Source: Trebonia sp. (GTDB taxonomy: Bacteria; Actinomycetota; Actinomycetes; Streptosporangiales; Streptosporangiaceae). Taken from it: DNA of 64,000 bases. Every line of letters starts with the position of its first letter. Within the stretch, counting starts at the first letter, position 1. Below, in pieces: positions 1-64,000 of the stretch. Below the pieces are notes generated by a model. That model was not told the DNA's origin. It saw only the letters and a program-made list of their open reading frames with translations, and did not search any database. The translations under genes and the position numbers were made by a program. The DNA lies in NCBI GenBank assembly GCA_036276115.1, contig DATBEM010000025.1, positions 1 through 64,000 on the forward strand, in the 5' to 3' direction.

Positions 1-1059
1 CGGCTGATCGCGATCGACGTCGCCTACGCGCTGCCCGGCTTCGCCAACCAGGATGCCGCCCTCACGATCACCGGCGCCTCGCTGGCCGGGTGGTCAGCGC
101 GGGGGGCATCGGCCGACCTGGACAACCTCTCGGACGGCGGCGGCATCTACGGGGGGTCCTCGCGGCCGTCCGCGGCCAGCTGGCACCCGGCCGCGCGATC
201 GAGCACGCTGGCGTTCAGCACCGGCTTCGGCCGCGGCCGCGGCGACTCGGTCACTCCCGTCCCGGCCCCGAGCCCGCTGACCGGGATGGTCGAGCTGTCG
301 GCGGCCGCGCCGGGCGGGGCGCTGCCCGCGATCGCCACCCAGGCCTACGTTGACTCCAGCAGCACGCGCGTCGGCGGCACCGTGGACGCCGTGCTCGACG
401 GGCTGCAGGTCCCCGTTCGCATCGTGGCGGTGGTGAGCCGGTTCCCCACTACCGCTGGCCCCGCGCTGGTCATTGACCTGCCGGCCGTCGACGAGGCCCT
501 CGTGGTCGCCGGCGCCCAGCCGCTGCCGGTGACGCAGTGGTGGCTGTCCGGGCCGCCGCCGGCCGCGCCGCCGCCCGGCACCGCCGTCACCACCACGGCG
601 GGGGTCCAGGCGCAGCTCACCAACGAGCCGCTGCTGGCGGCGCCGCAGCAGGCGCTCCTGGCCCTGGCGGCGGCGGCCGGGCTGCTGGCGATCACCGGCT
701 TCTGCGTGTCCATCGCCACCGGCGTCCGCGCCCGGCGCGGGGAGAACGCCCTGCTCGCCGCCCTCGGCGTTACCCAGCGGTCCGCCGCCGCCCACTTGTG
801 CCTGGAGAAGCTCTTGCTCAGCGTCGCCTCGGCCGTCCTCGGGCTGCTCCTCGGCTGGGCCGCCGCGTGGCTCCTGGTGCCGGCCGTCACCTTGACCGGC
901 AACGCGACGACCCCGGTGCCGCCCCCGCTGACCTTGCTGAACGCCCCGGCGGCGGTCGCGCTGGCCGCCATCGTCGCCATCGCGCCGGTGCTGGTCGCCG
1001 GCATCGCCATGATCCGCCGCCCCGATCCGGCCGCCGAGCTGCGCGCGAGCCAGGCATGA
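1..1059 (+). CDS. ABC transporter permease, FtsX family (C-terminal part; start lies upstream of window)
   Basis: Frame 1 is open from base 1 with no stop before 1059; C-terminal FtsX-type TM bundle (…ALLAALGVTQRSAAAHLCLEKLLLSVASAVLGLLLGW…); followed by a second permease and two ATPases. Confidence 0.65.
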   Translation, partial: RLIAIDVAYALPGFANQDAALTITGASLAGWSARGASADLDNLSDGGGIYGGSSRPSAASWHPAARSSTLAFSTGFGRGRGDSVTPVPAPSPLTGMVELSAAAPGGALPAIATQAYVDSSSTRVGGTVDAVLDGLQVPVRIVAVVSRFPTTAGPALVIDLPAVDEALVVAGAQPLPVTQWWLSGPPPAAPPPGTAVTTTAGVQAQLTNEPLLAAPQQALLALAAAAGLLAITGFCVSIATGVRARRGENALLAALGVTQRSAAAHLCLEKLLLSVASAVLGLLLGWAAAWLLVPAVTLTGNATTPVPPPLTLLNAPAAVALAAIVAIAPVLVAGIAMIRRPDPAAELRASQA

Positions 1060-1089
1060 ACGTGACCTCGTGACGGGCAGCGTGACCTC

Positions 1090-3939
1090 ATGACCGGCAC
1101 CCCCGCCCGCCCGCGCCCGCCCCGGCTGGCGCCGCCCGCCCGGCTGCGCGCGCTGACCGGCATGGGCGTGGCGGCGACGGTCGCGCTGGCGGTGCTGACG
1201 GCCGGGTGCCTGATCCTGGCCCTGGGCGGGCAGAAGCTAGCCCTCGCCGCCCGCACCGACGCGCTGCGGAGCCTGCTCGCCGGGGAAGCGCCGACTGCCC
1301 AGGCACTGCAGGTCACCAGCCGGTGGAACGCGTTCTCGGTCGCGCTGGCGGAGGCATCGGCCGGCCCGTCTCCCCCGCCCCTGCGGCTCACCAGCGACCA
1401 GCTCACCGACATGACCACCCAGTTCGAGGACGACTTCGCGATCAGCCCGCTGCGCCCGACCGGGGCCGGCAGCCCGCTGCCGCAACTGCCCTGGGCCGGG
1501 CTGGCCTCCGACGAGCTGGCGGTGGCGGGGCTGCTCCCCGCCCTGCATGGCCTGCGGAGCCAGGTCGAGATCGTCGACCGCACCCCGCTGACCAGCTTCA
1601 CCACCCTGATCGCGGGCCGGTACCCGCGGCAGGCGCCATCCTCGCCCGGCGCGGCGGCGGCCCCGCTGGAGGTCGCGGTGACCGAGCAGACGGCGACCCG
1701 CTTCGGGTTGCGGGCCGGGTCGACGTTCCAGCTGGGCGCCCCGGATTCCGCCGCGGGCGCCCCGCTCAGCGTGACCGTCACCGGGATCGTCTCCCCGCGC
1801 GCGCCTGGCTCCACGTTCTGGGCGACCGATCCGCTCGCCAGCCGGCCCACGATGATCACCCCGGCCGACGGGCCGTCCTACTGGATCGGCGCCGTCCTGG
1901 CCAGCCCGGCTGAGGCTCCCCGGCTGCAGCAGCTGCTCGGGTCCCGGCTGACGATGACGTGGGAGCTGCCGCTGGACTTGCGCTCGGTCCAGGGCGACCA
2001 GGCGCAGGCCCTGCACGACACGCTGAGCGACATCACCGACGAGCCGCCGGCGCTGCCGGGCGACTTCGGCCCCGCCGCGAGCACGATGCAGGTCAGCAGC
2101 GGCCTGATCCAGCCGGTGCAGGAGTTCCTGGGCACGGCGTCGGCGGTCGCGGCGGTGCAGTCACTGCTGTTCGCCAGCCTGGCCCTGACCGCCCTGGTGG
2201 TGCTGCTCCTGGCCGGGTCCATGGCCGCGCTGCGGCGGGGGCCGGAGCTGACGGTGCTGCGCGCCCGGGGAGCGTCGCTAGGCCAGGCCGGCTGGGCGGG
2301 CCTGCGGGGCGCCCTGGTCGCTGGCGTCCCGGCCGCGGTCGTCGCGGTCGCGGTCACGCTGGCCCTCCCCGGCCCGGACCCAACCGAGCTGCCGGCCTGG
2401 TGGCCGGCCGTCGCCGTGCTGGTGGTCGCCCTGTGCGCCCCGGCCGCGGCCGGGGCATGGCCGCTGCGGCCGCCCCGCCGCTCAAGCGCGCGGCGGGCGC
2501 AGGCGGGCCGGGCGCACGGGCTGCGGTCGCGGCGGGCCCGCCGGGTGACGCGGGTGGTGGCCGAGGTCACCGTGTGCGCGCTGGCGGTCGCTGCCCTGGT
2601 CGTGCTGCGCGAGCACGGCACGTCCGCCGCTGACCTCTTTACCAGCGCGGCTCCGGCGCTGGTCGCGATCCCGGTGGTGATCGTCGAGCAGCGGCTGTAC
2701 CCGCTGGTCCTGCGGGCCGCGCTGCGGCTGGCCGCCCGGCGGCGGGGGGCGACCGCGTTCCTGGCCCTGGCGGGCGCGACCCGCTCGGCGCTGACCCCCG
2801 CGCTGCCGATGTTCGCCCTCGTCCTCGCGCTCACGGTCGCGTCCTTCGCCGGGATGACCCGCGACGCGATCACCAGCGGGGAGGTCGCGGCGTCCTGGCG
2901 GGCCGTCGGGGCCGACGCGTGGATTCATCCCGGCCCCCTGCAAGGCAGCGGCTCCGGAGCAGAGCAGGCGATCGGCGGCAGCATCACCCCGCAGGCGATC
3001 AAGGCCATCGAGGCGGTGCCCGGCGTGCAGCACGTCGCCGCCCTCTACCAGGACCTGTGGACCACCTCCGACGGCCTGCAGGTGCCCGGCGTCGCCGTCG
3101 ACCCGGCGAGCTACGCCGCCCTCGCCGCGGCCGAGCCCGCGTACTGGTCCCCGTTCCCGGCGGCCGCCCTCGCCCGCCCGGCCGCCGCGGCGGCGGCACC
3201 GGTGCTCGCGACCCCGGACGTGGCGGCCAGGCTCGGCGGGGCGGCCTCGATCTCGACGACGCTCACCCGGCCGCTGCGGGTGCGCGTAGCCGGCCTTATA
3301 TCCAGCACTGCGGCCCTGCCAGGGGCGGACTCGTTCGTCGTGGTTCCGCTGTCGGCGCTTTCCCCGGTCTCTGACCCGATCGAGCCGAACCTGCTACTGA
3401 TCACCGGCCCGCGTATCGACCAGGCCCGGCTGGCGGCCGCGGTGGCCAGGACGCTGCCCACCGGGGTGGTCACCAACCGGTCGCGGGAACTGGGCGAGCT
3501 GACGAGCGCGTCGTTGCAGCATGGCGTGTTCGTACTGTTCGCGATGGCCATCGTGGCCGCGTCGCTCCTGGGCCTGGCGGTGCTGGCGCTGGCGCTGGCG
3601 CTCGGGGCGGCGGGCCGCGAGCTCACGCTCGCCCGGCTCGCGACAATGGGGCTGACCGCCCGGCAGCGGGCCTGGCTGGTCGCGCTGGAGGTCGGCCCGG
3701 CGGTGGTGGCCGCGGCGGTTGCCGGGGTGGCGTGCGCGCTGCTGCTGCCGGCCGCGGTCGGGCCGGCCGTTGACCTGTCACCGTTCACCGGGTCGAGCGT
3801 CCCGGTGCCGTTCGCGGCCGACCTGCTCTCGGCCGGGCTGCCGGTGGCGGGCCTGGCGGTGCTGGCGGCGGTGGCGCTGGCGATCGAGATGCGGGCCGGG
3901 CGGCGGCTCGGCGTGGCCGCGCGGATGAGAGGACAGTGA
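1090..3939 (+). CDS. ABC transporter permease with two FtsX domains (MacB/DevC-like, 949 aa)
   Basis: N-terminal TM + large extracytoplasmic region + FtsX-like 4-TM bundle, repeated twice; operon context with ATPases. Confidence 0.7.
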   Translation: MTGTPARPRPPRLAPPARLRALTGMGVAATVALAVLTAGCLILALGGQKLALAARTDALRSLLAGEAPTAQALQVTSRWNAFSVALAEASAGPSPPPLRLTSDQLTDMTTQFEDDFAISPLRPTGAGSPLPQLPWAGLASDELAVAGLLPALHGLRSQVEIVDRTPLTSFTTLIAGRYPRQAPSSPGAAAAPLEVAVTEQTATRFGLRAGSTFQLGAPDSAAGAPLSVTVTGIVSPRAPGSTFWATDPLASRPTMITPADGPSYWIGAVLASPAEAPRLQQLLGSRLTMTWELPLDLRSVQGDQAQALHDTLSDITDEPPALPGDFGPAASTMQVSSGLIQPVQEFLGTASAVAAVQSLLFASLALTALVVLLLAGSMAALRRGPELTVLRARGASLGQAGWAGLRGALVAGVPAAVVAVAVTLALPGPDPTELPAWWPAVAVLVVALCAPAAAGAWPLRPPRRSSARRAQAGRAHGLRSRRARRVTRVVAEVTVCALAVAALVVLREHGTSAADLFTSAAPALVAIPVVIVEQRLYPLVLRAALRLAARRRGATAFLALAGATRSALTPALPMFALVLALTVASFAGMTRDAITSGEVAASWRAVGADAWIHPGPLQGSGSGAEQAIGGSITPQAIKAIEAVPGVQHVAALYQDLWTTSDGLQVPGVAVDPASYAALAAAEPAYWSPFPAAALARPAAAAAAPVLATPDVAARLGGAASISTTLTRPLRVRVAGLISSTAALPGADSFVVVPLSALSPVSDPIEPNLLLITGPRIDQARLAAAVARTLPTGVVTNRSRELGELTSASLQHGVFVLFAMAIVAASLLGLAVLALALALGAAGRELTLARLATMGLTARQRAWLVALEVGPAVVAAAVAGVACALLLPAAVGPAVDLSPFTGSSVPVPFAADLLSAGLPVAGLAVLAAVALAIEMRAGRRLGVAARMRGQ

Positions 3940-3940
3940 C

Positions 3941-4924
3941 ATGCCCGAGTATGGCGAGGGAGCGCTCATCGTGTGCGACCGGCTCGTGCGGATCTACCAG
4001 GCCGAGGGCATCGAGGTGCAGGCCCTGCAGGGCCTTGACCTCGTAGTCGGCCGGGGCGAGCTGACGGCCATGGTGGGCGCGTCCGGCAGCGGGAAGTCCA
4101 CGCTGATGAACATCCTGGCCGGCCTGGACGTGCCCACGGCCGGGGCGGTGCGGGTGGACGGGCAAGACCTGGCGGCGCTGTCGGCCCGCCAGCGGCTGGC
4201 CTACCGGCGGCAGGCGGTCGGGTTCATCTGGCAGCAGACCGCCCGCAACCTGCTCCCTTACCTCACGGGGACGCAGAACGTGGAGCTGCCCATGCGGCTG
4301 GCCGGCACGGGCACGCGGGCACGGCGGTCGCGGGCGGGAGAGCTGCTGGAGACGCTGGGCGTGCCGCACTGCGCCGGGCGGCGGCCGGACCAGATGTCGG
4401 GCGGCGAGCAGCAGCGGGTGGCGATCGCGGTGGCGATCGCGAACTCCCCGGCGGTCCTGCTCGCGGACGAGCCGACCGGGGAGCTGGACAGCGCGACGGC
4501 CGGGTCGGTGTTCGACGCCCTGCGGACGGCGAACTCGGCCCTCGGGGTGACGGTCTTGATCGTGACCCACGACCCGGCGGTGTCCGGGCAGGTGCGGCGG
4601 GTCATCGCGATCCGCGATGGCCGCACCAGCACCGAGACCCTGCGCGCGGCCGCCTCCGGCGAGGGCGGGGAGGGTCTTGGGCACGCGGTGGAGTACGCCG
4701 TCCTCGACCGGGCCGGCCGGCTGCAGCTCCCGCGCGAGATGACTGAGTCCCTGGGCATGCGCGACCGGGTCCGGCTGGAGGCCAATCCGGACCACATCGG
4801 CGTCTGGCCCGACCAGGGCGCCCTGCCCGCCGGCCCGCCCGCCGACGCGCCTGCCACCCCGCCCGCCGTCCAGCCCCCGCCCGGGGCCCCGCCGGCCGAC
4901 CCCGCGAAGGGAAGCGGCGCATGA
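3941..4924 (+). CDS. ABC transporter ATP-binding protein (MacB/LolD-type) with Pro/Ala-rich C-terminal tail
   Basis: Walker A GASGSGKST, Q-loop, signature LSGGEQQRVAIA, Walker B LLADEPTGELD. Confidence 0.85.
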   Translation: MPEYGEGALIVCDRLVRIYQAEGIEVQALQGLDLVVGRGELTAMVGASGSGKSTLMNILAGLDVPTAGAVRVDGQDLAALSARQRLAYRRQAVGFIWQQTARNLLPYLTGTQNVELPMRLAGTGTRARRSRAGELLETLGVPHCAGRRPDQMSGGEQQRVAIAVAIANSPAVLLADEPTGELDSATAGSVFDALRTANSALGVTVLIVTHDPAVSGQVRRVIAIRDGRTSTETLRAAASGEGGEGLGHAVEYAVLDRAGRLQLPREMTESLGMRDRVRLEANPDHIGVWPDQGALPAGPPADAPATPPAVQPPPGAPPADPAKGSGA

Positions 4925-5616
4925 CCGCCATGATCGACGTCAAGGACGTCACCCGGACCTACGGCAGCGGGCCGACGGCGGCCCAGGCGCTGCGGGGGGT
5001 CACGTTCAGCGTGCCCGAGGGGCAGCTGGTCGCGCTGCGGGGCCGGTCCGGCTCGGGCAAGACGACGCTGCTGAACATCGTCGGTGGCCTCGACACGCCC
5101 GACGGCGGCTCGGTCACCGTGGCCGGGCGGGACGTGACCGCGATGAGCGAGCGGGACCGCATCCGGCTGCGGCGTGAGACGGTGGCCTACATCTTCCAGT
5201 CGTTCGGCCTGCTGCCGGTGCTGTCGGCGGCCGAGAACGTGGGGGTGCCGCTGCGGATCGCCGGGACCGGGCCGCGCGAGCGCGAGGAGCGGGTCGCCCT
5301 CATGCTGTCCCTCGTGGGGCTGTCGGGCCACGTGCGCCAGCGCCCGGCCGAGCTGTCGGGCGGCCAGCAGCAGCGGGTCGCCATCGCCCGCGCCCTGGCC
5401 GGGCGGCCCCGGCTGCTCCTGGCGGACGAGCCGACCGGCCAGCTCGACCAGGAGACCGGCAAGCAGATCATGGGCCTGCTGCGGGACGTGGTGCGCTCGG
5501 AGGGGGTGACCGCCCTGGTCGCCACCCATGACCCGGTCCTCATCGGCCTGGCCGACGCGGTCTTGCAGCTGGCCGACGGCGTGATCGAGCCCGGCCTCAC
5601 TGCCCCGGCACCCTAG
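4921..5616 (+). CDS. ABC transporter ATP-binding protein (second ATPase subunit)
   Basis: Walker A GRSGSGKTT, signature LSGGQQQRVAIA, Walker B LLADEPTGQLD; ATGA start/stop overlap with upstream ATPase. Confidence 0.85.
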   Translation: MTAMIDVKDVTRTYGSGPTAAQALRGVTFSVPEGQLVALRGRSGSGKTTLLNIVGGLDTPDGGSVTVAGRDVTAMSERDRIRLRRETVAYIFQSFGLLPVLSAAENVGVPLRIAGTGPREREERVALMLSLVGLSGHVRQRPAELSGGQQQRVAIARALAGRPRLLLADEPTGQLDQETGKQIMGLLRDVVRSEGVTALVATHDPVLIGLADAVLQLADGVIEPGLTAPAP

Positions 5617-6554
5617 GCGACGACGGTGCCGGACGACGCCGCCAGGTCCGCGTACAGCCCGGTCAGCCGCCGGGTGACCGGGCCGGGGGCGCCGTCGCCG
5701 ATGACCCGGCCGTCCACCTCGGTGACGGGGGCGAGGCCGCCCATGGTGCCGGTGACGAATGCCTCGGCCGCGTTGTAGAGCTGCGGCAGCGTGTAGTCGC
5801 CGACCTGGACGCCGATGCCCGCGCGGGCGGCGAGGGACAGGACCGCGCCGCGGGTGATGCCCTCGGGGGCGGAGGCGGCGGTCGGGGTGGCGAGGATCGC
5901 GCCGCCCGACGCGGGCCGGGCGTAGGAGCTGGCCAGGTCGCCCGGCAGGACCAGGAAGAGGTGGGTCGCGTTGGTCTCGGCGATGAAGCCGCGGTGGTCC
6001 AGGACCACGGCGTCGTCCGCGCCGGCCGCGTTCGCCTCGATCTTGGCGAGGATGGACGGCAGCAGGTTGTTGTGGTGGATCTTCGGGTCCAGGCAGTCCG
6101 GGGCGGGGCGGCGGACCGACGAGGTGATGAGCCGGATCCCGGACTGGTCGTAGACCGGCTCCTTGTACTCGGCGAGCACGATCAGCGTCGGCCCGGCGGT
6201 GTTCAGCCGGGGGTCCATCCCCGAGGTGACCTTCACCCCGCGCGTCAGCGTCAGCCGGATGTGGACGCCGTCGCGCATCCCGTTGGCCGCCAGGGTCCGC
6301 CGGATCTCGGCCGTGATCTCCTCGTCGGCGGGCACCGCGGCGAACGCGAGGGCGCGGGCTGACCGGCGCAGCCGGGCCAGGTGCTCGTCCAGCCCGAAGA
6401 TCCGGCCGCCAGTGAGGCGCAGCCCTTCCCACACGGCGTCGCCGCCCTGGACGACCGAGTCGAACGGGGAGACCCCGGCCTCGTCACGGTGCGATAGCCG
6501 CCCGGCGACGCTGACGATCAGGTCGCGGTTGCGCTCGTCGAACTTCTGCAGCAT
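5613..6554 (-). CDS. Aminotransferase class IV (branched-chain/D-amino-acid aminotransferase or ADC-lyase family)
   Basis: Fold-type IV PLP enzyme motifs (…TNATHLFLV…, …EAFVTGTMGGLAPV…); 313 aa. Confidence 0.75.
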   Translation of the reverse strand: MLQKFDERNRDLIVSVAGRLSHRDEAGVSPFDSVVQGGDAVWEGLRLTGGRIFGLDEHLARLRRSARALAFAAVPADEEITAEIRRTLAANGMRDGVHIRLTLTRGVKVTSGMDPRLNTAGPTLIVLAEYKEPVYDQSGIRLITSSVRRPAPDCLDPKIHHNNLLPSILAKIEANAAGADDAVVLDHRGFIAETNATHLFLVLPGDLASSYARPASGGAILATPTAASAPEGITRGAVLSLAARAGIGVQVGDYTLPQLYNAAEAFVTGTMGGLAPVTEVDGRVIGDGAPGPVTRRLTGLYADLAASSGTVVA

Positions 6555-6563
6555 CCAGGCTCC

Positions 6564-7277
6564 TCAGAACGCCAGCTTCCGGGCCGACAGTGCCTCGTAG
6601 TACGGCTCGCACTCGCGGGCCAGGCCCTCCAGGCCGGCCGGGACGGCCGGGGGCGCGGGTGCCGCCGGGGCCGCCCCGGAGGCCCGGCCGAAGCCGGTCG
6701 ACTCCCGCACGCTGTCGTACCAGTACGGCGCCCACACCCCGTCGCTGGCGCGCGGGCCGGCCGGCCAGGACAGCATCGCCGCCTCGAATGGCACGTCCAG
6801 CGCCGCGCACAGCGCCCGCAGCCCCGCCTCGGGGTCCGCCAGCAGGTCGGCTGAGTCGATGACGGGCCCGCCGAACTCGGCGAACAGCGCCACCTGCTGC
6901 CGCAGCCCGAGGTCGTCCAGGGTCGGGGCGGACCGCACGCGGGCGTAGGAGGCGAGCAGCGCCCGCGGGTCGCGAATCAGGAACGCGTGCCGGAACCCGG
7001 CGAAGCTCGCCAGGTCCACCGATGGCAGCACGTGGTGCGTCATGTGCTTGGCGTAGCTGATCGTCACCCCGTCCGGCAGGTCCCCGCCGGCCAGGCCGGA
7101 CACCACCGCGCGCCACGAGGTCGGCTGGGAGGCGATGACCTCCTCCCGCCCGGGATGGTCGATCCCGGTCGCCGACAGGTAGAAGGCGTACAGCGGCTCG
7201 TCCGCCACGACGGTGTCGGGGCGGTTCTCCCACGCCCGCATCATCGCGGTCGAGACGGTCCGCGGCCCGGACCACAT
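6564..7277 (-). CDS. Sulfotransferase-family-like protein (putative)
   Basis: Only the last 237 codons of the 517-aa track ORF look protein-like; N-terminal PSB-like loop SGPRTVSTAMM and RDP motif (FLIRDPRALLASY) resemble Stf0-type sulfotransferases; ATG at 7277 lies 30 bp after the upstream ADH stop. Confidence 0.45.
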   Translation of the reverse strand: MWSGPRTVSTAMMRAWENRPDTVVADEPLYAFYLSATGIDHPGREEVIASQPTSWRAVVSGLAGGDLPDGVTISYAKHMTHHVLPSVDLASFAGFRHAFLIRDPRALLASYARVRSAPTLDDLGLRQQVALFAEFGGPVIDSADLLADPEAGLRALCAALDVPFEAAMLSWPAGPRASDGVWAPYWYDSVRESTGFGRASGAAPAAPAPPAVPAGLEGLARECEPYYEALSARKLAF

Positions 7278-7306
7278 CGCGATCCGGGCCGCTGGAGCGG
7301 CTGCGG

Positions 7307-8392
7307 TCAAAACACGACCACGCTGCGCAGCACGTCGCCGTGCTCCATCCTCGCGAATGCCTCCTCGACGTCCCCGACCGCGATCGTCTCGGAGACGAAC
7401 CTGTCCAGCGGGAGCCGCCCGTCGAGGTGCAGGTCCACCAGCATCGGGAAGTCCCGGCTGGGGAGGCAGTCGCCGTACCACGAGGACTTCAGCGCCCCGC
7501 CCCGGCCGAACACCTCCAGCAGCGGCAGGTCCAGGGCCATGTCCGGGGTCGGCACCCCGACCAGGACCACCACCCCGGCCAGGTCGCGGGCGAAGAACGC
7601 CTGCTTGTAGGTCTCGGGCCGCCCGATCGCCTCGATGACCACGTCGGCCCCGAACCCGCCGGTCAGCTCGCGGATCCCCTCGACCGGGTCGACGGCGCGG
7701 GAGTTGATCACGTGGGTCGCCCCGAAGTCGCGCGCCCAGCCGAGCTTCCGCTCGTCGATGTCGACCGCGATGATCGTCTGGGCGCCCGCGAGCCGGGCGC
7801 CGAGGATCGCCCCGTCGCCGACGCCGCCGCAGCCGATCACGGCGACCGAGTCGCCCCGCGACACCCCGCCGGTGTTGATGGCCGCGCCGATGCCCGCCAT
7901 AACCCCGCAGCCGAGCAGCCCGGCCGTGGCCGGCGCGATGGCCGGGTTGACCTTGGTGCACTGGCCCGCCGCGACCAGCGTCTTCTCCGCGAACGCGCCG
8001 ATGCCGAGGGCGGGCGACAGCGGCGTGCCGTCCGCCAGCGTCATCTTCCGGGTGGCGTTGTGGGTGGCGAAGCAGTACCAGGGCCGGCCGCGCTTGCACG
8101 CGCGGCACTGCCCGCACACCGCCCGCCAGTTGAGGATCACGAAGTCACCCGGGGCGACCTCGGTCACGCCGTCCCCCACCGCCTCCACGACCCCGGCCGC
8201 CTCGTGCCCGAGCAGGTACGGGTAGTCGTCGCCGATCCCGCCGAGCTTGTAGTGCAGGTCGGTGTGGCACACGCCGCACGCCTGGACCTTGACCAGTGCC
8301 TCCCCGGGCCCCGGGTCGGGCACGATTATCTCGGTCACCTGCACGGGCTCGCCCTTGGCGCTCGCCACGACGCCGGCCACGCTGCTCGCCAT
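7307..8392 (-). CDS. Zn-dependent class III alcohol dehydrogenase, mycothiol-dependent formaldehyde dehydrogenase-like (MscR/AdhC type)
   Basis: [46 protein letters not shown] zinc ligand pattern, GCGGVG Rossmann motif; 361 aa. Confidence 0.85.
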
Positions 8393-8479
8393 CGACTAGT
8401 TCTCCCCTGGTTGACGTATCACTTTCACGGGTTCGCTCTCGGCCCCCATCATTCCCCGTCCGGTTGTACCGGGGAAGAC

Positions 8480-9406
8480 TCACCCCAGGCGGTAGGAGCC
8501 ATGGGCGACCAGGACGCTCCGGCCGCCCACCAGGACCCGCCCGACCGAGCCGGCCGACCCGTCGGCGCGGGCGTGCAGGACCGAGGGCCGGCCCATCGCG
8601 GCGCCCTGGCGGATGATGATCTCCTCCCCGAAGGCCACCCGCCCGTGCCGGGCCAGGTGGACGGCGAGCGGCCCGGCGGCCGAGCCGGTCGCGGGGTCCT
8701 CGGGGACGCCGGCGTGGGGGACGAAGTTGCGGAACGCCCAGGAGCCGCCGGCCCGCGCGAAGACGCCCGTGCCGACCTCCAGGCGGCCCAGCGCCTGCAT
8801 GTCCGGGGCCACCGCGGCCAGGTCGGCCTCCGTCGGGACCTCGACGTAGACGTGCAGCGGCCCGTTGTCGTAGACCTCGACTGGCAGGCCGTAGGCCCCG
8901 GTCAGGCCGAGGGCGGCCCGCAGCGCGGGCTCCTGGCCGTAGGGCCGGACCACGGGGACCGGCTGCGACATCCGGCCGAACGAGATCTCGCCCGAGGCCG
9001 GGTCGCGCTCCAGCGTGACCGGGACCAGCCCGACCGCCAGCTGCAGGGTCACGGTGTCCTTGCCCAGCAGCTCGCCCAGCACCCAGGCCGAGCCAAGGGT
9101 CGGGTGCCCCGCGAATGGCAGCTCCTTGCCCGGCGTGAAGATGCGCACGCGGGCGTCGGCGGCGGCCGGGTCGTCGGGCGGCAGGAAGAAGACGGTCTCG
9201 GAGAAGCTCATCTCCCGGGCCGCCCGCTGCATCAGCTCAGCTGCCAGCCCGCGCCCGTCGGGGAAGATGCCGAGCTGGTTCCCCTCCAGCGGGGTACTCG
9301 TGAACACGTCGGCGATGAGGAAGTCGCGGACAAGGCCATCGTCACCATGGCCGGGCCGCGCGTCCGGGGACGGCGAGGCCCACAGCGTCATCTCGGGAAC
9401 TCTCAT
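8480..9406 (-). CDS. PhzF family phenazine-biosynthesis-like isomerase
   Basis: N-terminal VDAFT-type motif (IADVFTSTPLEGNQLGIF), 308 aa two-domain DAP-epimerase-like fold signature. Confidence 0.8.
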   Translation of the reverse strand: MRVPEMTLWASPSPDARPGHGDDGLVRDFLIADVFTSTPLEGNQLGIFPDGRGLAAELMQRAAREMSFSETVFFLPPDDPAAADARVRIFTPGKELPFAGHPTLGSAWVLGELLGKDTVTLQLAVGLVPVTLERDPASGEISFGRMSQPVPVVRPYGQEPALRAALGLTGAYGLPVEVYDNGPLHVYVEVPTEADLAAVAPDMQALGRLEVGTGVFARAGGSWAFRNFVPHAGVPEDPATGSAAGPLAVHLARHGRVAFGEEIIIRQGAAMGRPSVLHARADGSAGSVGRVLVGGRSVLVAHGSYRLG

Positions 9407-9507
9407 GGCCGGACCCTAGCCGCGGCGACGGCCAGGGCCCAAGCGCCAATCGGCCCGATCCTGGCCTGTCTGCTCAAGCCAGGGCCGGCTCCGGGCCAGC
9501 GCCGCCG

Positions 9508-10026
9508 TTAGCTGAAGCCGCCGACCCACCCGACGAACAGCCAGGTCCCGCCCGCCTCGTTGTAGACGAAGGCGAGCAGGTCGGTCTGCCCGGCCCCGGG
9601 GCTGAGGTCGGGCTGCGGCAGGCCGTCGCCGAAGTCGAACGCGCTGGACCAGCTCAGCGTGTGCGGGGCGCCGGAGCCCTGGGTCACCTGGAAGAGGACT
9701 TGCTGGCCGTTGCCCGGGTTGACGGGCGTGCCCATCGTGCGGTTCCCGCCGAGCGTGAGCCGGAAGTCGTTGCCGGCTGAGGCGTCCATCGCGACGGTGG
9801 CCGCGTCGGCGAGGCTCACCACGGCCGGCGCGATGGCGCCGGACGCGACGGCCGCCGTCGCGGCGTGCGCGGGGGCGGCCTTGCCGGCGAGCAGGGCGCC
9901 CGCCGCCCCGGCGGCGGCCGCCCCGGCCGCCCCGGTGACGACGTTCCTGCGGCTCAGTACCCGGCCCCAGCCGCGACCTCGCTGGCGTTCCGGAATTCGT
10001 ATGACCATGGTGCCTCCCCCTTTCAC
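9508..10026 (-). CDS. Tat-signal secreted protein of unknown function (short paralogue)
   Basis: Twin-arginine motif SRRNVVTGAAGAAAAGA… then AHA cleavage-like site; shares a ~150-aa domain with the next gene. Confidence 0.6.
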   Translation of the reverse strand: MKGGGTMVIRIPERQRGRGWGRVLSRRNVVTGAAGAAAAGAAGALLAGKAAPAHAATAAVASGAIAPAVVSLADAATVAMDASAGNDFRLTLGGNRTMGTPVNPGNGQQVLFQVTQGSGAPHTLSWSSAFDFGDGLPQPDLSPGAGQTDLLAFVYNEAGGTWLFVGWVGGFS

Positions 10027-10050
10027 TGACGCGGCGACCAGGCGGCCGGC

Positions 10051-11814
10051 TTAGCTCGCCGGCGTGACCTCGATGTCCACCCAGTAGCACTCGCCGTCGC
10101 CCGACGTGGTGTAGGTCTGGGGGTAGGACCAGGCGCCGACGGTGTAAGTCGACTGGCCCGGCCCGGAGGCAGCGGCCTGCGACGGCGCGCTGATCGGCCC
10201 GGCGGTGATGCCGCTGGCACCGATCCCGCTGGCGCCCCAGTAGCCGACGGTGGCCAGGTACCACTGCTTGCCGCCGCCGTAGTAGACGGCGACCCGGTAA
10301 TCGCCCGGCGGGAGCGTGACGCCGCTGTAGGGGGCCGACACCCAGCCCGACCCCGCCGTCCCCGACCAGGCCGGGGAGGTGTCGCTGGCGCCGGGGACCT
10401 CGGCCCCGGTGGCCACGTTCCAGATGCCGGTCCTGGTCGGCAGCGCGCCCGCGCCGGACGCGGAGTAGAACCAGATCTTGTTCAGCGCGGCGGCCTGGGT
10501 GAGCTTGACCTCGGTGGCGATCGTGTAGCCGAGCGTCTCCGAGTTGAGGTTGCCGGGGATGGCCGGGTAGCCGGGCCACATCCGGTACGAGGCACCCGCG
10601 GGCGGGGTCGTGGTGACCTGCATGTCGAGCCAGAAGTTGGAGGTGTTCGAGCCGTAGACCGGCGCCACCATCGTCGGGTCGGTGCCCGCGGTGCTGAACA
10701 CGGCCTGGGCGTTCTTGAACGGGGAGGGACGCGACCCGGAGCCGTCGGAGTAGCCGACCAGCGGGCCGCTCACGATGCCGTTGGCCAGGGGCTGCCCGCT
10801 GCCGAACTGGTTCTCGGTGATCGGGAAGCTGCCGGAGAAGCCGGTCGCGGCCACGTAGGTGGCGCCGGGCGCCAGCGCCACCGGGCTGGCCAGCGGCACG
10901 TAGTTCCACTGCCCGGCCGTCAGCGGGCCGGAGGTCACCGTGCTGCCGGCCACCGGCGTCGCGTTGGCCGCGCCGGACAGGGACCACAGGGTGAACTTCT
11001 GGGCGCTGGTCGACTGCCCGCTCGCGCACACCCACCACCAGAAGCCGGTCAGCCAGGTGCCGCCGGAGGTGATGCCGGTGACGACGCCCGCGATGAACGG
11101 CCCCGAGTAGGAGACCGGGCTGGCGGGGCCGTTGGTGGCCGGGAACAGCCGGTAGTTCTCCCCGCCGGTCGGCGTCTGGGTGGGGGTCGGCGTCGGCGTG
11201 GGGGTCGGGGTGACGGTGGGCGTCGCCGAGGGGGTCGGGGGGGCGGTGACCGCGGTGAAGGCGAACCCGCTCACGAACGCGGCGCACAGCCATTGGCCCT
11301 TGCTGGCGTTGTAGATGAAGCCGACCAGGTCGGTCTGCCCCGACGTGGTGCTGAGGGTCGGCTGCGGCAGGCTGGTGGAGAATTCGTAGCCGCTGCCCCA
11401 CGCGAGCGTGTAGGGACCGCCGGTGCCCTGCGTCACCTGGATGGTGATCTTCTGCCCGTCGACCGGGTTGGCGGGCGTGCCGACGGACCGGTTCCCGGCG
11501 ATCGTCACCCGGAAGTCGTTGCCCATGGAGGCATCGACCGCGATGGTCGCCGCGTCGTTGAGCACGACGACGGCCGGCGCCATGGCCCCCTGCACGGTGG
11601 CCGTGCCCATCTTCGCGGTCAGCACCACGTGCTGTCCGTTACTGCCCGTAGCGCCGGACGACCAGGCCGCCTTGGTCAGGGCCGCGCCGCTGGCCGCGCC
11701 GATCGCCGCCGCCCCGACCGCGCCGCGAAAGATCCGCCTGCGGCTGAGCGCCTCGTCCGGCAGCGCCTCGCCCGGCCGCGGCTCGCGTCTGCCGCCCGAT
11801 GATCTCCGCTTCAT
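10051..11814 (-). CDS. Tat-signal secreted multidomain protein (long paralogue; TP-repeat linker + C-terminal domain)
   Basis: SRRRIFRGAVGAAAIGAASGAALT Tat motif; N-domain homologous to 9508-10026 (MGNDFRVTIAGNRSVGTPANPVDGQKITIQVTQGTGGPYTLAWGSGYEF…); TPTPTPTPTPTQTPTGG linker; start taken at internal ATG 11814 (MKRRSSGG…), track ORF extends to 11907. Confidence 0.6.
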   Translation of the reverse strand: MKRRSSGGRREPRPGEALPDEALSRRRIFRGAVGAAAIGAASGAALTKAAWSSGATGSNGQHVVLTAKMGTATVQGAMAPAVVVLNDAATIAVDASMGNDFRVTIAGNRSVGTPANPVDGQKITIQVTQGTGGPYTLAWGSGYEFSTSLPQPTLSTTSGQTDLVGFIYNASKGQWLCAAFVSGFAFTAVTAPPTPSATPTVTPTPTPTPTPTQTPTGGENYRLFPATNGPASPVSYSGPFIAGVVTGITSGGTWLTGFWWWVCASGQSTSAQKFTLWSLSGAANATPVAGSTVTSGPLTAGQWNYVPLASPVALAPGATYVAATGFSGSFPITENQFGSGQPLANGIVSGPLVGYSDGSGSRPSPFKNAQAVFSTAGTDPTMVAPVYGSNTSNFWLDMQVTTTPPAGASYRMWPGYPAIPGNLNSETLGYTIATEVKLTQAAALNKIWFYSASGAGALPTRTGIWNVATGAEVPGASDTSPAWSGTAGSGWVSAPYSGVTLPPGDYRVAVYYGGGKQWYLATVGYWGASGIGASGITAGPISAPSQAAASGPGQSTYTVGAWSYPQTYTTSGDGECYWVDIEVTPAS

Positions 11815-11943
11815 AGCCCCCTCCTCGTTCAACCCGAAAACGGCTCTAACCAGGACCAACTGCGCCCCGTGGGAGTAAGACGCCCGCCCGGATGACCTGG
11901 TTGACACCGCTAAACCTATCTTCCATGGGATTTCGGATGAAAT

Positions 11944-13161
11944 CTACCCCTGGATCCGGGGAGTCCTGGCCGCCGGGCGGCCACGCCAGGACACGGCCCG
12001 GCCGCTGTAGTGCCGCCGGGCGGAGTCGACTGTCATGCCGGCGTACAGGAGGGCGATGAACGGTAGCAAAGGGGCCCTAAGTGGTGACAGATGGTAATAG
12101 CGGAGCATGGGCACGAAGCTGGCCGCCATGAGGACCAGGGCCGCCAGCCCGGCCGCCCCGGCGAGGGCAGTGCCCGCCCCCCCGCCCGCCCCCCCGCCCG
12201 CCGCCCCGCCGGCCCCGGTCCCGGCGCTGGCCACCGCGGCGAGCAGGCCAGCCAGCGGCAGCGCGAACAGGAACGCCAGGCCCGCCACCGTCCCGGCCAG
12301 CAGGAGCGGCGAGTACCGGAGCTGGACGTAGGCGGACCGGGCGATCATGTGCCAGAGGCTGGCCAGCCCGGGGTAAGGCCGGATGCTGGCGATGTCGCGG
12401 GTGAGGCCGAGCCAGCAGCGGTTGCCGTCCCGCTTCAGGAGCGTGCCGAGGGCGACGTCGTCGATGAGCGCGCCCTTCATCCGCACCAGGCCGCCGGCCT
12501 TCTCCAGGGCCGCCCGGCGGATCAGCATGACCCCGCCTGCCCCGGCCGCGACCCGGGAGCCGGGGTCGTTGACCCGGCGCGGCGGGTAGAGCTGGAAGAA
12601 GAAGTACACGAAGGCGGGCACGATGACCCGTTCCCAGCGGGTCCGGGTGCTCAGCAGCGCCATCTGGGAGACCAGCGCCCGGTCGTCGGACTCGGCCGCC
12701 GCCACCAGTGCCCGCAGGGCACCCGGCGCCCACTCGATGTCGGCGTCGGTGAACAGGAGGTAGCCCTCGCCGGGGCCGCTGGCCTCCAGGCCCTGCTGCA
12801 TCGCCCAGACCTTGCCCGCCCAGCCGTCCGGGCGGGGCCGCCCGGGAATGACCGCGAGCGCCGTCCCCGGCCTGGTCCGGCCGATTTCCGCGGCGATGGC
12901 GCCGGTGCCGTCCGAGCTCCCGTCGTCCACCAGCGTGACCCGCAGCTCGCCGGGGTAGTCCTGGCCCAGCAGGGCCGGCAGCGTGGCCGGGAGCATGTCG
13001 GCCTCGTTGCGGGCGGGCACCACTGCCTGCACGGCGGGCCAGTGAGCGACGGGCCCGGCCGGCGGCAGCCGCTGCCCGGTCAGCCAGTAGCCGCCGTTGA
13101 ACAGCAGCAGGTACGCCCAGGCGAGGGCACTGACGGCGCACGCGATTCCCAGGATGAGCAC
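11944..13161 (-). CDS. Glycosyltransferase family 2, multi-TM (HpnB/CsbB-like polyprenyl-phosphate or membrane GT2)
   Basis: N-terminal TM, then VVPARNEADMLP…LLGQDYPG…VTLVDDGSSDGT GT2 motifs, DxD (TDADIEW), C-terminal TM helices. Confidence 0.75.
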   Translation of the reverse strand: MLILGIACAVSALAWAYLLLFNGGYWLTGQRLPPAGPVAHWPAVQAVVPARNEADMLPATLPALLGQDYPGELRVTLVDDGSSDGTGAIAAEIGRTRPGTALAVIPGRPRPDGWAGKVWAMQQGLEASGPGEGYLLFTDADIEWAPGALRALVAAAESDDRALVSQMALLSTRTRWERVIVPAFVYFFFQLYPPRRVNDPGSRVAAGAGGVMLIRRAALEKAGGLVRMKGALIDDVALGTLLKRDGNRCWLGLTRDIASIRPYPGLASLWHMIARSAYVQLRYSPLLLAGTVAGLAFLFALPLAGLLAAVASAGTGAGGAAGGGAGGGAGTALAGAAGLAALVLMAASFVPMLRYYHLSPLRAPLLPFIALLYAGMTVDSARRHYSGRAVSWRGRPAARTPRIQG

Positions 13162-13193
13162 GAGGGCAGCCTAGGGCCTGCCCGGGCGGGCCC

Positions 13194-15182
13194 TCACGCG
13201 CGCCAGCCCAGCATCGCGCCGGACTGGACGGCGGGGCTCCCGAGGATCCCGCTGAGGTAATCGGCCAGCGGGGAGCCCGGGCTGGTGTCCGCGACCACGG
13301 CCGCGACCTTGGTGCTGGCGATCCAGGCGGCGACGGAAGCGGCCGGCTGGGCCTCCTGGGTCACCTGAAGCCCGGCCGAGCTGATGGGGCCGGTTCCCGA
13401 GGCTAGCCACAGCTCGTTCAGGTACTGGCCGGCCTTGTCCAGGCCGGGCCCGCCAACGTACGCCTGGCCGTTCCAGATCGGCCCGATGAAGTAGCCGCCC
13501 ACCATGTCCGGTGGCGTTCCCGTCGTGGCCTGCCAGCGCAACGGGGCGGGGAACGCTCCGGTCGGCACCGGGACGACCAGCACGCCGGCCCCGGCGGGCA
13601 GCCGCAGCGCGTCCAGCACCTGGGTCCAGCCCGGCGGCACCGGCTCCACGGCGGTGGCCGGCAGCGGGGCGGGCAGCAGCGGGACGACGACGACCGCCGC
13701 GGCCAGGGCGAGCAGGGCCCGCGCGCGGGCCCGGCGGATCGCGGGGCCGGCGATCCCGTCGCAGGCGCGCCAGGCCTCGTCGACCAGCACGGCCAGGAGG
13801 GCGGCGGCGGCCCCGTCGGCGACGATCGAGAACCGGTCCACGATCGCGGAGCTGGCGAGCGGGTAGGACTGCAGGTAGTACCACGGCAGCTTGAGCCAGC
13901 CGTGGACGTGGCCGTTGAACAGCAGCGTCCCGCCGAGGGCGAAGACCTCCATGATGAGGAACGTCAGCGACAGGACCCGCACGGCCAGGCGGCGCCACAG
14001 GACGCAGGTGCCCCAGACCAGGATCACCAGCAGCGGCCAGCCCAGGTAGCCGAGGTACTCGGCCGGGCCGCCCGGGTACTTGTCCGCGAACGCCGCGCTG
14101 GCCTGCGAGTGGATCAGCTGCAGCCGGGAGGGCTGGACCAGCCCCTCCAGGTCGTTCTTGTAGTAGTCGATCAGGTAAGGGCTGCCGTGCTGGGCGAGGG
14201 GCCCGGCGAACTGCGTCCACACCGCGTAGCCGGCCAGCGCGAGGAAGACGGCCGCCGCCGCCAGCAGCCCGGCCGCCAGCGGGCGGGCGGCGTCGAGGAC
14301 GGCGGGAAGCCAGCCGGGCACGGCCTTCCTGGTGAGCAAGGCCTTCCTGGTGAGCAAGGCGTTCCCGGTGAGCAAGGCGTTCCCGGTGAGCAGGGCCTCC
14401 TCGGCCGGGCGGTCGCCCGGGACGGGCGGGAGCGGCGCGGGCGCCAGCTCGCCTTGCTGGGCCGACCGGGCGACGATCACCCGGCTGAGCCCGGCCACGA
14501 CCAGTCCCACGACGATCGCCAGGACGGTGTTGAACAGCAGTTCCTCGGCGCTCAGGAGCTGGAGGGCGGCCGTCGCGCCGAGTCCCGCCCCGTTGGCGAC
14601 CGGGCGCCCCCGGCCGGTGACCAGCCGGGCGGCGCAGTGGGCGATCAGCGGCGGGAAGACCGCGAACTGCAGGTCGTAGTGGCCGACGGCGGCCTGCGCG
14701 AGGGCGGGCGAGAAGCCGTACGCCAGCCCGGCGCAGGCGGCCGCGAACGGGCCGGCCCGCCACCGTCGCAGCACCCAGTACAGGCTGCCGGCCGACCCGG
14801 CGAAGCCGAGGGTGAGCATGACGTTGAGGCTGACCTGAGGCCCGAACGCCAGCGTGACCGGGGACAGCACGACCGCCGGGAGCAGGATCGAGGGATTCCA
14901 CATCGCGCTGACCCCGGCCGGGGCGTTCATCCCGGCCGTGATCAGCCCGGGGAGCCGCCAGCGGGCGACCGCCTCGGCGGCGTGGCGCATCCACCAGGCG
15001 GCCTGGTCGGGGTCACCCGGGTTCCCGGCCACGATCCGCGCCGCCGGGCTCTTCCACAGCAGCGCCGTCACCGCGATCGCGGCCAGCAGGTAGCAGGCGG
15101 CGACGATGGCCGGCTCGCGGCGCACGAGGCGGGACAGGCGCCCGGGGCGCCGCAGCACCGCCCCTGGCCCGTCGGCCTTCAC
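13194..15182 (-). CDS. Large polytopic membrane protein, putative GT-C-type glycosyltransferase partner of the adjacent GT2
   Basis: Many predicted TM helices; start placed at GTG 15182 so as not to overlap the carbonic anhydrase gene (track ORF continues to 15362); contains in-frame 18-bp tandem repeat. Confidence 0.5.
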   Translation of the reverse strand: MKADGPGAVLRRPGRLSRLVRREPAIVAACYLLAAIAVTALLWKSPAARIVAGNPGDPDQAAWWMRHAAEAVARWRLPGLITAGMNAPAGVSAMWNPSILLPAVVLSPVTLAFGPQVSLNVMLTLGFAGSAGSLYWVLRRWRAGPFAAACAGLAYGFSPALAQAAVGHYDLQFAVFPPLIAHCAARLVTGRGRPVANGAGLGATAALQLLSAEELLFNTVLAIVVGLVVAGLSRVIVARSAQQGELAPAPLPPVPGDRPAEEALLTGNALLTGNALLTRKALLTRKAVPGWLPAVLDAARPLAAGLLAAAAVFLALAGYAVWTQFAGPLAQHGSPYLIDYYKNDLEGLVQPSRLQLIHSQASAAFADKYPGGPAEYLGYLGWPLLVILVWGTCVLWRRLAVRVLSLTFLIMEVFALGGTLLFNGHVHGWLKLPWYYLQSYPLASSAIVDRFSIVADGAAAALLAVLVDEAWRACDGIAGPAIRRARARALLALAAAVVVVPLLPAPLPATAVEPVPPGWTQVLDALRLPAGAGVLVVPVPTGAFPAPLRWQATTGTPPDMVGGYFIGPIWNGQAYVGGPGLDKAGQYLNELWLASGTGPISSAGLQVTQEAQPAASVAAWIASTKVAAVVADTSPGSPLADYLSGILGSPAVQSGAMLGWRA
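14322..14400 (-). repeat. 18-bp tandem direct repeat x4 + partial copy (unit ggccttcctggtgagcaa / ggcgttcccggtgagcaa) inside membrane-protein CDS
   Basis: Read directly from sequence; encodes LLTGNALLTGNALLTRKALLTRKA hexapeptide repeats in frame. Confidence 0.9.
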
Positions 15183-15214
15183 GGCAGGGGCGGACACGCC
15201 GACAGGGTACCTTT

Positions 15215-15718
15215 TCAGCCCACTTCGCGCAGCCGCCCGGTCGCGACGTCGAACACGAAGCCGCGGACCTGGTCCTTGTGCGGGACGAAGGGGCTCGCCG
15301 TGACCCGCGCGACCGACTGCCGGACGTCCTGGTCGAGGTCGGTGAACGCCTCGGTGGCCCACGGCGGCCGGACGCCGGCGTCGGCCTCGATCGCGTCCTT
15401 CAGCCCGGCGTCGGTGAACTTCGCCATGCCGCAGTCGGTGTGGTGGAGGAGCGCGACCTCGCGGGTGCCGAGCAGCCGCTGGCTGATCACCAGCGAGCGG
15501 ATGGCGTCGTCGGTGATGACCCCGCCGGCGTTCCGGATCACGTGCGCGTCGCCGGGGGCGAGGCCGAGCACGGAGTGCACGTCGAGCCGCGAGTCCATGC
15601 AGGCGATGACGGCCAGGCGCAGCGCGGGCGGGTGGGGCGCGGCCCCCGGGTAGGCGGCGGCGTACTTCTCGTTGCGGGCAAGCAGCTCATCGATCACGCC
15701 AGAAATTAGACCAGGCAC
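15215..15718 (-). CDS. Beta-class carbonic anhydrase
   Basis: CMDSRLDV…HTDCGM zinc-ligand motifs typical of beta-CA; 167 aa. Confidence 0.85.
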   Translation of the reverse strand: MPGLISGVIDELLARNEKYAAAYPGAAPHPPALRLAVIACMDSRLDVHSVLGLAPGDAHVIRNAGGVITDDAIRSLVISQRLLGTREVALLHHTDCGMAKFTDAGLKDAIEADAGVRPPWATEAFTDLDQDVRQSVARVTASPFVPHKDQVRGFVFDVATGRLREVG

Positions 15719-15862
15719 CCGGCCAGACGGCTACCCGCGCCTCGCGGCCGACGACCTTTCGGCATGCTTGTCCGATTCGTTACCAAAGTGCCTGCAACCA
15801 TCTAATGACATCGAGCGTCCCCATTTCTGAGGAGTCTCGAAGCTAGACGTTGAGAGGTCGGT

Positions 15863-16723
15863 ATGAAATCGGACAGGCGCATGCCCCGCGTGCTCGGAAG
15901 ACTGGCGATTGGCGCGAGCGCGGTGGGGATCGCCATGGCGGCCCTGGCCGTCCCGGCGAGCGCCTCGGCGCTCCGGCCGGCCACGACGGCGCAGCTCACG
16001 ACGGCCCACCCGGCGGCCGCGGGGACCCCGCCAACGACGGCCCGGGCCACGCCGGCCATGCCCGCCACGTCATCAACGGGCGGCTACGTCGCGCCGTCGC
16101 GGACCCTGCAGTACGGCGACCGCGGCTCCGACGTGACCGCCATGCAGCACCGCCTGGCGGCCCTGCACTACTGGCTGAACGTCACCGGCGTGTTCGACTA
16201 CGACACCCAGGAGGCGGTCTACGCCTTCCAGGCGATCAACAAGCTGTCGATGGACGGCGTCGTCGGCCCGATGACCAGGAACGCGCTCGTCCGCCCGCAT
16301 GCCTACACGCCGCAGGACCCGTCGGTGGCGACCCGCGTCGAGGTCAACATCTACCCCAAGGTCCAGGTCCTCGTTTACTACAAGGACCACAACCTCGCGC
16401 TGATCAGCCACATCTCCAGCGCCGGCGGCTACCGCTTCTGCGACTCCAACGGCTGCTCGATCGCGACCACGCCAACCGGCTGGTACCGGGCCAACTGGTT
16501 CGCCCCGGGCTGGGTGACGGTCCCGCTGGGGGCGATGTACAACCCGGTGTTCTTCATCGGCGGGTCGTACGCGATCCACGGCGACACGTCGGTGCCGAAC
16601 TACCCCGCCTCCCACGGCTGCGTCCGCATCCCCGACGACCTGGCGAAGGTCTTCCACACGATGATCTCCGTCAGCTACTCCAGCGGCACCCGGATCCACG
16701 TCTACAGCCGGTCCGGCACTTAG
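15863..16723 (+). CDS. L,D-transpeptidase with N-terminal signal peptide and peptidoglycan-binding domain
   Basis: Signal peptide; PG_binding_1-like (GDRGSDVTAMQHRLAALHYW…); YkuD catalytic motif HGCVRIP. Confidence 0.85.
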   Translation: MKSDRRMPRVLGRLAIGASAVGIAMAALAVPASASALRPATTAQLTTAHPAAAGTPPTTARATPAMPATSSTGGYVAPSRTLQYGDRGSDVTAMQHRLAALHYWLNVTGVFDYDTQEAVYAFQAINKLSMDGVVGPMTRNALVRPHAYTPQDPSVATRVEVNIYPKVQVLVYYKDHNLALISHISSAGGYRFCDSNGCSIATTPTGWYRANWFAPGWVTVPLGAMYNPVFFIGGSYAIHGDTSVPNYPASHGCVRIPDDLAKVFHTMISVSYSSGTRIHVYSRSGT

Positions 16724-16744
16724 CCCCTGTCCCTGGCAGGAAAC

Positions 16745-16783
16745 GCAGCCGGCCCGCTCTCGTCGCGAGAGCGGGCCGGCTGC
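16745..16783. terminator. Perfect 39-nt palindrome (GCAGCCGGCCCGCTCTCGtcgCGAGAGCGGGCCGGCTGC), probable bidirectional terminator between convergent genes
   Basis: 18-bp GC-rich stem seen directly; sits between the stop of the L,D-transpeptidase gene (16723) and the stop of the flotillin gene (16827). Confidence 0.5.
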
Positions 16784-16826
16784 GTGAAAGGGTGAAACCG
16801 GGCCGAGGATCCTAGCCCGACGGCAG

Positions 16827-17993
16827 CTAGCCCGGCGGGAGCTGTCCCGTCGGGCGCTGGCCTTGCGGGCGCTGGCTCTGGGCGCGGGCGCCGTTGGTGG
16901 ACGGCCCGTCGTCGTCGGCCTGGATCACGTTCTTGCGGACCGACTCCAGGATCGTCAGGCCCTGGCTGACCAGGCCGGCCGCGATCTCGCCGAGGCCGTC
17001 GGCGCCGTTGAGCACGCTGACGTTGGCGCCCGCCAGGCCGCCGGCCGCCTCCTTGACGATCTGCGGGAGCTGGGTGATGAGCATCTGGTCGAGGGCGACG
17101 CGGTCGTTGGACGCGGCCGCCTCGGCCGCGATGCGGGTCCGCTCGGCGTCGGCCTTGGCCAGGATCTTGACCTTCTCGGCCTCGGCCTCGGCGGGGCGGA
17201 TCACCTCGGCGATGAGCTGCTTCTGCCGCAGCTCGGCCTGGCGGGTCGCCAGCTCGGCCTGGGCGGCGAGCACCGCCTGGGTCGCCTCGGCCTGCGCCAG
17301 CGGCCCGGCCTGGGCCGCCAGAGCCTGGGCCTTGTCGATCTCGGCCTTGTACTGGGCCTGGACGACGGCGGTCTGCCGGGCGAACTCGGCCTGCTTGCGG
17401 GCCGAGGCCTGCTGGGCCTCGACCGCCGCCTGGTCCGCCGCCGCCTGGGCGATCTTGGCCTGGCGCTGGATCGCCGCGTTGTTCGGCGCGGCCATCGCCA
17501 TGATGTAGCCGGCCCCCATGTCATCGATCGACTGGATCTGCAGCGAGTCCACCGACAGCCCGATGGTGGCCATCTCCGACTTAGACCCGTCGAGCACCTC
17601 GGTGGCGAGCTTCTGCCGCTCGGTGACGATCTCCTCGACGGTCATCGAGCCGATGATCGACCGCAGGTGGCCCGCGAAGATCCGCCCGGTCAGGACCGAC
17701 ATCTGGTCCTGGTCCGACAGGAAGCGCTGGCCGGCGTTGACGATGGACTCGGGGTCGTTGCCGACCTTGAACGCGATGACCGCCCGGACGTTCAGCGCGA
17801 TGCCCTGCTTGGTGACGCACTGCTCGGCGACCTCCGCCTCCTGCATCGAGAGCGTGAGGTAGCGGACCTTGCGGAAGACCGGCATCACGAAAGCGCCGTG
17901 CCCGGTCACCACCCGGAAGGGGACGCCGGTGGCGCCGCGGCCACCCGATATCAGCATCGCCTCGTCGGGCGCGGGAACGCGATACCCAAACAT
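16827..17993 (-). CDS. SPFH/band-7 flotillin-like protein (YqiK/FloT-like)
   Basis: SPFH domain N-terminus followed by long Ala/Gln/Glu-rich coiled-coil (AQAAADQAAVEAQQASARKQAEF…). Confidence 0.85.
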   Translation of the reverse strand: MFGYRVPAPDEAMLISGGRGATGVPFRVVTGHGAFVMPVFRKVRYLTLSMQEAEVAEQCVTKQGIALNVRAVIAFKVGNDPESIVNAGQRFLSDQDQMSVLTGRIFAGHLRSIIGSMTVEEIVTERQKLATEVLDGSKSEMATIGLSVDSLQIQSIDDMGAGYIMAMAAPNNAAIQRQAKIAQAAADQAAVEAQQASARKQAEFARQTAVVQAQYKAEIDKAQALAAQAGPLAQAEATQAVLAAQAELATRQAELRQKQLIAEVIRPAEAEAEKVKILAKADAERTRIAAEAAASNDRVALDQMLITQLPQIVKEAAGGLAGANVSVLNGADGLGEIAAGLVSQGLTILESVRKNVIQADDDGPSTNGARAQSQRPQGQRPTGQLPPG

Positions 17994-18011
17994 GTCTACT
18001 CTCCTGACGAA

Positions 18012-18269
18012 CTACTGGTTCTGCGCTGGACCATGAAGCTGGGGGGCCTCGCCGAGCGGGTCTTCCCATTGCACGACATCGACCGCCCGGCCCCCACGGG
18101 AATCGGTGACCAGGACGGTTGCCCCCCTCGGGAGAGGCTCCGACGACCATGCGAGGAAGTGCTCGGAACCGCCGCGAACCCGGATGCGGACCTCCCCCGG
18201 GCCATCAGGGCCCCGGGTCGCGATGGTAAGGACACCGACCACGCCGATGCAGGATTCGTCACGCGCCAA
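18012..18269 (-). CDS. NfeD-like OB-fold protein (short form), operonic with flotillin
   Basis: 85 aa, beta-strand-rich GEVRIRVRGGSEHFLAWSSEPLPRGATVLVTDSRGGRAVDV typical of NfeD C-terminal OB domain; ends 19 bp before the flotillin start. Confidence 0.5.
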   Translation of the reverse strand: MARDESCIGVVGVLTIATRGPDGPGEVRIRVRGGSEHFLAWSSEPLPRGATVLVTDSRGGRAVDVVQWEDPLGEAPQLHGPAQNQ

Positions 18270-18382
18270 CGGACGCCTCCTTCACATGAAGAAAGCTGGT
18301 ACTACTGAGCCTAGTCCCCCATGGCAACGGGCCGTTTCACCGGGAAGTTCCGCTTGGCGGATACGTTCGTTACGCTAAAAAA

Positions 18383-19843
18383 ATGTCCTCCCCCAAGACG
18401 CTGCCAGCCGGCGGTTCCGCCAGCCCGCCCGCGCCCGCGCCGGCCCGGACGGGCCTGGCCCTGACCGTGATCATGGCGGGCGTCCTCATGGCCGCCGTGG
18501 ACACGACGATCGTGGTGCTGGCGCTGCCGGAGATCCAGACCGCGCTGCACGTGCCGCTGTCGTCCGTTGTCTGGGTCATCATCAGCTTCCTGCTGGTCAT
18601 CACCCTGCTGGCCACCCAGGTCGGGCGGCTGGGCGACATGTTCGGCCGGGTCCGGATGTACGAGACGGGGTTCGCGATCTTCGTGCTCGGCTCCCTGCTG
18701 TGCGCGCTGGCGTGGGACGCGGGATCCATCATCGTCTTCCGCATCGTCCAGGGCGTCGGCGGCGCGCTGATCATGGCCAACAGCGGCGCCGTCATCGCCG
18801 ACCTGTACCCCCGCGAGCGGCGCGGCCGGGCCTACGGGTTCACCGCCCTGGGCTGGACCGTCGGCGCGATCCTGGGAGTGGTCCTCGGCGGCCTCATCGT
18901 GACGTACCTGTCGTGGCGCTGGATCTTCTGGATCAACGTGCCGACCGGGATCGCCGCGATCGCGGTCGCCCTGCGGGTGCTGCACGACACCGGCGAGCGG
19001 ACCCGGCAGCGGCTGGACTACCTCGGCATGCTGACGCTCGGCCTCGGCTTGTTCGGCGTGCTGTGGACGATGACCAGGCTGGCATCCCAGCCGCTGGACG
19101 GCCCGCTCATCGGGTACCTGGCCGGCGGCCTGGCGCTGCTGGGGCTGTTCGCCTTCATCGAGAGCCGGGTCGCGGCCCCGATGCTGCCGCTGCGCATCTT
19201 CCGGGTGCCGACGATGGGGGCCTCGCTGCTGGCCTCGCTGTTCCAGGGGCTGGCGTCGTTCGCGGTGCTGTTCCTGGTGCTGATGTACCTGCAGGGGCCA
19301 CGAGGGCTATCGCCCCTGAATGCCTCGCTGCTGCTAGTGCCCGGCTACGTGGCCTCCTCGGGCGTGGGGCTGTACGCGGGGCGCCTGGCCGACCGGTACG
19401 GGCCGGTGCTGCCGGCCACCCTCGGCCTCGCGATCCAGGCCCTGTCCCTGATCGGCTACGCGCAGATGGACCTGGGCACCCCGCTGTGGGTCGTGGTCGT
19501 GCTGGCCCTGGTGAACGGCTGCGGCGCGTCGCTGTTCTTCCCCGCCAACAACTCCGCGATCATGAAGGCGGCCCCGCCGGACATGTTCGGCATCGCCTCC
19601 GGCATGATGCGGACGTTCGCGAACACGGGGATGGTGTTCTCGTTCGCGGTCGCGATCCTCGTCGCGTCCCGGTCGGTGTCGCGCGCGGTGGCGTTCCAGA
19701 TCTTCGTCGGGACCACGTCGCTGCACGGGAAGCTGGCGGCCGACTTCGCCTCCGGCCTGCACGCCGCGTTCTACTACTCGGTGATCTTCATGGTGATCGC
19801 CGCGCTGCTGTCCGCCGTCCGGGCCCGGCCCGGGAGCCGCTAG
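18383..19843 (+). CDS. MFS transporter, DHA2 (14-TMS drug:H+ antiporter, EmrB/QacA-like)
   Basis: MAAVDTTIVVLALPEI…, GRLGDMFGRVRMY motif A, 486 aa with ~14 TM segments; A-rich stretch (gctaaaaaaATG) before the start. Confidence 0.85.
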   Translation: MSSPKTLPAGGSASPPAPAPARTGLALTVIMAGVLMAAVDTTIVVLALPEIQTALHVPLSSVVWVIISFLLVITLLATQVGRLGDMFGRVRMYETGFAIFVLGSLLCALAWDAGSIIVFRIVQGVGGALIMANSGAVIADLYPRERRGRAYGFTALGWTVGAILGVVLGGLIVTYLSWRWIFWINVPTGIAAIAVALRVLHDTGERTRQRLDYLGMLTLGLGLFGVLWTMTRLASQPLDGPLIGYLAGGLALLGLFAFIESRVAAPMLPLRIFRVPTMGASLLASLFQGLASFAVLFLVLMYLQGPRGLSPLNASLLLVPGYVASSGVGLYAGRLADRYGPVLPATLGLAIQALSLIGYAQMDLGTPLWVVVVLALVNGCGASLFFPANNSAIMKAAPPDMFGIASGMMRTFANTGMVFSFAVAILVASRSVSRAVAFQIFVGTTSLHGKLAADFASGLHAAFYYSVIFMVIAALLSAVRARPGSR

Positions 19844-20427
19844 AGCCAGCCATTGCGGATGGCGTCGGCGCCGTCATCGGCCGGGGCGACGCCAAGCTCG
19901 CCCGCGCGGACCTTGTCCAGCATCATCGCCGCGGCGGCGACGATGGCCGGGGCCATGTCGCGCAGGCCCGCCGCGTCGGCCGGGTGGGCGCTGCCTTCCG
20001 GCTCGCCGGCCCGCTTGAGGATGGCGGGCAGGTCCGCCAGCTGCTGGCCGAGCCAGCCGAGCGGGTCCGATGACAGCTCGCGCAGGAACGCCCGCGGCTG
20101 CGGGTCCCAGCTGTCGGGCGAGAATGCCTCGTGGTGATGGGTGCGGTTGTAGCTGCCGGGCTTGCCCTCGACCGACTCCAGCAGGTCGACCCGCCAGATC
20201 GGGCGGGCGGCCGCGATTGGCGTCGCCGAGTAGACGGACCCCTTCAGCTCGCCCCGGTCGAAGGCCCGCAGCTCCAGGCGAACCCCGTGCTCGGGGCCCT
20301 CCTGGCCCTTGAGCGGCTCCGGGTCGAGGAAGTAGAGGTCCCCCACGACCACGCCGACCTGCTCGAACACGAAGGCCTGCAGCATGTGCCCTCCCTTGCG
20401 ACCGCGCGCCAAGATATGTACCGTCAT
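19840..20427 (-). CDS. Hypothetical protein
   Basis: ORF only; protein-like composition; likely true start at internal ATG ~20385 (MLQAFVFEQVG…); downstream of the MaoC gene on the same strand. Confidence 0.4.
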   Translation of the reverse strand: MTVHILARGRKGGHMLQAFVFEQVGVVVGDLYFLDPEPLKGQEGPEHGVRLELRAFDRGELKGSVYSATPIAAARPIWRVDLLESVEGKPGSYNRTHHHEAFSPDSWDPQPRAFLRELSSDPLGWLGQQLADLPAILKRAGEPEGSAHPADAAGLRDMAPAIVAAAAMMLDKVRAGELGVAPADDGADAIRNGWL

Positions 20428-20497
20428 CGATCTTTACTCAGATCGCCCTTGCCCGTCCAGCCCGCGTCGCGGCGCGGGTCACGAATCGGAGGGCCGG

Positions 20498-21013
20498 TCA
20501 CGAATCGGAGGGCCGCGCCAGCACCAGGTTGATGGCGATCAGGGTCATCGCCGTCTCGCCGCCGGCGGTGGTGACCTCGAACCGGGTGCGGACCACGCCC
20601 CGGTCCGGCTTGCTCCGCGACCGCCGCGCCTCCAGCACCGTGGCCCGCACCCGCAGCTGGTCGCCCGGGCGGACCGGGCGCGGCCAGCGGACCTCGTCCA
20701 CGCCCGCCGCGCCGAGGCTCGTCCCCGGGTCCAGGTAGCGTTCCACGACCCGGCGCATCATCAGGCTGATGGTGTGCCAGCCGCTGGCGATGATGCCGCC
20801 GAACGGGCCGGCCGCCGCCGCGGCCGGGTCCACGTGGAACGGCTGCGGGTCGTACTGCCGGGCGAACTCGATGATCTGCGCCTCGTCCACGTCGAAGCCA
20901 CCGCAGTCGATCACGAGGCCGGGGACGTAGTCCTCCAGGTAGCGGACGGGGTGCCCAGGAGCGTCGGTCATCGCGCCAGTATCCCCCCGGCCCGCCTGGC
21001 GCCCGCCGGCCAC
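20498..21013 (-). CDS. MaoC-like (R)-specific enoyl-CoA hydratase / hotdog-fold dehydratase
   Basis: Hotdog motifs (…FARQYDPQPFHVDPAAAAAGPFGGIIASGWHTISL…); start may be the internal ATG at 20971. Confidence 0.75.
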   Translation of the reverse strand: MAGGRQAGRGDTGAMTDAPGHPVRYLEDYVPGLVIDCGGFDVDEAQIIEFARQYDPQPFHVDPAAAAAGPFGGIIASGWHTISLMMRRVVERYLDPGTSLGAAGVDEVRWPRPVRPGDQLRVRATVLEARRSRSKPDRGVVRTRFEVTTAGGETAMTLIAINLVLARPSDS

Positions 21014-21211
21014 CCAGCATGATCACGGGATCGTCACGGCAAAATCTCAGTTTGCCTGCGCACCGCCGGAGAGCCCTGGCATGCTTCCGCAAGAGCGCCC
21101 GGTCGGACTATTTGGCGGTAAATCGCCCCGGCCGGGTCGGCACGAAACGTGCCAGGGCCCGCCGATAGGCATTCGCCGTGTAGGTGGGGGGGAACCGACC
21201 ATGGGGAGACC

Positions 21212-22186
21212 ATGACCGCTGGGAGCACTACGCGCCAGACCGTGAAGCTCAGGCGCCGGGGCCGCCACGCGGCCCCCTCGCAGGTTGAGAAGGTCGCGGC
21301 GCAGGCCGGGAAGGCCGCTCCCGCGGTGGCGATCGCCGGGGCACTCGTCGTGCCCGCCGTGCAGGCAGCGTCGGCGTCAGCCGCCACCCTGCCCGCCGTC
21401 CCGGTCGCCGCCGCCACCAGCACCACCGCCGCGCACCCGGCCGGGCCCGCCGCCACCCTCGACGCCGTCGCGGTCGCCCAGGCCCGCGCGGTCGCGAAGT
21501 CCCCCGCCCAGCGCGCGTACACCGTCCGCGCCGGGGACACCCTGTCGAAGATCGCGAGCCGCTTCTACCACCAGGCCGACGACTGGCAGTACCTGTACCA
21601 GGCGAACGACGCCACGATCGCGAACCCCGACGTGATCCGGCCCGGTCAGCGGATCACGATCCCGGCCAGCCCGCCCGCGCCCGGAACGCCGGCCGGCTAC
21701 CAGCCCCGGCACTCCAAGCCGGCCGGCGCGCCCGCGAGTGCCGTCACGACCACGGCGGTGTCCTCGTCGGCGGGGGCGTCCATGGCCTACTCCGCGTCCC
21801 CGGGGACCGGGGCCACCGGCGGCAGCAAGGCGCACCCGGTCCAGGTGACCCGCCCGAAGCCGCCCGCCCCCCCGGCGCCCCCGTCGGTCGCCCACCTGGC
21901 CCACTACAGCTGCTCCAGCCTGGAGACCCTGTGGAAGTCAGCCGGCGGCAACGCGGCCGACGCGTTCATGGCCGCCGAGATCGCGATGGCCGAGTCCGGC
22001 GGCAACCCGAACGCGCACAGCCCGACCAACGACTACGGCCTGTGGCAGATCAACGGCGTCCATGGCGCCATGGCCACGTACGACCCGGTCAGGAACGCGA
22101 AGGCCGCGATCAGCATCTCCGGCGACGGCTCCAACTGGCGCCCGTGGACCACGTACACCAGCGGCGCCTACCGCGGCAAGTGCTGA
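21212..22186 (+). CDS. Secreted LysM-domain protein with C-terminal lysozyme-like/transglycosylase-like domain
   Basis: LysM (YTVRAGDTLSKIASRFY…IRPGQRITIP); Ala/Pro-rich linker; C-terminus AEIAMAESGGNPNAHSPTNDYGLWQINGVHG resembling Rpf/SLT-type catalytic region. Confidence 0.7.
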   Translation: MTAGSTTRQTVKLRRRGRHAAPSQVEKVAAQAGKAAPAVAIAGALVVPAVQAASASAATLPAVPVAAATSTTAAHPAGPAATLDAVAVAQARAVAKSPAQRAYTVRAGDTLSKIASRFYHQADDWQYLYQANDATIANPDVIRPGQRITIPASPPAPGTPAGYQPRHSKPAGAPASAVTTTAVSSSAGASMAYSASPGTGATGGSKAHPVQVTRPKPPAPPAPPSVAHLAHYSCSSLETLWKSAGGNAADAFMAAEIAMAESGGNPNAHSPTNDYGLWQINGVHGAMATYDPVRNAKAAISISGDGSNWRPWTTYTSGAYRGKC

Positions 22187-22253
22187 CCAGCGCCTGCTGA
22201 TCCAGCCCGCTAGCGCCCGCGCCGCCCGGCGAGCCCGAGGCCGGCCCCCGCCC

Positions 22254-22697
22254 TCACCGGCGGTGGCCGGCCTCGGCGATTCCCAGCCGCGCGAGCTCGT
22301 CGGCCCGCTCGTTGCCGGGGTCGCCGGCGTGCCCCTTGACCCAGGACCACTGCACCTCGTGCGGGCCCATCGCCGCCACCAGGCGCTGCCACAGGTCCAC
22401 GTTCTTCACCGGCTGCTTCGAGGCGGTCTTCCAGCCGTTGCGCTGCCAGCCGGGCAGCCACTTGGTGATCCCGTCGAGCACGTACTTGCTGTCGGTGTAC
22501 ATCCGCACCTGGACCGGGCGGCTCAGCGCCTCCAGCGCCTGGATGGCGGCCATCAGCTCCATCCGGTTGTTCGTGGTGGCCGGGTCCCCGCCGTGCAGTT
22601 CCCGCGCGACGTCCCCGTAGCGCATGATGGCCCCCCAGCCGCCCGGGCCGGGGTTCCCGCTGCATGCCCCGTCCGTGTAGATGACCGCGTCACTCAT
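22254..22697 (-). CDS. rnhA: Ribonuclease H (RNase HI)
   Basis: [19 protein letters not shown]…[10 protein letters not shown]…TDSKYV…[18 protein letters not shown] catalytic DEDD residues; 147 aa. Confidence 0.9.
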
Positions 22698-22730
22698 GCC
22701 CGAAAGAGTATTAGCTCCCCGGACGGGCCG

Positions 22731-22778
22731 TGCCGGTTGAAGTCAGTGCCGGTTGAAGTCAGTGCCGGTTGAAGTCTC
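22731..22778. promoter_or_regulatory. 16-bp perfect tandem direct repeat x3 (tgccggttgaagtcag) in the divergent rnhA / PPK2 intergenic region
   Basis: Three head-to-tail copies read directly (third copy ends …gtctc); located 34-80 bp upstream of the rnhA start and ~120 bp upstream of the PPK2 ATG. Confidence 0.6.
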
Positions 22779-22899
22779 GGTGAACGCACGTGACCCGACC
22801 GTGACCGCAGATGGGGTGGTGTGGTCTGCTATTGCCGTGGAAAGAATCGTGCCCTCACCCGACTCGCAGGACCCGGCTGACCAGGAACTGCTCGCCGGC

Positions 22900-23778
22900 A
22901 TGACCGTCGTGGACGACGATGACGACGACCCGGTGCTCTACTGGGCGGACGGGACCCCGGTCGAGACGTGGCGGGAGGACTACCCGTACCCGGAGCGGCT
23001 GGACCGGCCCACCTACGAGCGGGAGAAGCGGCTCCTGCAGATCGAGCTGGTCAAGCTCCAGAACTGGGTCAAGGGCACCGGCCAGCGCATCGTCATCGTG
23101 TTCGAGGGCCGGGACGCGGCGGGCAAGGGCGGCACGATCAAGCGGTTCACCGAGCACCTGAACCCGCGCGGCTGCACCGTCGTGGCGCTGGAGAAGCCCA
23201 GCGAGCGCGAGCGGACCCAGTGGTACTTCCAGCGCTACGTCGGGCACCTGCCCGCCGCCGGGGAGATCGTGCTGTTCGACCGGTCCTGGTACAACCGGGC
23301 CGGGGTCGAGCGGGTCATGGGCTTTTGCACCGACGGGCAGTACCACGAGTTCATGCGCGAGGTGCCGGACTTCGAGCGGCTGCTGGTGACCTCGGGCCTG
23401 CACCTGACGAAGTTCTGGTTCTCGGTCACCCAGGGCGAGCAGCGCACCCGGTTCGCGATCCGCCACGTCGACCCGGTGCGGCAGTGGAAGCTCAGCCCGA
23501 TGGACCTGAAGTCGGTCGGCAAGTGGGACGAGTACACCGACGCGAAGAACGCGATGTTCGCCTACACCGACAAGCAGCACGCCCGCTGGACCGTCGTCAA
23601 GAGCAACGACAAGAAGCGGGGGCGCCTCGAGGCCATGCGCCATGTCCTGTCGAAGTTCGACTACGCGGGCAAGGACACGGGGATCGTCGGCAAGCCCGAC
23701 CCTGAGATCGTCGGGGGGGCGCGGGAGCTCCTGGAGTCGAACGGGACGGAGTTCCCGCCGCTGCAGGGGTTACCGTAG
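22900..23778 (+). CDS. Polyphosphate kinase 2 (PPK2 family, polyphosphate:nucleotide phosphotransferase)
   Basis: Walker A-like GRDAAGKGG, PPK2 lid and motifs (…VVALEKPSERERTQWYFQRY…LFDRSWYNRAGVERVMGF…); start taken at ATG 22900 (MTVVDDDDDDP…); track ORF begins at 22753. Confidence 0.85.
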   Translation: MTVVDDDDDDPVLYWADGTPVETWREDYPYPERLDRPTYEREKRLLQIELVKLQNWVKGTGQRIVIVFEGRDAAGKGGTIKRFTEHLNPRGCTVVALEKPSERERTQWYFQRYVGHLPAAGEIVLFDRSWYNRAGVERVMGFCTDGQYHEFMREVPDFERLLVTSGLHLTKFWFSVTQGEQRTRFAIRHVDPVRQWKLSPMDLKSVGKWDEYTDAKNAMFAYTDKQHARWTVVKSNDKKRGRLEAMRHVLSKFDYAGKDTGIVGKPDPEIVGGARELLESNGTEFPPLQGLP

Positions 23779-23782
23779 CGGC

Positions 23783-24433
23783 ATGGGACCTGGCCCGGCC
23801 GCAACGGCCACCACCGACATCACATCGCCGGAACGACTGCGCGAGATCCTTGGCGGTCTCCCCAGCACCCGCTCGGCGACCAAGGACCACCCCGAGTTGC
23901 ACCCGCTGGAGATGGAGTGGCTGCGGCTGTCGCCGTTCTGCGTCATCGCGACGTCGGACCGCCGGGGAAACTGCGACGCCTCGCCCAAGGGAGACCCGGC
24001 CGGGCACCTCGTGCACGTCATCGACTCGCGGACCGTGGCGGTCCCCGAGCGCAAGGGCAACCGGCGGGCCGACGGCTACCTCAATGTCCTCGACAATCCC
24101 CATGTGGGCATCTTGTCGCTGATCCCCGGCCGCAATGACACGCTGCGGATTAGCGGGCGGGCCCGGCTGGTCAGCGACGCGCCGTTCTTCGACGACCTCG
24201 TCGTGCGCGGGGCGCGGCCGGTGCTCGCGCTGGTGGTGGAGGTCGAGCAGGTCTTCTCGCACTGCGCCAAGGCGTTCATGCGGTCGCGGCTGTGGGACCC
24301 GGCGGCGTGGCCGGAGCCGGATGCGCTGCCCTCGGTCGCCGAGCTGTGCAAGGCGGTCCAGAACCCGGCCGAGACGCTGGAGGAGCTGCAAGCGCACTAC
24401 GAGCCAGGGCACTACGAGACGCTGCTGTACTGA
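23783..24433 (+). CDS. Pyridoxamine 5'-phosphate oxidase-related FMN-binding (split-barrel) protein
   Basis: PNPOx-like family motifs (…LSPFCVIATSDRRGNCDASPKGD…HVIDSRTVAVPERKGNRRADGYLNVLDNPHVGIL…); ATG 4 bp after the PPK2 stop. Confidence 0.7.
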   Translation: MGPGPAATATTDITSPERLREILGGLPSTRSATKDHPELHPLEMEWLRLSPFCVIATSDRRGNCDASPKGDPAGHLVHVIDSRTVAVPERKGNRRADGYLNVLDNPHVGILSLIPGRNDTLRISGRARLVSDAPFFDDLVVRGARPVLALVVEVEQVFSHCAKAFMRSRLWDPAAWPEPDALPSVAELCKAVQNPAETLEELQAHYEPGHYETLLY

Positions 24434-24459
24434 GCGACGCCGTACCGGGTGATACTGCC

Positions 24460-25056
24460 CTAGTCGCGGGCGGCGCTCCACAGGGCCGGGATGGTCAGCC
24501 CGAACTCCAGGAACAAGCGGCGCAGCAGCGGCAGCGAGATCCCGATGACGTTGTTGTGGTCGCCGTCGACCGAGTCCACGAACCAGCCGCCGAGGCCCTC
24601 GATGGTGAAGGCGCCCGCCATCCCCATCGGCTCGCCGGTCGCGACATAGGCGGCGATCTCCGCGTCGTCCGGGGTGCCGAACCGCACGGTCGTGGCGGCC
24701 ACTTCCAACGCCTGCTTCCCCGACGCGGCGTCGATCACGCAGTGCCCGGTGTAGAGGGTGCCGGCCCGCCCGCGCATGTCCCGCCACCGGCGCTCGGCCT
24801 CCGCCGCCGAGCCGGGCTTGCCGAGCGCGGCCCCGTCCAGGTCGAGCATCGAGTCGCAGCCGATGACGAGCCCGTCGTCGAGCGTCGCGGCCACGGCGGT
24901 GGCCTTGGCGGCGGCGAGGACGCCGGTCAGCGCCCCGGTATCGGGCGCGCTGAACGCGTGCTCATCGACGCCGCTGACGATGACGGCGGGACGCAGGCCC
25001 GCCGCCCGCAAGACGGCGAGGCGGGCGGGCGACGCGGAAGCGAGGACGACGCGCAC
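24460..25056 (-). CDS. maf: Maf-like nucleoside triphosphate pyrophosphatase (septum formation protein Maf)
   Basis: [13 protein letters not shown]…[12 protein letters not shown]…LGKP… canonical Maf motifs; 198 aa. Confidence 0.85.
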
Positions 25057-25088
25057 CGTCTGACCTTACACGGGATATAACTAGTGCC

Positions 25089-26000
25089 ATGAGGTTCGGC
25101 CTTGTCGGGACCGGTTACTGGGCCCGCGTGACGCACGCCGCCGCCATCGCCGCCACGCCGGGGGCCACGCTCGCCGCTGTCTGGGGCCGGGACGAGGCGA
25201 GGGCCGCCGCCCTGGCGGCCGAGCACGGCGCTGCCCCGTTCGCGGGCGAGGAGGCGCTGGACGCGTTCCTGGCCTCCGTGGACGCGGTCGCGTTCTCGGT
25301 GCCGCCCGACGTCCAGGCCCCGATCGCCATCCGGGCCGCCCGCGCGGGCAAGCACCTGCTGCTGGAAAAGCCCATCGCGCTGGCCGAGGCGGACGCGGAC
25401 GCGCTCGTCGCCGCGGTGGAGGCCAGCGGAGTCGCCACCGTCGTCTTCTTCACGCTCCGGTTCTTCGGTGAGGTCCGCGCGTGGCTAGCCGACCAGAATG
25501 CCCGCGGCGGGTGGGCCGGCCGGGGCTGGTCCGGGGGCCACGGGGAGTGGCTGGGGTCGATCGCGGACCCCGGCAGCCCCTTCGACACGCCCTGGCGGCG
25601 GGTCAAGGGCGGCTTGTGGGACGTCGGCCCGCACGTCCTGTCGCTGCTGTGGGCGGCGCTCGGCCCGGTGACGGGCGTGCGCGCCGCCGGCGGCCGGGCT
25701 GATCTCACGCACCTGGTGCTCACCCATGAGAGCGGGGCGACCAGCACGGCGACGGTCACGCTGACCGCGCCCCCCGCCGCCGCCGGGACCAGCCTGTACG
25801 TCTGGGGCGAGGCAGGCCGGTCGATCATGCCGTCGACTCCCTGGGACGCGGTCGAGTGCCTGCGCACCGCCCTGGCCGAGCTCCTCGCGAACGCCGCCTC
25901 GGGCGAGGCCGAGCACCCCTGCGACGTCCGCCTCGGCCGCGACATCAACCACGTCCTATCGAGGGCCCAGCACCAGCTGGACCGGGCCGCCCGAGGCTAG
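25089..26000 (+). CDS. Gfo/Idh/MocA family NAD(P)-dependent oxidoreductase
   Basis: N-terminal Rossmann MRFGLVGTGYWA…; EKPIALAEADADALV conserved EKP motif. Confidence 0.8.
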   Translation: MRFGLVGTGYWARVTHAAAIAATPGATLAAVWGRDEARAAALAAEHGAAPFAGEEALDAFLASVDAVAFSVPPDVQAPIAIRAARAGKHLLLEKPIALAEADADALVAAVEASGVATVVFFTLRFFGEVRAWLADQNARGGWAGRGWSGGHGEWLGSIADPGSPFDTPWRRVKGGLWDVGPHVLSLLWAALGPVTGVRAAGGRADLTHLVLTHESGATSTATVTLTAPPAAAGTSLYVWGEAGRSIMPSTPWDAVECLRTALAELLANAASGEAEHPCDVRLGRDINHVLSRAQHQLDRAARG

Positions 26001-26138
26001 GTCGGGTCGCCCCCGGACTGACGCCAGCGAACCGGGCCTGGGACGGCATGTCCCGGGAGGTTCGAGGAGCGTCCGCTAAGCTGGCCGTTTTTGCCAAGCG
26101 GGCGCGGATCGGGGGTACGGGGGTCGCCCCCCGGGAGA

Positions 26139-26609
26139 CTAGAGCAGAGCGTTCTTGCGGCACCATTCGTCGGGGTCGGTGCCCTCGCCGGTGATCGCCG
26201 CCTGCCAGGCGGGCTCGGCCGCGATCGCCTCCGGCACCGAGGCGTACAGCGAGAAGGCGCGGTCCAGGCCGGTGATGCGGAACAGCCGGGAGATCCGGTC
26301 CGGGCTGGACGTGAGGGCAAGCGACCCGTTGCTGGTCCGCAGCCGCTTGTGGCCGCCAACGATGGCCCCGAGCCCCGTCGAGTCCAGGAAGCCCACGTCC
26401 CGCAAGTCAGCGATCACGTGCGACACCCCGTTGCCAATCAGACCCAGCAGTGCCTCCCGGAGGTCGCCCGCGCTAGACACGTCGATCTCACCTCCTACGC
26501 GGATAAGCGCGCATGTGCTGCCGACGGTGATGGTCTCAAGGCTGAGGGGCTGTGGCACGCCATTCTCCGCTATCTGTAAGGGGTTGGTCACAAAACTCTG
26601 AAAGTTCAC
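26139..26609 (-). CDS. STAS-domain anti-sigma-factor antagonist (SpoIIAA-like)
   Basis: STAS fold motifs (…GEIDVSSAGDLREAL…VIADLRDVGFLDSTGLGAIV…); the phosphorylatable Ser is not unambiguously placed. Confidence 0.75.
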   Translation of the reverse strand: MNFQSFVTNPLQIAENGVPQPLSLETITVGSTCALIRVGGEIDVSSAGDLREALLGLIGNGVSHVIADLRDVGFLDSTGLGAIVGGHKRLRTSNGSLALTSSPDRISRLFRITGLDRAFSLYASVPEAIAAEPAWQAAITGEGTDPDEWCRKNALL

Positions 26610-26686
26610 GGTAGAGCATTGGACGAGCGTTGTCGAGGCAATCCCCTTTATGCCTCAGGCTGGCCCGGAGGTTTAGGCTTGCGGCC

Positions 26687-27352
26687 ATGACGAACCCTTC
26701 CCCGGATACCCCCGGCCCCGAGGGCATGCGGGCCTCCGATTCCGACCGCGACCGGGTCGCTGAGGCGTTGCGCGAGGCGGCGGCCGAGGGCCGCCTGTCG
26801 ATGGAGGAGCTTGACGAGCGGCTTGACCAGGTATTCGCGGCCAAGACCTACGCGGAGCTGGCGCCGGTCACCCGCGACCTGCCGGCCGCGGGAGCGAGTC
26901 CGGCGAATGCCGTAAAGCCCGCGACCAGCCCGCAAGGGATAAATAGGTATGGCGGCGCTCCCGGCGGCAATCTCGCGATCGCGATCATGGGGGGATTCAG
27001 CCGCAAGGGCGACTGGGTCGCGCCCGCCGAAATGACGGCGGTCGCGATCATGGGCGGCGGCGAGATCGACATGCGCGACGCCCGGTTCGCCGAGCACAGC
27101 TTCACGATCACCGCGATCGCGATCATGGGCGGCATGGAGATCACGGTCCCCGAGGACGCCAACGTCGTGGTCAACGGGATCGGCATCATGGGCGGCTTCA
27201 ACCACGCGGCCTCCGGCGGCGGCTCGCCCGACGGCCCCCGCATCGTGATCAACGGGTTCGCGTTCTGGGGCGGCGTCGAGGTCAGGCGGCGCCCCCCGTC
27301 GAAGAGGGCGGTCGAGCGCGCCCGCCGCCAGGGCGAGCTGGACGGCGCCTAG
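26687..27352 (+). CDS. DUF1707 (SHOCT-like) N-terminal domain + LiaF-like C-terminal beta-repeat membrane-stress protein
   Basis: SDSDRDRVAEALREAAAEGRLSMEELDERLDQVFAAKTYAELAPVTRDL is the DUF1707 signature; C-terminal repeated IAIMGG motifs resemble LiaF/toast-rack domain. Confidence 0.7.
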   Translation: MTNPSPDTPGPEGMRASDSDRDRVAEALREAAAEGRLSMEELDERLDQVFAAKTYAELAPVTRDLPAAGASPANAVKPATSPQGINRYGGAPGGNLAIAIMGGFSRKGDWVAPAEMTAVAIMGGGEIDMRDARFAEHSFTITAIAIMGGMEITVPEDANVVVNGIGIMGGFNHAASGGGSPDGPRIVINGFAFWGGVEVRRRPPSKRAVERARRQGELDGA

Positions 27353-27386
27353 CGGCGGCGCCCGCCCACGGCCCAGCCCTCGATTG

Positions 27387-28454
27387 CTAGCGCCAGCCCA
27401 GGGCCGGGGCGACGTGCTTCAGCACGTTCTCGATCACGTGCGCGTTGTAGTTGACGCCAAGCTGGTTCGGGACGGTGAGCAGGAGGGTGTCGGCCGCCGC
27501 GATGGCCTCGTCCCTGGCCAGCTGCTCGATGAGCTGGTCCGGCTCGGCGGCGTAGCTGCGCCCGAAGATGGCCTCAGTTCGCGGGTCGATGTAGCCGACG
27601 TGGTCCTCGCCATCGTTGCGGCCGCCGAAGTACATCCGGTCCTGCCCGTCCACCAGCGGGAAGATGCTGCGGCTGACCGAGACGCGCGGCTCGCCGGGGT
27701 GCCCGGCTTCCCGCCACGCCGACCGGAACGCCGCGATGTGCTCGGCCTGGGTGACGTGGAAGGGGGTGCCGGCCCCGCTGGCGGAGTCGTTCGCGACCAG
27801 CGTGGAGCTCTGCAGGTGCATGCCCTGGGCGCCGGCCCACTCGGCCGTCGGCCGGGACCCGGCCCCCCACCAGATGCGGTCGCGCAGGCCCGGGGAGTGC
27901 GGCTCCAGGCGCAGGAGGCCGGGCGGGTTGGGGAACATCGGCCGCGGGTTGGGCTGGGCGAAGCCCTGCCCCTTGAGGACCTCCAGGAGGACCTTGGTGT
28001 GCTCGCGGGCCATGTCGGCGTCGGACGTGCCCTCGGCCGGCTGGTACCCGAAGTACCGCCAGCCGTCGATGACCTGCTCGGGTGATCCCCGGCTGATGCC
28101 GAGCTGGAGCCGGCCGCCCGAGATCAGGTCGGCCGCCCCGGCGTCCTCGGCGAAGTACAGGGGATTCTCGTAGCGCATGTCGATGACGGCGGTGCCGATC
28201 TCGATCCGGCGGGTGCGGGCGCCGATGGCCGCCAGCAGCGGGAACGGCGAGGCGAGCTGGCTGGCGAAGTGGTGCACGCGGAAGAACGCGCCGTCTGCCC
28301 CCAGCTCCTCGGCCGCGACCGCCAGCTCGACCGACTGCAGCAGCGAGTCGGCGGCCGACCGGACCTGCGACCCCGGCGAGTTGGACCAGTGCCCGAACGA
28401 GAGGAACCCAATGCGCTTCACGAATTGCTTGAACGTTCCACAACTCTCCCGCAT
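27387..28454 (-). CDS. LLM-class flavin-dependent oxidoreductase (luciferase-like monooxygenase)
   Basis: TIM-barrel LLM motifs (RIGFLSFGHW…, AAEELGADGAFFRVHHF…); true start probably a GTG/ATG slightly inside the ORF. Confidence 0.8.
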   Translation of the reverse strand: MRESCGTFKQFVKRIGFLSFGHWSNSPGSQVRSAADSLLQSVELAVAAEELGADGAFFRVHHFASQLASPFPLLAAIGARTRRIEIGTAVIDMRYENPLYFAEDAGAADLISGGRLQLGISRGSPEQVIDGWRYFGYQPAEGTSDADMAREHTKVLLEVLKGQGFAQPNPRPMFPNPPGLLRLEPHSPGLRDRIWWGAGSRPTAEWAGAQGMHLQSSTLVANDSASGAGTPFHVTQAEHIAAFRSAWREAGHPGEPRVSVSRSIFPLVDGQDRMYFGGRNDGEDHVGYIDPRTEAIFGRSYAAEPDQLIEQLARDEAIAAADTLLLTVPNQLGVNYNAHVIENVLKHVAPALGWR

Positions 28455-28480
28455 TCCGGCTTCCGGGCGGCGACTGGCGC

Positions 28481-29338
28481 TCAGCCGGGCAGGTCGGCCG
28501 GGTAGGGCTGCCCGAAGTCAGCCGAGCGGCTGACCTTCTCCCAGTCGGTGGCCTGGGCCAGCTGCCGGCGGGAGTAGTCCAGGGCCATATCGGCCGCGTT
28601 CACCCCGAGCAGCAGGTGCGACGGCGGGTCGCCCCGCTTGACTACCCGCACGAGGATCTCCGCCGCCCGGTCCGGGTCGCCCGCCGGGCCGTCGCCGGTC
28701 GCGCGCATGCGCTCGTGCATCACGCCGATCGTCTGGTCGTAGTCCGCCGGGATGTCGTGGACCGTCATCGACGACCCGGCCCAGTCGGTGGCGAAGCCAC
28801 TCGGCTCGACGACCATGACCCGCACCCCGAACGGCGCCGTCTCCACTGCCAGGGACCGGCTGAAGCCGTCCACGGCGAACTTGGCCGCCTGGTAGCTGGC
28901 GATGCCGGGTGAGCCCCCGGCCCGGCCGCCGATCGAGGAGACCTGCACGATCGTGCCGCCGCCGTGGGCGCGCAACGGCCCGATGGCGGCCCGGGACACG
29001 TTGTAGACGCCCCAGAAGTTCGTCTCGAACTGGGCCCGGAAGTCCTCGGCGGTACCGGTCTCAACCGGCGCCAGGTTGGCGTACCCCGCGTTGTTGACCA
29101 CCACGTCGAGCCGCCCGAAGCGCTCCGTCCCGGCCGTGATCGCCGCCTGCACGGCGCCCGGGTCGGTCACGTCGAGGGCGACCGGCAGGACCCGCGCCCC
29201 GTACTCGCCCGCGAGGTCAGCCAGCTGCTCCGGGCGGCGGGCGGTGGCGACGACCGAGTCGCCCGCCGCCAGCGCCGCCCGGGCGAGGGCGCGGCCGAGG
29301 CCACGCGATGAGCCAGTGATGAACCAGGTCTGTTCCAT
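28481..29338 (-). CDS. SDR family NAD(P)-dependent oxidoreductase
   Basis: TGSSRGLGRALA cofactor motif, NNAG, catalytic YxxxK (YQAAKFAVDGFS). Confidence 0.85.
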   Translation of the reverse strand: MEQTWFITGSSRGLGRALARAALAAGDSVVATARRPEQLADLAGEYGARVLPVALDVTDPGAVQAAITAGTERFGRLDVVVNNAGYANLAPVETGTAEDFRAQFETNFWGVYNVSRAAIGPLRAHGGGTIVQVSSIGGRAGGSPGIASYQAAKFAVDGFSRSLAVETAPFGVRVMVVEPSGFATDWAGSSMTVHDIPADYDQTIGVMHERMRATGDGPAGDPDRAAEILVRVVKRGDPPSHLLLGVNAADMALDYSRRQLAQATDWEKVSRSADFGQPYPADLPG

Positions 29339-29379
29339 GAGTCTTAGTAAAACACTGTTGCGCTAATTACGCAACTCAG

Positions 29380-30078
29380 TTGCACTATCATGAAGACGTG
29401 GCCACGTCCGAGTTCCAGCGCGCGCGCTCCGCCGAGGCGAAGCAGCAGCGCGAGAATGCCATCCTCGCGGCGGCGACCCGCCTCAGCGCCGGCCAGGGGA
29501 TCCGCCGGGTCACCCTCACCGACATCGCGCAGGCGGTCGGCCTGCACAAGTCCGCGATGCTGCGCTACTTCGAGACCCGCGAGCAGATCTTCCTCATGCT
29601 CACGGCGGCCGGCTGGCGCGACTGGTCGGCCGCGCTGCGGACGCACCTGGCGCCCCTGAGCCCCGGGCAGCCGGAGGAGCCGCCCGACGGCAAGCTGCGG
29701 GACGCGGTCGCCCGGGCCCTGGCGCAGTCGCTGGTGGCCCGCCCGATGTTCTGCGACCTGCTCGCCCAGGCCCCGCTCAACCTGGAGCGCAACGTGTCGC
29801 TGGAGTCGGTCCGCGCGTTCAAGCTGGTCACCCTGGAGGAGGTCGCCGCGATCGGCGCCGCCCTGACGCGGCTGCTGGGGCTCAGCGAACAGCAGGCGGT
29901 GGACGTGATCGCCACCGCGACGAGCATGGCCGGCGCCCTGTGGCAGATGGCCACCCCTGGCCCGGAGGTCCAGGAGCTGTACCGCGGTGACCCCCGCCTG
30001 GCCCACGCCGTCGTGGACGTGGGCCCGCGGCTGACCCGCGTGCTGGCCGCGCTGCTGGCGGGGATGACGGGCGGCTAG
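29380..30078 (+). CDS. TetR/AcrR family transcriptional regulator
   Basis: HTH (RVTLTDIAQAVGLHKSAMLRYFETREQIF); divergent to the SDR gene, a classic regulator-target arrangement. Confidence 0.8.
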   Translation: MHYHEDVATSEFQRARSAEAKQQRENAILAAATRLSAGQGIRRVTLTDIAQAVGLHKSAMLRYFETREQIFLMLTAAGWRDWSAALRTHLAPLSPGQPEEPPDGKLRDAVARALAQSLVARPMFCDLLAQAPLNLERNVSLESVRAFKLVTLEEVAAIGAALTRLLGLSEQQAVDVIATATSMAGALWQMATPGPEVQELYRGDPRLAHAVVDVGPRLTRVLAALLAGMTGG

Positions 30079-30122
30079 CGCTCCCGGGCCGCCCGCGGCG
30101 AGCCGGGGGCGAGACCCCGGCC

Positions 30123-30611
30123 TCACTCCGGCGCGAACGCCTCGCGCAGCCGGGTCTCCTGGTCGCTGGTCAGGTTCGTGCTGATGAGGTCGGCCTGGTG
30201 GCCGGGGAACTCGTCCTTGACCCGGTCGATGACGGCGTCGGAGGTGAGCAGGAACAGCGCTGAGGTGCCGGGGGTGACCTCCTCGCGAACGGACTTGATG
30301 AACGCGTCGCTGATCCCCACGTCAGCCAGCGAGCCGAACAGGGCGCCGCTGGCGGCGCCGATCGCCAGGCCCAGGATCGGGACGAAGAAGATCAGGCCGA
30401 ACAGCAGGCCCCAGAACCCGCCGCCGAGCGCCCCGCGCGCCTTGGCGTCGTGCAGCTGGTCTGTCCGGGGCTTGTTCTTCCCCTCGTCCCAGCTGACGAC
30501 GGCCGCGTCCTGGACCGTGATCAGGTGCTGGGTCTGCAGCGCCTCCAGCTTGTCCAGCGCTGCCTCCGCGCCGTAGGGCGACCCGAACTTCCAGACGGTG
30601 AGTGCCGACAT
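30123..30611 (-). CDS. DUF1269-like small membrane protein
   Basis: Two central TM helices (GGGFWGLLFGLIFFVPILGLAIGAASGALFG) flanked by soluble regions. Confidence 0.55.
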   Translation of the reverse strand: MSALTVWKFGSPYGAEAALDKLEALQTQHLITVQDAAVVSWDEGKNKPRTDQLHDAKARGALGGGFWGLLFGLIFFVPILGLAIGAASGALFGSLADVGISDAFIKSVREEVTPGTSALFLLTSDAVIDRVKDEFPGHQADLISTNLTSDQETRLREAFAPE

Positions 30612-30725
30612 CTTCGCCTCCGTTGCACGAGGGCCGGCGGCTCTCCGCCGCCGGCCACGCTTGCTGACGGCTTAGCCCATGCCCGGCCGCCCGGGGGCGG
30701 CCCTCATCCTTTCCGGGTGAAGCGG

Positions 30726-33287
30726 TCAGATCAGCTCCAGCTCGCGGGCGCGCTGCACCGCTTCCCGGCGGCGGCTGGCCGTGAGCTTGCGGTAGATGGC
30801 CGCCAGGTGCGTCTTGATCGTGTTGACCGACAGGCACAGTTCCTGGGCGATCTCGGCGGTCGACATGCTGGTCGCGAGGAAGCGCAGGATCGTCAGCTCG
30901 CGGGGGGTCAGCGGGTCAGGCAGGTCGCGTGGCGGGCGCGGCCCGGGAACCAGGGACAAGGCGGGCAGCGGGGCGCGCGGGGCCAGCGGCCACTGCGCGG
31001 CGATGTCGGGGTGGCGGGCGAGCAGCCCGTCGAACGAGTGCCCGGCCCACAGGAACGGCAGCCGGATGTCGTCGGTGGCCACCTCGATCGCCCGCACGAC
31101 GATCTCCAGCGCTTGCCCGTGGTCGCCGGACTCCAGCGTGGCCTGCGCGTCGCACAGTAGCGCGTCCACCACCGTGAACGAGCCGGCCAGGGCGCTGGGG
31201 GAGGTCAAGGCGGTGCGGACGCAGTCCCGGGCGGCCCGCGGGTCGCCCTGCGCGAGGTGAGCGCGGGCGCACGCGGTGGCCGCGAGCACGCCCAAGTCGG
31301 TGCCCCGGTACTCCTCCAGCCGCGCGACCGCCGCCCGGGGGCGCCCCCGGGCGGTGTCGAGCCGGGCGAGCAGCACGTCCCGGTACACCCGGGGCACCGG
31401 CGGGATCGCGCCGGCGCCCGGGTCGGCCAGGATCGCCCGCGCTTGCGCCTCCTTGCCCTGCACCAGCAGCGCGCCCGCCCGGCCGAGCGCGAGGGCGGCC
31501 GCCAGCCCCGGCTCGGCCGCCACCCCGGTCGGCGGCGCGATCCGCTCCAGCCGGGCGGCCCCGGCCACGAGGTCGCCCGCGACGAGCGCCCGCAGCCCGG
31601 TAGCAAGGTCAAGCGCGGCCGGGGCGGCCAGCCGGTGGCGTCCGCACAGGTCACGGGCGCGCCGGGTCGCCTCCTGGGCCTGGTGGGCCCGCGACCAGAA
31701 GGTGGCGGCGAACGCCATCATGGCCAGGATCTCGGCCTCCAGCCGGTGGTCACCCTCACGCCGGGCGGCCGCGAGGGCCTCGTCCAGCAGCGTCCCGACA
31801 TCTCCCGGGCGGCCGTGCCACAGGTGCGCGCTGGCCCGTGCGAGCAGCACCGCCGCCCGCAGGCCGGCCAGGTCGCTCGCGTCACCCAGCAGCCGCCCGG
31901 CGGCGGCGTCAACCGCGTCGCAGTCCCCGGCCCGCTGGCCAAGGACGAGCCCGGCCAGGTCGCGGGTGATCGCCAGGCCCGGGTCGGCCACAGCGCCACC
32001 CGGTACAGCGCCACCCGGTACAGCGCCACCCGGTACAGCGGCCCGCAGCCGCGGCAGCTCCGCCTCGACCTCCGACAGGTCCAGGCGCCGCACGAACGCG
32101 TGCGCGAGCCCTCCCCGGGCCACCAGCGCGGTGGCCAGGCCCCCGTCGCCCGCCCGGGCCGCCCAGCGGATGGCGCTGCCCAGGTCACCGCTGGCGGCGA
32201 ACCACTGCGCGGCGCGCTGCTGCAGGCGGCGCACGGACGCCTCCCCGCGCCGCTCCAGCAGGGCGCGCAGGACCGCGCCGAACATCGGGTGATAGCGGAA
32301 CCGGACGGGCAGCGGGCCGGCGGCAGCGACGAAGCAGTCGTCGCGGGCGAGGCCCGCGAGGATGTCGCCCGACCCGGCCCCGCCGGTTACCGCGTCCGCC
32401 AGCGGCCCGGTCACCTCGTCGAGAAAGCTCGTCTCGACCAGCAGCCGGCGGTGCCGGGCGGGCAGCGGGCGCAAGACCTCCTCGATGAGGTACTCGCCGG
32501 CGCTGCCGGGGCCAAGCGCGGTCCGGGTGACCAGGGAACCCGCGTCGGCGGCGCCCGCCATCGCCATCGCCGACAGCCGGACCCCGGCCGCCCAGCCCTC
32601 GGTCCGTGCCAGCAGCCGGTCAAGGTCCCGCCCGGCCAGCGTGACCCCGTGCGCGGCCAGGACGGCCCGCGCCTCGTCGGCCGTCAGGGCCAGGTCAGCC
32701 GCCCGCAGCTCGCTCAGCTGGCCGGCGAGCCGGTAGCGGTGCAACGGCAGGCCGGGGTCCCCGCGGGCGGCGAGCACCAGCCGCAGCCCCGGGCGCCGTC
32801 CCCGGACCAGGGTGTCGAGGCCGTCGAGGACGCCGGGGTCGTCCAGCACGTCAGCGTCGTCAATGATCATGACCACCGGGTCGGACTCGCTGGCGGCCTC
32901 GCCCAGCAGCCCCCACGCCCGGTCGGCCCCGCTCTCGTCCCGGGCACCGTCCTGAGCTGGCGCACCGTCCTGAGCTGGCGCGCTGATCTTGACGGAAGCC
33001 GCGCCGGCCGGCGGCGAGGCGCCCGACTGGGCCAGGGCCGACGCGACCAGGGGCCAGAACCGCGCGGCAGTGCCGTCGGCGAGGCCCGGCCCCACCCAGG
33101 CGACCCGCGTCCCGGCCGACCTGGCCCACTGCGCCAGCAGTGCCGTCTTGCCGGCCCCGGGGCCGGCCCGCACGAGCGTGAGCGGCGCGGCCGCCGCCTG
33201 GTCGAGGGCGGCGAGCAGCCGGGGGCGGGGGGCGTACCGCGGCGGCAGCGGCGGCACGCTCACCCGCGGGTCACGCCCCGTAGTCAC
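30726..33287 (-). CDS. LuxR-family transcriptional regulator, large ATP-binding LAL/MalT type
   Basis: N-terminal P-loop GPGAGKTALLAQW, long TPR-like middle, C-terminal LuxR HTH (LTPRELTILRFLATSMSTAEIAQELCLSVNTIKTHLAAIYRKL); 853 aa. Confidence 0.8.
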   Translation of the reverse strand: MTTGRDPRVSVPPLPPRYAPRPRLLAALDQAAAAPLTLVRAGPGAGKTALLAQWARSAGTRVAWVGPGLADGTAARFWPLVASALAQSGASPPAGAASVKISAPAQDGAPAQDGARDESGADRAWGLLGEAASESDPVVMIIDDADVLDDPGVLDGLDTLVRGRRPGLRLVLAARGDPGLPLHRYRLAGQLSELRAADLALTADEARAVLAAHGVTLAGRDLDRLLARTEGWAAGVRLSAMAMAGAADAGSLVTRTALGPGSAGEYLIEEVLRPLPARHRRLLVETSFLDEVTGPLADAVTGGAGSGDILAGLARDDCFVAAAGPLPVRFRYHPMFGAVLRALLERRGEASVRRLQQRAAQWFAASGDLGSAIRWAARAGDGGLATALVARGGLAHAFVRRLDLSEVEAELPRLRAAVPGGAVPGGAVPGGAVADPGLAITRDLAGLVLGQRAGDCDAVDAAAGRLLGDASDLAGLRAAVLLARASAHLWHGRPGDVGTLLDEALAAARREGDHRLEAEILAMMAFAATFWSRAHQAQEATRRARDLCGRHRLAAPAALDLATGLRALVAGDLVAGAARLERIAPPTGVAAEPGLAAALALGRAGALLVQGKEAQARAILADPGAGAIPPVPRVYRDVLLARLDTARGRPRAAVARLEEYRGTDLGVLAATACARAHLAQGDPRAARDCVRTALTSPSALAGSFTVVDALLCDAQATLESGDHGQALEIVVRAIEVATDDIRLPFLWAGHSFDGLLARHPDIAAQWPLAPRAPLPALSLVPGPRPPRDLPDPLTPRELTILRFLATSMSTAEIAQELCLSVNTIKTHLAAIYRKLTASRRREAVQRARELELI
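31991..32040 (-). repeat. 15-bp tandem repeat x3 + partial (cagcgccacccggta) inside the LuxR CDS, encoding (AVPGG)n
   Basis: Read directly from sequence; in frame within gene 30726-33287. Confidence 0.9.
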
Positions 33288-33527
33288 TCATCCACCCCCT
33301 CCTTCCTCACTGAGCAGGGGATTCATACCCGATATCGCTGACAGTCACCACGGTTACGACAAGCCAGGCATATAGGGCCCGCACGGCGGCATTCGGCTGG
33401 CGCCGATTGCCCGGTTCACCCCGGAAGGGTGAAGATCGCCCCCGCCGCCGCTGGCTAGCGTCGTTAGAAAGCGCAAAAGGAAACGCAGGAAAGCTAGGCC
33501 CACCGATTCGGAAGGAAGGCCAGCCTC

Positions 33528-34085
33528 ATGAGCAGTACTCACGATCAGGGCCCTCGGGACACCGGCACGGGCGTCAGCACCGGCGCGGGCGTCAGCCGGG
33601 ACGCCGGGACCGCGACCACGCAGGACACCCGGGCCCGGGAGGCGGGCCGCCATCAGGTGCCCCGCCCCTCCCCCCACTACGAGGGCACCGCGGACAGCGG
33701 GCCCGGCCCGCGGGGCGCGGCCCGGGGGTTCACCTACGCGGCGGCCGCCCTCATGATGCTGTCCGGGGCGTGGAACTTCCTGGAGGGCATCGCGGCCGTG
33801 GTCCGGGGCGCGTTCTTCGGCCGGCTGCCGGCCTACGCGTTCGACCTCTCGGTCCACGGCTGGGGCTGGTTCCACCTCATCCTCGGCGCGGTCGTGTTCG
33901 TCGCGGGCGCCGCCCTGTTCCTGGACATGTGGTGGGCACGGGCCATCGGCGTGCTGCTGGCGGGGGTCAGCGGCATCGTCAACTTCCTGTTCATCCCCTA
34001 CCAGCCGGTCTGGTCGATCGTGATCATGGCCCTCGACGTCGCGGTCATCTGGGCCCTGCTGACGCCCCGGCGACGGCACGCCTGA
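33528..34085 (+). CDS. Hypothetical membrane protein (N-terminal disordered region + 4 TM helices)
   Basis: ORF with Ser/Thr/Gly-rich N-terminus and C-terminal hydrophobic helices (…WGWFHLILGAVVFVAGAALFLDMWW…). Confidence 0.55.
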   Translation: MSSTHDQGPRDTGTGVSTGAGVSRDAGTATTQDTRAREAGRHQVPRPSPHYEGTADSGPGPRGAARGFTYAAAALMMLSGAWNFLEGIAAVVRGAFFGRLPAYAFDLSVHGWGWFHLILGAVVFVAGAALFLDMWWARAIGVLLAGVSGIVNFLFIPYQPVWSIVIMALDVAVIWALLTPRRRHA

Positions 34086-34163
34086 CCGGATCGGCCTCCT
34101 AGCAGCCAAGCCCCCGAGAGGGAGACCCGAGAGAACAGCCCCCACGCCGCTCACCCGCTCCGA

Positions 34164-34868
34164 TTGGAGTGGGGGCGCCCCATCCCCAGGCCCGGCCGCG
34201 CCGGGCACGACAGGCCAGAGCAGCCAATGACGGCTGGCGCCCCGCGCGGGGCGCATGAGCGGGAGCACCGATGGCGAAGCCATTCAACGGGATCATCAAC
34301 ATCGACATCCGGGCGCGGGTTCGAGCGCTTCTACGGCTTCCTCGGCGCCGGGACCAATCAGTGGTACCCCGACCTCGTCTCGCCCACGCCGACCACCAGC
34401 TCGGGCGGCTGCTGGACTACCTGGAGGAGACCGGCCAGCTCGATAACACGCTCGTCATCTTGGTGCCCGACAACGGCGCGTCCGGGAACGGCCCGGCTCC
34501 GTGACCTGATCAGCCTCAGGTACGTGGAGGCCGGCGCCAACAACGCGCTGCCGCTGGACGACCGCAGCCCGGTCGACGTCCTCACGACTGTCGGCGTCGT
34601 TCGACAAGGAGGGAGAGAACCCGGGCGGCGTCGCGACCGGCATACTGTCGCTGTACCACGGGGACCAGAAGGCCGGCGAGGGCCGGATCAAGACCCAGCC
34701 GGGCAAGTTCTCCATCGCCGGCGAGGGGCTGTGCGTGGGCCGCGACTCGGGCGAGCCGGTGACCGACGATTACCCCGGCGGTGCGCCCTGGCCGTTCACC
34801 GGCGGCACCATCCACCGGGTGGGATCGGTTCTGCCCGGGCCGGGGTTCCCGCGCCCCGGCGCGACTAG
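34164..34868 (+). pseudogene. Arylsulfatase-family gene remnant (N-terminally truncated, at least 3 frameshifts)
   Basis: Sulfatase C-terminal motifs are distributed over three reading frames: GFERFYGFLGAGTNQWYPDLV (frame of 34164), HADHQLGRLLDYLEETGQLDNTLVILVPDNGASG (frame of 34271), then SFDKEGENPGGVATGILSLYHGDQKAGEGRIKTQPGKFSIAGEGLCVGRDSGEPVTDDYPGGAPWPFTGGTIHRV (third frame); no catalytic N-terminal CxPxR region is present. Confidence 0.6.
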
Positions 34869-34925
34869 GGCTGGTCCCCCGTCAGCACGGTTGGCCACTA
34901 TGACCTGCGGGTATCGCAATCTGTA

Positions 34926-36347
34926 ATGGATATGAAGCATCAGCCCGAGATGGCCAGCCTGCCCCGTGACGAGCAGGCCCGGCTGGGCAAGGCGGCCCGC
35001 AAGCGGGTTCCCCGGCACAGTCACGCCGACCTGCGGCCGTCGGCCGATCGCGATCCCGTCGGGCTGCTGGAACGGCAGGCCCGGACCCGGGTCGCCGACC
35101 TGGTCCCGGTCCGCTACGGCCGGATGCTCGCCTCGCCGTTCTCCTACTTCCGGGGCGCGGCGCTGCCGATGGCAGCCGACCTGGCGACCACCCCGGCGAC
35201 CGGCTTCACCGTGCAGGCATGCGGCGACGCGCACCTGTCGAACTTCGGGCTGTTCGCCTCGCCCGAGCGGCGGCTGCTGTTCGACGTCAACGACTTCGAC
35301 GAGACGCTGCCCGGCCCCTGGGAGTGGGACGTGAAGCGGCTGGCGGCCAGCCTGGAGATCGCCGCCCGGGAGAACGGCGTCGGCCGCAGGCAGCGGCGGG
35401 CGATCGTGGCCTCGGCGGTTGCCCGCTACCGGGAGGCGATCACGATGTTCGCCGGCATGAGCAGCCTCGACACCTGGTACTCGGCGGCTGACGTGTCCGG
35501 CCTGCGCGACGTGATCGACTCGCGCCTGACCAAGCGGCAGCGGCGCGTCTGGGACCGGAGCACCGCCAAGGCCCGCGCGTCGGACAGCATGAAGGCCCTG
35601 AGCAAGCTGACGACAATGGTCGAGGGCAAGCCGCGGATCGCGGCCGACCCGCCGCTCATCGTCCCCGCCGAGGACCTGTTCGACGTGGCCGAGGAGTCCC
35701 CCGAGGTGATCGCGGGGGTGCTCAGCCGGGTGCTGGGCCGCTACCGGCGGACGCTGGAGACCGACCGGCGGCGGCTGCTCGACCGGTACCGGTTCTCCCA
35801 CATGGCCCGCAAGGTCGTCGGCGTCGGCAGCGTCGGCACGCGCTGCTGGATCGTGCTGATGCTCGACCCGACCGACTCCAGCCCGCTGTTCCTGCAGGTC
35901 AAGGAGGCACAACCCTCGGTCCTGAGCGACTACGCGCAGGCCACTACCTTCCGCAACGAGGGCCAGCGCGTAGTCGCCGGGCAGCGGCTCATGCAGGCGG
36001 CGAGCGACATCTTCCTCGGCTGGGACCGCGTCGCCGCCGACGTGGACGGCGAGCCTCGCGACTACTATGTCCGCCAGCTCCGCGACTGGAAGTTCTCCCT
36101 CGACATGGGGGCACTGCGCCCGGAGGGCCTGGAGCTCTACGGCCAGGCCTGCGGCTGGACGCTGGCCCGCGCGCACGCCAAGTCCGGCCAGCCGAGCGCG
36201 ATCGCCGGCTACCTGGGCAGCTCACCCGTCTTCGACGAGGCGGTGGCCGACTTCGCCGCCGGCTACGCCGACCTGATGGAAGGCGACTACCGCGCCCTGG
36301 CGTCGGCGACCGCCTCCGGCCGGGTCGAGGCGCTCACTGGCGTCTAG
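34926..36347 (+). CDS. DUF2252 domain-containing protein
   Basis: Characteristic …VQACGDAHLSNFG…, …FDVNDFDETLPGPWEWDVKRLAASL… motifs; 473 aa. Confidence 0.75.
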   Translation: MDMKHQPEMASLPRDEQARLGKAARKRVPRHSHADLRPSADRDPVGLLERQARTRVADLVPVRYGRMLASPFSYFRGAALPMAADLATTPATGFTVQACGDAHLSNFGLFASPERRLLFDVNDFDETLPGPWEWDVKRLAASLEIAARENGVGRRQRRAIVASAVARYREAITMFAGMSSLDTWYSAADVSGLRDVIDSRLTKRQRRVWDRSTAKARASDSMKALSKLTTMVEGKPRIAADPPLIVPAEDLFDVAEESPEVIAGVLSRVLGRYRRTLETDRRRLLDRYRFSHMARKVVGVGSVGTRCWIVLMLDPTDSSPLFLQVKEAQPSVLSDYAQATTFRNEGQRVVAGQRLMQAASDIFLGWDRVAADVDGEPRDYYVRQLRDWKFSLDMGALRPEGLELYGQACGWTLARAHAKSGQPSAIAGYLGSSPVFDEAVADFAAGYADLMEGDYRALASATASGRVEALTGV

Positions 36348-36676
36348 GCGCTAGCGCGGGCGGACCTCGCGCAACAGCCGCCGGACGTCGCGGTACGCCT
36401 CGGCCGCTCCGGCGGCGAGCCCGGCCGCTCCGGCGGCGAGCCCAGCCACGAGGCGGACGCAGGGGCCGTGGCGCCGGCCAGGGCGGCCACCGTGGCGCCG
36501 AGGGCTTCCTCCGACGTGGGCTCCTGGCCGCGCGCGCGAAGCTCGGCCAGGTACGGCTCGCTGAGCCCTGCGCGGTCTTTGCCCGCCGACTGTGCCCGCG
36601 CCGCCGCGAACGCCTCCCGCCGTGACCGTGACCGATGCCGGATCTCGGCCCAGCCGTCAGCTTGGGCCATGCTCAT
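36344..36676 (-). CDS. Small hypothetical protein (low confidence)
   Basis: 110-aa ORF fitting the gap between the DUF2252 and HxlR genes; contains a 21-bp direct repeat (GSPPERP x2); may be non-coding. Confidence 0.3.
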   Translation of the reverse strand: MSMAQADGWAEIRHRSRSRREAFAAARAQSAGKDRAGLSEPYLAELRARGQEPTSEEALGATVAALAGATAPASASWLGSPPERPGSPPERPRRTATSGGCCARSARASA

Positions 36677-36679
36677 CGT

Positions 36680-37222
36680 TCACGGCTGGCTGTCGGCTTT
36701 GGGCCGGGTGCGGATTGTCGCGTCGGTCTGCTCGGACGAGACGACGTGGCCGGCCGCGCACTTGACGGCGATGTCCAGGCGCTTCCCGCAGCCGGAGTGG
36801 AGCAGCTCGATGGGGGCGGTGCTGTTCTCCAGCTGGTCCCCCCAGCGCATCATGGCCACGAGGACCGGGAAGAACGCGCGGCCCTGGTCGGTCAGCACGT
36901 ACTCCATGCGGGTGCGGGAACCGGGCTCGCGATAGGGCCGCTGGGTCAGCAGGCCGCCCTCGACCAGCTTCTTGAGCCGCTTCGCGGCGAGGGCGTCGCT
37001 GAGGCCGGTGTGCCGGGCGAGGTCCTCGAACCGGTGGGCCCCGAGGAACGCCTCGCGCATGAGGATCACGGCTGACCGGGTGCCGACCAGCTCCAGGGCG
37101 CGCTCGATCGAGCACGACATCTCGGCCGTCCACGCGTCGCGGTTGGCGAAGCGGCCAACGCGGCCCATGACGCCGTCGTCCGGGCCGGGCTGGCGGAGTT
37201 CTGCCGTCACGTTATTCACCAT
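36680..37222 (-). CDS. HxlR-family winged-helix transcriptional regulator
   Basis: C…IERALELVGTRSAVILMREAFLGAHRFEDLARHTGLSDALAAKRLKKLVEGGLLTQRPY is the HxlR signature; start may be at internal ATG. Confidence 0.75.
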   Translation of the reverse strand: MVNNVTAELRQPGPDDGVMGRVGRFANRDAWTAEMSCSIERALELVGTRSAVILMREAFLGAHRFEDLARHTGLSDALAAKRLKKLVEGGLLTQRPYREPGSRTRMEYVLTDQGRAFFPVLVAMMRWGDQLENSTAPIELLHSGCGKRLDIAVKCAAGHVVSSEQTDATIRTRPKADSQP

Positions 37223-37389
37223 GCCTCACCTTTGACATTGACTAGACAGAAGCAAACTCAGCAGATATGGCCTGACCACGCCTCAGTCTGGTCAGGATCT
37301 AACCACGCCCGATCGGCCTAGCGTTACCGACGCGCCGCTGGGCCACCCATAGCGCCATGAATGACGCGTCTCTCGCTAAGAGGCGGGTC

Positions 37390-37641
37390 CCAGGGCGGTT
37401 CGGCCCTTGCGTTCGGGGAGACGGTTCCCTCGCTGGAGTACGTGAAGGTGCCGACCGCGATCGCCCAGTTCCCGGCCGACATCGCCGTCCCCGCCCCTGC
37501 CGCTGGATGGAGCGCACGTACAACCTCACCCGGCCCGCCCCCTTGGCCCGCAGCGGCCACTTCCCCCCCACCCGCGAGGAGCCAGGCCCGCTGGCCGACG
37601 ACATCACCGCCTTCCTCCGCGACCTGCGCAGCCCGGCCTGA
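37390..37641 (+). pseudogene. Alpha/beta-hydrolase (epoxide hydrolase/dehalogenase-like) C-terminal remnant
   Basis: …GETVPSLEYVKVPTAIAQFPADIAVPAPAAGW (one frame) then …ARSGHFPPTREEPGPLADDITAFLRDL (another frame) matches the C-terminal cap/His region (GHFP…E.PE…FL) of alpha/beta hydrolases; no N-terminal nucleophile elbow present. Confidence 0.4.
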
Positions 37642-37698
37642 ACCTGAGCACGCGGTAAGAAACGCGACTTTTCGGCCAGGTCGCGATAACGTCGCGAC

Positions 37699-38796
37699 GT
37701 GACCGACGCTCCCGCCCCCACCGGCGCCGGGCACGGCGCGCCGAAGAAGCGGCTGGTCCGGCGGTTTGCGACCAGGCTCGGCGCGGCAGTGCTCGCGGTG
37801 ATCATCATCGCGTGCGCGCCCTTCGGGTACCTCATCGTGATCGGGTCCGGCCGGCCCTCGGGCACGATCGCGGCGGCAGGCGGGGACGGGCTCTGGATCG
37901 GGCACATGTGGGTGGACGGCCGCGAGGCGCAGGCCAACGTGGCCCAGCTCGCGGCGACAGTCGAGGCCGACGGCATCAGGGACGTCTTCGTCCACGACGG
38001 GCCGCTCAACGACGACGGCACCCTCCCGGTCAAGCTCGACCCGAGGGCGGCCTGGTTCGTCGCGACCTTCCACAAGCTCGCGCCGGGCATCCGGGTGCAG
38101 GCGTGGCTCGGCCAGGAGGTAGGCACCGGCACGGGCGTGCTGGACCTGGCCAACAAGGCGACCCAGGCGCGGATCGTCGCCAGCGTGAAGTACGCGCTGG
38201 ACGTGCAGGGGTTCGACGGCGTCCACTTCGACATGGAGCCGGTGCCGAGCGGCAACTGGGGGTACGTGCAGCTCCTGCAGCAGGTTCGCCCGGTTACCAC
38301 CCAGCAGCACAAGTTCCTGTCGATCTCGGCCGACCAGGTTGAGCCGGCGGCCGGGATGATGGCGGTCAGCGACGCGATCGCGGGGCACCCGCACTTCTGG
38401 TCGGCGGGCTACCTGCACCAGCTCGCCGGCCTCGTCAATGAGGTCGCCCTGATGGACTACGACACCTGGATCCCGTCCAGCCCCGCCTACGCCGGCTACA
38501 CGAGGACCGAGACCAAGGTCGCGCTGCGCGCCATGCCGGCCGGCGTCCGCCTCCTCATCGGCCTGCCCGCCTACCCGCCGAACCCGCCGACCCACGACTC
38601 CGGCGAGACCATCCCGGCCGCGATCACCGGCGTCCGCCTCGCCCTCGGCTCCGGCCCGCCCGCCAACGTCGGCGTCGCCTTGTACGTGGACTTCGCCGCC
38701 ACCCCCGGGGACTGGCAAGCCTACGAAGAGGACTGGGTGAAGGTACTGCACCCCGCCTCGTCGCCGAAGGCCCTGCCCAAGATGCCGGGATACTAA
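37699..38796 (+). CDS. Membrane-anchored putative glycoside hydrolase (GH18-like TIM barrel, divergent)
   Basis: N-terminal TM anchor; DVQGFDGVHFDMEP resembles the DxxDxDxE catalytic motif of GH18 in degenerate form. Confidence 0.45.
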   Translation: MTDAPAPTGAGHGAPKKRLVRRFATRLGAAVLAVIIIACAPFGYLIVIGSGRPSGTIAAAGGDGLWIGHMWVDGREAQANVAQLAATVEADGIRDVFVHDGPLNDDGTLPVKLDPRAAWFVATFHKLAPGIRVQAWLGQEVGTGTGVLDLANKATQARIVASVKYALDVQGFDGVHFDMEPVPSGNWGYVQLLQQVRPVTTQQHKFLSISADQVEPAAGMMAVSDAIAGHPHFWSAGYLHQLAGLVNEVALMDYDTWIPSSPAYAGYTRTETKVALRAMPAGVRLLIGLPAYPPNPPTHDSGETIPAAITGVRLALGSGPPANVGVALYVDFAATPGDWQAYEEDWVKVLHPASSPKALPKMPGY

Positions 38797-38908
38797 GGGC
38801 CGGGCGGCACCGGCCAGCTAGCGGCATCACCGGCAGCGGCGCCCTGGCAGTCGACCCGACGGCACGCACCGCATCCGGCTGGAGTACCAGGTCGTTCCGG
38901 GCTAGCTG

Positions 38909-39130
38909 TCATTCGCCCGCGGCGCCCTCGGCCTCCCAGCGGAGCAGGTCACCGGGCTGGCACTGGAGCGCCTCGCAGAGCGCGGCCAGCGTCGCGAACC
39001 GCACCGCCTTGGCGCGGCCGTTCTTGAGCACCGCCAGGTTGGCGGGCGTGATCCCCACCCGGTCGGCCAGCTCGCCCACGGACATCTTCCGCTTCGCCAG
39101 CATCACGTCGATGTCGACGGCGATCGGCAT
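38909..39130 (-). CDS. XRE-family HTH transcriptional regulator (YozG-like, 73 aa)
   Basis: MSVGELADRVGITPANLAVLKNGRAKAVRFATLAALCEALQCQPGDLL HTH; start ATG overlaps the stop of the upstream gene (ATGA). Confidence 0.75.
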   Translation of the reverse strand: MPIAVDIDVMLAKRKMSVGELADRVGITPANLAVLKNGRAKAVRFATLAALCEALQCQPGDLLRWEAEGAAGE

Positions 39131-39636
39131 CAGATCACCTCGTCCAGCTCGGCCCGCATCCGCGTCGCCTCCCCGTGGCGGGCGACGGCCTGGGCGAGCA
39201 GCATCCGCAGCACGAGCACGATGAGCGCCACCCCCAAGATGGCCACGCCGATCCCGCCCATGATGAGCGTGACCCCCGGGTCGGCGCGCTGGCCAGGCGC
39301 GTTCACGGCCGTGACCGCGAACCACACGAAGGCAGCCGCGACGATCGCGCCGATGATGACGTCCACGTACCGGAAGGCGCCGTGGGAGAACACGGTCCCG
39401 CGCCGCACCATCGCCACCAGGCGCCACACGCAGGCCCCGATGACCTCGACCGACACCAGGCCCAGGATCGTGAACACGCGGAACGCGGTCAGCGGGAGCG
39501 ACCCGCCCTCCGGGTCACGCCCGCTGGCCAGCGTCCACACCATCAATGCCTGCACGAGCACGGCGCCGGTGAGCACCAGCACGAGCACGGCGCGCAGCGC
39601 GCGCACCGCCAGCTTTCCCATGATCCATCCTCCCAT
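39130..39636 (-). CDS. DUF2975-like polytopic membrane protein co-transcribed with XRE regulator
   Basis: 168 aa, 4 predicted TM helices; conserved pairing with a small YozG-like HTH gene. Confidence 0.6.
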   Translation of the reverse strand: MGGWIMGKLAVRALRAVLVLVLTGAVLVQALMVWTLASGRDPEGGSLPLTAFRVFTILGLVSVEVIGACVWRLVAMVRRGTVFSHGAFRYVDVIIGAIVAAAFVWFAVTAVNAPGQRADPGVTLIMGGIGVAILGVALIVLVLRMLLAQAVARHGEATRMRAELDEVI

Positions 39637-39643
39637 CGAACTG

Positions 39644-39670
39644 CGATAGGAATCTATCGAAATTCGATAG
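39644..39670. promoter_or_regulatory. Palindromic putative operator CGATAGgaatCTATCG plus a third CGATAG half-site, immediately upstream of the membrane-protein/XRE operon
   Basis: Inverted repeat read directly, 8-35 bp upstream of the ATG at 39636. Confidence 0.4.
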
Positions 39671-39816
39671 GTAGGTCAATCTTCAGACCCAGCCGGGTGA
39701 GTCTCGCTTAGCGCACGACGGTCAACGTCAGCCCGTCTCGCCGAGTCTCGTTCACGCATCCGTTCGCGAATACAAGCCAAAGGCCCGGCTCTCTGTTCGA
39801 GAACCGGGCCTGACCT

Positions 39817-39893
39817 TGGTAGCGGGGGTAGGATTTGAACCTACGACCTCTGGGTTATGAGCCCAGCGAGCTACCGAACTGCTCCACCCCGCG
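39817..39893 (-). tRNA. tRNA-Met (anticodon CAT), initiator-like features
   Basis: Reverse complement folds as CGCGGGG-TG-GAGC…GCTGGG-CTCATAA-CCCAG…GTAGG-TTCAAAT-CCTAC-CCCCGCT-A-CCA: 7-bp acceptor with 1:72 mismatch, three G:C pairs closing the anticodon stem, encoded CCA. Confidence 0.85.
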
Positions 39894-39938
39894 GCGACTC
39901 CTTCACTGTATGAACTACGGGGCGCGAACGCAAATCGA

Positions 39939-42800
39939 TCAGGAGGCGGCCGGGGTGGCGAGCCAGACGGTGTAGTCGAGCTCCCAGGGAGCGGCGGGCG
40001 GGCCGGTCAGCAAGTGAGCGTCCTGCGCTGTCTTCAGGTTGACGAGCTGGCGGGGCTGGGCGCCGGTCACGGCGACGGAGGCGGACGTGCTGCCGAGCAG
40101 GACAGGCTGGCGGCCGGCGTGCTGGACGGCGGTGACAGCCTGCTGGACGGCGGAGGACGAGGTGTCCGTCAGGCGGGCGACCGGGACGCCGCACATGCCC
40201 CGTACGGTCTGCGCGAGCGCGTCGGTCGTGCTGGCATCCACGATGAGGACGCTGGTGGACTGGTCGATCGACTTGCAGATCCGGAACACGGCCGGGTACT
40301 CGCGGGTGTAGGTGGTCCGCAGGGCCATGCCGCGCACCGCCAGGTGGCGGGCACCGGTCGTACCGCTGGTGCTGGCGGCCGGGCCGGTAGCCGACGTTAC
40401 CGAGCTGCTGGTCGTGGCCGACGCCGAGCTGCCGGAGGATGTCGTGGCACTGACGTAGCCGGGGTCGAACGTCGTGACGGCAGCCGGGATGGCCAGGGCG
40501 AGGACGGAGCACGCCACCACGAGCCCGCCTGTCAGCGGGCCGGCGCCGAGCTCGGAGCCGCGCATCCGGATGCGGGAGCATACCCACAGGGCCAGGCAGA
40601 TCAGGGCGGGCAAGACGACGGGCACCAGCCTGCGGCTCGCCCAGGGCTGGTCGGGGAGGGTCGCCGGGTCCCACAGGGTGACGGCGGTCGCCCAGAAGAA
40701 GACCATCAGCGGCAGCGCCCAGAAGCGGGCCGCGACGGGGGTGCCGCGCCACTGGAACAGGGCGCGGACGCAGCGGCGGCCGAGCAGGGCCGCGCCGATG
40801 ACGGCGAGCAGGACGGCGGGCAGCCCGACGTACCAGATCACCCAGTTCAGGCTCTGCTCGTAGTACTGCTGGCGGCCGTCCACGGGTAGCCCGGCCACCC
40901 GCTGCACGGCGGCGACGAAGTCAATGACGTAGGGGTCGGTTGCGCCCTTGGTCACCTGGACCGACGGCCGGATGGCGAGGCCGATGAGGGCCGCCACCGG
41001 GATGAGCAGGGCCACGCCCTCGGCCAGGGCCCGGACCACCGGGATGCGCCGGGTCTGGCCGCCCAGGCCCATGACCGGCATCCGCCACCGGGTGACCCGC
41101 CGGGCCCGCGCCCGGACGGCGGGGAACGCGAACGGCGCGATGAGCGCGGTGAGGACGCCGAAGGCGGCGGCCGCGAAGCCGATGTCGTGCAGCTGGGGGG
41201 CGAGGGTGGCCAGGTACGGCCGGGCCAGGGTGACGCCCTCCAGGACCGATAGTCCCGCCCCGATCACCAGGCCGACGGTGAGCGGGCCGGCTTGCGGGCG
41301 CCGGGCGATGAAGATGAGCGCCAGGAACGGGAACAGCGGCAGGAGGATGGCGAGCGACCCGATGTTGGCCAGGACGGTCAGGCCGAGGGCGATGCCGCCG
41401 AACCAGGCGAGGGTCATCGCCTGCCAGGCCACCCGCCGTCCCCTGGCCTTGGGGGCCGGCCGCAGTCCGGGCGGGCGGAACCCGGGCGTGTTGACGACCA
41501 GCGAGTCAAGTACGAGCGATAGGCCGCCAAACAGCAGGACCTGCACGAGGGGATCGCTGAGGGAGGTCCGGCTGGCGTACTGCTCGGGCAGCGTCACCGC
41601 GAGGACGAGGGCGGCCGCGGGCGCCCACCGGCCGCCGGCCAGCCGCCCCGCCAGGCCCGCGAACGACAAGATCGCGCAGCCGCCGAGGAACGGCGCGACG
41701 AGCAGCCCGCCGCCGACGCCGTGCGCCCATAGCCCCGCCGCGATCGCCAGCGGCAGCCCGGCCATGAAGGCGGGGGTCAGGCCGGACCCGTTCGCCAGGA
41801 AGCCCGGGCTGGTGAACTGCAGGCCAGGGATGCTGCCGAAGGCGCCCGGGTAGGTCGGGATGCGGGCCGTCCCGTGCTCGGCGATCCACCAGGCGTACTG
41901 GAAGTACTCACCCGGGTCGCGGAACACGATGAGCTGCTGCGACCGTTCCAGCGCCTGCCAGGCGGCGAACCCGAGGGCGATGGCGACCGTCGTCAGCACC
42001 GCCCACGCGGGCGCGTCCGGCCGGGCCCGGCGGCCGCGCGGACCGAGGGCCGGGGCGGGCGCGACGGCCGGCGCGGGACCGGTCGCCTGCGGGGCCGCGA
42101 CCGGGGCGGCGGCCGGCGCGGGCGCTTCTGCGGCCAGGGCCGCGGGCCGGCCTGACGCGAACTTGGGCCAGCTCACTGGCAGCTGCCGCATCGCGAAGTA
42201 GAACAGGGCGATCGTCAGGGGGATGAAGATGACGAGCATCGGCGACGGCAGCAGCCGCCCGGCCAGCAGCAGGCCGGCTCCCGGCAGCAGCCAGGCGATC
42301 GCCAGCAGCACCGGCGCCAGGGTCACGGCCGCGAACACCCATCCGGGCAGCCAGGGCCGGGCGGCGTACCAGTTCCGGGTCGCCTTGGCCTGGGCGAGCG
42401 ACCCGGCCAGCCAGCTTGGGGCGGGCTGGCCTGGCCGCGCTGGCCGGCGCCACCCGCGCTCGGGAGCGGCTGGCGGCCCCGCGTCCTCAGCCGGCGAGGC
42501 CTTGGATACGGGTGAGGCTTGATCCGATGCCGGCATCACCTGAGTGGCCGACAGCGCCTGCGCTGCTCCCGCCGATCCAGCCGCCGCAGGCTCCCCGGAC
42601 GCGGCGGCCCGCACGCCAGGATCACCTGCCGGGGGCGTCCCCGACGGGCCCTGCGGCGGCGACGCTCCCCGTCGCTTGCCTGGCTGCGGCAGGATTCCCC
42701 GCGGCAGGATTCTCCGGCGCGGTGCGGCGCCGTCTTCCTCTTGCACGGCTGGCCGCTCACCGACAGCGGGCTTGCGCGCTCCTGGGAGTCGTGAGTGCAC
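39939..42800 (-). CDS. Large polytopic membrane protein (953 aa) with Pro/Ala-rich N-terminus and Ser/Thr-rich extracytoplasmic C-terminal domain; putative GT-C-like glycosyltransferase
   Basis: Long ORF with >10 TM helices followed by TTSSGSSASATTSSSVTSATGPAASTSGTTGA low-complexity and a ~150-aa soluble C-terminus; exact start uncertain. Confidence 0.55.
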   Translation of the reverse strand: MHSRLPGARKPAVGERPAVQEEDGAAPRRRILPRGILPQPGKRRGASPPQGPSGTPPAGDPGVRAAASGEPAAAGSAGAAQALSATQVMPASDQASPVSKASPAEDAGPPAAPERGWRRPARPGQPAPSWLAGSLAQAKATRNWYAARPWLPGWVFAAVTLAPVLLAIAWLLPGAGLLLAGRLLPSPMLVIFIPLTIALFYFAMRQLPVSWPKFASGRPAALAAEAPAPAAAPVAAPQATGPAPAVAPAPALGPRGRRARPDAPAWAVLTTVAIALGFAAWQALERSQQLIVFRDPGEYFQYAWWIAEHGTARIPTYPGAFGSIPGLQFTSPGFLANGSGLTPAFMAGLPLAIAAGLWAHGVGGGLLVAPFLGGCAILSFAGLAGRLAGGRWAPAAALVLAVTLPEQYASRTSLSDPLVQVLLFGGLSLVLDSLVVNTPGFRPPGLRPAPKARGRRVAWQAMTLAWFGGIALGLTVLANIGSLAILLPLFPFLALIFIARRPQAGPLTVGLVIGAGLSVLEGVTLARPYLATLAPQLHDIGFAAAAFGVLTALIAPFAFPAVRARARRVTRWRMPVMGLGGQTRRIPVVRALAEGVALLIPVAALIGLAIRPSVQVTKGATDPYVIDFVAAVQRVAGLPVDGRQQYYEQSLNWVIWYVGLPAVLLAVIGAALLGRRCVRALFQWRGTPVAARFWALPLMVFFWATAVTLWDPATLPDQPWASRRLVPVVLPALICLALWVCSRIRMRGSELGAGPLTGGLVVACSVLALAIPAAVTTFDPGYVSATTSSGSSASATTSSSVTSATGPAASTSGTTGARHLAVRGMALRTTYTREYPAVFRICKSIDQSTSVLIVDASTTDALAQTVRGMCGVPVARLTDTSSSAVQQAVTAVQHAGRQPVLLGSTSASVAVTGAQPRQLVNLKTAQDAHLLTGPPAAPWELDYTVWLATPAAS

Positions 42801-42818
42801 GGACCCACTGTAGACGGC

Positions 42819-44159
42819 CTAGCTGTGCGAGGGGCCACAGGCAGGGGCGACTACATGCTGGTCGTTGCCATCGCGGCTAGCCGTGACGGCCAGCAGCCAC
42901 AAGGCGAGCGTCCCGGGGTAGATGAAGTAGCCAAAACGGGTCGATGGCGCCAGCAGGAACATCAGCGACATCGCCCAGACGAGCAGGAAGACCGCCCGGT
43001 GAACGGTCCGGGGCGGCCTGATCACCAGCGTCGCCGCCACCGCGAGGGCGGTCAGCCCCAGCAGCCCCACGACGGCCGTGTGCCCGGCGTGCCCCAGCCC
43101 GGCGAGCAGGTGGCCGGGCAGCGGGCTGGCCGCCGCCGAGCGGATGCGGGTCAGCCCGAGCGGGAACTCGATCGTGTTGACGACTAGCTCGCGGGGCGGG
43201 GACAGGAACGGCCCGATGCACACCGCCGCCACCGCCACGGCGACCCCGGTGAAGCGGGCGGCGGCCCGCCAGCCGTCGCGGGCGGCGAGCATGACGATCG
43301 CGACCACCAGGCCGGGCCAGGCAGTCGCCTTCATCCCGGCCGCGATGCCCAGGGCGATGGCCGCCAGCGTGACACGGGGGGCGGGCTGGCTGGCGAGCAG
43401 GGCGAAGCCGAGGCACAAGAACGCGACCATGGGCACGTCGGTGCCGCCCACCGCCAGCTCGAGCGCCACGACCGGGCTGGCGGCGACGAGCACTGTCCAC
43501 CGCCAGGTGTCGCGGGCGCCCCCGGCGCGCAGCGCCCATGCGAAGACGACCAGGAACGCCAGCCCGAACCAGATCCGGGGATCGGTCACGGGACTGGCGA
43601 CCAGTGCCCGCGGCAACCCGAACAGCGCCATCACCGGCAGGTAGGGGTTATAGGCGTTGGGGTCGGAGGTCGCCGCCAGGGCGGTGGCGCTGGCATAGGG
43701 AGTGCCGTGGTGGATGAGCGTGTACGCGGACCGCGCGACCACATCGACCTCGGGCTGGCGCAGGTGGCGGACGGCCATGACCGACAGCGGCACGAGGAGC
43801 GCCCCGAGCAGGGACGCCGCCAGGGCGAGGTCGATCCCCCAGCGCGCGAGCCGGCTTTCCAGCAGCAGCCCGCCCCGGGCGGCGAGCACGGCCAGGGCAG
43901 CGACCCCGTACCCGATCGCGGCCATGTCGCCCCAGAGGCGGTGCACTGGGTCGGAACTGAAGATCGCGACCGCCACCGCGTAGCCCGCCGAGACCACGAG
44001 CAAGCCAGCCAGCCAGTAGCCGGGCCACGTGACCGGGGACTGCCACGGGTCGCCGAGCCGCAGGGCCGACAGGCTCAGCGCCGGGCGCCCCGGGGCCGGC
44101 CGGCCGGCATCGGAAGGCCGCCCCGCCTCCGGCTCCTCGCGCCCCCGCTCAGTAATCAC
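42819..44159 (-). CDS. DUF2029/GT87-like polytopic membrane protein (polyprenyl-phosphate-sugar dependent glycosyl/mannosyltransferase family, putative)
   Basis: 446 aa, ~12 TM helices; overall architecture and loop motifs resemble PimE/MptB-type GT-C enzymes. Confidence 0.5.
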   Translation of the reverse strand: MITERGREEPEAGRPSDAGRPAPGRPALSLSALRLGDPWQSPVTWPGYWLAGLLVVSAGYAVAVAIFSSDPVHRLWGDMAAIGYGVAALAVLAARGGLLLESRLARWGIDLALAASLLGALLVPLSVMAVRHLRQPEVDVVARSAYTLIHHGTPYASATALAATSDPNAYNPYLPVMALFGLPRALVASPVTDPRIWFGLAFLVVFAWALRAGGARDTWRWTVLVAASPVVALELAVGGTDVPMVAFLCLGFALLASQPAPRVTLAAIALGIAAGMKATAWPGLVVAIVMLAARDGWRAAARFTGVAVAVAAVCIGPFLSPPRELVVNTIEFPLGLTRIRSAAASPLPGHLLAGLGHAGHTAVVGLLGLTALAVAATLVIRPPRTVHRAVFLLVWAMSLMFLLAPSTRFGYFIYPGTLALWLLAVTASRDGNDQHVVAPACGPSHS

Positions 44160-44196
44160 CCTCGCGATGCTACTTGGTTCGGAGATGTGCGATTCC

Positions 44197-45630
44197 TCAG
44201 CCCACGTTGTGGTCGCTTTCAGCCTCAGCGGCTAGGGCCGCCGGGTCAGGGCCGCCGGCGACCAGGCTGGCGCCCGGCGGCAGTTCGGGGCCAGCTGCCG
44301 GGACGAGGCCGACGCCGGCCACGTCGGCTCCCGCCGGACCAGCGGCGGTCACGGCGGCGGCCCGGGGTCCCGGGCGCGGCGCCACCAGGCTGGCGATTCG
44401 CCAGCTGGCGATGTAGTCGGCCGCCTCGAGCCCGGCCAGGTAAAGCCCCATCGCGACGAAGACCGGCGTGGTAAGGCTGCCGAGCAGGGCGATCCCGATC
44501 AGGATCATCCGGCCTTCCCAGCCGAAGCCGCGCCAGTCCGCCCGGGGCAGCCGCTGCCCTCGGCGGTCCATGAACCAGCTGAGCGGCACCCGCTGCCGCG
44601 CGCGATAGGCCATGTCGAGGTGCCGCAACCCCACCGCCGCGACCAGGCCGAACGTGACCGGTCCGGGCGTGTGCCCGGCATAGCCGGCCGCGGCCAGGAA
44701 GACGTACTCCCCCGCCTGCAAGAACGCGGGCACCCGCCAGTCGCCGGGCCCGTCGTGCAGGTGCGAGGAGCCGAGCGCGGCCAGCAGCATCGCCTCGGCC
44801 GGGGTGAGGACCAAGATCCCGGGCAGGTTCCGCAGCCCGAGGGCGGCCAGCATGCAGGTGACCAGTAGCCCGACCAGCAGCGGGGCCAGCGGTGGCAGTC
44901 GTCCGGCCACCAGCCCGCCGATCCAGGCCGACACCGGCCCGTCGCCCCGGTACCCGGCCACGCCGGTGGCGCCGCCGCCCGGCCGCAGGAGGGTGACCAG
45001 CAGCCCCAGCAGCGCCAGGACAAGGACGACGACCAGCCCCAGGCGCGGCCCGGCCAGCAGCACGGCCAGGCCGGCCAGCAGCAGCCGGACGGCGCCGAGC
45101 CGGGGCAGCCGCGCGGCCGGGCCGGCCGCGCAGAGGGCGGCGGTGTGGTTCAGCGTGAGGGCGACGGCGGCGACGACGGCGAGCGCCCATGCCCCGGAAG
45201 CGCCCAGCCCCCCCGCGTGGCCGATCATGGTGCCTTGCAGCGACGGTCCGAGCGGGCCGCCGAGCCCGTTGGCGGTGCTCCCGGCTGCGGCCCCGGCGAG
45301 GCTGACGGCGCCCGCCAGGGCGGCGTAGATGCCGAGCTCGCCCAGCAGCGCGCAGGCGGCCCGGCTCCACTCGGAGGCGACGGTGACCCGGTGCCCGGTC
45401 ATCGCCCGGGCGGCCGCGGCGGCGAGGACTGACGCGACGAGGAAGGCGAGGGCGAGTACCTGCGGGCCGGGCGAGGACTCGGTGAACCAGGCGGCGGCGA
45501 TGACGGCGAGGCCGAGGGAGGACGCGGCCATCGCGGCGGGAGCGAGCTGCCGCTCGTCCGCCCATCGGGCGATATCAGCGGTAACGCGATCAGCGACCCG
45601 CGTCGTAGCCGGTATTGACACCGCGATCAC
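44197..45630 (-). CDS. Polytopic integral membrane protein of unknown function (477 aa)
   Basis: Ala/Leu/Gly-rich, many TM helices; divergent from the IspD-like gene with a 64-bp intergenic region. Confidence 0.5.
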   Translation of the reverse strand: MIAVSIPATTRVADRVTADIARWADERQLAPAAMAASSLGLAVIAAAWFTESSPGPQVLALAFLVASVLAAAAARAMTGHRVTVASEWSRAACALLGELGIYAALAGAVSLAGAAAGSTANGLGGPLGPSLQGTMIGHAGGLGASGAWALAVVAAVALTLNHTAALCAAGPAARLPRLGAVRLLLAGLAVLLAGPRLGLVVVLVLALLGLLVTLLRPGGGATGVAGYRGDGPVSAWIGGLVAGRLPPLAPLLVGLLVTCMLAALGLRNLPGILVLTPAEAMLLAALGSSHLHDGPGDWRVPAFLQAGEYVFLAAAGYAGHTPGPVTFGLVAAVGLRHLDMAYRARQRVPLSWFMDRRGQRLPRADWRGFGWEGRMILIGIALLGSLTTPVFVAMGLYLAGLEAADYIASWRIASLVAPRPGPRAAAVTAAGPAGADVAGVGLVPAAGPELPPGASLVAGGPDPAALAAEAESDHNVG

Positions 45631-45694
45631 GATTACCCAGCGTACCGGGGGAAGGTCGATTAATCAGGGATCTCACCCCGGTAAAGTCCGGCAT

Positions 45695-46411
45695 GTGACA
45701 GGGATTTCGGCGATTAAGCGGACCGTGGCGGTTGTTCTCGGTGGCGGCGCGGGCACCCGGTTCGGCGCGGACCGGCCCAAGCAGCTGCTGACGCTCGACG
45801 GCCAGACGCTGGTGGAGCATTGCGTGGCGGCGTTCAACGAGGCCCCCGGGGTGGATGAGGTGCTCCTCGTCATGGGCCCAGGGTTCACCGACGAAGCCGC
45901 GGCGATGTGCGGTGACCAGGTCAGCGCGGTGATCGAGGGCGGCGCGAGCCGGGCCGACTCGGTCCGCAACGCGCTGCGCCACCTGACCGCGCGGCACGAC
46001 CCCTGGGTGACGGGGGTCCTGCTCCACGACGCCGCCCGGCCGCTGGTCGACCAGCGGGTCATCGCCGACTGCGTCGCGGCGCTGCCGTCTCACGACGCGA
46101 TCGGCACCGCCATCCCCACCGCCGACACCATCGTCGTGGTGGAGGACGGCGTGATGACCCACATCCCGAAGCGGGAGACGCTGATGCGCTGCCAGACCCC
46201 GCAGTGCTTCCGGCTGTCGGTCATCAACGAGGCCCACCTGCTGGCGTCGCAGGACCCGGCCTTCATCCCGACCGATGACTGCGGCGTCGTCCTGCGCTAC
46301 CTCCCCCAGGTCCCGGTGCACGTGGTCCAGGGCAGCGAGCGGACCCTCAAGGTCACCTACCCGGCCGACCTGGCGATCGCGGAGCTGCTCAAGATCTCAC
46401 GGCCTGCTTGA
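45695..46411 (+). CDS. IspD/TarI-like cytidylyltransferase (NTP transferase, CDP-alcohol forming)
   Basis: RTVAVVLGGGAGTRFGADRPKQLLTLDGQTLVEHCV…VDEVLLVMGP matches the IspD glycine-rich and substrate loops; GTG start at 45695 chosen (track ORF extends upstream). Confidence 0.75.
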   Translation: MTGISAIKRTVAVVLGGGAGTRFGADRPKQLLTLDGQTLVEHCVAAFNEAPGVDEVLLVMGPGFTDEAAAMCGDQVSAVIEGGASRADSVRNALRHLTARHDPWVTGVLLHDAARPLVDQRVIADCVAALPSHDAIGTAIPTADTIVVVEDGVMTHIPKRETLMRCQTPQCFRLSVINEAHLLASQDPAFIPTDDCGVVLRYLPQVPVHVVQGSERTLKVTYPADLAIAELLKISRPA

Positions 46412-47774
46412 TCAGGGTCCGGCCAAAGTCCCACATCAGCCCGGAGCCGCGGCTAGCGTCGTCCAGCACGTCGTCCAGGGCCTCCAGGAACAGCGTCACC
46501 TCGGCGTCGCTGATCATCAGCGGCGGAATGAGCTTGATCACTTCCATGTGGTCGCCGGAGACCTGGGTCAGGATGCGGTGCCGCTGGAAGAGGGCGACCA
46601 CGACCATCTGGGCGAACAGCCCGACCCGGGCCTTTTGCAGCATCGCCCACCCGGCTCGCGCCCGCATGCCCGACGGCCGGCCGAACTCGATGCCGATGAT
46701 CAGCCCGCGCCCGCGCACGTCCGCGATGAGGTCGTACTTCTTGCGCAGCCCGTCCAGCCCCGCCAGCAGCGCCGCCCCGGTCCGGGCGGCGTTCTCCACC
46801 AGGCCCTCGTCCTCGATGACGGCCAGCGCGGCCAGGCCCGCGGCCATGGCCAGCGGGCCACCCTTGAAGGTGGTCGAGTGAACCATGATGCGGTCCATGG
46901 AGGAGTAGACCGAGCTGAAGATCTTGTCGGTCGTCAGCATCGCCCCGACCGGCACGTAGCCGCCGGACAGGGCCTTGGCGACGGTGACGATGTCGGGCTG
47001 GACGTCCGGCTCGTGCTGGTAGGAGAAGAACCGCCCCGAGCGCCCCATTCCGGCCTGGACCTCGTCGCAGATCAGCAGGGCGCCGTGCTTGTGCAGGAGC
47101 GCGGCGGCGGCGGCGAGGTACCCGGGGGGCGCGGACAGCACGCCGTGCCCCTGGATCGGCTCGATGATCATCGCCGCCACGTCGCCCCGCTTGAGCTCGG
47201 CCTCTAGGGCCTCTAGCGACCCGAGCGGGATCTGGGCGCCGGGCAGCAGCGGCCCGAAGCCGCGCTTGAACTCATCCGCCCCGTTGACCGACAGCGACCC
47301 CGCGCTCAGCCCGTGGAAGCCGTGGACGGCGTACACGATCCGGCCCCGGCCGGTGAAGTAGCGCGCGAACTTCAGCGCCGACTCGACCGCCTCGCTGCCG
47401 CTGTTGCAGAAGAACACCCGCTCCATGCCCGGCGCGTGGGCCAGCAGCCGCCCGGCCAGCAGGCCGGCGATCGGCTGGCAGTCGAACTGGGTCCAGCTGG
47501 CGAAGTCCATGTCCAGCGCGTCGGCTAGGGCCTGCTTGATCACCGGGTGGCTGCGCCCGGCCGCGAACACGCCAAAGCCGCTCAGGAAATCGGCGTAGGC
47601 GTTCCCGGCCTCGTCGTACAAGTACGCGCCCTCGCCCCGCACGTAGACCTTGTCGAATCCGATCGTGTGCAGCGTGCGCGGCAACTGGTGGTTCAGGTAC
47701 TTGGTGTGCAGTTCGTACCCTTGCCCGGCGACGGCGTCCAGTTCAGCCTTCAGGTCAAAGCCCATGGAGGGCAT
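46389..47774 (-). CDS. Class III (fold-type I) PLP-dependent aminotransferase
   Basis: …FLSGFGVFAAGRSHPVI…, …DEVQAGMGRSGRFF… (the G in GMGR replaces the usual T of TG(F/L)GRTG), PLP lysine context …TVAKALSGG…; 461 aa. Confidence 0.85.
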   Translation of the reverse strand: MPSMGFDLKAELDAVAGQGYELHTKYLNHQLPRTLHTIGFDKVYVRGEGAYLYDEAGNAYADFLSGFGVFAAGRSHPVIKQALADALDMDFASWTQFDCQPIAGLLAGRLLAHAPGMERVFFCNSGSEAVESALKFARYFTGRGRIVYAVHGFHGLSAGSLSVNGADEFKRGFGPLLPGAQIPLGSLEALEAELKRGDVAAMIIEPIQGHGVLSAPPGYLAAAAALLHKHGALLICDEVQAGMGRSGRFFSYQHEPDVQPDIVTVAKALSGGYVPVGAMLTTDKIFSSVYSSMDRIMVHSTTFKGGPLAMAAGLAALAVIEDEGLVENAARTGAALLAGLDGLRKKYDLIADVRGRGLIIGIEFGRPSGMRARAGWAMLQKARVGLFAQMVVVALFQRHRILTQVSGDHMEVIKLIPPLMISDAEVTLFLEALDDVLDDASRGSGLMWDFGRTLIKQAVRS

Positions 47775-47787
47775 TTTAGGCTGAGTC

Positions 47788-48846
47788 TCAGCCCTGCTTG
47801 GCCGCGCGCCGGGCGAGGCGGCGGGGGCTGGTGAGGAACCCGAGCCCCCACGTCATGTGCATGGTGGCGAGCACGGCCGGCACCCGCGCCCGCACCGGCG
47901 CTGGCAGGTCCCGCGCGAGCACGAGGGCCGCCCCCGTCACCCCGGCCAGGTAGGCGGCGGGGATGACGAAACCGAGCGTGAGGTAGGGCAGGAGGCTGAC
48001 CATATCTTCAGCGAGAGCTACCGCCCCCACGACGCCGAGGACGGTCCCGGCGATGTTGGCGGCCGCGGCGGCCGGGGGCGCCAGGTACCGCCGGTTCACG
48101 GTCTCGGGGTAGCGGCGGGCGACGACACGCCGCCATCGTCCGTAGCGGAAGTGCTGGTGGGCCAGGGTGTAGAGGCTGGCCCGGGGCCGGTAGGTGACGC
48201 GCAGATCGGGGGTGAACCAGATCAGCCCGCCCCCGGCCCGGATCCGGTAGTTCAGCTCCCAGTCCTCGGCCACGATCATCGTCTCGTCGTAGCCGCCGGC
48301 CCGCTCGATCGCGTCCCGGCGATAGACCCCGAGGTAAACGGTGTCGGCCGGGCCGGCCTCGCCGCCGGTGTGGTTGGCGGCCGCGCCCATCCCGACCGGG
48401 GAGGTCATGCACCAGGCGACGGCCTGCTGGAACGGGGTGACGCCCTCGGCCGCCATGAGCCCGCCGACATCGGCCGCACCGGTCTCCGCGAGCGTGCGGA
48501 CGGCGGTGGCGAGGTACCCGTCGGGCAGCATGGCGTGGCCGTCGATGCGGGTGATCACGTCGTACCGGGCGGCCTTGATCGCCACGTTCATGGCCGAGGC
48601 GATCTTGCCCGAAGGATTCCGGACGACGGTGACCCGGGGGTCGGCCGCAGCGAGCTGGAGCGCGATCGGCTCGGTGCGGTCCCGCGAGGGCCCGACGGCA
48701 AGGACGAGCTCGAAGCCGCCCGCGTAGTCCTGCTCAAGCACGCGCGCCACGGCCTCGGCGAGGTGCCGTTCCTCGTTGCGGACCGGCATGACCACCGACA
48801 CGGCTGGCAGCGCGGGAGCTAGATCATCGTGAAAGTCGCCCGTCAC
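47788..48846 (-). CDS. GT2 glycosyltransferase with C-terminal TM helices (GtrB/ArnC/PpgS-like polyprenyl-phosphate glycosyltransferase)
   Basis: VVMPVRNEERHLAEAV…QDYAG…RDRTEPIA…, DxD-like EDWELN, two C-terminal TM helices; 352 aa. Confidence 0.8.
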   Translation of the reverse strand: MTGDFHDDLAPALPAVSVVMPVRNEERHLAEAVARVLEQDYAGGFELVLAVGPSRDRTEPIALQLAAADPRVTVVRNPSGKIASAMNVAIKAARYDVITRIDGHAMLPDGYLATAVRTLAETGAADVGGLMAAEGVTPFQQAVAWCMTSPVGMGAAANHTGGEAGPADTVYLGVYRRDAIERAGGYDETMIVAEDWELNYRIRAGGGLIWFTPDLRVTYRPRASLYTLAHQHFRYGRWRRVVARRYPETVNRRYLAPPAAAAANIAGTVLGVVGAVALAEDMVSLLPYLTLGFVIPAAYLAGVTGAALVLARDLPAPVRARVPAVLATMHMTWGLGFLTSPRRLARRAAKQG

Positions 48847-48913
48847 GCGAAGAAGTGTATGGGGCAGTACCGGATAATGCGGCGCGCTCCGCCGGAGCGC
48901 GCCGCATTCCGGT

Positions 48914-50296
48914 CTACAAGCTGGTGTCCTCCAGCATGTCGGTCACGAGCGCGGCGATCGCGGAGCGCTCGGAACGGGTCAGGGTGACGTGCGCGAACAG
49001 CGGGTGGCCCTTGAGCTTCTCGATGACCGCGACCACGCCGTCGTGCCGTCCGACCCGCAGGTTGTCGCGCTGGGCGATGTCGTGGGTCAGCACGACCCGC
49101 GAGCCGGTGCCGATCCGCGACAGCACGGTCAGCAGCACCCCGCGCTCCAGCGACTGCGCCTCGTCCACGATGACGAAGGCGTCGTGCAGGCTCCGGCCCC
49201 GGATGTGGGTCAGCGGCAGCACCTCGAGCATGTCGCGGGCGATGAGCTCGTCAATCACGTCCTGCGTTGTCACCGCGCCGAGGGTGTCGTAGACGGCCTG
49301 CGCCCACGGGTTCATCTTCTCGGCCTCGCTGCCCGGCAGGTAGCCGAGCTCCTGGCCGCCGACCGCGTACAGCGGCCGGAAGACGATCACCTTGCGGTGC
49401 TGGCGGCGCTCCATGACCGCCTCCAGCCCAGCGCAGAGCGCGAGGGCGGACTTGCCGGTGCCGGCCCGGCCGCCCATGCTGACGATCCCGACCTCGGCGT
49501 CCAGCAGCAGGTCGAGGGCGACCCGCTGCTCGGCCGAGCGGCCGTGCAGCCCGAACGCCTCCCGGTCGCCCCGGACGAGCTGGATCTGCTTGTCGGGCCG
49601 CACGCGGCCAAGGGCACTGGCGCTGCCGGTGGACAGCACCAGGCCGGTGTGGCAGGGGAAATCGCGGGCGGCCGCCAGGTCGAGCACACCGTTCTCGTAC
49701 AGGTCCTCAATGTCGCGGCTGGCGACGGCGAGCTCCGCCATGCCAGTCCACCCCGAGTCAGCCGGCAGCTCCGCGCGGTACTCCTGCGCCTCCAGGCCGA
49801 TCGCGGCGGCCTTGACCCGCAGCGGCACGTCCTTGCTGACCAGGACCACGTCGTGGCCCTCGTTAGCGAGGCTGCGGGCTACGGAGAGGATGCGGGTGTC
49901 GTTGTCCCCGAGCCGGAATCCGGCCGGGAGCACCTGCGCGTCGATGTGGTTGAGCTCGACCCGGAGCGTCCCGCCAACCGGGCCGACCGGGAGCTCGGTG
50001 TCCAGCCGCCCGTACTCCACTCGCAAGTCATCGAGGTGGCGCAGGGCCTGCCGGGCGAAGAACCCGAGCTCGGGGTGGTCACGCTTGGCTTCCAGCTCAG
50101 TGATGACGATGACGGGGATGACCACGTGATGCTCATCGAATCGCGTGATCGCCGCCGGGTCAGAGAGCAGGACGCTCGTGTCGAGGACGTAAGTACGCCG
50201 GTGGAACTCAGAGTTGGCCACGCAAACTCCCCTGGGCGCTGGCCAAGGCCGAGCGCCGCGGACAGGGACCCGTTGCCTCCGGTCCACCGGAAACAT
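48914..50296 (-). CDS. phoH2: PhoH2: N-terminal PIN-domain RNase fused to PhoH-like ATPase/helicase
   Basis: PIN acidic residues (YVLDTSVLL…, ITELE), PhoH Walker A GRAGTGKS and conserved …VIVDEAQ… box. Confidence 0.85.
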
Positions 50297-50682
50297 ACGA
50301 GTCCAGACGGACCGGGGCCGCCCCCGAAACGAGGGCCACGCCGGCCCTCTCGTGACGCGAACGCGTACAGGGGGCCTCCCGTGGGGACGGCCATGAAGCC
50401 GCCCGCCACTTCTGAAGGTACCCGTGATCCTGGCGTTATTAAAGCCTTTAATCCTGTGACTTTTGCCTGGCTATGCGGCAAAGCGGTGGTTACGTTCGCC
50501 TTAGAACCGAAGCGCCCATCCCGCCGGGCACGGGCCAGCCCCGGGTCTAGTCGCGCCCGACCAGGCCCGTTGGGATTACTACTTGACTTACTACCAATTC
50601 GCGCTAGAGTTCTAAGTGGATAGCTCGTGGCGATGGCGGTCAATCAGGTGATCGCCACCCCGGCGCCGACGGGAGGTGCGCG

Positions 50683-52659
50683 ATGGGCGGCTTCGTCACG
50701 GGGGACGACCCCGCCGGGCAGGCAACTCGGGCGCCGTCGCCTACCGCGGACGGCAGCTTCGCGCAGGGCGGCCCGAGCGATACCGCGCGCCCTGGTCCAT
50801 GGCAGGTGCTGGTTCTCAGCCATGCGTCGGGTCCTCATGGCCGGTGCGCGGGAATGGCCGACGATGAGGTGTTCGGCGTGCTGGGCCGTTGGGGGGCGGC
50901 GGAGTGCTGGGTAGCGGCCCGGAAGCTGGCGGTGGCCCGCGAACTGATCCGGCGCCGGCCCAGCGAGGAGAATCCCGGCGAGGCCACGCACTCCGGCTTG
51001 CCCTGGGAATGGGACGACCGGCTGGCCTACGAGGTGGCCTTGCACCTGCGGATGTCGATCCCGGCGGCACGGAAGCTGTTGCAGGCGGCGTGGGCGCTGG
51101 AGGCACGCCTGCCCCGGATCGGGCAGGCCCTGGACGAAGGTCGCGTCGACCTGGGACGGGCGCGGATGCTCGTCCAGGAGACCGACGTCCTCAGTGCGCC
51201 GGAGGAACTGCGGAGGGCCGAGGAACTGATCCTGGCCGGGCTGGACCGCTGCCAGACCTGGACCGACCTGCTCCGGCTGGCTCAGCGCGCCGTGGTCACG
51301 GTCGATCCCGCGGGCGCGGCTAAGCGCCGGCAGAAGGAGGAGCGCGAGAACGCCCGGGTCTCGTTCTGGCGCGAGGCCGCCGGGACCTGCGCCCTGCTCG
51401 GCTCCGGCCTGCCCACCGACGAGGCCCTGCAAGCCCACGCCCACGTGGACCGGCGCGCCCAGCAGTACCGCGCCGCCGGCATCAAGCGCCCGATCGGCAT
51501 CCTCCGCGTGGCCGCCTACCTCGACCTGCTCAACCTCGCCCCCGCCGCCGACCGCATCGCCCGCTTCCAAGCCGAAGACGCCACCGCCGGGGCGGCCCAG
51601 GCCGGCGACCGGGCCGGGAGAGCCGGGACGCCCCGCGACGCCCGGGACCCCGAGCATCCCGCAGCTACCCGGAATCCCGAGCCCGCCGCTCCCACCACGC
51701 CGAGCGCCGACGCCAGCGCGGGTGCCCAGGCCAGTGCGAGCACGGAGGCCAATGCTGGCGCCCAGGCCGCTGCTGGCGCCCAGGCCAATGCTGGCGCCCA
51801 GGCCAGCGGCGGCACGGAGGCCAATGCTGGCGCGGGCACGGAGGCCAGTACGGGCACGGAGGCCGGTGCCCGCGCGGAGGCCGGTGCGGGCAGCGGTCGC
51901 GGGACGGACGGATCCGGGCCTCCCGTCGCGGCGGAGGTCAACCTCGTGCTCAGGCACCTCGACATCCCGTTCCTCACCGCCGCCGGGCATGCCCAGCGAG
52001 CAGGGGAGGCCCGCAGCCTCGGCGTCCTGGACCCCGTGCTCGCCCGCCGGATCGCCGAGGCAGCCGCCCGGCACCCCGATAGCAAGTTCTGCCTGACCAT
52101 AGTCGACGAAAACGGCTGCGCCATTGGCCACGGCTGCTGCCGGCCTCGCCGGGCGCGGGGCGCGCGAAGTTCCCGGGAACGCCGCGAGGGGCAGTTCGAC
52201 GGCCCGCCGCCACCTCCCGCGCAAGGGTTTGCCCTCGCCCGGGCCGACGGGACCGGGCCACCGGGGGGCTTCGGCTCATGGCTGCTTACCCTGCCCGGCC
52301 AGGGCCGGGACTACGTCGTTGACTTGCACCCGGTCCCGACCGGGGAGTGCGGCCACCAGTATGAGTCCGCCGGCCACGACCCGGGCGATCGCCTCCGGCA
52401 CCTAGTCAACGTCCGCGATGGCAAGTGCGGCTTCCCGGCTTGCTCCCGCCATGCCAGGGAGACCGACTTCGAGCACGCGCGGCCATACGACCAGGGCGGC
52501 CGGACCTGCGGCTGCAACTGCTGGTCCTGCAGCCGCTCCTGCCACCGGGTCAAGCAGTCCCGCGGATGGAAGGTAGAGGAGGTCAAGCCCGGACACCACC
52601 AGTGGACGACGCCTTCCGGCCGCACCTACACCCAAGGCCCCTGGCGCTATCCCGTGTGA
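50683..52659 (+). CDS. DUF222 + HNH endonuclease domain protein (actinobacterial 13E12-repeat-family type), with internal low-complexity repeat region
   Basis: DUF222-like N-terminal region, C-terminal HNH (…CGFPACSRHARETDFEHARPYDQGGRTCGCNCWSCSRSCHRVKQ…); middle Ala/Gly/Gln/Asn/Thr/Glu repeats. Confidence 0.7.
   Translation: MGGFVTGDDPAGQATRAPSPTADGSFAQGGPSDTARPGPWQVLVLSHASGPHGRCAGMADDEVFGVLGRWGAAECWVAARKLAVARELIRRRPSEENPGEATHSGLPWEWDDRLAYEVALHLRMSIPAARKLLQAAWALEARLPRIGQALDEGRVDLGRARMLVQETDVLSAPEELRRAEELILAGLDRCQTWTDLLRLAQRAVVTVDPAGAAKRRQKEERENARVSFWREAAGTCALLGSGLPTDEALQAHAHVDRRAQQYRAAGIKRPIGILRVAAYLDLLNLAPAADRIARFQAEDATAGAAQAGDRAGRAGTPRDARDPEHPAATRNPEPAAPTTPSADASAGAQASASTEANAGAQAAAGAQANAGAQASGGTEANAGAGTEASTGTEAGARAEAGAGSGRGTDGSGPPVAAEVNLVLRHLDIPFLTAAGHAQRAGEARSLGVLDPVLARRIAEAAARHPDSKFCLTIVDENGCAIGHGCCRPRRARGARSSRERREGQFDGPPPPPAQGFALARADGTGPPGGFGSWLLTLPGQGRDYVVDLHPVPTGECGHQYESAGHDPGDRLRHLVNVRDGKCGFPACSRHARETDFEHARPYDQGGRTCGCNCWSCSRSCHRVKQSRGWKVEEVKPGHHQWTTPSGRTYTQGPWRYPV
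51700..51900 (+). repeat. Degenerate tandem repeats (units around gccaatgctggcgcccaggcc / ggcacggaggcc) inside the HNH gene
   Basis: Encodes ASAGAQASASTEANAGAQAAAGAQANAGAQASGGTEANAGAGTEASTGTEAGARAEAGAG; repeat read directly. Confidence 0.8.
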
Positions 52660-52662
52660 AAC

Positions 52663-53424
52663 CTAGCCGCCGAAGCGGCGGTTGCGCTCGGCGTAGGCCC
52701 GTAGCGCCCGCAGGAAGTCGACCTTGCGGAAGGCGGGCCAGTAGGCGTCGCAGAAGTAGAACTCCGAGTGGGTCGACTGCCACAGCAGGAAGCCACCCAG
52801 GCGCTGCTCGCCGCTGGTGCGGATGACGAGGTCGGGATCGGGCTGGCCGGCCGTGTAGAGGTGCTCGGCGATGTGCTCCACGTCGAGGATCTCGGCCAGT
52901 TCCTCGATCGTGGTGCCCTTGCTGGCGTACTCGTAGAGCATCGAGCGGACCGCGTCGGCGATCTCGCGGCGCCCCCCGTAGCAGACGGCGACGTTGACGA
53001 GCAGGCCCGGGTTGTCGGCCGTGTCCTCAGCCGCCTGCTTGAGCGTCCGGGCCATGTCGTCGGGCAGCAGGTCGAGGGCCCCCATGGGCTTCACGTGCCA
53101 GCCCTCGTCGACCAGGCCGGTCACGGTGTTCTCGATGATCTTCAGCAGCGGCCCGAGCTCCTCGGCCGGCCGGTTCAGGTTGTCGGTGGACAGCAGCCAC
53201 AAGGTGACGACCTCGACCCCGGTCTCCCGGCACCACTGCAGGAGCTCGAAGATCTTGTCGGCCCCCTTGCGGTGGCCCGTGCTGACGTCGCTCAGCCCGG
53301 CCATGCGCGCCCAGCGGCGGTTGCCGTCGCACATGACGCCTACGTGCTTGGGGATCCCCTTGCCGTGGAGCGAGGCTTCAAGCCTGCGCTCGTAGATCCG
53401 GTATGCCGGGCCGCGCAGATCCAT
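52663..53424 (-). CDS. Isoprenyl transferase, cis-prenyl diphosphate synthase (UppS family; short-chain Z-FPP synthase-like)
   Basis: HVGVMCDGNRRWA, …DNLNRP…, C-terminal RFGG; 253 aa. Confidence 0.85.
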   Translation of the reverse strand: MDLRGPAYRIYERRLEASLHGKGIPKHVGVMCDGNRRWARMAGLSDVSTGHRKGADKIFELLQWCRETGVEVVTLWLLSTDNLNRPAEELGPLLKIIENTVTGLVDEGWHVKPMGALDLLPDDMARTLKQAAEDTADNPGLLVNVAVCYGGRREIADAVRSMLYEYASKGTTIEELAEILDVEHIAEHLYTAGQPDPDLVIRTSGEQRLGGFLLWQSTHSEFYFCDAYWPAFRKVDFLRALRAYAERNRRFGG

Positions 53425-53525
53425 GAGTCGACCTTCCCCGCCTGCGGGCGACAGCGTCCGCCAACTTGATCATCCCTAGTCACGGTATCCGACCGGCACT
53501 GAGGCGGGGGTGAACTCAGAGAACG

Positions 53526-54104
53526 CTAAGAATCCGTGACCTCCTGGTCATCCGGGGTTTGCCCGGCGGATCCGGCACCCGGCCCCTGGGCGCGGACCTC
53601 CTCGACGTGCCGCAGCGCGGACCGCAGCTCGCTCAGCCAGGCATCGGCGTGCTGGCCAGTGAGCCGCACGCACCACGCGAGGGCGTCGGACCGGCTGCGG
53701 GCGACCCCGGCGTCCACGAGGGTGTCCAGGACGCGCCGCTCGGCCTGCCGCAGCCGGGTCATGACCGGGACCGACAGCGTAGTGAAGGTCTCGCTGGTGT
53801 CGCCGCACCGGACGCCCCAGGCGACCTTGCGGCGGAACCGGTGCTCGGCCTCGCGGGCGATCTCGATCCGCCGCTCGCGGGTGTCCTCGCGAAACCGCTT
53901 GATCCGCCCGGCGGTAAAGCCCTCGTCGGCCCCGTCACCGTCGCTGGCCGACAGGGTCCCGATGACGGTGATCTCCTCGCGGTCCACGACGACCTCGGCC
54001 GGCCCGGTGAACCACTCGCCGGGCAGCCGCCCGGCGAACCATCCGCTTACCTGCTCCTGTGTGCTCATGTAATTATGATTACACTGCAAGAAGTATTCGG
54101 TCAA
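53526..54104 (-). CDS. Hypothetical protein
   Basis: ORF with charged, Arg/Glu-rich composition; probable start at internal ATG ~54068 (MSTQEQVSGW…); no recognisable motif. Confidence 0.4.
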   Translation of the reverse strand: MTEYFLQCNHNYMSTQEQVSGWFAGRLPGEWFTGPAEVVVDREEITVIGTLSASDGDGADEGFTAGRIKRFREDTRERRIEIAREAEHRFRRKVAWGVRCGDTSETFTTLSVPVMTRLRQAERRVLDTLVDAGVARSRSDALAWCVRLTGQHADAWLSELRSALRHVEEVRAQGPGAGSAGQTPDDQEVTDS

Positions 54105-54143
54105 GCCGGGGCGAGGGAACGCTCCCTCGCCCCGGCTCGCGGG

Positions 54144-56930
54144 CTACTGGACCGCCACCGCCAGCAGGTCGTACGGGTCGGTCGCCGGGCTCGTGTCGCT
54201 GACCGGTACCGAGGTCCCGGCCGCGGGGGTGGCGGCCCGCAGCGACTGCACCCAGACGGTGCGCCCGCCCGGCGCGTTGAGCTGCGCGAGGATGCCCTGG
54301 CCGCTGCCGGCGGCGTGGGCGGCGTACCGCTTCCAGTCGGCGCCGACGGCGAACACCCAGGAGTTGGCGGCCGGCGTCGTCAGCGCCACGTGGGGTGCCC
54401 CGGTCCCGGCGGCGAACGCCTCGGGCCCGATGCCGGACGCGTTCTGGTAGGACAGCAGCGTCAGCGTCTCGTCGTAGCCCTTGACGGCACCGGTAACCGT
54501 GATCGCGGCGTTGGACAGCGGCCCGGCCGGGATCGCGGCCCAGATCTCGGTGTCGCTGCCGGCCGGGTCCTGGCGGCTGATCAGGTACCAGGTCAGCCCG
54601 CCGCCGCTGACGGTGGCGGACTGGCGGCCGGCGGCGGGCCCGTTCCCGGCCACGAACGCGACTAGCAGGTCGCCCGCCACCGGGGTGGTGACGTGCGCGG
54701 TGGCGGCGGTGGCGCTCCAGGCGGTGGTGATGGAGGCGATGGACGGGGCAGTGCCGGGCGTGCCCGCGGGCTTGCGGACCGTCAGCACCTCGCCCCCGCA
54801 GGCGCTGGTGGACCCGAGGTTGGCCGAGTTGCCGCTGTAGCTGGCCCGCCAGTAGTAGGTTCCGGCCGCCAGCGTCTCGGCGGAGGAGCTGGCAGGCTTG
54901 CCCTTCGTCACGGTGCCGGTCCCGGCGGTGGCGACGAGCCTGGTGCAGGCGGCGTCGGAGTACACCCGGTAGGTGACCGTGCCGGTCGCGGTGGCGGCGT
55001 TCTTCCCGGTCAAGGTGGCGGTGTCAACGGCCGGCTGCCCGGCCGGGAGGCTGATCCTCGCGCCCGTCTGGGCGTCGCCGGCCAGCGCGGTAGTGATGGC
55101 GGTGCCGGGCGGGGCCGGGGTCACGGTCTCGACCTCCCCGGCGGCGCCGCAGGTGCTGGCGGACGCCTTGTCCCGCGCGTCGCCGGAGTAGGCGGCCTTC
55201 CAGTAGTAGGTGCCAGCGGGCAGCGCGACGGCCGCGGAGCGGGGCGCCGCCCCGCCCGCCACGGTGACCGCGCCGGCCGCCTTGGCGACGGTGGTGCACG
55301 CCGCGTTGGAGTACGCCGTGTATGTCACGGTCCCGGTCGCGGTAGCCGCGTTGGCGCCCGCCAGGGTCGCGCCGTCGGTCACGGCGGTGCCCGCCACGAC
55401 GCTGATCTTCGCCCCGGCCTTGCCGCCCCCGGACAGCGAGGTCGCGACCGTCGTGGCCGCCGCCGCCGATGCCCAGCTGACCGTCGCGGTGTTCGACTTC
55501 TCCGGGGCGCCGTTCGCGTCGGTGAAGCTCACCTGGACCACGTCCTGGCCAGCTGCCTTCCCGCTGTAGGTGAAGCTGGCGCTGCCCGCGGCGTCAGTCG
55601 TCGCGTCGCCGGCCGTCCCGGCGTCCGGCCCGGACAAGACCGTGAACGTGACCGCCTTGCTGGCGACGGGATTGCCGTCGTCGTCCTGGACCCTGGTCGT
55701 CAGGGTGTACGGCGCGCCCACCGGGCTGGTGCCAGTCGCCGGGCTCAGGGTGGCTCCCTGGCCGACCACCGCGATCGCGGAGTCGAGCTCGAACCCGGTG
55801 AAGAAGATGTTGTCGTCCTGGGACGGGTTGTCGGTGCTCACCGTGATCGAGGTATCGCCGTTGTGCACGAACGGCAGCAGGTCATACAGCTCGTCGTCGC
55901 ACCGCGGCGGGCCGGCCTCGCAGTCCGCGTCGCCGCCGGCCGGGTCGGGCGGGTTGGCCGGGCTGTCGCCGACGCCGCCCACGGTGATGAGCTCGCCATT
56001 GCCGCAGGCAGTGAAGTCCGGGGGCGTGTCGTACTTGCAGATCGAGTCGTCGTTGCCGCCGGCGGACGACGTGAGCCTGGTCCCGTCGACGCTGATGTCG
56101 CTGTCCTGGGGTACCTCCTGACCCTGGTAGCTCCAGGAGTCGCCGATGCTCATCGTCAGGGCCAGGTTCTTGTTGGCGAGGTTGAGCGGCTGGGCCAGCC
56201 CGATCGAGTAGTTGTCACCGGTCGCCTTGAGCGCGCCGAACTCCAAGCTGACGGTGTTGTCGGTCGGCAGGGCCGGGTCCTGCATGATGACGGCCAGGAT
56301 CTCGCCGTCGATGTTGTCGGCCTCGTCGGTGGTGTTCGGCTCGGTGACGGTGAATGAGACGTTCCCGGCCGGGGCGGTGTCCACCACCGGCCTGACGATG
56401 GACGTGACATCGGTCCAGACGCTGTTGACCGGGCCGTCAGTGCCCGCCAGGTCGTTGAAGACGCTGTTCGCGGCCGGGAACGACAGCGGTTTCCCGTCCA
56501 GGGCGACATCGCCGTTCGCCACCGTGTAGCCCGGGACGCCGGCGGCTAGCAGGTACGCGGCCTGCACGGTGACCCCGGCGTCGCGCTTTTGCGCCAGGAC
56601 CGGGCCGCCGGCGGTGTCCGCGGGGCCGATGCCGATGCCGTCCTCGGACATGTAGACCTTGCCCGCCGCCGTCGCGAACGGCGCCAGGCCACCGGCGTCT
56701 GCCTGGGCGGCCGGGCGGGCGGAGTGCGCCCGGGCGGCCGCGGGAGCGGTCCCGGTAGTGCCCGGCACCACGCGCGACGTGGTCGCCGCGCTGGCCCCCG
56801 GGCCGGCCGCGAAGCTGGCCCCGAGCACCACTGCGCCGGCCGCCAGCCCGGCCAGGACCTGGCGCCGCCGGCCCGCGATCCGCGCTGGCGGGGGCGCGTG
56901 CTTGCCTCTGCTCATGGCCTGTCCCCTCAT
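54144..56930 (-). CDS. Large secreted/cell-surface protein (928 aa) with tandem Ig-like repeats
   Basis: N-terminal RRRQVLAGLAAGAVVLGASFAAGPGASA Tat-like signal; two ~100-aa repeats (GTVTYTAYSNAACTTV…AGTYYWKAAYSGD… / GTVTYRVYSDAACTRL…AGTYYWRASYSGN…). Confidence 0.65.
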   Translation of the reverse strand: MRGQAMSRGKHAPPPARIAGRRRQVLAGLAAGAVVLGASFAAGPGASAATTSRVVPGTTGTAPAAARAHSARPAAQADAGGLAPFATAAGKVYMSEDGIGIGPADTAGGPVLAQKRDAGVTVQAAYLLAAGVPGYTVANGDVALDGKPLSFPAANSVFNDLAGTDGPVNSVWTDVTSIVRPVVDTAPAGNVSFTVTEPNTTDEADNIDGEILAVIMQDPALPTDNTVSLEFGALKATGDNYSIGLAQPLNLANKNLALTMSIGDSWSYQGQEVPQDSDISVDGTRLTSSAGGNDDSICKYDTPPDFTACGNGELITVGGVGDSPANPPDPAGGDADCEAGPPRCDDELYDLLPFVHNGDTSITVSTDNPSQDDNIFFTGFELDSAIAVVGQGATLSPATGTSPVGAPYTLTTRVQDDDGNPVASKAVTFTVLSGPDAGTAGDATTDAAGSASFTYSGKAAGQDVVQVSFTDANGAPEKSNTATVSWASAAAATTVATSLSGGGKAGAKISVVAGTAVTDGATLAGANAATATGTVTYTAYSNAACTTVAKAAGAVTVAGGAAPRSAAVALPAGTYYWKAAYSGDARDKASASTCGAAGEVETVTPAPPGTAITTALAGDAQTGARISLPAGQPAVDTATLTGKNAATATGTVTYRVYSDAACTRLVATAGTGTVTKGKPASSSAETLAAGTYYWRASYSGNSANLGSTSACGGEVLTVRKPAGTPGTAPSIASITTAWSATAATAHVTTPVAGDLLVAFVAGNGPAAGRQSATVSGGGLTWYLISRQDPAGSDTEIWAAIPAGPLSNAAITVTGAVKGYDETLTLLSYQNASGIGPEAFAAGTGAPHVALTTPAANSWVFAVGADWKRYAAHAAGSGQGILAQLNAPGGRTVWVQSLRAATPAAGTSVPVSDTSPATDPYDLLAVAVQ

Positions 56931-57096
56931 TCCCCGGCCTCCTGGCCGCCCCCGGGCCGTAGTCAGGTCAGCGCCCCGGCCCGCGCGGCCACGTGGCCGC
57001 CGCTAACGGGATGACGCGCGACGACGGGCGCTGGTTCACGGGACAGGCCGCGATTTCACCAGAAATGCACCACCCGGCGGTGCCACCGCCGGGTAA

Positions 57097-58485
57097 TCAG
57101 GCGACGTGGGCGGCGACCGCGGCGGCCTGGGCGGGGTTCACGCGGACGGCGCCGGCGAACTCGCCCCCGAAGGCGGCGGGCACCACTTCGACGTTCTCGC
57201 CGGGCTGGGGAGCCTGGATCATCCACCCGTTGCCGAGGTAGATCGCGACATGCGAGATGTAATTCGGCGCGGTCGCGTCGGTGTGGTAAAAGAGCAGGTC
57301 GCCCGGCTGCAGCTGGCTCATCGGGACGGCCGGGCCGGTGAGCGCCTGGTCGGCCGCCACCCGGGGCATCGTGATCCCGGCCTGCCGGAAGGACCACTGG
57401 ACGAGGCCCGAGCAGTCGAAGACGTTCGGCCCGTTGCCGCCCCAGACGTAGGGCAGGCCCTGGCGGCCCATCGCGGCGGCGAGCATGGCGTTGATCGCGC
57501 TGGCAGGGGCGCCGCTCAGCGTGGATGACCCGGAGCCGGCCGCGCCGCTGGTGCCCGTGGCCCCGCCGGTGGTGACCACGCTCACGAGCTGCTGGACGCC
57601 CGCGCCCTTGGGCAGCAGCTTGGACACGGCGCTGGCGACCGCGGCGATGCCGGTGCCGCGCACGCTGATCACGACCGCGTTGTTAGCGGGGGCGCCGAGG
57701 CCGCGGGCGACATCGTGGGAGACGACCGCGTCGACCCCGCTGATGCCGAGGGTGCCGAACGCGACGACCTTGAGCTTCTCGTTGACCTTGCCCGCCACGG
57801 CGAGCTTGCCGCCGAGCGGGAGCTTGTCAAGCTTGCCCATCGTGTACGAGACGGCGATCCCGCCGTCGGCGACGCCGCTCCACAGCGCGTCGGACTTGGC
57901 CGTCGCGGTGGCCGCGAACGACCGGAACCCGGACGGGTCCACCCCGAGGACGGCCGTGTAGCTGCCGCCCGCCTTGATGCGCACCGCCTCGACCGGCTCG
58001 GCGGCGGTCACGTCGCCCACGTGCCTGATGGAGCTCAAGACCGAGGCGGGCAGCGTGGAGGGGGAGACCACGATCAGGTCAGCGGTCCGCGTCCCGCTGT
58101 ACGGGGCGACCGCGGGGGCGCCGGGCTCGCTGGCCACGGGCACCGCCATGGTGGACTCGACCGACTCGGTGGTATCGGGCAGGTAGCTCACGACCGGGGC
58201 GTTGCTGGTGACCGGCTGGACCGGCGGCAGCGTGGCCACCGCGGCGGGGGCGGAGCTGGCGCTGGCGGGCGCGGCCGCGCGGACAACCGGGGCCGGGCCG
58301 CCGGACGCCGGCGGGTGGCCGAGCACGGCGACCCCGCCGCCGACGGCCACGCCGAGCGCGGCGGTCGCCGCGACGCCCGCGGGCAGCAGCTTGCGCCAGC
58401 CTGCCTGCCGCCAGCTAACGCCCGGCCACTGGCCTCGCCTGATCGCCCGCATGATCTCGCGCGTCCCTTCGCCGGTCAGCTGCAC
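57097..58485 (-). CDS. NlpC/P60 family peptidoglycan endopeptidase with long N-terminal domain
   Basis: C-terminal GLPYVWGGNGPNVFDCSGLVQW…ISHVAIYLG… (Cys-His catalytic pair). Confidence 0.8.
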   Translation of the reverse strand: MQLTGEGTREIMRAIRRGQWPGVSWRQAGWRKLLPAGVAATAALGVAVGGGVAVLGHPPASGGPAPVVRAAAPASASSAPAAVATLPPVQPVTSNAPVVSYLPDTTESVESTMAVPVASEPGAPAVAPYSGTRTADLIVVSPSTLPASVLSSIRHVGDVTAAEPVEAVRIKAGGSYTAVLGVDPSGFRSFAATATAKSDALWSGVADGGIAVSYTMGKLDKLPLGGKLAVAGKVNEKLKVVAFGTLGISGVDAVVSHDVARGLGAPANNAVVISVRGTGIAAVASAVSKLLPKGAGVQQLVSVVTTGGATGTSGAAGSGSSTLSGAPASAINAMLAAAMGRQGLPYVWGGNGPNVFDCSGLVQWSFRQAGITMPRVAADQALTGPAVPMSQLQPGDLLFYHTDATAPNYISHVAIYLGNGWMIQAPQPGENVEVVPAAFGGEFAGAVRVNPAQAAAVAAHVA

Positions 58486-58560
58486 AGGTGTAAAGATGCC
58501 GCAAAAGCGGGGCGTGAGTCCAGTCTAATGCCCCATTGTTGGGTTATTCGTACGATTCGT

Positions 58561-60732
<2,172 letters not shown>

Positions 60733-60841
60733 GCCCTCATTGTCGCCGCTGGCAGGAGCTGATACGGCCCTGTCACCAGTGCCAGGCCCGTGACAGCGCC
60801 GTGTGCGCGCCCTGCCAGGGCCGCCCCGCAGACTAAGGGAC

Positions 60842-61819
60842 ATGACAGACCTAGCGATTGAGGCCATCGGGCTCACGAAGTCCTTTGGCGAGACGAAGGC
60901 GCTGACGGGGGTGGACCTGTCGGCCCGCAAGGGGACCGTGCTGGGCGTCCTGGGGCCGAACGGCGCCGGGAAGACCACGGCGGTCCGCATCCTGGCCACG
61001 CTGCTGCGAGCGGATTCGGGCAAGGCCCGGGTCAACGGCTACGACGTCCGTGCCCAGGCCGACAAGGTCCGCCAGAGCATCGGCCTGACCGGCCAGTTCG
61101 CGTCGGTGGACGATGACCTGACCGGGATGGAGAACCTGGTCATGATCGGCCAGCTGCTGGACTTGACCGCGAAGGCGGCCAAGGCCCGGGCGGCCGAGTT
61201 GCTGGAGTGGTTCGACCTGACCGAGGCGGGCAGGAAGCGGGCGAAGAACTACTCGGGCGGCATGCGGCGGCGGCTGGACCTGGCCGCGTCCCTGGTTGGC
61301 CGGCCGCCGGTGATCTTCCTGGACGAGCCGACGACCGGGCTGGACCCGGCCAAGCGCGAGGACATGTGGGACGTCGTCCGCTCGCTTGTCAGCGACGGGT
61401 CCACAGTGCTGCTGACCACGCAGTACCTGGAGGAGGCGGACGCCCTCGCCGACGAGATCACCGTGATTGACCATGGCGCCGTCATCGCCCACGACACCCC
61501 GCACGGGCTCAAGCGCGTGGTCGGCGGCCAGCGGCTGACCGTCCACCCGATCGACCCGGCCCGCTACGACGACCTGATGGCGGTGCTGTCCGGGATCACG
61601 GCGGTCGACGGGCACGCCCCCGAGACCAACGGCCGCGGCTCGGTGACGGTCCGCGTCGCCGGCGACGACGTGCTGCCCGACGTGGTGGCCAAGCTCCGCG
61701 CGGCCAGCATCGCGGTGGACGAGCTCTCCCTGCACCTGCCCAGCCTGGACGAGGTGTTCTTCACGCTGACCGGGACCCGGTCGCACGACTCCCTGGCCTT
61801 CCAGGAGGTATCGGCATGA
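60842..61819 (+). CDS. ABC transporter ATP-binding protein (DrrA/ABC-2 type)
   Basis: Walker [10 protein letters not shown], signature YSGGMRRRL, Walker [12 protein letters not shown]. Confidence 0.85.
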
Positions 61820-62622
61820 CCGCCATGACCCTGACCACCACCGCCGTCGCGCCCGCGCGGTCGCGGTTCAACCCCAAGCACGCGCTGGTCCTGGCCAAGC
61901 GCAACGTCATCAAGTCCATGCGCACGCCCGAGCAGTTCATGGACGTCACGCTGCAGCCGATCATCTTCCTGGGCTTGTTCACCTACATCTTCGGCGGGGC
62001 GCTGGCCGGCGGCTCGCAGCACTCCTACCTGGAGTTCCTGCTGCCGGGCATGCTCGGCCAGACGATCGCGATGAGTAGCATCGCCATCGGGCAGAACCTG
62101 CACGCCGACATCGACAAGGGCGTCTTCGACCGGTTCCGGTCACTGCCGATCGCCCGGGCGATGCCCCTGATCGGCGCGGTGATGGCGGAGTTCATCCGCT
62201 ACACGCTGGTGTTCGTGGTCACCGTCGGGTTCGGCTACGTCATCGGCTTCCGGATCGGGACCGACCCGCTCAAGGTGCTCGGCGCCTTCGCGCTGTGCAT
62301 CGCCTTCGCGCTGGCGTTCGCGTGGGTCTCGGTGTTCGTCGGCATGACCGTCCGCAGCGCGGGCGCCGTGCAGGGCATCATGTTCCTGTTCATCTTCCCG
62401 CTGTCGTTCGGCAGCAACGTCTTCGTCCAGCCCAAGACGATGCCGGGCTGGCTGCAGGCCTTCGTGAACGTCAACCCGATGTCGCACATGGTGTCGGCCG
62501 TGCGCGGCCTGATGCTCGGCGGCCCGGTCGGCACGCAGGTGCTGTGGACGCTCGCCTGGTGCGCCGGCCTGCTGGTCGTCTTCTTCCCGCTGGCCCTGCG
62601 CGGCTACATCCGGCGGGCGTGA
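61816..62622 (+). CDS. ABC-2 family transporter permease (DrrB-like), 6 TM
   Basis: ABC-2 membrane domain; 4-bp overlap with upstream ATPase gene. Confidence 0.8.
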   Translation: MTAMTLTTTAVAPARSRFNPKHALVLAKRNVIKSMRTPEQFMDVTLQPIIFLGLFTYIFGGALAGGSQHSYLEFLLPGMLGQTIAMSSIAIGQNLHADIDKGVFDRFRSLPIARAMPLIGAVMAEFIRYTLVFVVTVGFGYVIGFRIGTDPLKVLGAFALCIAFALAFAWVSVFVGMTVRSAGAVQGIMFLFIFPLSFGSNVFVQPKTMPGWLQAFVNVNPMSHMVSAVRGLMLGGPVGTQVLWTLAWCAGLLVVFFPLALRGYIRRA

Positions 62623-62644
62623 CCCCCGGCCGGGCCCGCGGGGC

Positions 62645-64000
62645 CTACAACGAAGCCGGGTCGAGGAGCGCGAGCGCCTCGGCCCGGCTCAGGGCCTTTC
62701 CCCGGTCGTACGCGGCGGCGTACGGGCCGGGGCCGATCTCATCCCGCAGCCGCGGCCCCAGCATCGTCAGCGTCAGGTCGGTGCGGTCCTCCGCGCCGCG
62801 CACGGCGGCGCAGGCCCCGAGCATCTCGGCCGCGTGCGCGGGCCGGCCGAGCGCGCGGGCCAGGTGGGCGGTCGCGCCCGCCACGGTCGCGACGAGCGGC
62901 ATGTCGCGGGAGTCGATCGCCTCCTGGAAGGCCCGCACGGCCCGCTCCCGGGCCAGCGGCAGGTCCGCGTCGGCGATGGCGAGCAGCAGCCCCGCCGCCC
63001 AGACGACGGCGGTCAGGTGGTGCCGGGCCGGGTGGTTCGGGCTGAGCAGGGCGATCCCCTCGGCCGCGGTCGCGTGGCGCACCCGCGCCAGCTCGGCGTT
63101 CCCGAACGTGACCTCGAACATCGCGAACCCGGCCGACACGATCGCGGCCTCCATGCCCGAGCCCTCCCGCTCGCAGGCCTCCAGCGCGGCGGTGAACAGC
63201 GCCCGGGCGCCGTCGAGGTCACCGCGGCGGGCGGCGATGTCGGCCAGCTGCAGCCGCATCTGCGACTCGTCGTCGCGCGAGCCCATCTCGTGCAGCACCC
63301 GCCCCGCCTCGCCGTAGCAGGCGGCGGCCCCCTCCAGGTCCCCGTCGAGCATCCGCACGCTGCCGGCCACGCGCAGGGCGCTGGACAGCCCCCACCGCTC
63401 GCCGAGCGCGCGGAACCGCTCGAGCGCCTGGACTGAGGCCGCCCGCAGCGCGTCCATGTCGCCGTCGTTCTCGGCGATGGCGGCCGAGATCATCCACGTC
63501 GCCGCCACCAGCCACTCGTCCCGGCTGGCGAGCGCGTCGTCGACGTACGCGCGGGCGCGCGCGCTGTCGTGCAGGAACATCGCGTACCCGGCCCGCAGCA
63601 GCCCGGCGAACGGGTGCTTCTCGATGTCCAGCGCGTCGACCCGGTCGGCGAGGTCCCGGAAGTTGACCTCGGCGTCCGGGTCCTCGCGGGCCTCCGGGGT
63701 GATCGACGCGGTGATCAGGTGAATGGCCTCGGCGATGGTCCGCAGGTCCGGGTCCGCCTCGCCGGGGACCCCGACCGCCTGCCCGACCAGGTCCACGATG
63801 TCCCCGTGGTTGCCGAGCAGGAACGCCAGCCAGGCCACCGATACCGACAGGTCGATCGCCGGGCCGGCCTCGCCCGCCTCGCACCAGTAGCGCAGCGCCG
63901 CGAGGACGTTGTCCCGGTCCGCCTCGACCCGCTTCAGCCAGGTGAGCTGGTCGCGGGTCAGCAGGTTCGGCATCGCCTCGGCCATCAGGCCGGAGTAGTA
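62645..64000 (-). CDS. C-terminal TPR-rich portion of a large regulator (AfsR/SARP- or LAL-type); N-terminus beyond window end
   Basis: Reading frame stays open to base 64000; Ala/Leu-rich helical repeats, …DNVLAALRYW… motif typical of the helical repeat region of large ATPase-type regulators. Confidence 0.5.
   Translation of the reverse strand, partial: YYSGLMAEAMPNLLTRDQLTWLKRVEADRDNVLAALRYWCEAGEAGPAIDLSVSVAWLAFLLGNHGDIVDLVGQAVGVPGEADPDLRTIAEAIHLITASITPEAREDPDAEVNFRDLADRVDALDIEKHPFAGLLRAGYAMFLHDSARARAYVDDALASRDEWLVAATWMISAAIAENDGDMDALRAASVQALERFRALGERWGLSSALRVAGSVRMLDGDLEGAAACYGEAGRVLHEMGSRDDESQMRLQLADIAARRGDLDGARALFTAALEACEREGSGMEAAIVSAGFAMFEVTFGNAELARVRHATAAEGIALLSPNHPARHHLTAVVWAAGLLLAIADADLPLARERAVRAFQEAIDSRDMPLVATVAGATAHLARALGRPAHAAEMLGACAAVRGAEDRTDLTLTMLGPRLRDEIGPGPYAAAYDRGKALSRAEALALLDPASL

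Follow-up and report, generated by a model that had tools for sequence, protein, structure and literature searches.

In the CDP-ribitol route of Firmicutes wall teichoic acid synthesis (TarI/TarJ/TarL, TagO, TagGH and LCP ligases), a cytidylyltransferase of the IspD/TarI family supplies the activated polyol phosphate for a lipid-linked assembly pathway. Most CDP-alcohol phosphotransferases (CDP-APs) serve in phospholipid head-group chemistry; archaeal and bacterial IPCT-DIPPS, PIP synthase and CHPT1 represent those that are paired with a cytidylyltransferase. Polytopic GT-C enzymes of family GT87 include the mannosyltransferases PimE and Rv2181/MptC of the mycobacterial PIM/LM/LAM pathway, and in three-component systems such as GtrAB-Gtr*, ArnC/ArnT, CsbB/YfhO and PpgS/Rv3779 a membrane-anchored GT2 enzyme is combined with a GT-C protein. 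In Streptomyces, an araM/CDP-AP/GT2/nucleotidyltransferase block is syntenic with tagGH (PMC13118837).

The locus described here lies in a window of 64,000 nucleotides from Trebonia sp., and is a real, conserved neighbourhood of cell-envelope genes in a Trebonia-like actinomycete of the soil. The six genes that a preliminary description had placed consecutively in 39939-48846 are all real, with GC3 of 0.89-0.95 in the coding frames, HMM matches and conservation in relatives, but they belong to three transcription units rather than one operon: PhoH2-GT2-aminotransferase on the minus strand, the cytidylyltransferase on the plus strand, and DUF5941-GT87-large membrane protein-tRNA-Met on the minus strand. 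HMM searches place GT87, DUF5941, IspD, Aminotran_3 and Glycos_transf_2 matches above the gathering score, the large membrane protein alone being without a match. Conserved catalytic-type residues are present in all five proteins compared, and both structure models are of low confidence (pLDDT 49 and 51). Over 80 loci, drawn from genomes and metagenomes of Trebonia/Streptosporangiaceae, carry the same genes in the same order, with the arrangement Prenyl-PhoH2-GT2-(slot)-IspD<>DUF5941-(modules)-GT87-(LCP)-large protein and with DUF5941 identity falling as low as 30%. The six-gene block is conserved to this extent, but the aminotransferase slot is variable and the GT87 gene is missing from two loci (L002 and L003), where an HD_4 gene stands in its place.

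Because all loci come from one clade, and because clearly unrelated genes of the ~25-kb neighbourhood, the flanking PhoH2, AbmR and NlpC/P60 genes among them, are just as syntenic, conserved order alone is weak evidence for shared function. PhoH2, a PIN-PhoH RNA helicase (48914..50296, minus strand; NF053827, 797 bits), is a conserved neighbour upstream of GT2, with 78-92% identity and an unchanged position in nearly all loci, and is regarded as context only, without an evident functional link. The position of a cis-isoprenyl diphosphate synthase of the UppS family (52663..53424, minus strand; PF01255, 245 bits; NF011403, 393 bits against a cutoff of 348) is also kept in nearly all loci; it too is context, and could be a source of polyprenyl carrier lipid.

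The core of the locus is a divergent gene pair, encoding an IspD/TarI-type cytidylyltransferase and a membrane protein of CDP-AP descent that is without catalytic residues. Wherever the contig of a related locus extends over the upstream flank, this pair is present, even on the short contigs L086 and L087, and it stays while adjacent slots turn over. The 64-bp spacer between the two genes (45631..45694, read from the sequence) is presumed to be a shared promoter region; a sigma-70 consensus scan found no site in it. The cytidylyltransferase (45695..46411, plus strand, 238 aa) belongs, as first proposed, to the IspD/TarI family (PF01128, 1.7e-51, 175.5 bits against a gathering score of 27), and its predicted active site is intact, the P-loop LGGGAGTRFG, K29, HDAARP, QTPQ, TDD and K219 all being conserved. 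In the PDB, the enzyme matches M. smegmatis IspD best (106 bits), while S. aureus TarI reaches 92.5 bits. The 3' end of the cytidylyltransferase gene overlaps that of the aminotransferase gene by 23 bp, and a 243-aa ORF at 45590-46321 on the minus strand, without a Pfam match, is its antisense shadow.

The partner is the previously noted 477-aa polytopic membrane protein (44197..45630, minus strand), which can now be assigned to DUF5941 (Pfam, 36.2 bits against a gathering score of 27). In its N-terminal part (aa ~20-175) lies a degenerate CDP-AP-like domain, homologous to the fold of IPCT-DIPPS, PIP synthase and CHPT1, and the genetic pairing with a cytidylyltransferase is a further likeness to these enzymes. 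Unlike them, however, the protein has lost all four catalytic Asp residues (the full tetrad is kept in only 2 of the 207 family members examined), it carries an appended conserved domain of ~200 aa, and its partner is of IspD/TarI rather than NTP_transferase type. Judged from its sequence, then, the DUF5941 protein descends from CDP-APs but is without the Asp tetrad. The appended DUF5941 domain (aa ~225-420) contains six motifs, YRGDG, GRLPP, HxHDGxxDWxVP, QxxEY, RHxDxxYRAR and GWEGRM, inside which fall the residues that are at least 93% identical among 52 sequences.

Could this stretch instead represent conserved synteny of unrelated core genes, in which the cytidylyltransferase is the housekeeping IspD of the MEP pathway, the aminotransferase is a metabolic enzyme of the ornithine/putrescine type, PhoH2 acts as an RNA helicase, the envelope operon is limited to DUF5941-GT87-large membrane protein, and no CDP-polyol enters a polymer? 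This is rather unlikely, yet several observations are in its favour. The window cytidylyltransferase passes the cutoff of the IspD equivalog model TIGR00453, if barely (182.6-184.4 against 181.3 bits); public pipelines (NCBI and JGI) label its orthologues 'IspD'; and the residues that we take to contact MEP/CDP-ME in E. coli IspD all have conserved counterparts in it. The locus has no TarJ-like polyol-phosphate reductase, so MEP is the only ready substrate, and the synteny of the whole ~25-kb stretch within the clade, unrelated genes included, fits the same reading. Against it stand the model scores: three true IspDs reach 229-240 bits on TIGR00453 and 80-90 bits on the ribitol-5-P cytidylyltransferase model NF001183, whereas the window protein scores 129-130 bits on the latter and the cytidylyltransferases of this locus as a whole score 133-197 and 96-155 bits, that is, 33-107 bits under the genuine IspDs on the first model and 6-75 bits above them on the second. 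Orthologues in two loci, L083 and L085, lie under the IspD cutoff. By these scores the enzyme stands midway between the two models and is atypical for an IspD. Moreover, ispD of Mycobacterium and Streptomyces adjoins ispF or carD, whereas the gene in the window adjoins neither, and a scan of the window's GC3-supported ORFs found no ispF. That the gene is divergently paired with one for a CDP-AP-derived protein wherever tested, while nearby slots change, also argues against a housekeeping role.

The CDP-alcohol idea of the preliminary description is strengthened both by the CDP-AP ancestry of the DUF5941 protein and by the gene content of relatives, which carry a glycerol-1-P-dehydrogenase/nucleotidyltransferase/CDP-AP/GT2 module and an LCP ligase inserted in the same locus. 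There the NTP-transferase gene begins inside the DUF5941 gene and is followed by a G1P-dehydrogenase-like gene, a PIP-synthase-like CDP-AP, a GT2 and the LCP ligase. Some relatives keep DxxDGxxAR...GxxxDxxxD and match PF01066 and PIP-synthase models. The module has the gene set of the Streptomyces block, where it is uncharacterised too, but it is absent from the window, in which a scan of GC3-supported ORFs of at least 120 aa found no intact CDP-AP, TagF/TarL-type polymerase, TagO, LCP or polyol-phosphate reductase. The locus resembles the Firmicutes CDP-ribitol route in its IspD/TarI-family enzyme, in a presumed lipid-linked assembly and, in relatives, in the LCP ligase and glycerol-phosphate activation module. 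It differs in being without a TarJ-type reductase, a TagF/TarL (Glyphos_transf) polymerase, TagO and TagGH, and in having a DUF5941 protein, a GT87 GT-C enzyme and an unclassified membrane protein of ~800 aa.

There is about an even chance that this is a reduced form of a locus, conserved in Streptosporangiales/Treboniaceae, that makes or decorates a lipid-linked envelope glycopolymer of teichoic-acid/lipoglycan type. The cytidylyltransferase would make a CDP-activated polyol phosphate, either CDP-methylerythritol or a closely related compound (CDP-ribitol or CDP-erythritol, for instance), and the DUF5941 protein would bind or transfer that polyol phosphate at the cytoplasmic face of the membrane. 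It would do so by its conserved C-terminal domain and not by the dead CDP-AP site; since the canonical Asp tetrad is absent, transferase activity is conjecture. The membrane-anchored, ExoA/MftF-like GT2 would then add a nucleotide-sugar-derived sugar to a lipid-linked acceptor and, after export, GT87 would add a hexose (mannose in all characterised GT87 enzymes, to our knowledge) from a polyprenyl-phosphate-sugar made by housekeeping enzymes. Finally, the product may be extended, exported or attached by the ~800-aa membrane protein, whose C-terminal domain would lie outside the cytoplasm, the aminotransferase being a lineage-specific passenger or accessory with no core step.

The GT87 protein (42819..44159, minus strand, 446 aa), together with the cytidylyltransferase and the DUF5941 protein to which it shows conserved linkage, bears out the assignment to the cell envelope. 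It was rightly described as DUF2029/GT87-like (PF09594, E=1e-7, 32.4 bits against a cutoff of 25), and on sequence grounds is a bona fide member of the GT-C family; NCBI names its orthologue 'glycosyltransferase 87 family protein'. With PimE and Rv2181/MptC it shares the Pfam/CAZy family, a polytopic GT-C organization (about 10 hydrophobic segments) and conserved acidic loop residues, D110, E137, D193 and D241 being at least 93% identical in 69 sequences. In contrast to those enzymes, it has no PI-anchor genes nearby and its gene is dispensable in L002 and L003; phmmer detected no similarity to solved structures.

The large polytopic membrane protein corresponds to a maximal ORF of 953 aa (39939..42800, minus strand), the length originally given. 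GC3 in the first ~120 codons of this ORF is 0.6-0.8, a level like that of non-coding DNA, and alignments with relatives begin at about residue 135, so that a protein of about 800-865 aa is indicated. Its likely start is the ATG at 42536 (865 aa) or lower, JGI giving 799 aa with a start at 42338. About 13-15 TM helices are predicted, one of which is followed by the invariant motif D295-P-G-x-Y299...H309-G; membership in GT-C could not be shown. The Ser/Thr-rich stretch, previously taken for a tail, covers 34 residues (aa 784-817, 40350-40451; S/T 21/34), and is followed by a predicted alpha/beta domain of ~135 aa, which makes it a linker.

The GT2 enzyme (47788..48846, minus strand, 352 aa) matches PF00535 (81.4 bits), PF13641 and, at 3e-5, PF13506 (GT21). 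It has the GT-A domain motifs D56, D102-x-H104, E194-D-W and G236-R-W and 2-3 C-terminal TM segments, and its gene lies 67 bp downstream of PhoH2 and 13 bp upstream of the aminotransferase gene. In NCBIfam, MftF ranks first (90 bits), ahead of HpnI, PgaC and EpsD, JGI applies the label 'ExoA', and GtrB/ArnC/DPM1 models are not among the matches listed; PDB searches returned generic GT-A folds only (E of at least 3e-6), GtrB or DPMS not being matched. The family assignment thus points to an ExoA/MftF/HpnI-like enzyme, not the GtrB/ArnC-like one first proposed.

These matches also bear on an improbable reading, that of a membrane-lipid pathway in place of a wall polymer, with the GT2 glycosylating a lipid alcohol, the DUF5941 protein building or remodelling a polar lipid head group from a CDP-alcohol, and GT87 and the large protein elaborating the glycolipid. 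Consistent with it are the GT21 (ceramide glucosyltransferase-type) and HpnI matches of the GT2, its (Q/R)xxRW-like GRW motif, the resemblance of the intact CDP-APs of relatives to PIP synthase, the head-group chemistry typical of CDP-APs, and the fact that the GT87 enzymes characterised to date act, as far as we know, on phosphatidylinositol mannosides and lipomannan. However, relatives carry inside the locus an LCP ligase, an enzyme that joins polymers to peptidoglycan, the DUF5941 protein is without the Asp tetrad, and we know of no IspD/TarI product that serves as a lipid head group.

The class III (omega-type) PLP aminotransferase anticipated earlier is present (46389..47774, minus strand, 461 aa; PF00202, 304.5 bits), with the motifs DEVQAGMGRSG (237) and VAKALSGG (265). 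It is most similar to the PigE aminotransferase domain and to putrescine or acetylornithine aminotransferases, and JGI labels it 'ornithine--oxo-acid transaminase'. The gene is missing in L081-L084 and replaced by a GH59 hydrolase gene in L085, all of which keep GT2, IspD, DUF5941 and the large protein; since the slot that it fills between the GT2 and cytidylyltransferase genes varies, it probably does not belong to the core. The original proposal, in which a GtrB/ArnC-like GT2 charges polyprenyl phosphate for GT87/GT-C while aminotransferase and cytidylyltransferase supply an aminated polyol-phosphate or sugar, is very improbable. In its favour, a GT2 with C-terminal TM segments lies less than 5 kb from a GT-C protein, as in the three-component systems, and is co-directional with the adjacent aminotransferase gene, and conservation of that aminotransferase across most Trebonia-like loci is 66-85%. 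Against it, the GT2 does not significantly resemble any structure or model of the GtrB/DPMS/ArnC kind, it and GT87 belong to different transcription units, a GtrA-type flippase is lacking from the locus, and the aminotransferase is absent or replaced in some relatives and is not of the sugar aminotransferase (DegT) type.

Adjoining the large membrane protein gene, as previously noted, is a tRNA-Met (CAT) gene (39817..39893, minus strand; ARAGORN; Rfam RF00005, 65 bits), which follows that gene in 16 of the 21 related loci tested and serves as the conserved boundary on the downstream side of the DUF5941-GT87-large membrane protein unit.

The six-gene locus at 39939-48846 can be read, at about even confidence, as a minimal variant of an envelope-glycopolymer locus specific to one clade of actinomycetes. 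It lies in a window of about 73% G+C, part of which is identical to JGI metagenome contig Ga0376674_0001147 and whose nearest named relatives are Trebonia sp. and Streptosporangiaceae MAGs together with Trebonia kvetii 15TR583. The six genes of the preliminary description are real and consecutive, as judged by codon third-position GC (GC3 0.89-0.95) and HMM matches, but several details of that description were off, among them the strand of the cytidylyltransferase. A tRNA-Met gene (39817-39893) is followed by genes for a large membrane protein (maximal ORF 39939-42800), a GT87 protein (42819-44159) and a DUF5941 protein (44197-45630), all on the minus strand. The IspD/TarI-like cytidylyltransferase gene (45695-46411) is on the plus strand, opposite to the other five, and the class III aminotransferase (46389-47774) and GT2 (47788-48846) genes are again on the minus strand. 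Beyond them lie PhoH2 (48914-50296, minus), a DUF222 gene (50683-52659, plus), a cis-prenyltransferase (52663-53424, minus) and AbmR (53526-54104, minus).

Because the cytidylyltransferase and DUF5941 genes start 64 bp apart on opposite strands, they form a divergent pair, and the 3' ends of the cytidylyltransferase and aminotransferase genes overlap by 23 bp. The long GTG start of the DUF5941 gene at 45630 is supported, since relatives keep the extra N-terminal residues; public gene calls use start codons other than those of the maximal ORFs. A 243-aa ORF at 45590-46321 (minus), which could be mis-called as a gene, was rejected as a high-GC antisense shadow of the cytidylyltransferase, with no Pfam match and wrong-frame GC3. 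An Rfam scan of the window returned no riboswitch or other RNA besides the tRNA, and a promoter and terminator scan inside the locus gave nothing informative.

When 185,579 species genomes were scanned for a degenerate pattern from a DUF5941 alignment, 76 loci were returned, all from Trebonia/Streptosporangiaceae-type genomes, and tblastn searches of these and later loci with the window proteins revealed a nearly invariant gene order: AbmR, prenyltransferase, PhoH2, GT2, a variable slot, the cytidylyltransferase on the opposite strand, DUF5941, optional modules, GT87, an optional LCP ligase and the large membrane protein, with tRNA-Met following in 16 of 21 loci tested. In the window and in most Trebonia-like loci this slot is filled by the aminotransferase, in locus L085 (6498-8804) by a GH59 hydrolase, and in L081, L083 and L084 it is empty; a DDE transposase lies just upstream of GT2 in L084. 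In about 20 loci a four-gene module stands between DUF5941 and GT87, consisting of an NTP_transferase, a glycerol-1-phosphate-dehydrogenase-like gene, a PIP-synthase-like CDP-alcohol phosphotransferase (CDP-AP) and a second GT2 (L081, 12583-16149; also L025, L028, L033, L039-L047, L060, L064-L069, L079 and L083-L085). On NF002022 the dehydrogenase-like gene reaches 243 bits, short of the cutoff of 413, and in L084 it is fused to the CDP-AP; the module as a whole is a candidate LtaS-independent sn-glycerol-1-phosphate polymer route. In a further set of loci an LCP (LytR-CpsA-Psr) ligase gene precedes that of the large membrane protein, and in L002/L003 an HD_4 gene takes the place of GT87. The LCP ligase is often found near the four-gene module. 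The window lacks this module, and its layout is the minimal one. As evidence for a shared pathway the conserved order is weak, because clearly unrelated flanking genes are equally syntenic and all of the loci fall within one clade.

The cytidylyltransferase is a clear member of the IspD/TarI family (PF01128, 175.5 bits), possessing the GxGxR P-loop and the catalytic lysines; G17, G18, G20, R22, K29 and K219 are at least 93% identical among 77 sequences, across which all catalytic-type residues are kept. Its best solved relative is M. smegmatis IspD, at 106 bits, with TarI enzymes almost equal at 92 bits. Public pipelines name it IspD, and on the IspD equivalog model TIGR00453 it scores 182.6-184.4 bits, one to three bits above the cutoff of 181.3. 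These calls are what would speak for conserved synteny around a housekeeping IspD, a real possibility if a rather unlikely one. Calibration with reference sequences recovered from PDB alignments bears on that alternative, as three genuine IspDs (M. smegmatis, M. tuberculosis and Neisseria, two of them from Actinobacteria) score 229-240 bits on TIGR00453 and 80-90 bits on the ribitol-5-P cytidylyltransferase model NF001183, against 133-197 and 96-155 bits for the DUF5941-linked enzymes, including the T. kvetii orthologue, at 155 bits on NF001183 (cutoff 166). Because they score lower on the first model and higher on the second than genuine IspDs, the DUF5941-linked enzymes fall, by sequence, between the IspD and TarI types. 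In every locus whose contig spans the upstream flank, short contigs included, the gene is divergently paired with DUF5941, and this holds in members only 30% identical. In Actinobacteria ispD usually adjoins ispF or carD, and the GC3-supported window ORFs scanned include neither of these. With the cytidylyltransferase as query, a search for homologues recovered orthologues only.

The 477-aa DUF5941 protein belongs to a family of which only 553 members, many of 500-900 aa, were recovered when 1.84 billion representative proteins were searched with a profile. Its membrane domain is homologous to CDP-APs (PF01066), and a PF01066 (CDP-OH_P_transf) match lies N-terminal to DUF5941 in 4 of 70 long members; P0257 matches the archaetidylinositol-phosphate and PIP synthase models as well. 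The window-type profile matched a CDP-AP profile that included bridging relatives (hhalign Prob 97.7, E 2e-12) and the window-type N-domain gave no signal against stand-alone CDP-APs; the homology is thus transitive and rests on the bridging relatives. The catalytic motif D1xxD2GxxAR...GxxxD3xxxD4 is absent from the window protein. In a MAFFT alignment, the homologues P0267 and P0276 carry the intact motif DCVDGQVAR...G-SWL-D-PVS-D, then EYAVYAGLA, and the window protein reads ...AAAAARAM...S-EWS-R-AAC-A, then GELGIYAALA, with no Asp across the D1/D2 region, where only A-R is retained, with R and A in place of D3 and D4, and with A and S in place of G1 and G2. All four Asp are kept in only 2 of 207 family members; conservation is much wider for the Arg of the A-R pair (154 of 207) and for the Glu downstream (187 of 207).

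The C-terminal DUF5941 domain carries R228, D230, G231, H290, H292, D297 and W298, as well as E308, R343, R345 and G370-W-x-G-R-M, each invariant in the family or with at least 93% identity, a pattern that suggests a putative functional site. Kinship of this domain itself to CDP-APs was rejected (hhalign Prob 1.4), and the likeness of its 'RDDGxxAR' to DGxxAR is probably coincidental. Many DUF5941 proteins bear long N-terminal extensions of 150-420 aa without a Pfam match, as at 8501-10693 in locus L052 and in the N-terminal 380-420 aa of the homologues P0257, P0267 and P0261; that these might be degenerate, IPCT-DIPPS-like nucleotidyltransferases was rejected when hhalign proved negative against NTP_transferase and IspD profiles. 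A search of 8 million papers found no mention of DUF5941.

A bolder joint reading, improbable as it stands, is that DUF5941 proteins would form a novel class of membrane enzymes that transfer or polymerise polyol phosphates; evolved from CDP-APs, they would have discarded the Asp tetrad and moved catalysis to the appended DUF5941 domain. The CDP-polyol, possibly CDP-methylerythritol or CDP-erythritol, would come from a dedicated IspD/TarI paralogue, and in relatives the locus, with its additional glycerol-1-P dehydrogenase, nucleotidyltransferase and CDP-AP, would supply the LtaS-independent pathway, long sought in Actinobacteria, by which poly(glycerol-phosphate) lipoteichoic or teichoic acids are made. 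If true, this would be an unprecedented use of a MEP-pathway-type intermediate in a wall polymer. Literature searches on erythritol teichoic acids, and on GT87 and a cytidylyltransferase in Streptomyces, gave nothing usable. That the locus instead serves a membrane-lipid head-group pathway is distinctly improbable.

The GT2 protein consists of a GT-A domain (PF00535, residues 17-182) with D-x-H, EDW and GRW motifs, followed by two to three C-terminal TM segments (hydrophobic stretches at 255-311), and so has the architecture of the GtrB/ArnC/DPM1 type, a GT-A domain and then a C-terminal TM hairpin. The best of its 18 NCBIfam hits are MftF (90 bits), HpnI, PgaC and EpsD, with GtrB/ArnC/DPM1 models absent from all 18, and at E<=1e-3 the PDB yielded only GalT1, chondroitin synthase and generic GT-A folds, with no GtrB/ArnC/DPM1 structure. 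The earlier proposal of a GtrB-like polyprenyl-P-sugar synthase thus fails on similarity in both databases and, with JGI labelling the orthologues ExoA, is unsupported; more likely, we infer, the GT2 works at the cytoplasmic face of the membrane, as a transferase whose acceptor is lipid-linked. The aminotransferase is a class III, omega-type enzyme (PF00202, 304.5 bits; PLP motifs DEVQAGMGRSG and VAKALSGG), whose nearest matches are the PigE aminotransferase domain and the putrescine and acetylornithine aminotransferases, and its place in the variable slot makes a core role in the locus unlikely. The exact GtrB/aminated-polyol model of the preliminary description is highly improbable.

The GT87 protein matches PF09594 over the full 237-position model (32.4 bits, cutoff 25, E=1e-7); its L052 orthologue also hits the model, and NCBI names an orthologue GT87 family protein. 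It has about 10 hydrophobic segments and no PDB sequence match; D110 and E137, candidate counterparts of the catalytic Asp of PimE, are at least 93% identical among 69 sequences. The 953-aa length first given to the large membrane protein is an overestimate: GC3 in the first ~120 codons is 0.6-0.8 (core 0.95), alignments with relatives begin near residue 135, and the JGI gene call gives 799 aa. Its Ser/Thr-rich stretch exists (aa 784-817, 21 of 34 residues) but is a linker, not a tail, and precedes a predicted alpha/beta domain of ~135 aa that is the best-modelled part of the protein (pLDDT 67-83). No relationship to the GT87 profile was detected by hhalign, and profile searches of two locus families, including that of the large membrane protein, against PDB sequences found nothing.

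In the envelope-glycopolymer reading, where we infer all mechanistic steps beyond family assignment, a CDP-polyol supply enzyme would be coupled to a CDP-AP-derived membrane protein, and that pair would be accompanied by the membrane GT2, the GT87 and the large membrane protein as something like an exporter, transferase or ligase. Relatives add teichoic-acid-type modules and an LCP ligase. By analogy, such a locus would functionally most resemble CDP-polyol-dependent teichoic acid assembly together with the GT-C decoration of mycobacterial lipoglycans. It is a member of neither system, because the window has no TagO/TagF/TagGH, the CDP-AP motif is absent and the GT2 fails the GtrB test. The scan of GC3-supported window ORFs revealed none of the wall teichoic acid set (TagO-type initiator, TagF/TarL polymerase, TagGH exporter, LCP ligase); an LCP ligase is present only in the loci of relatives.

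Treboniaceae and related Streptosporangiales are abundant actinomycetes of acid soil and peat, and to our knowledge their envelopes are essentially unstudied. The locus ties the uncharacterised DUF5941 family to CDP-alcohol chemistry and an atypical IspD/TarI cytidylyltransferase, and its main value is a concrete, testable functional hypothesis for a family that had none. For genome annotation, 'IspD' calls in the Trebonia-type clade may be over-assigned. LtaS-independent (lipo)teichoic acid synthesis in Actinobacteria is an acknowledged open question (PMC3196553), on which the glycerol-1-phosphate module of relatives bears (PMC3196553, PMC13118837).

Other possible envelope genes occur in the window. 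In the region 11944-15362 (minus) and 15863-16723 (plus), a 722-aa protein without a Pfam match is directly followed downstream by a second GT2/GT21-like glycosyltransferase; the two, which adjoin an L,D-transpeptidase with a PG-binding domain, are possibly another envelope gene pair. A DrrA-like ABC ATPase and an ABC-2 permease (60803-62622, plus), 12 kb from the locus and just past a conserved DsbH/NlpC-P60 block, may form a putative TagGH-like polymer exporter. The DUF222 gene (HNH/13E12-repeat type) that separates PhoH2 from the prenyltransferase occurs only in the window/L001 and, partially, in L013 and L016; it resembles a mobile insertion in a block that is otherwise conserved. Conserved synteny ends at the tRNA-Met, beyond which the window carries DUF2975 and HTH genes; locus L012 has two tRNA-Met copies (15715-15791 and 18947-19023) separated by 3.2 kb, an arrangement that an integration site would be expected to show.
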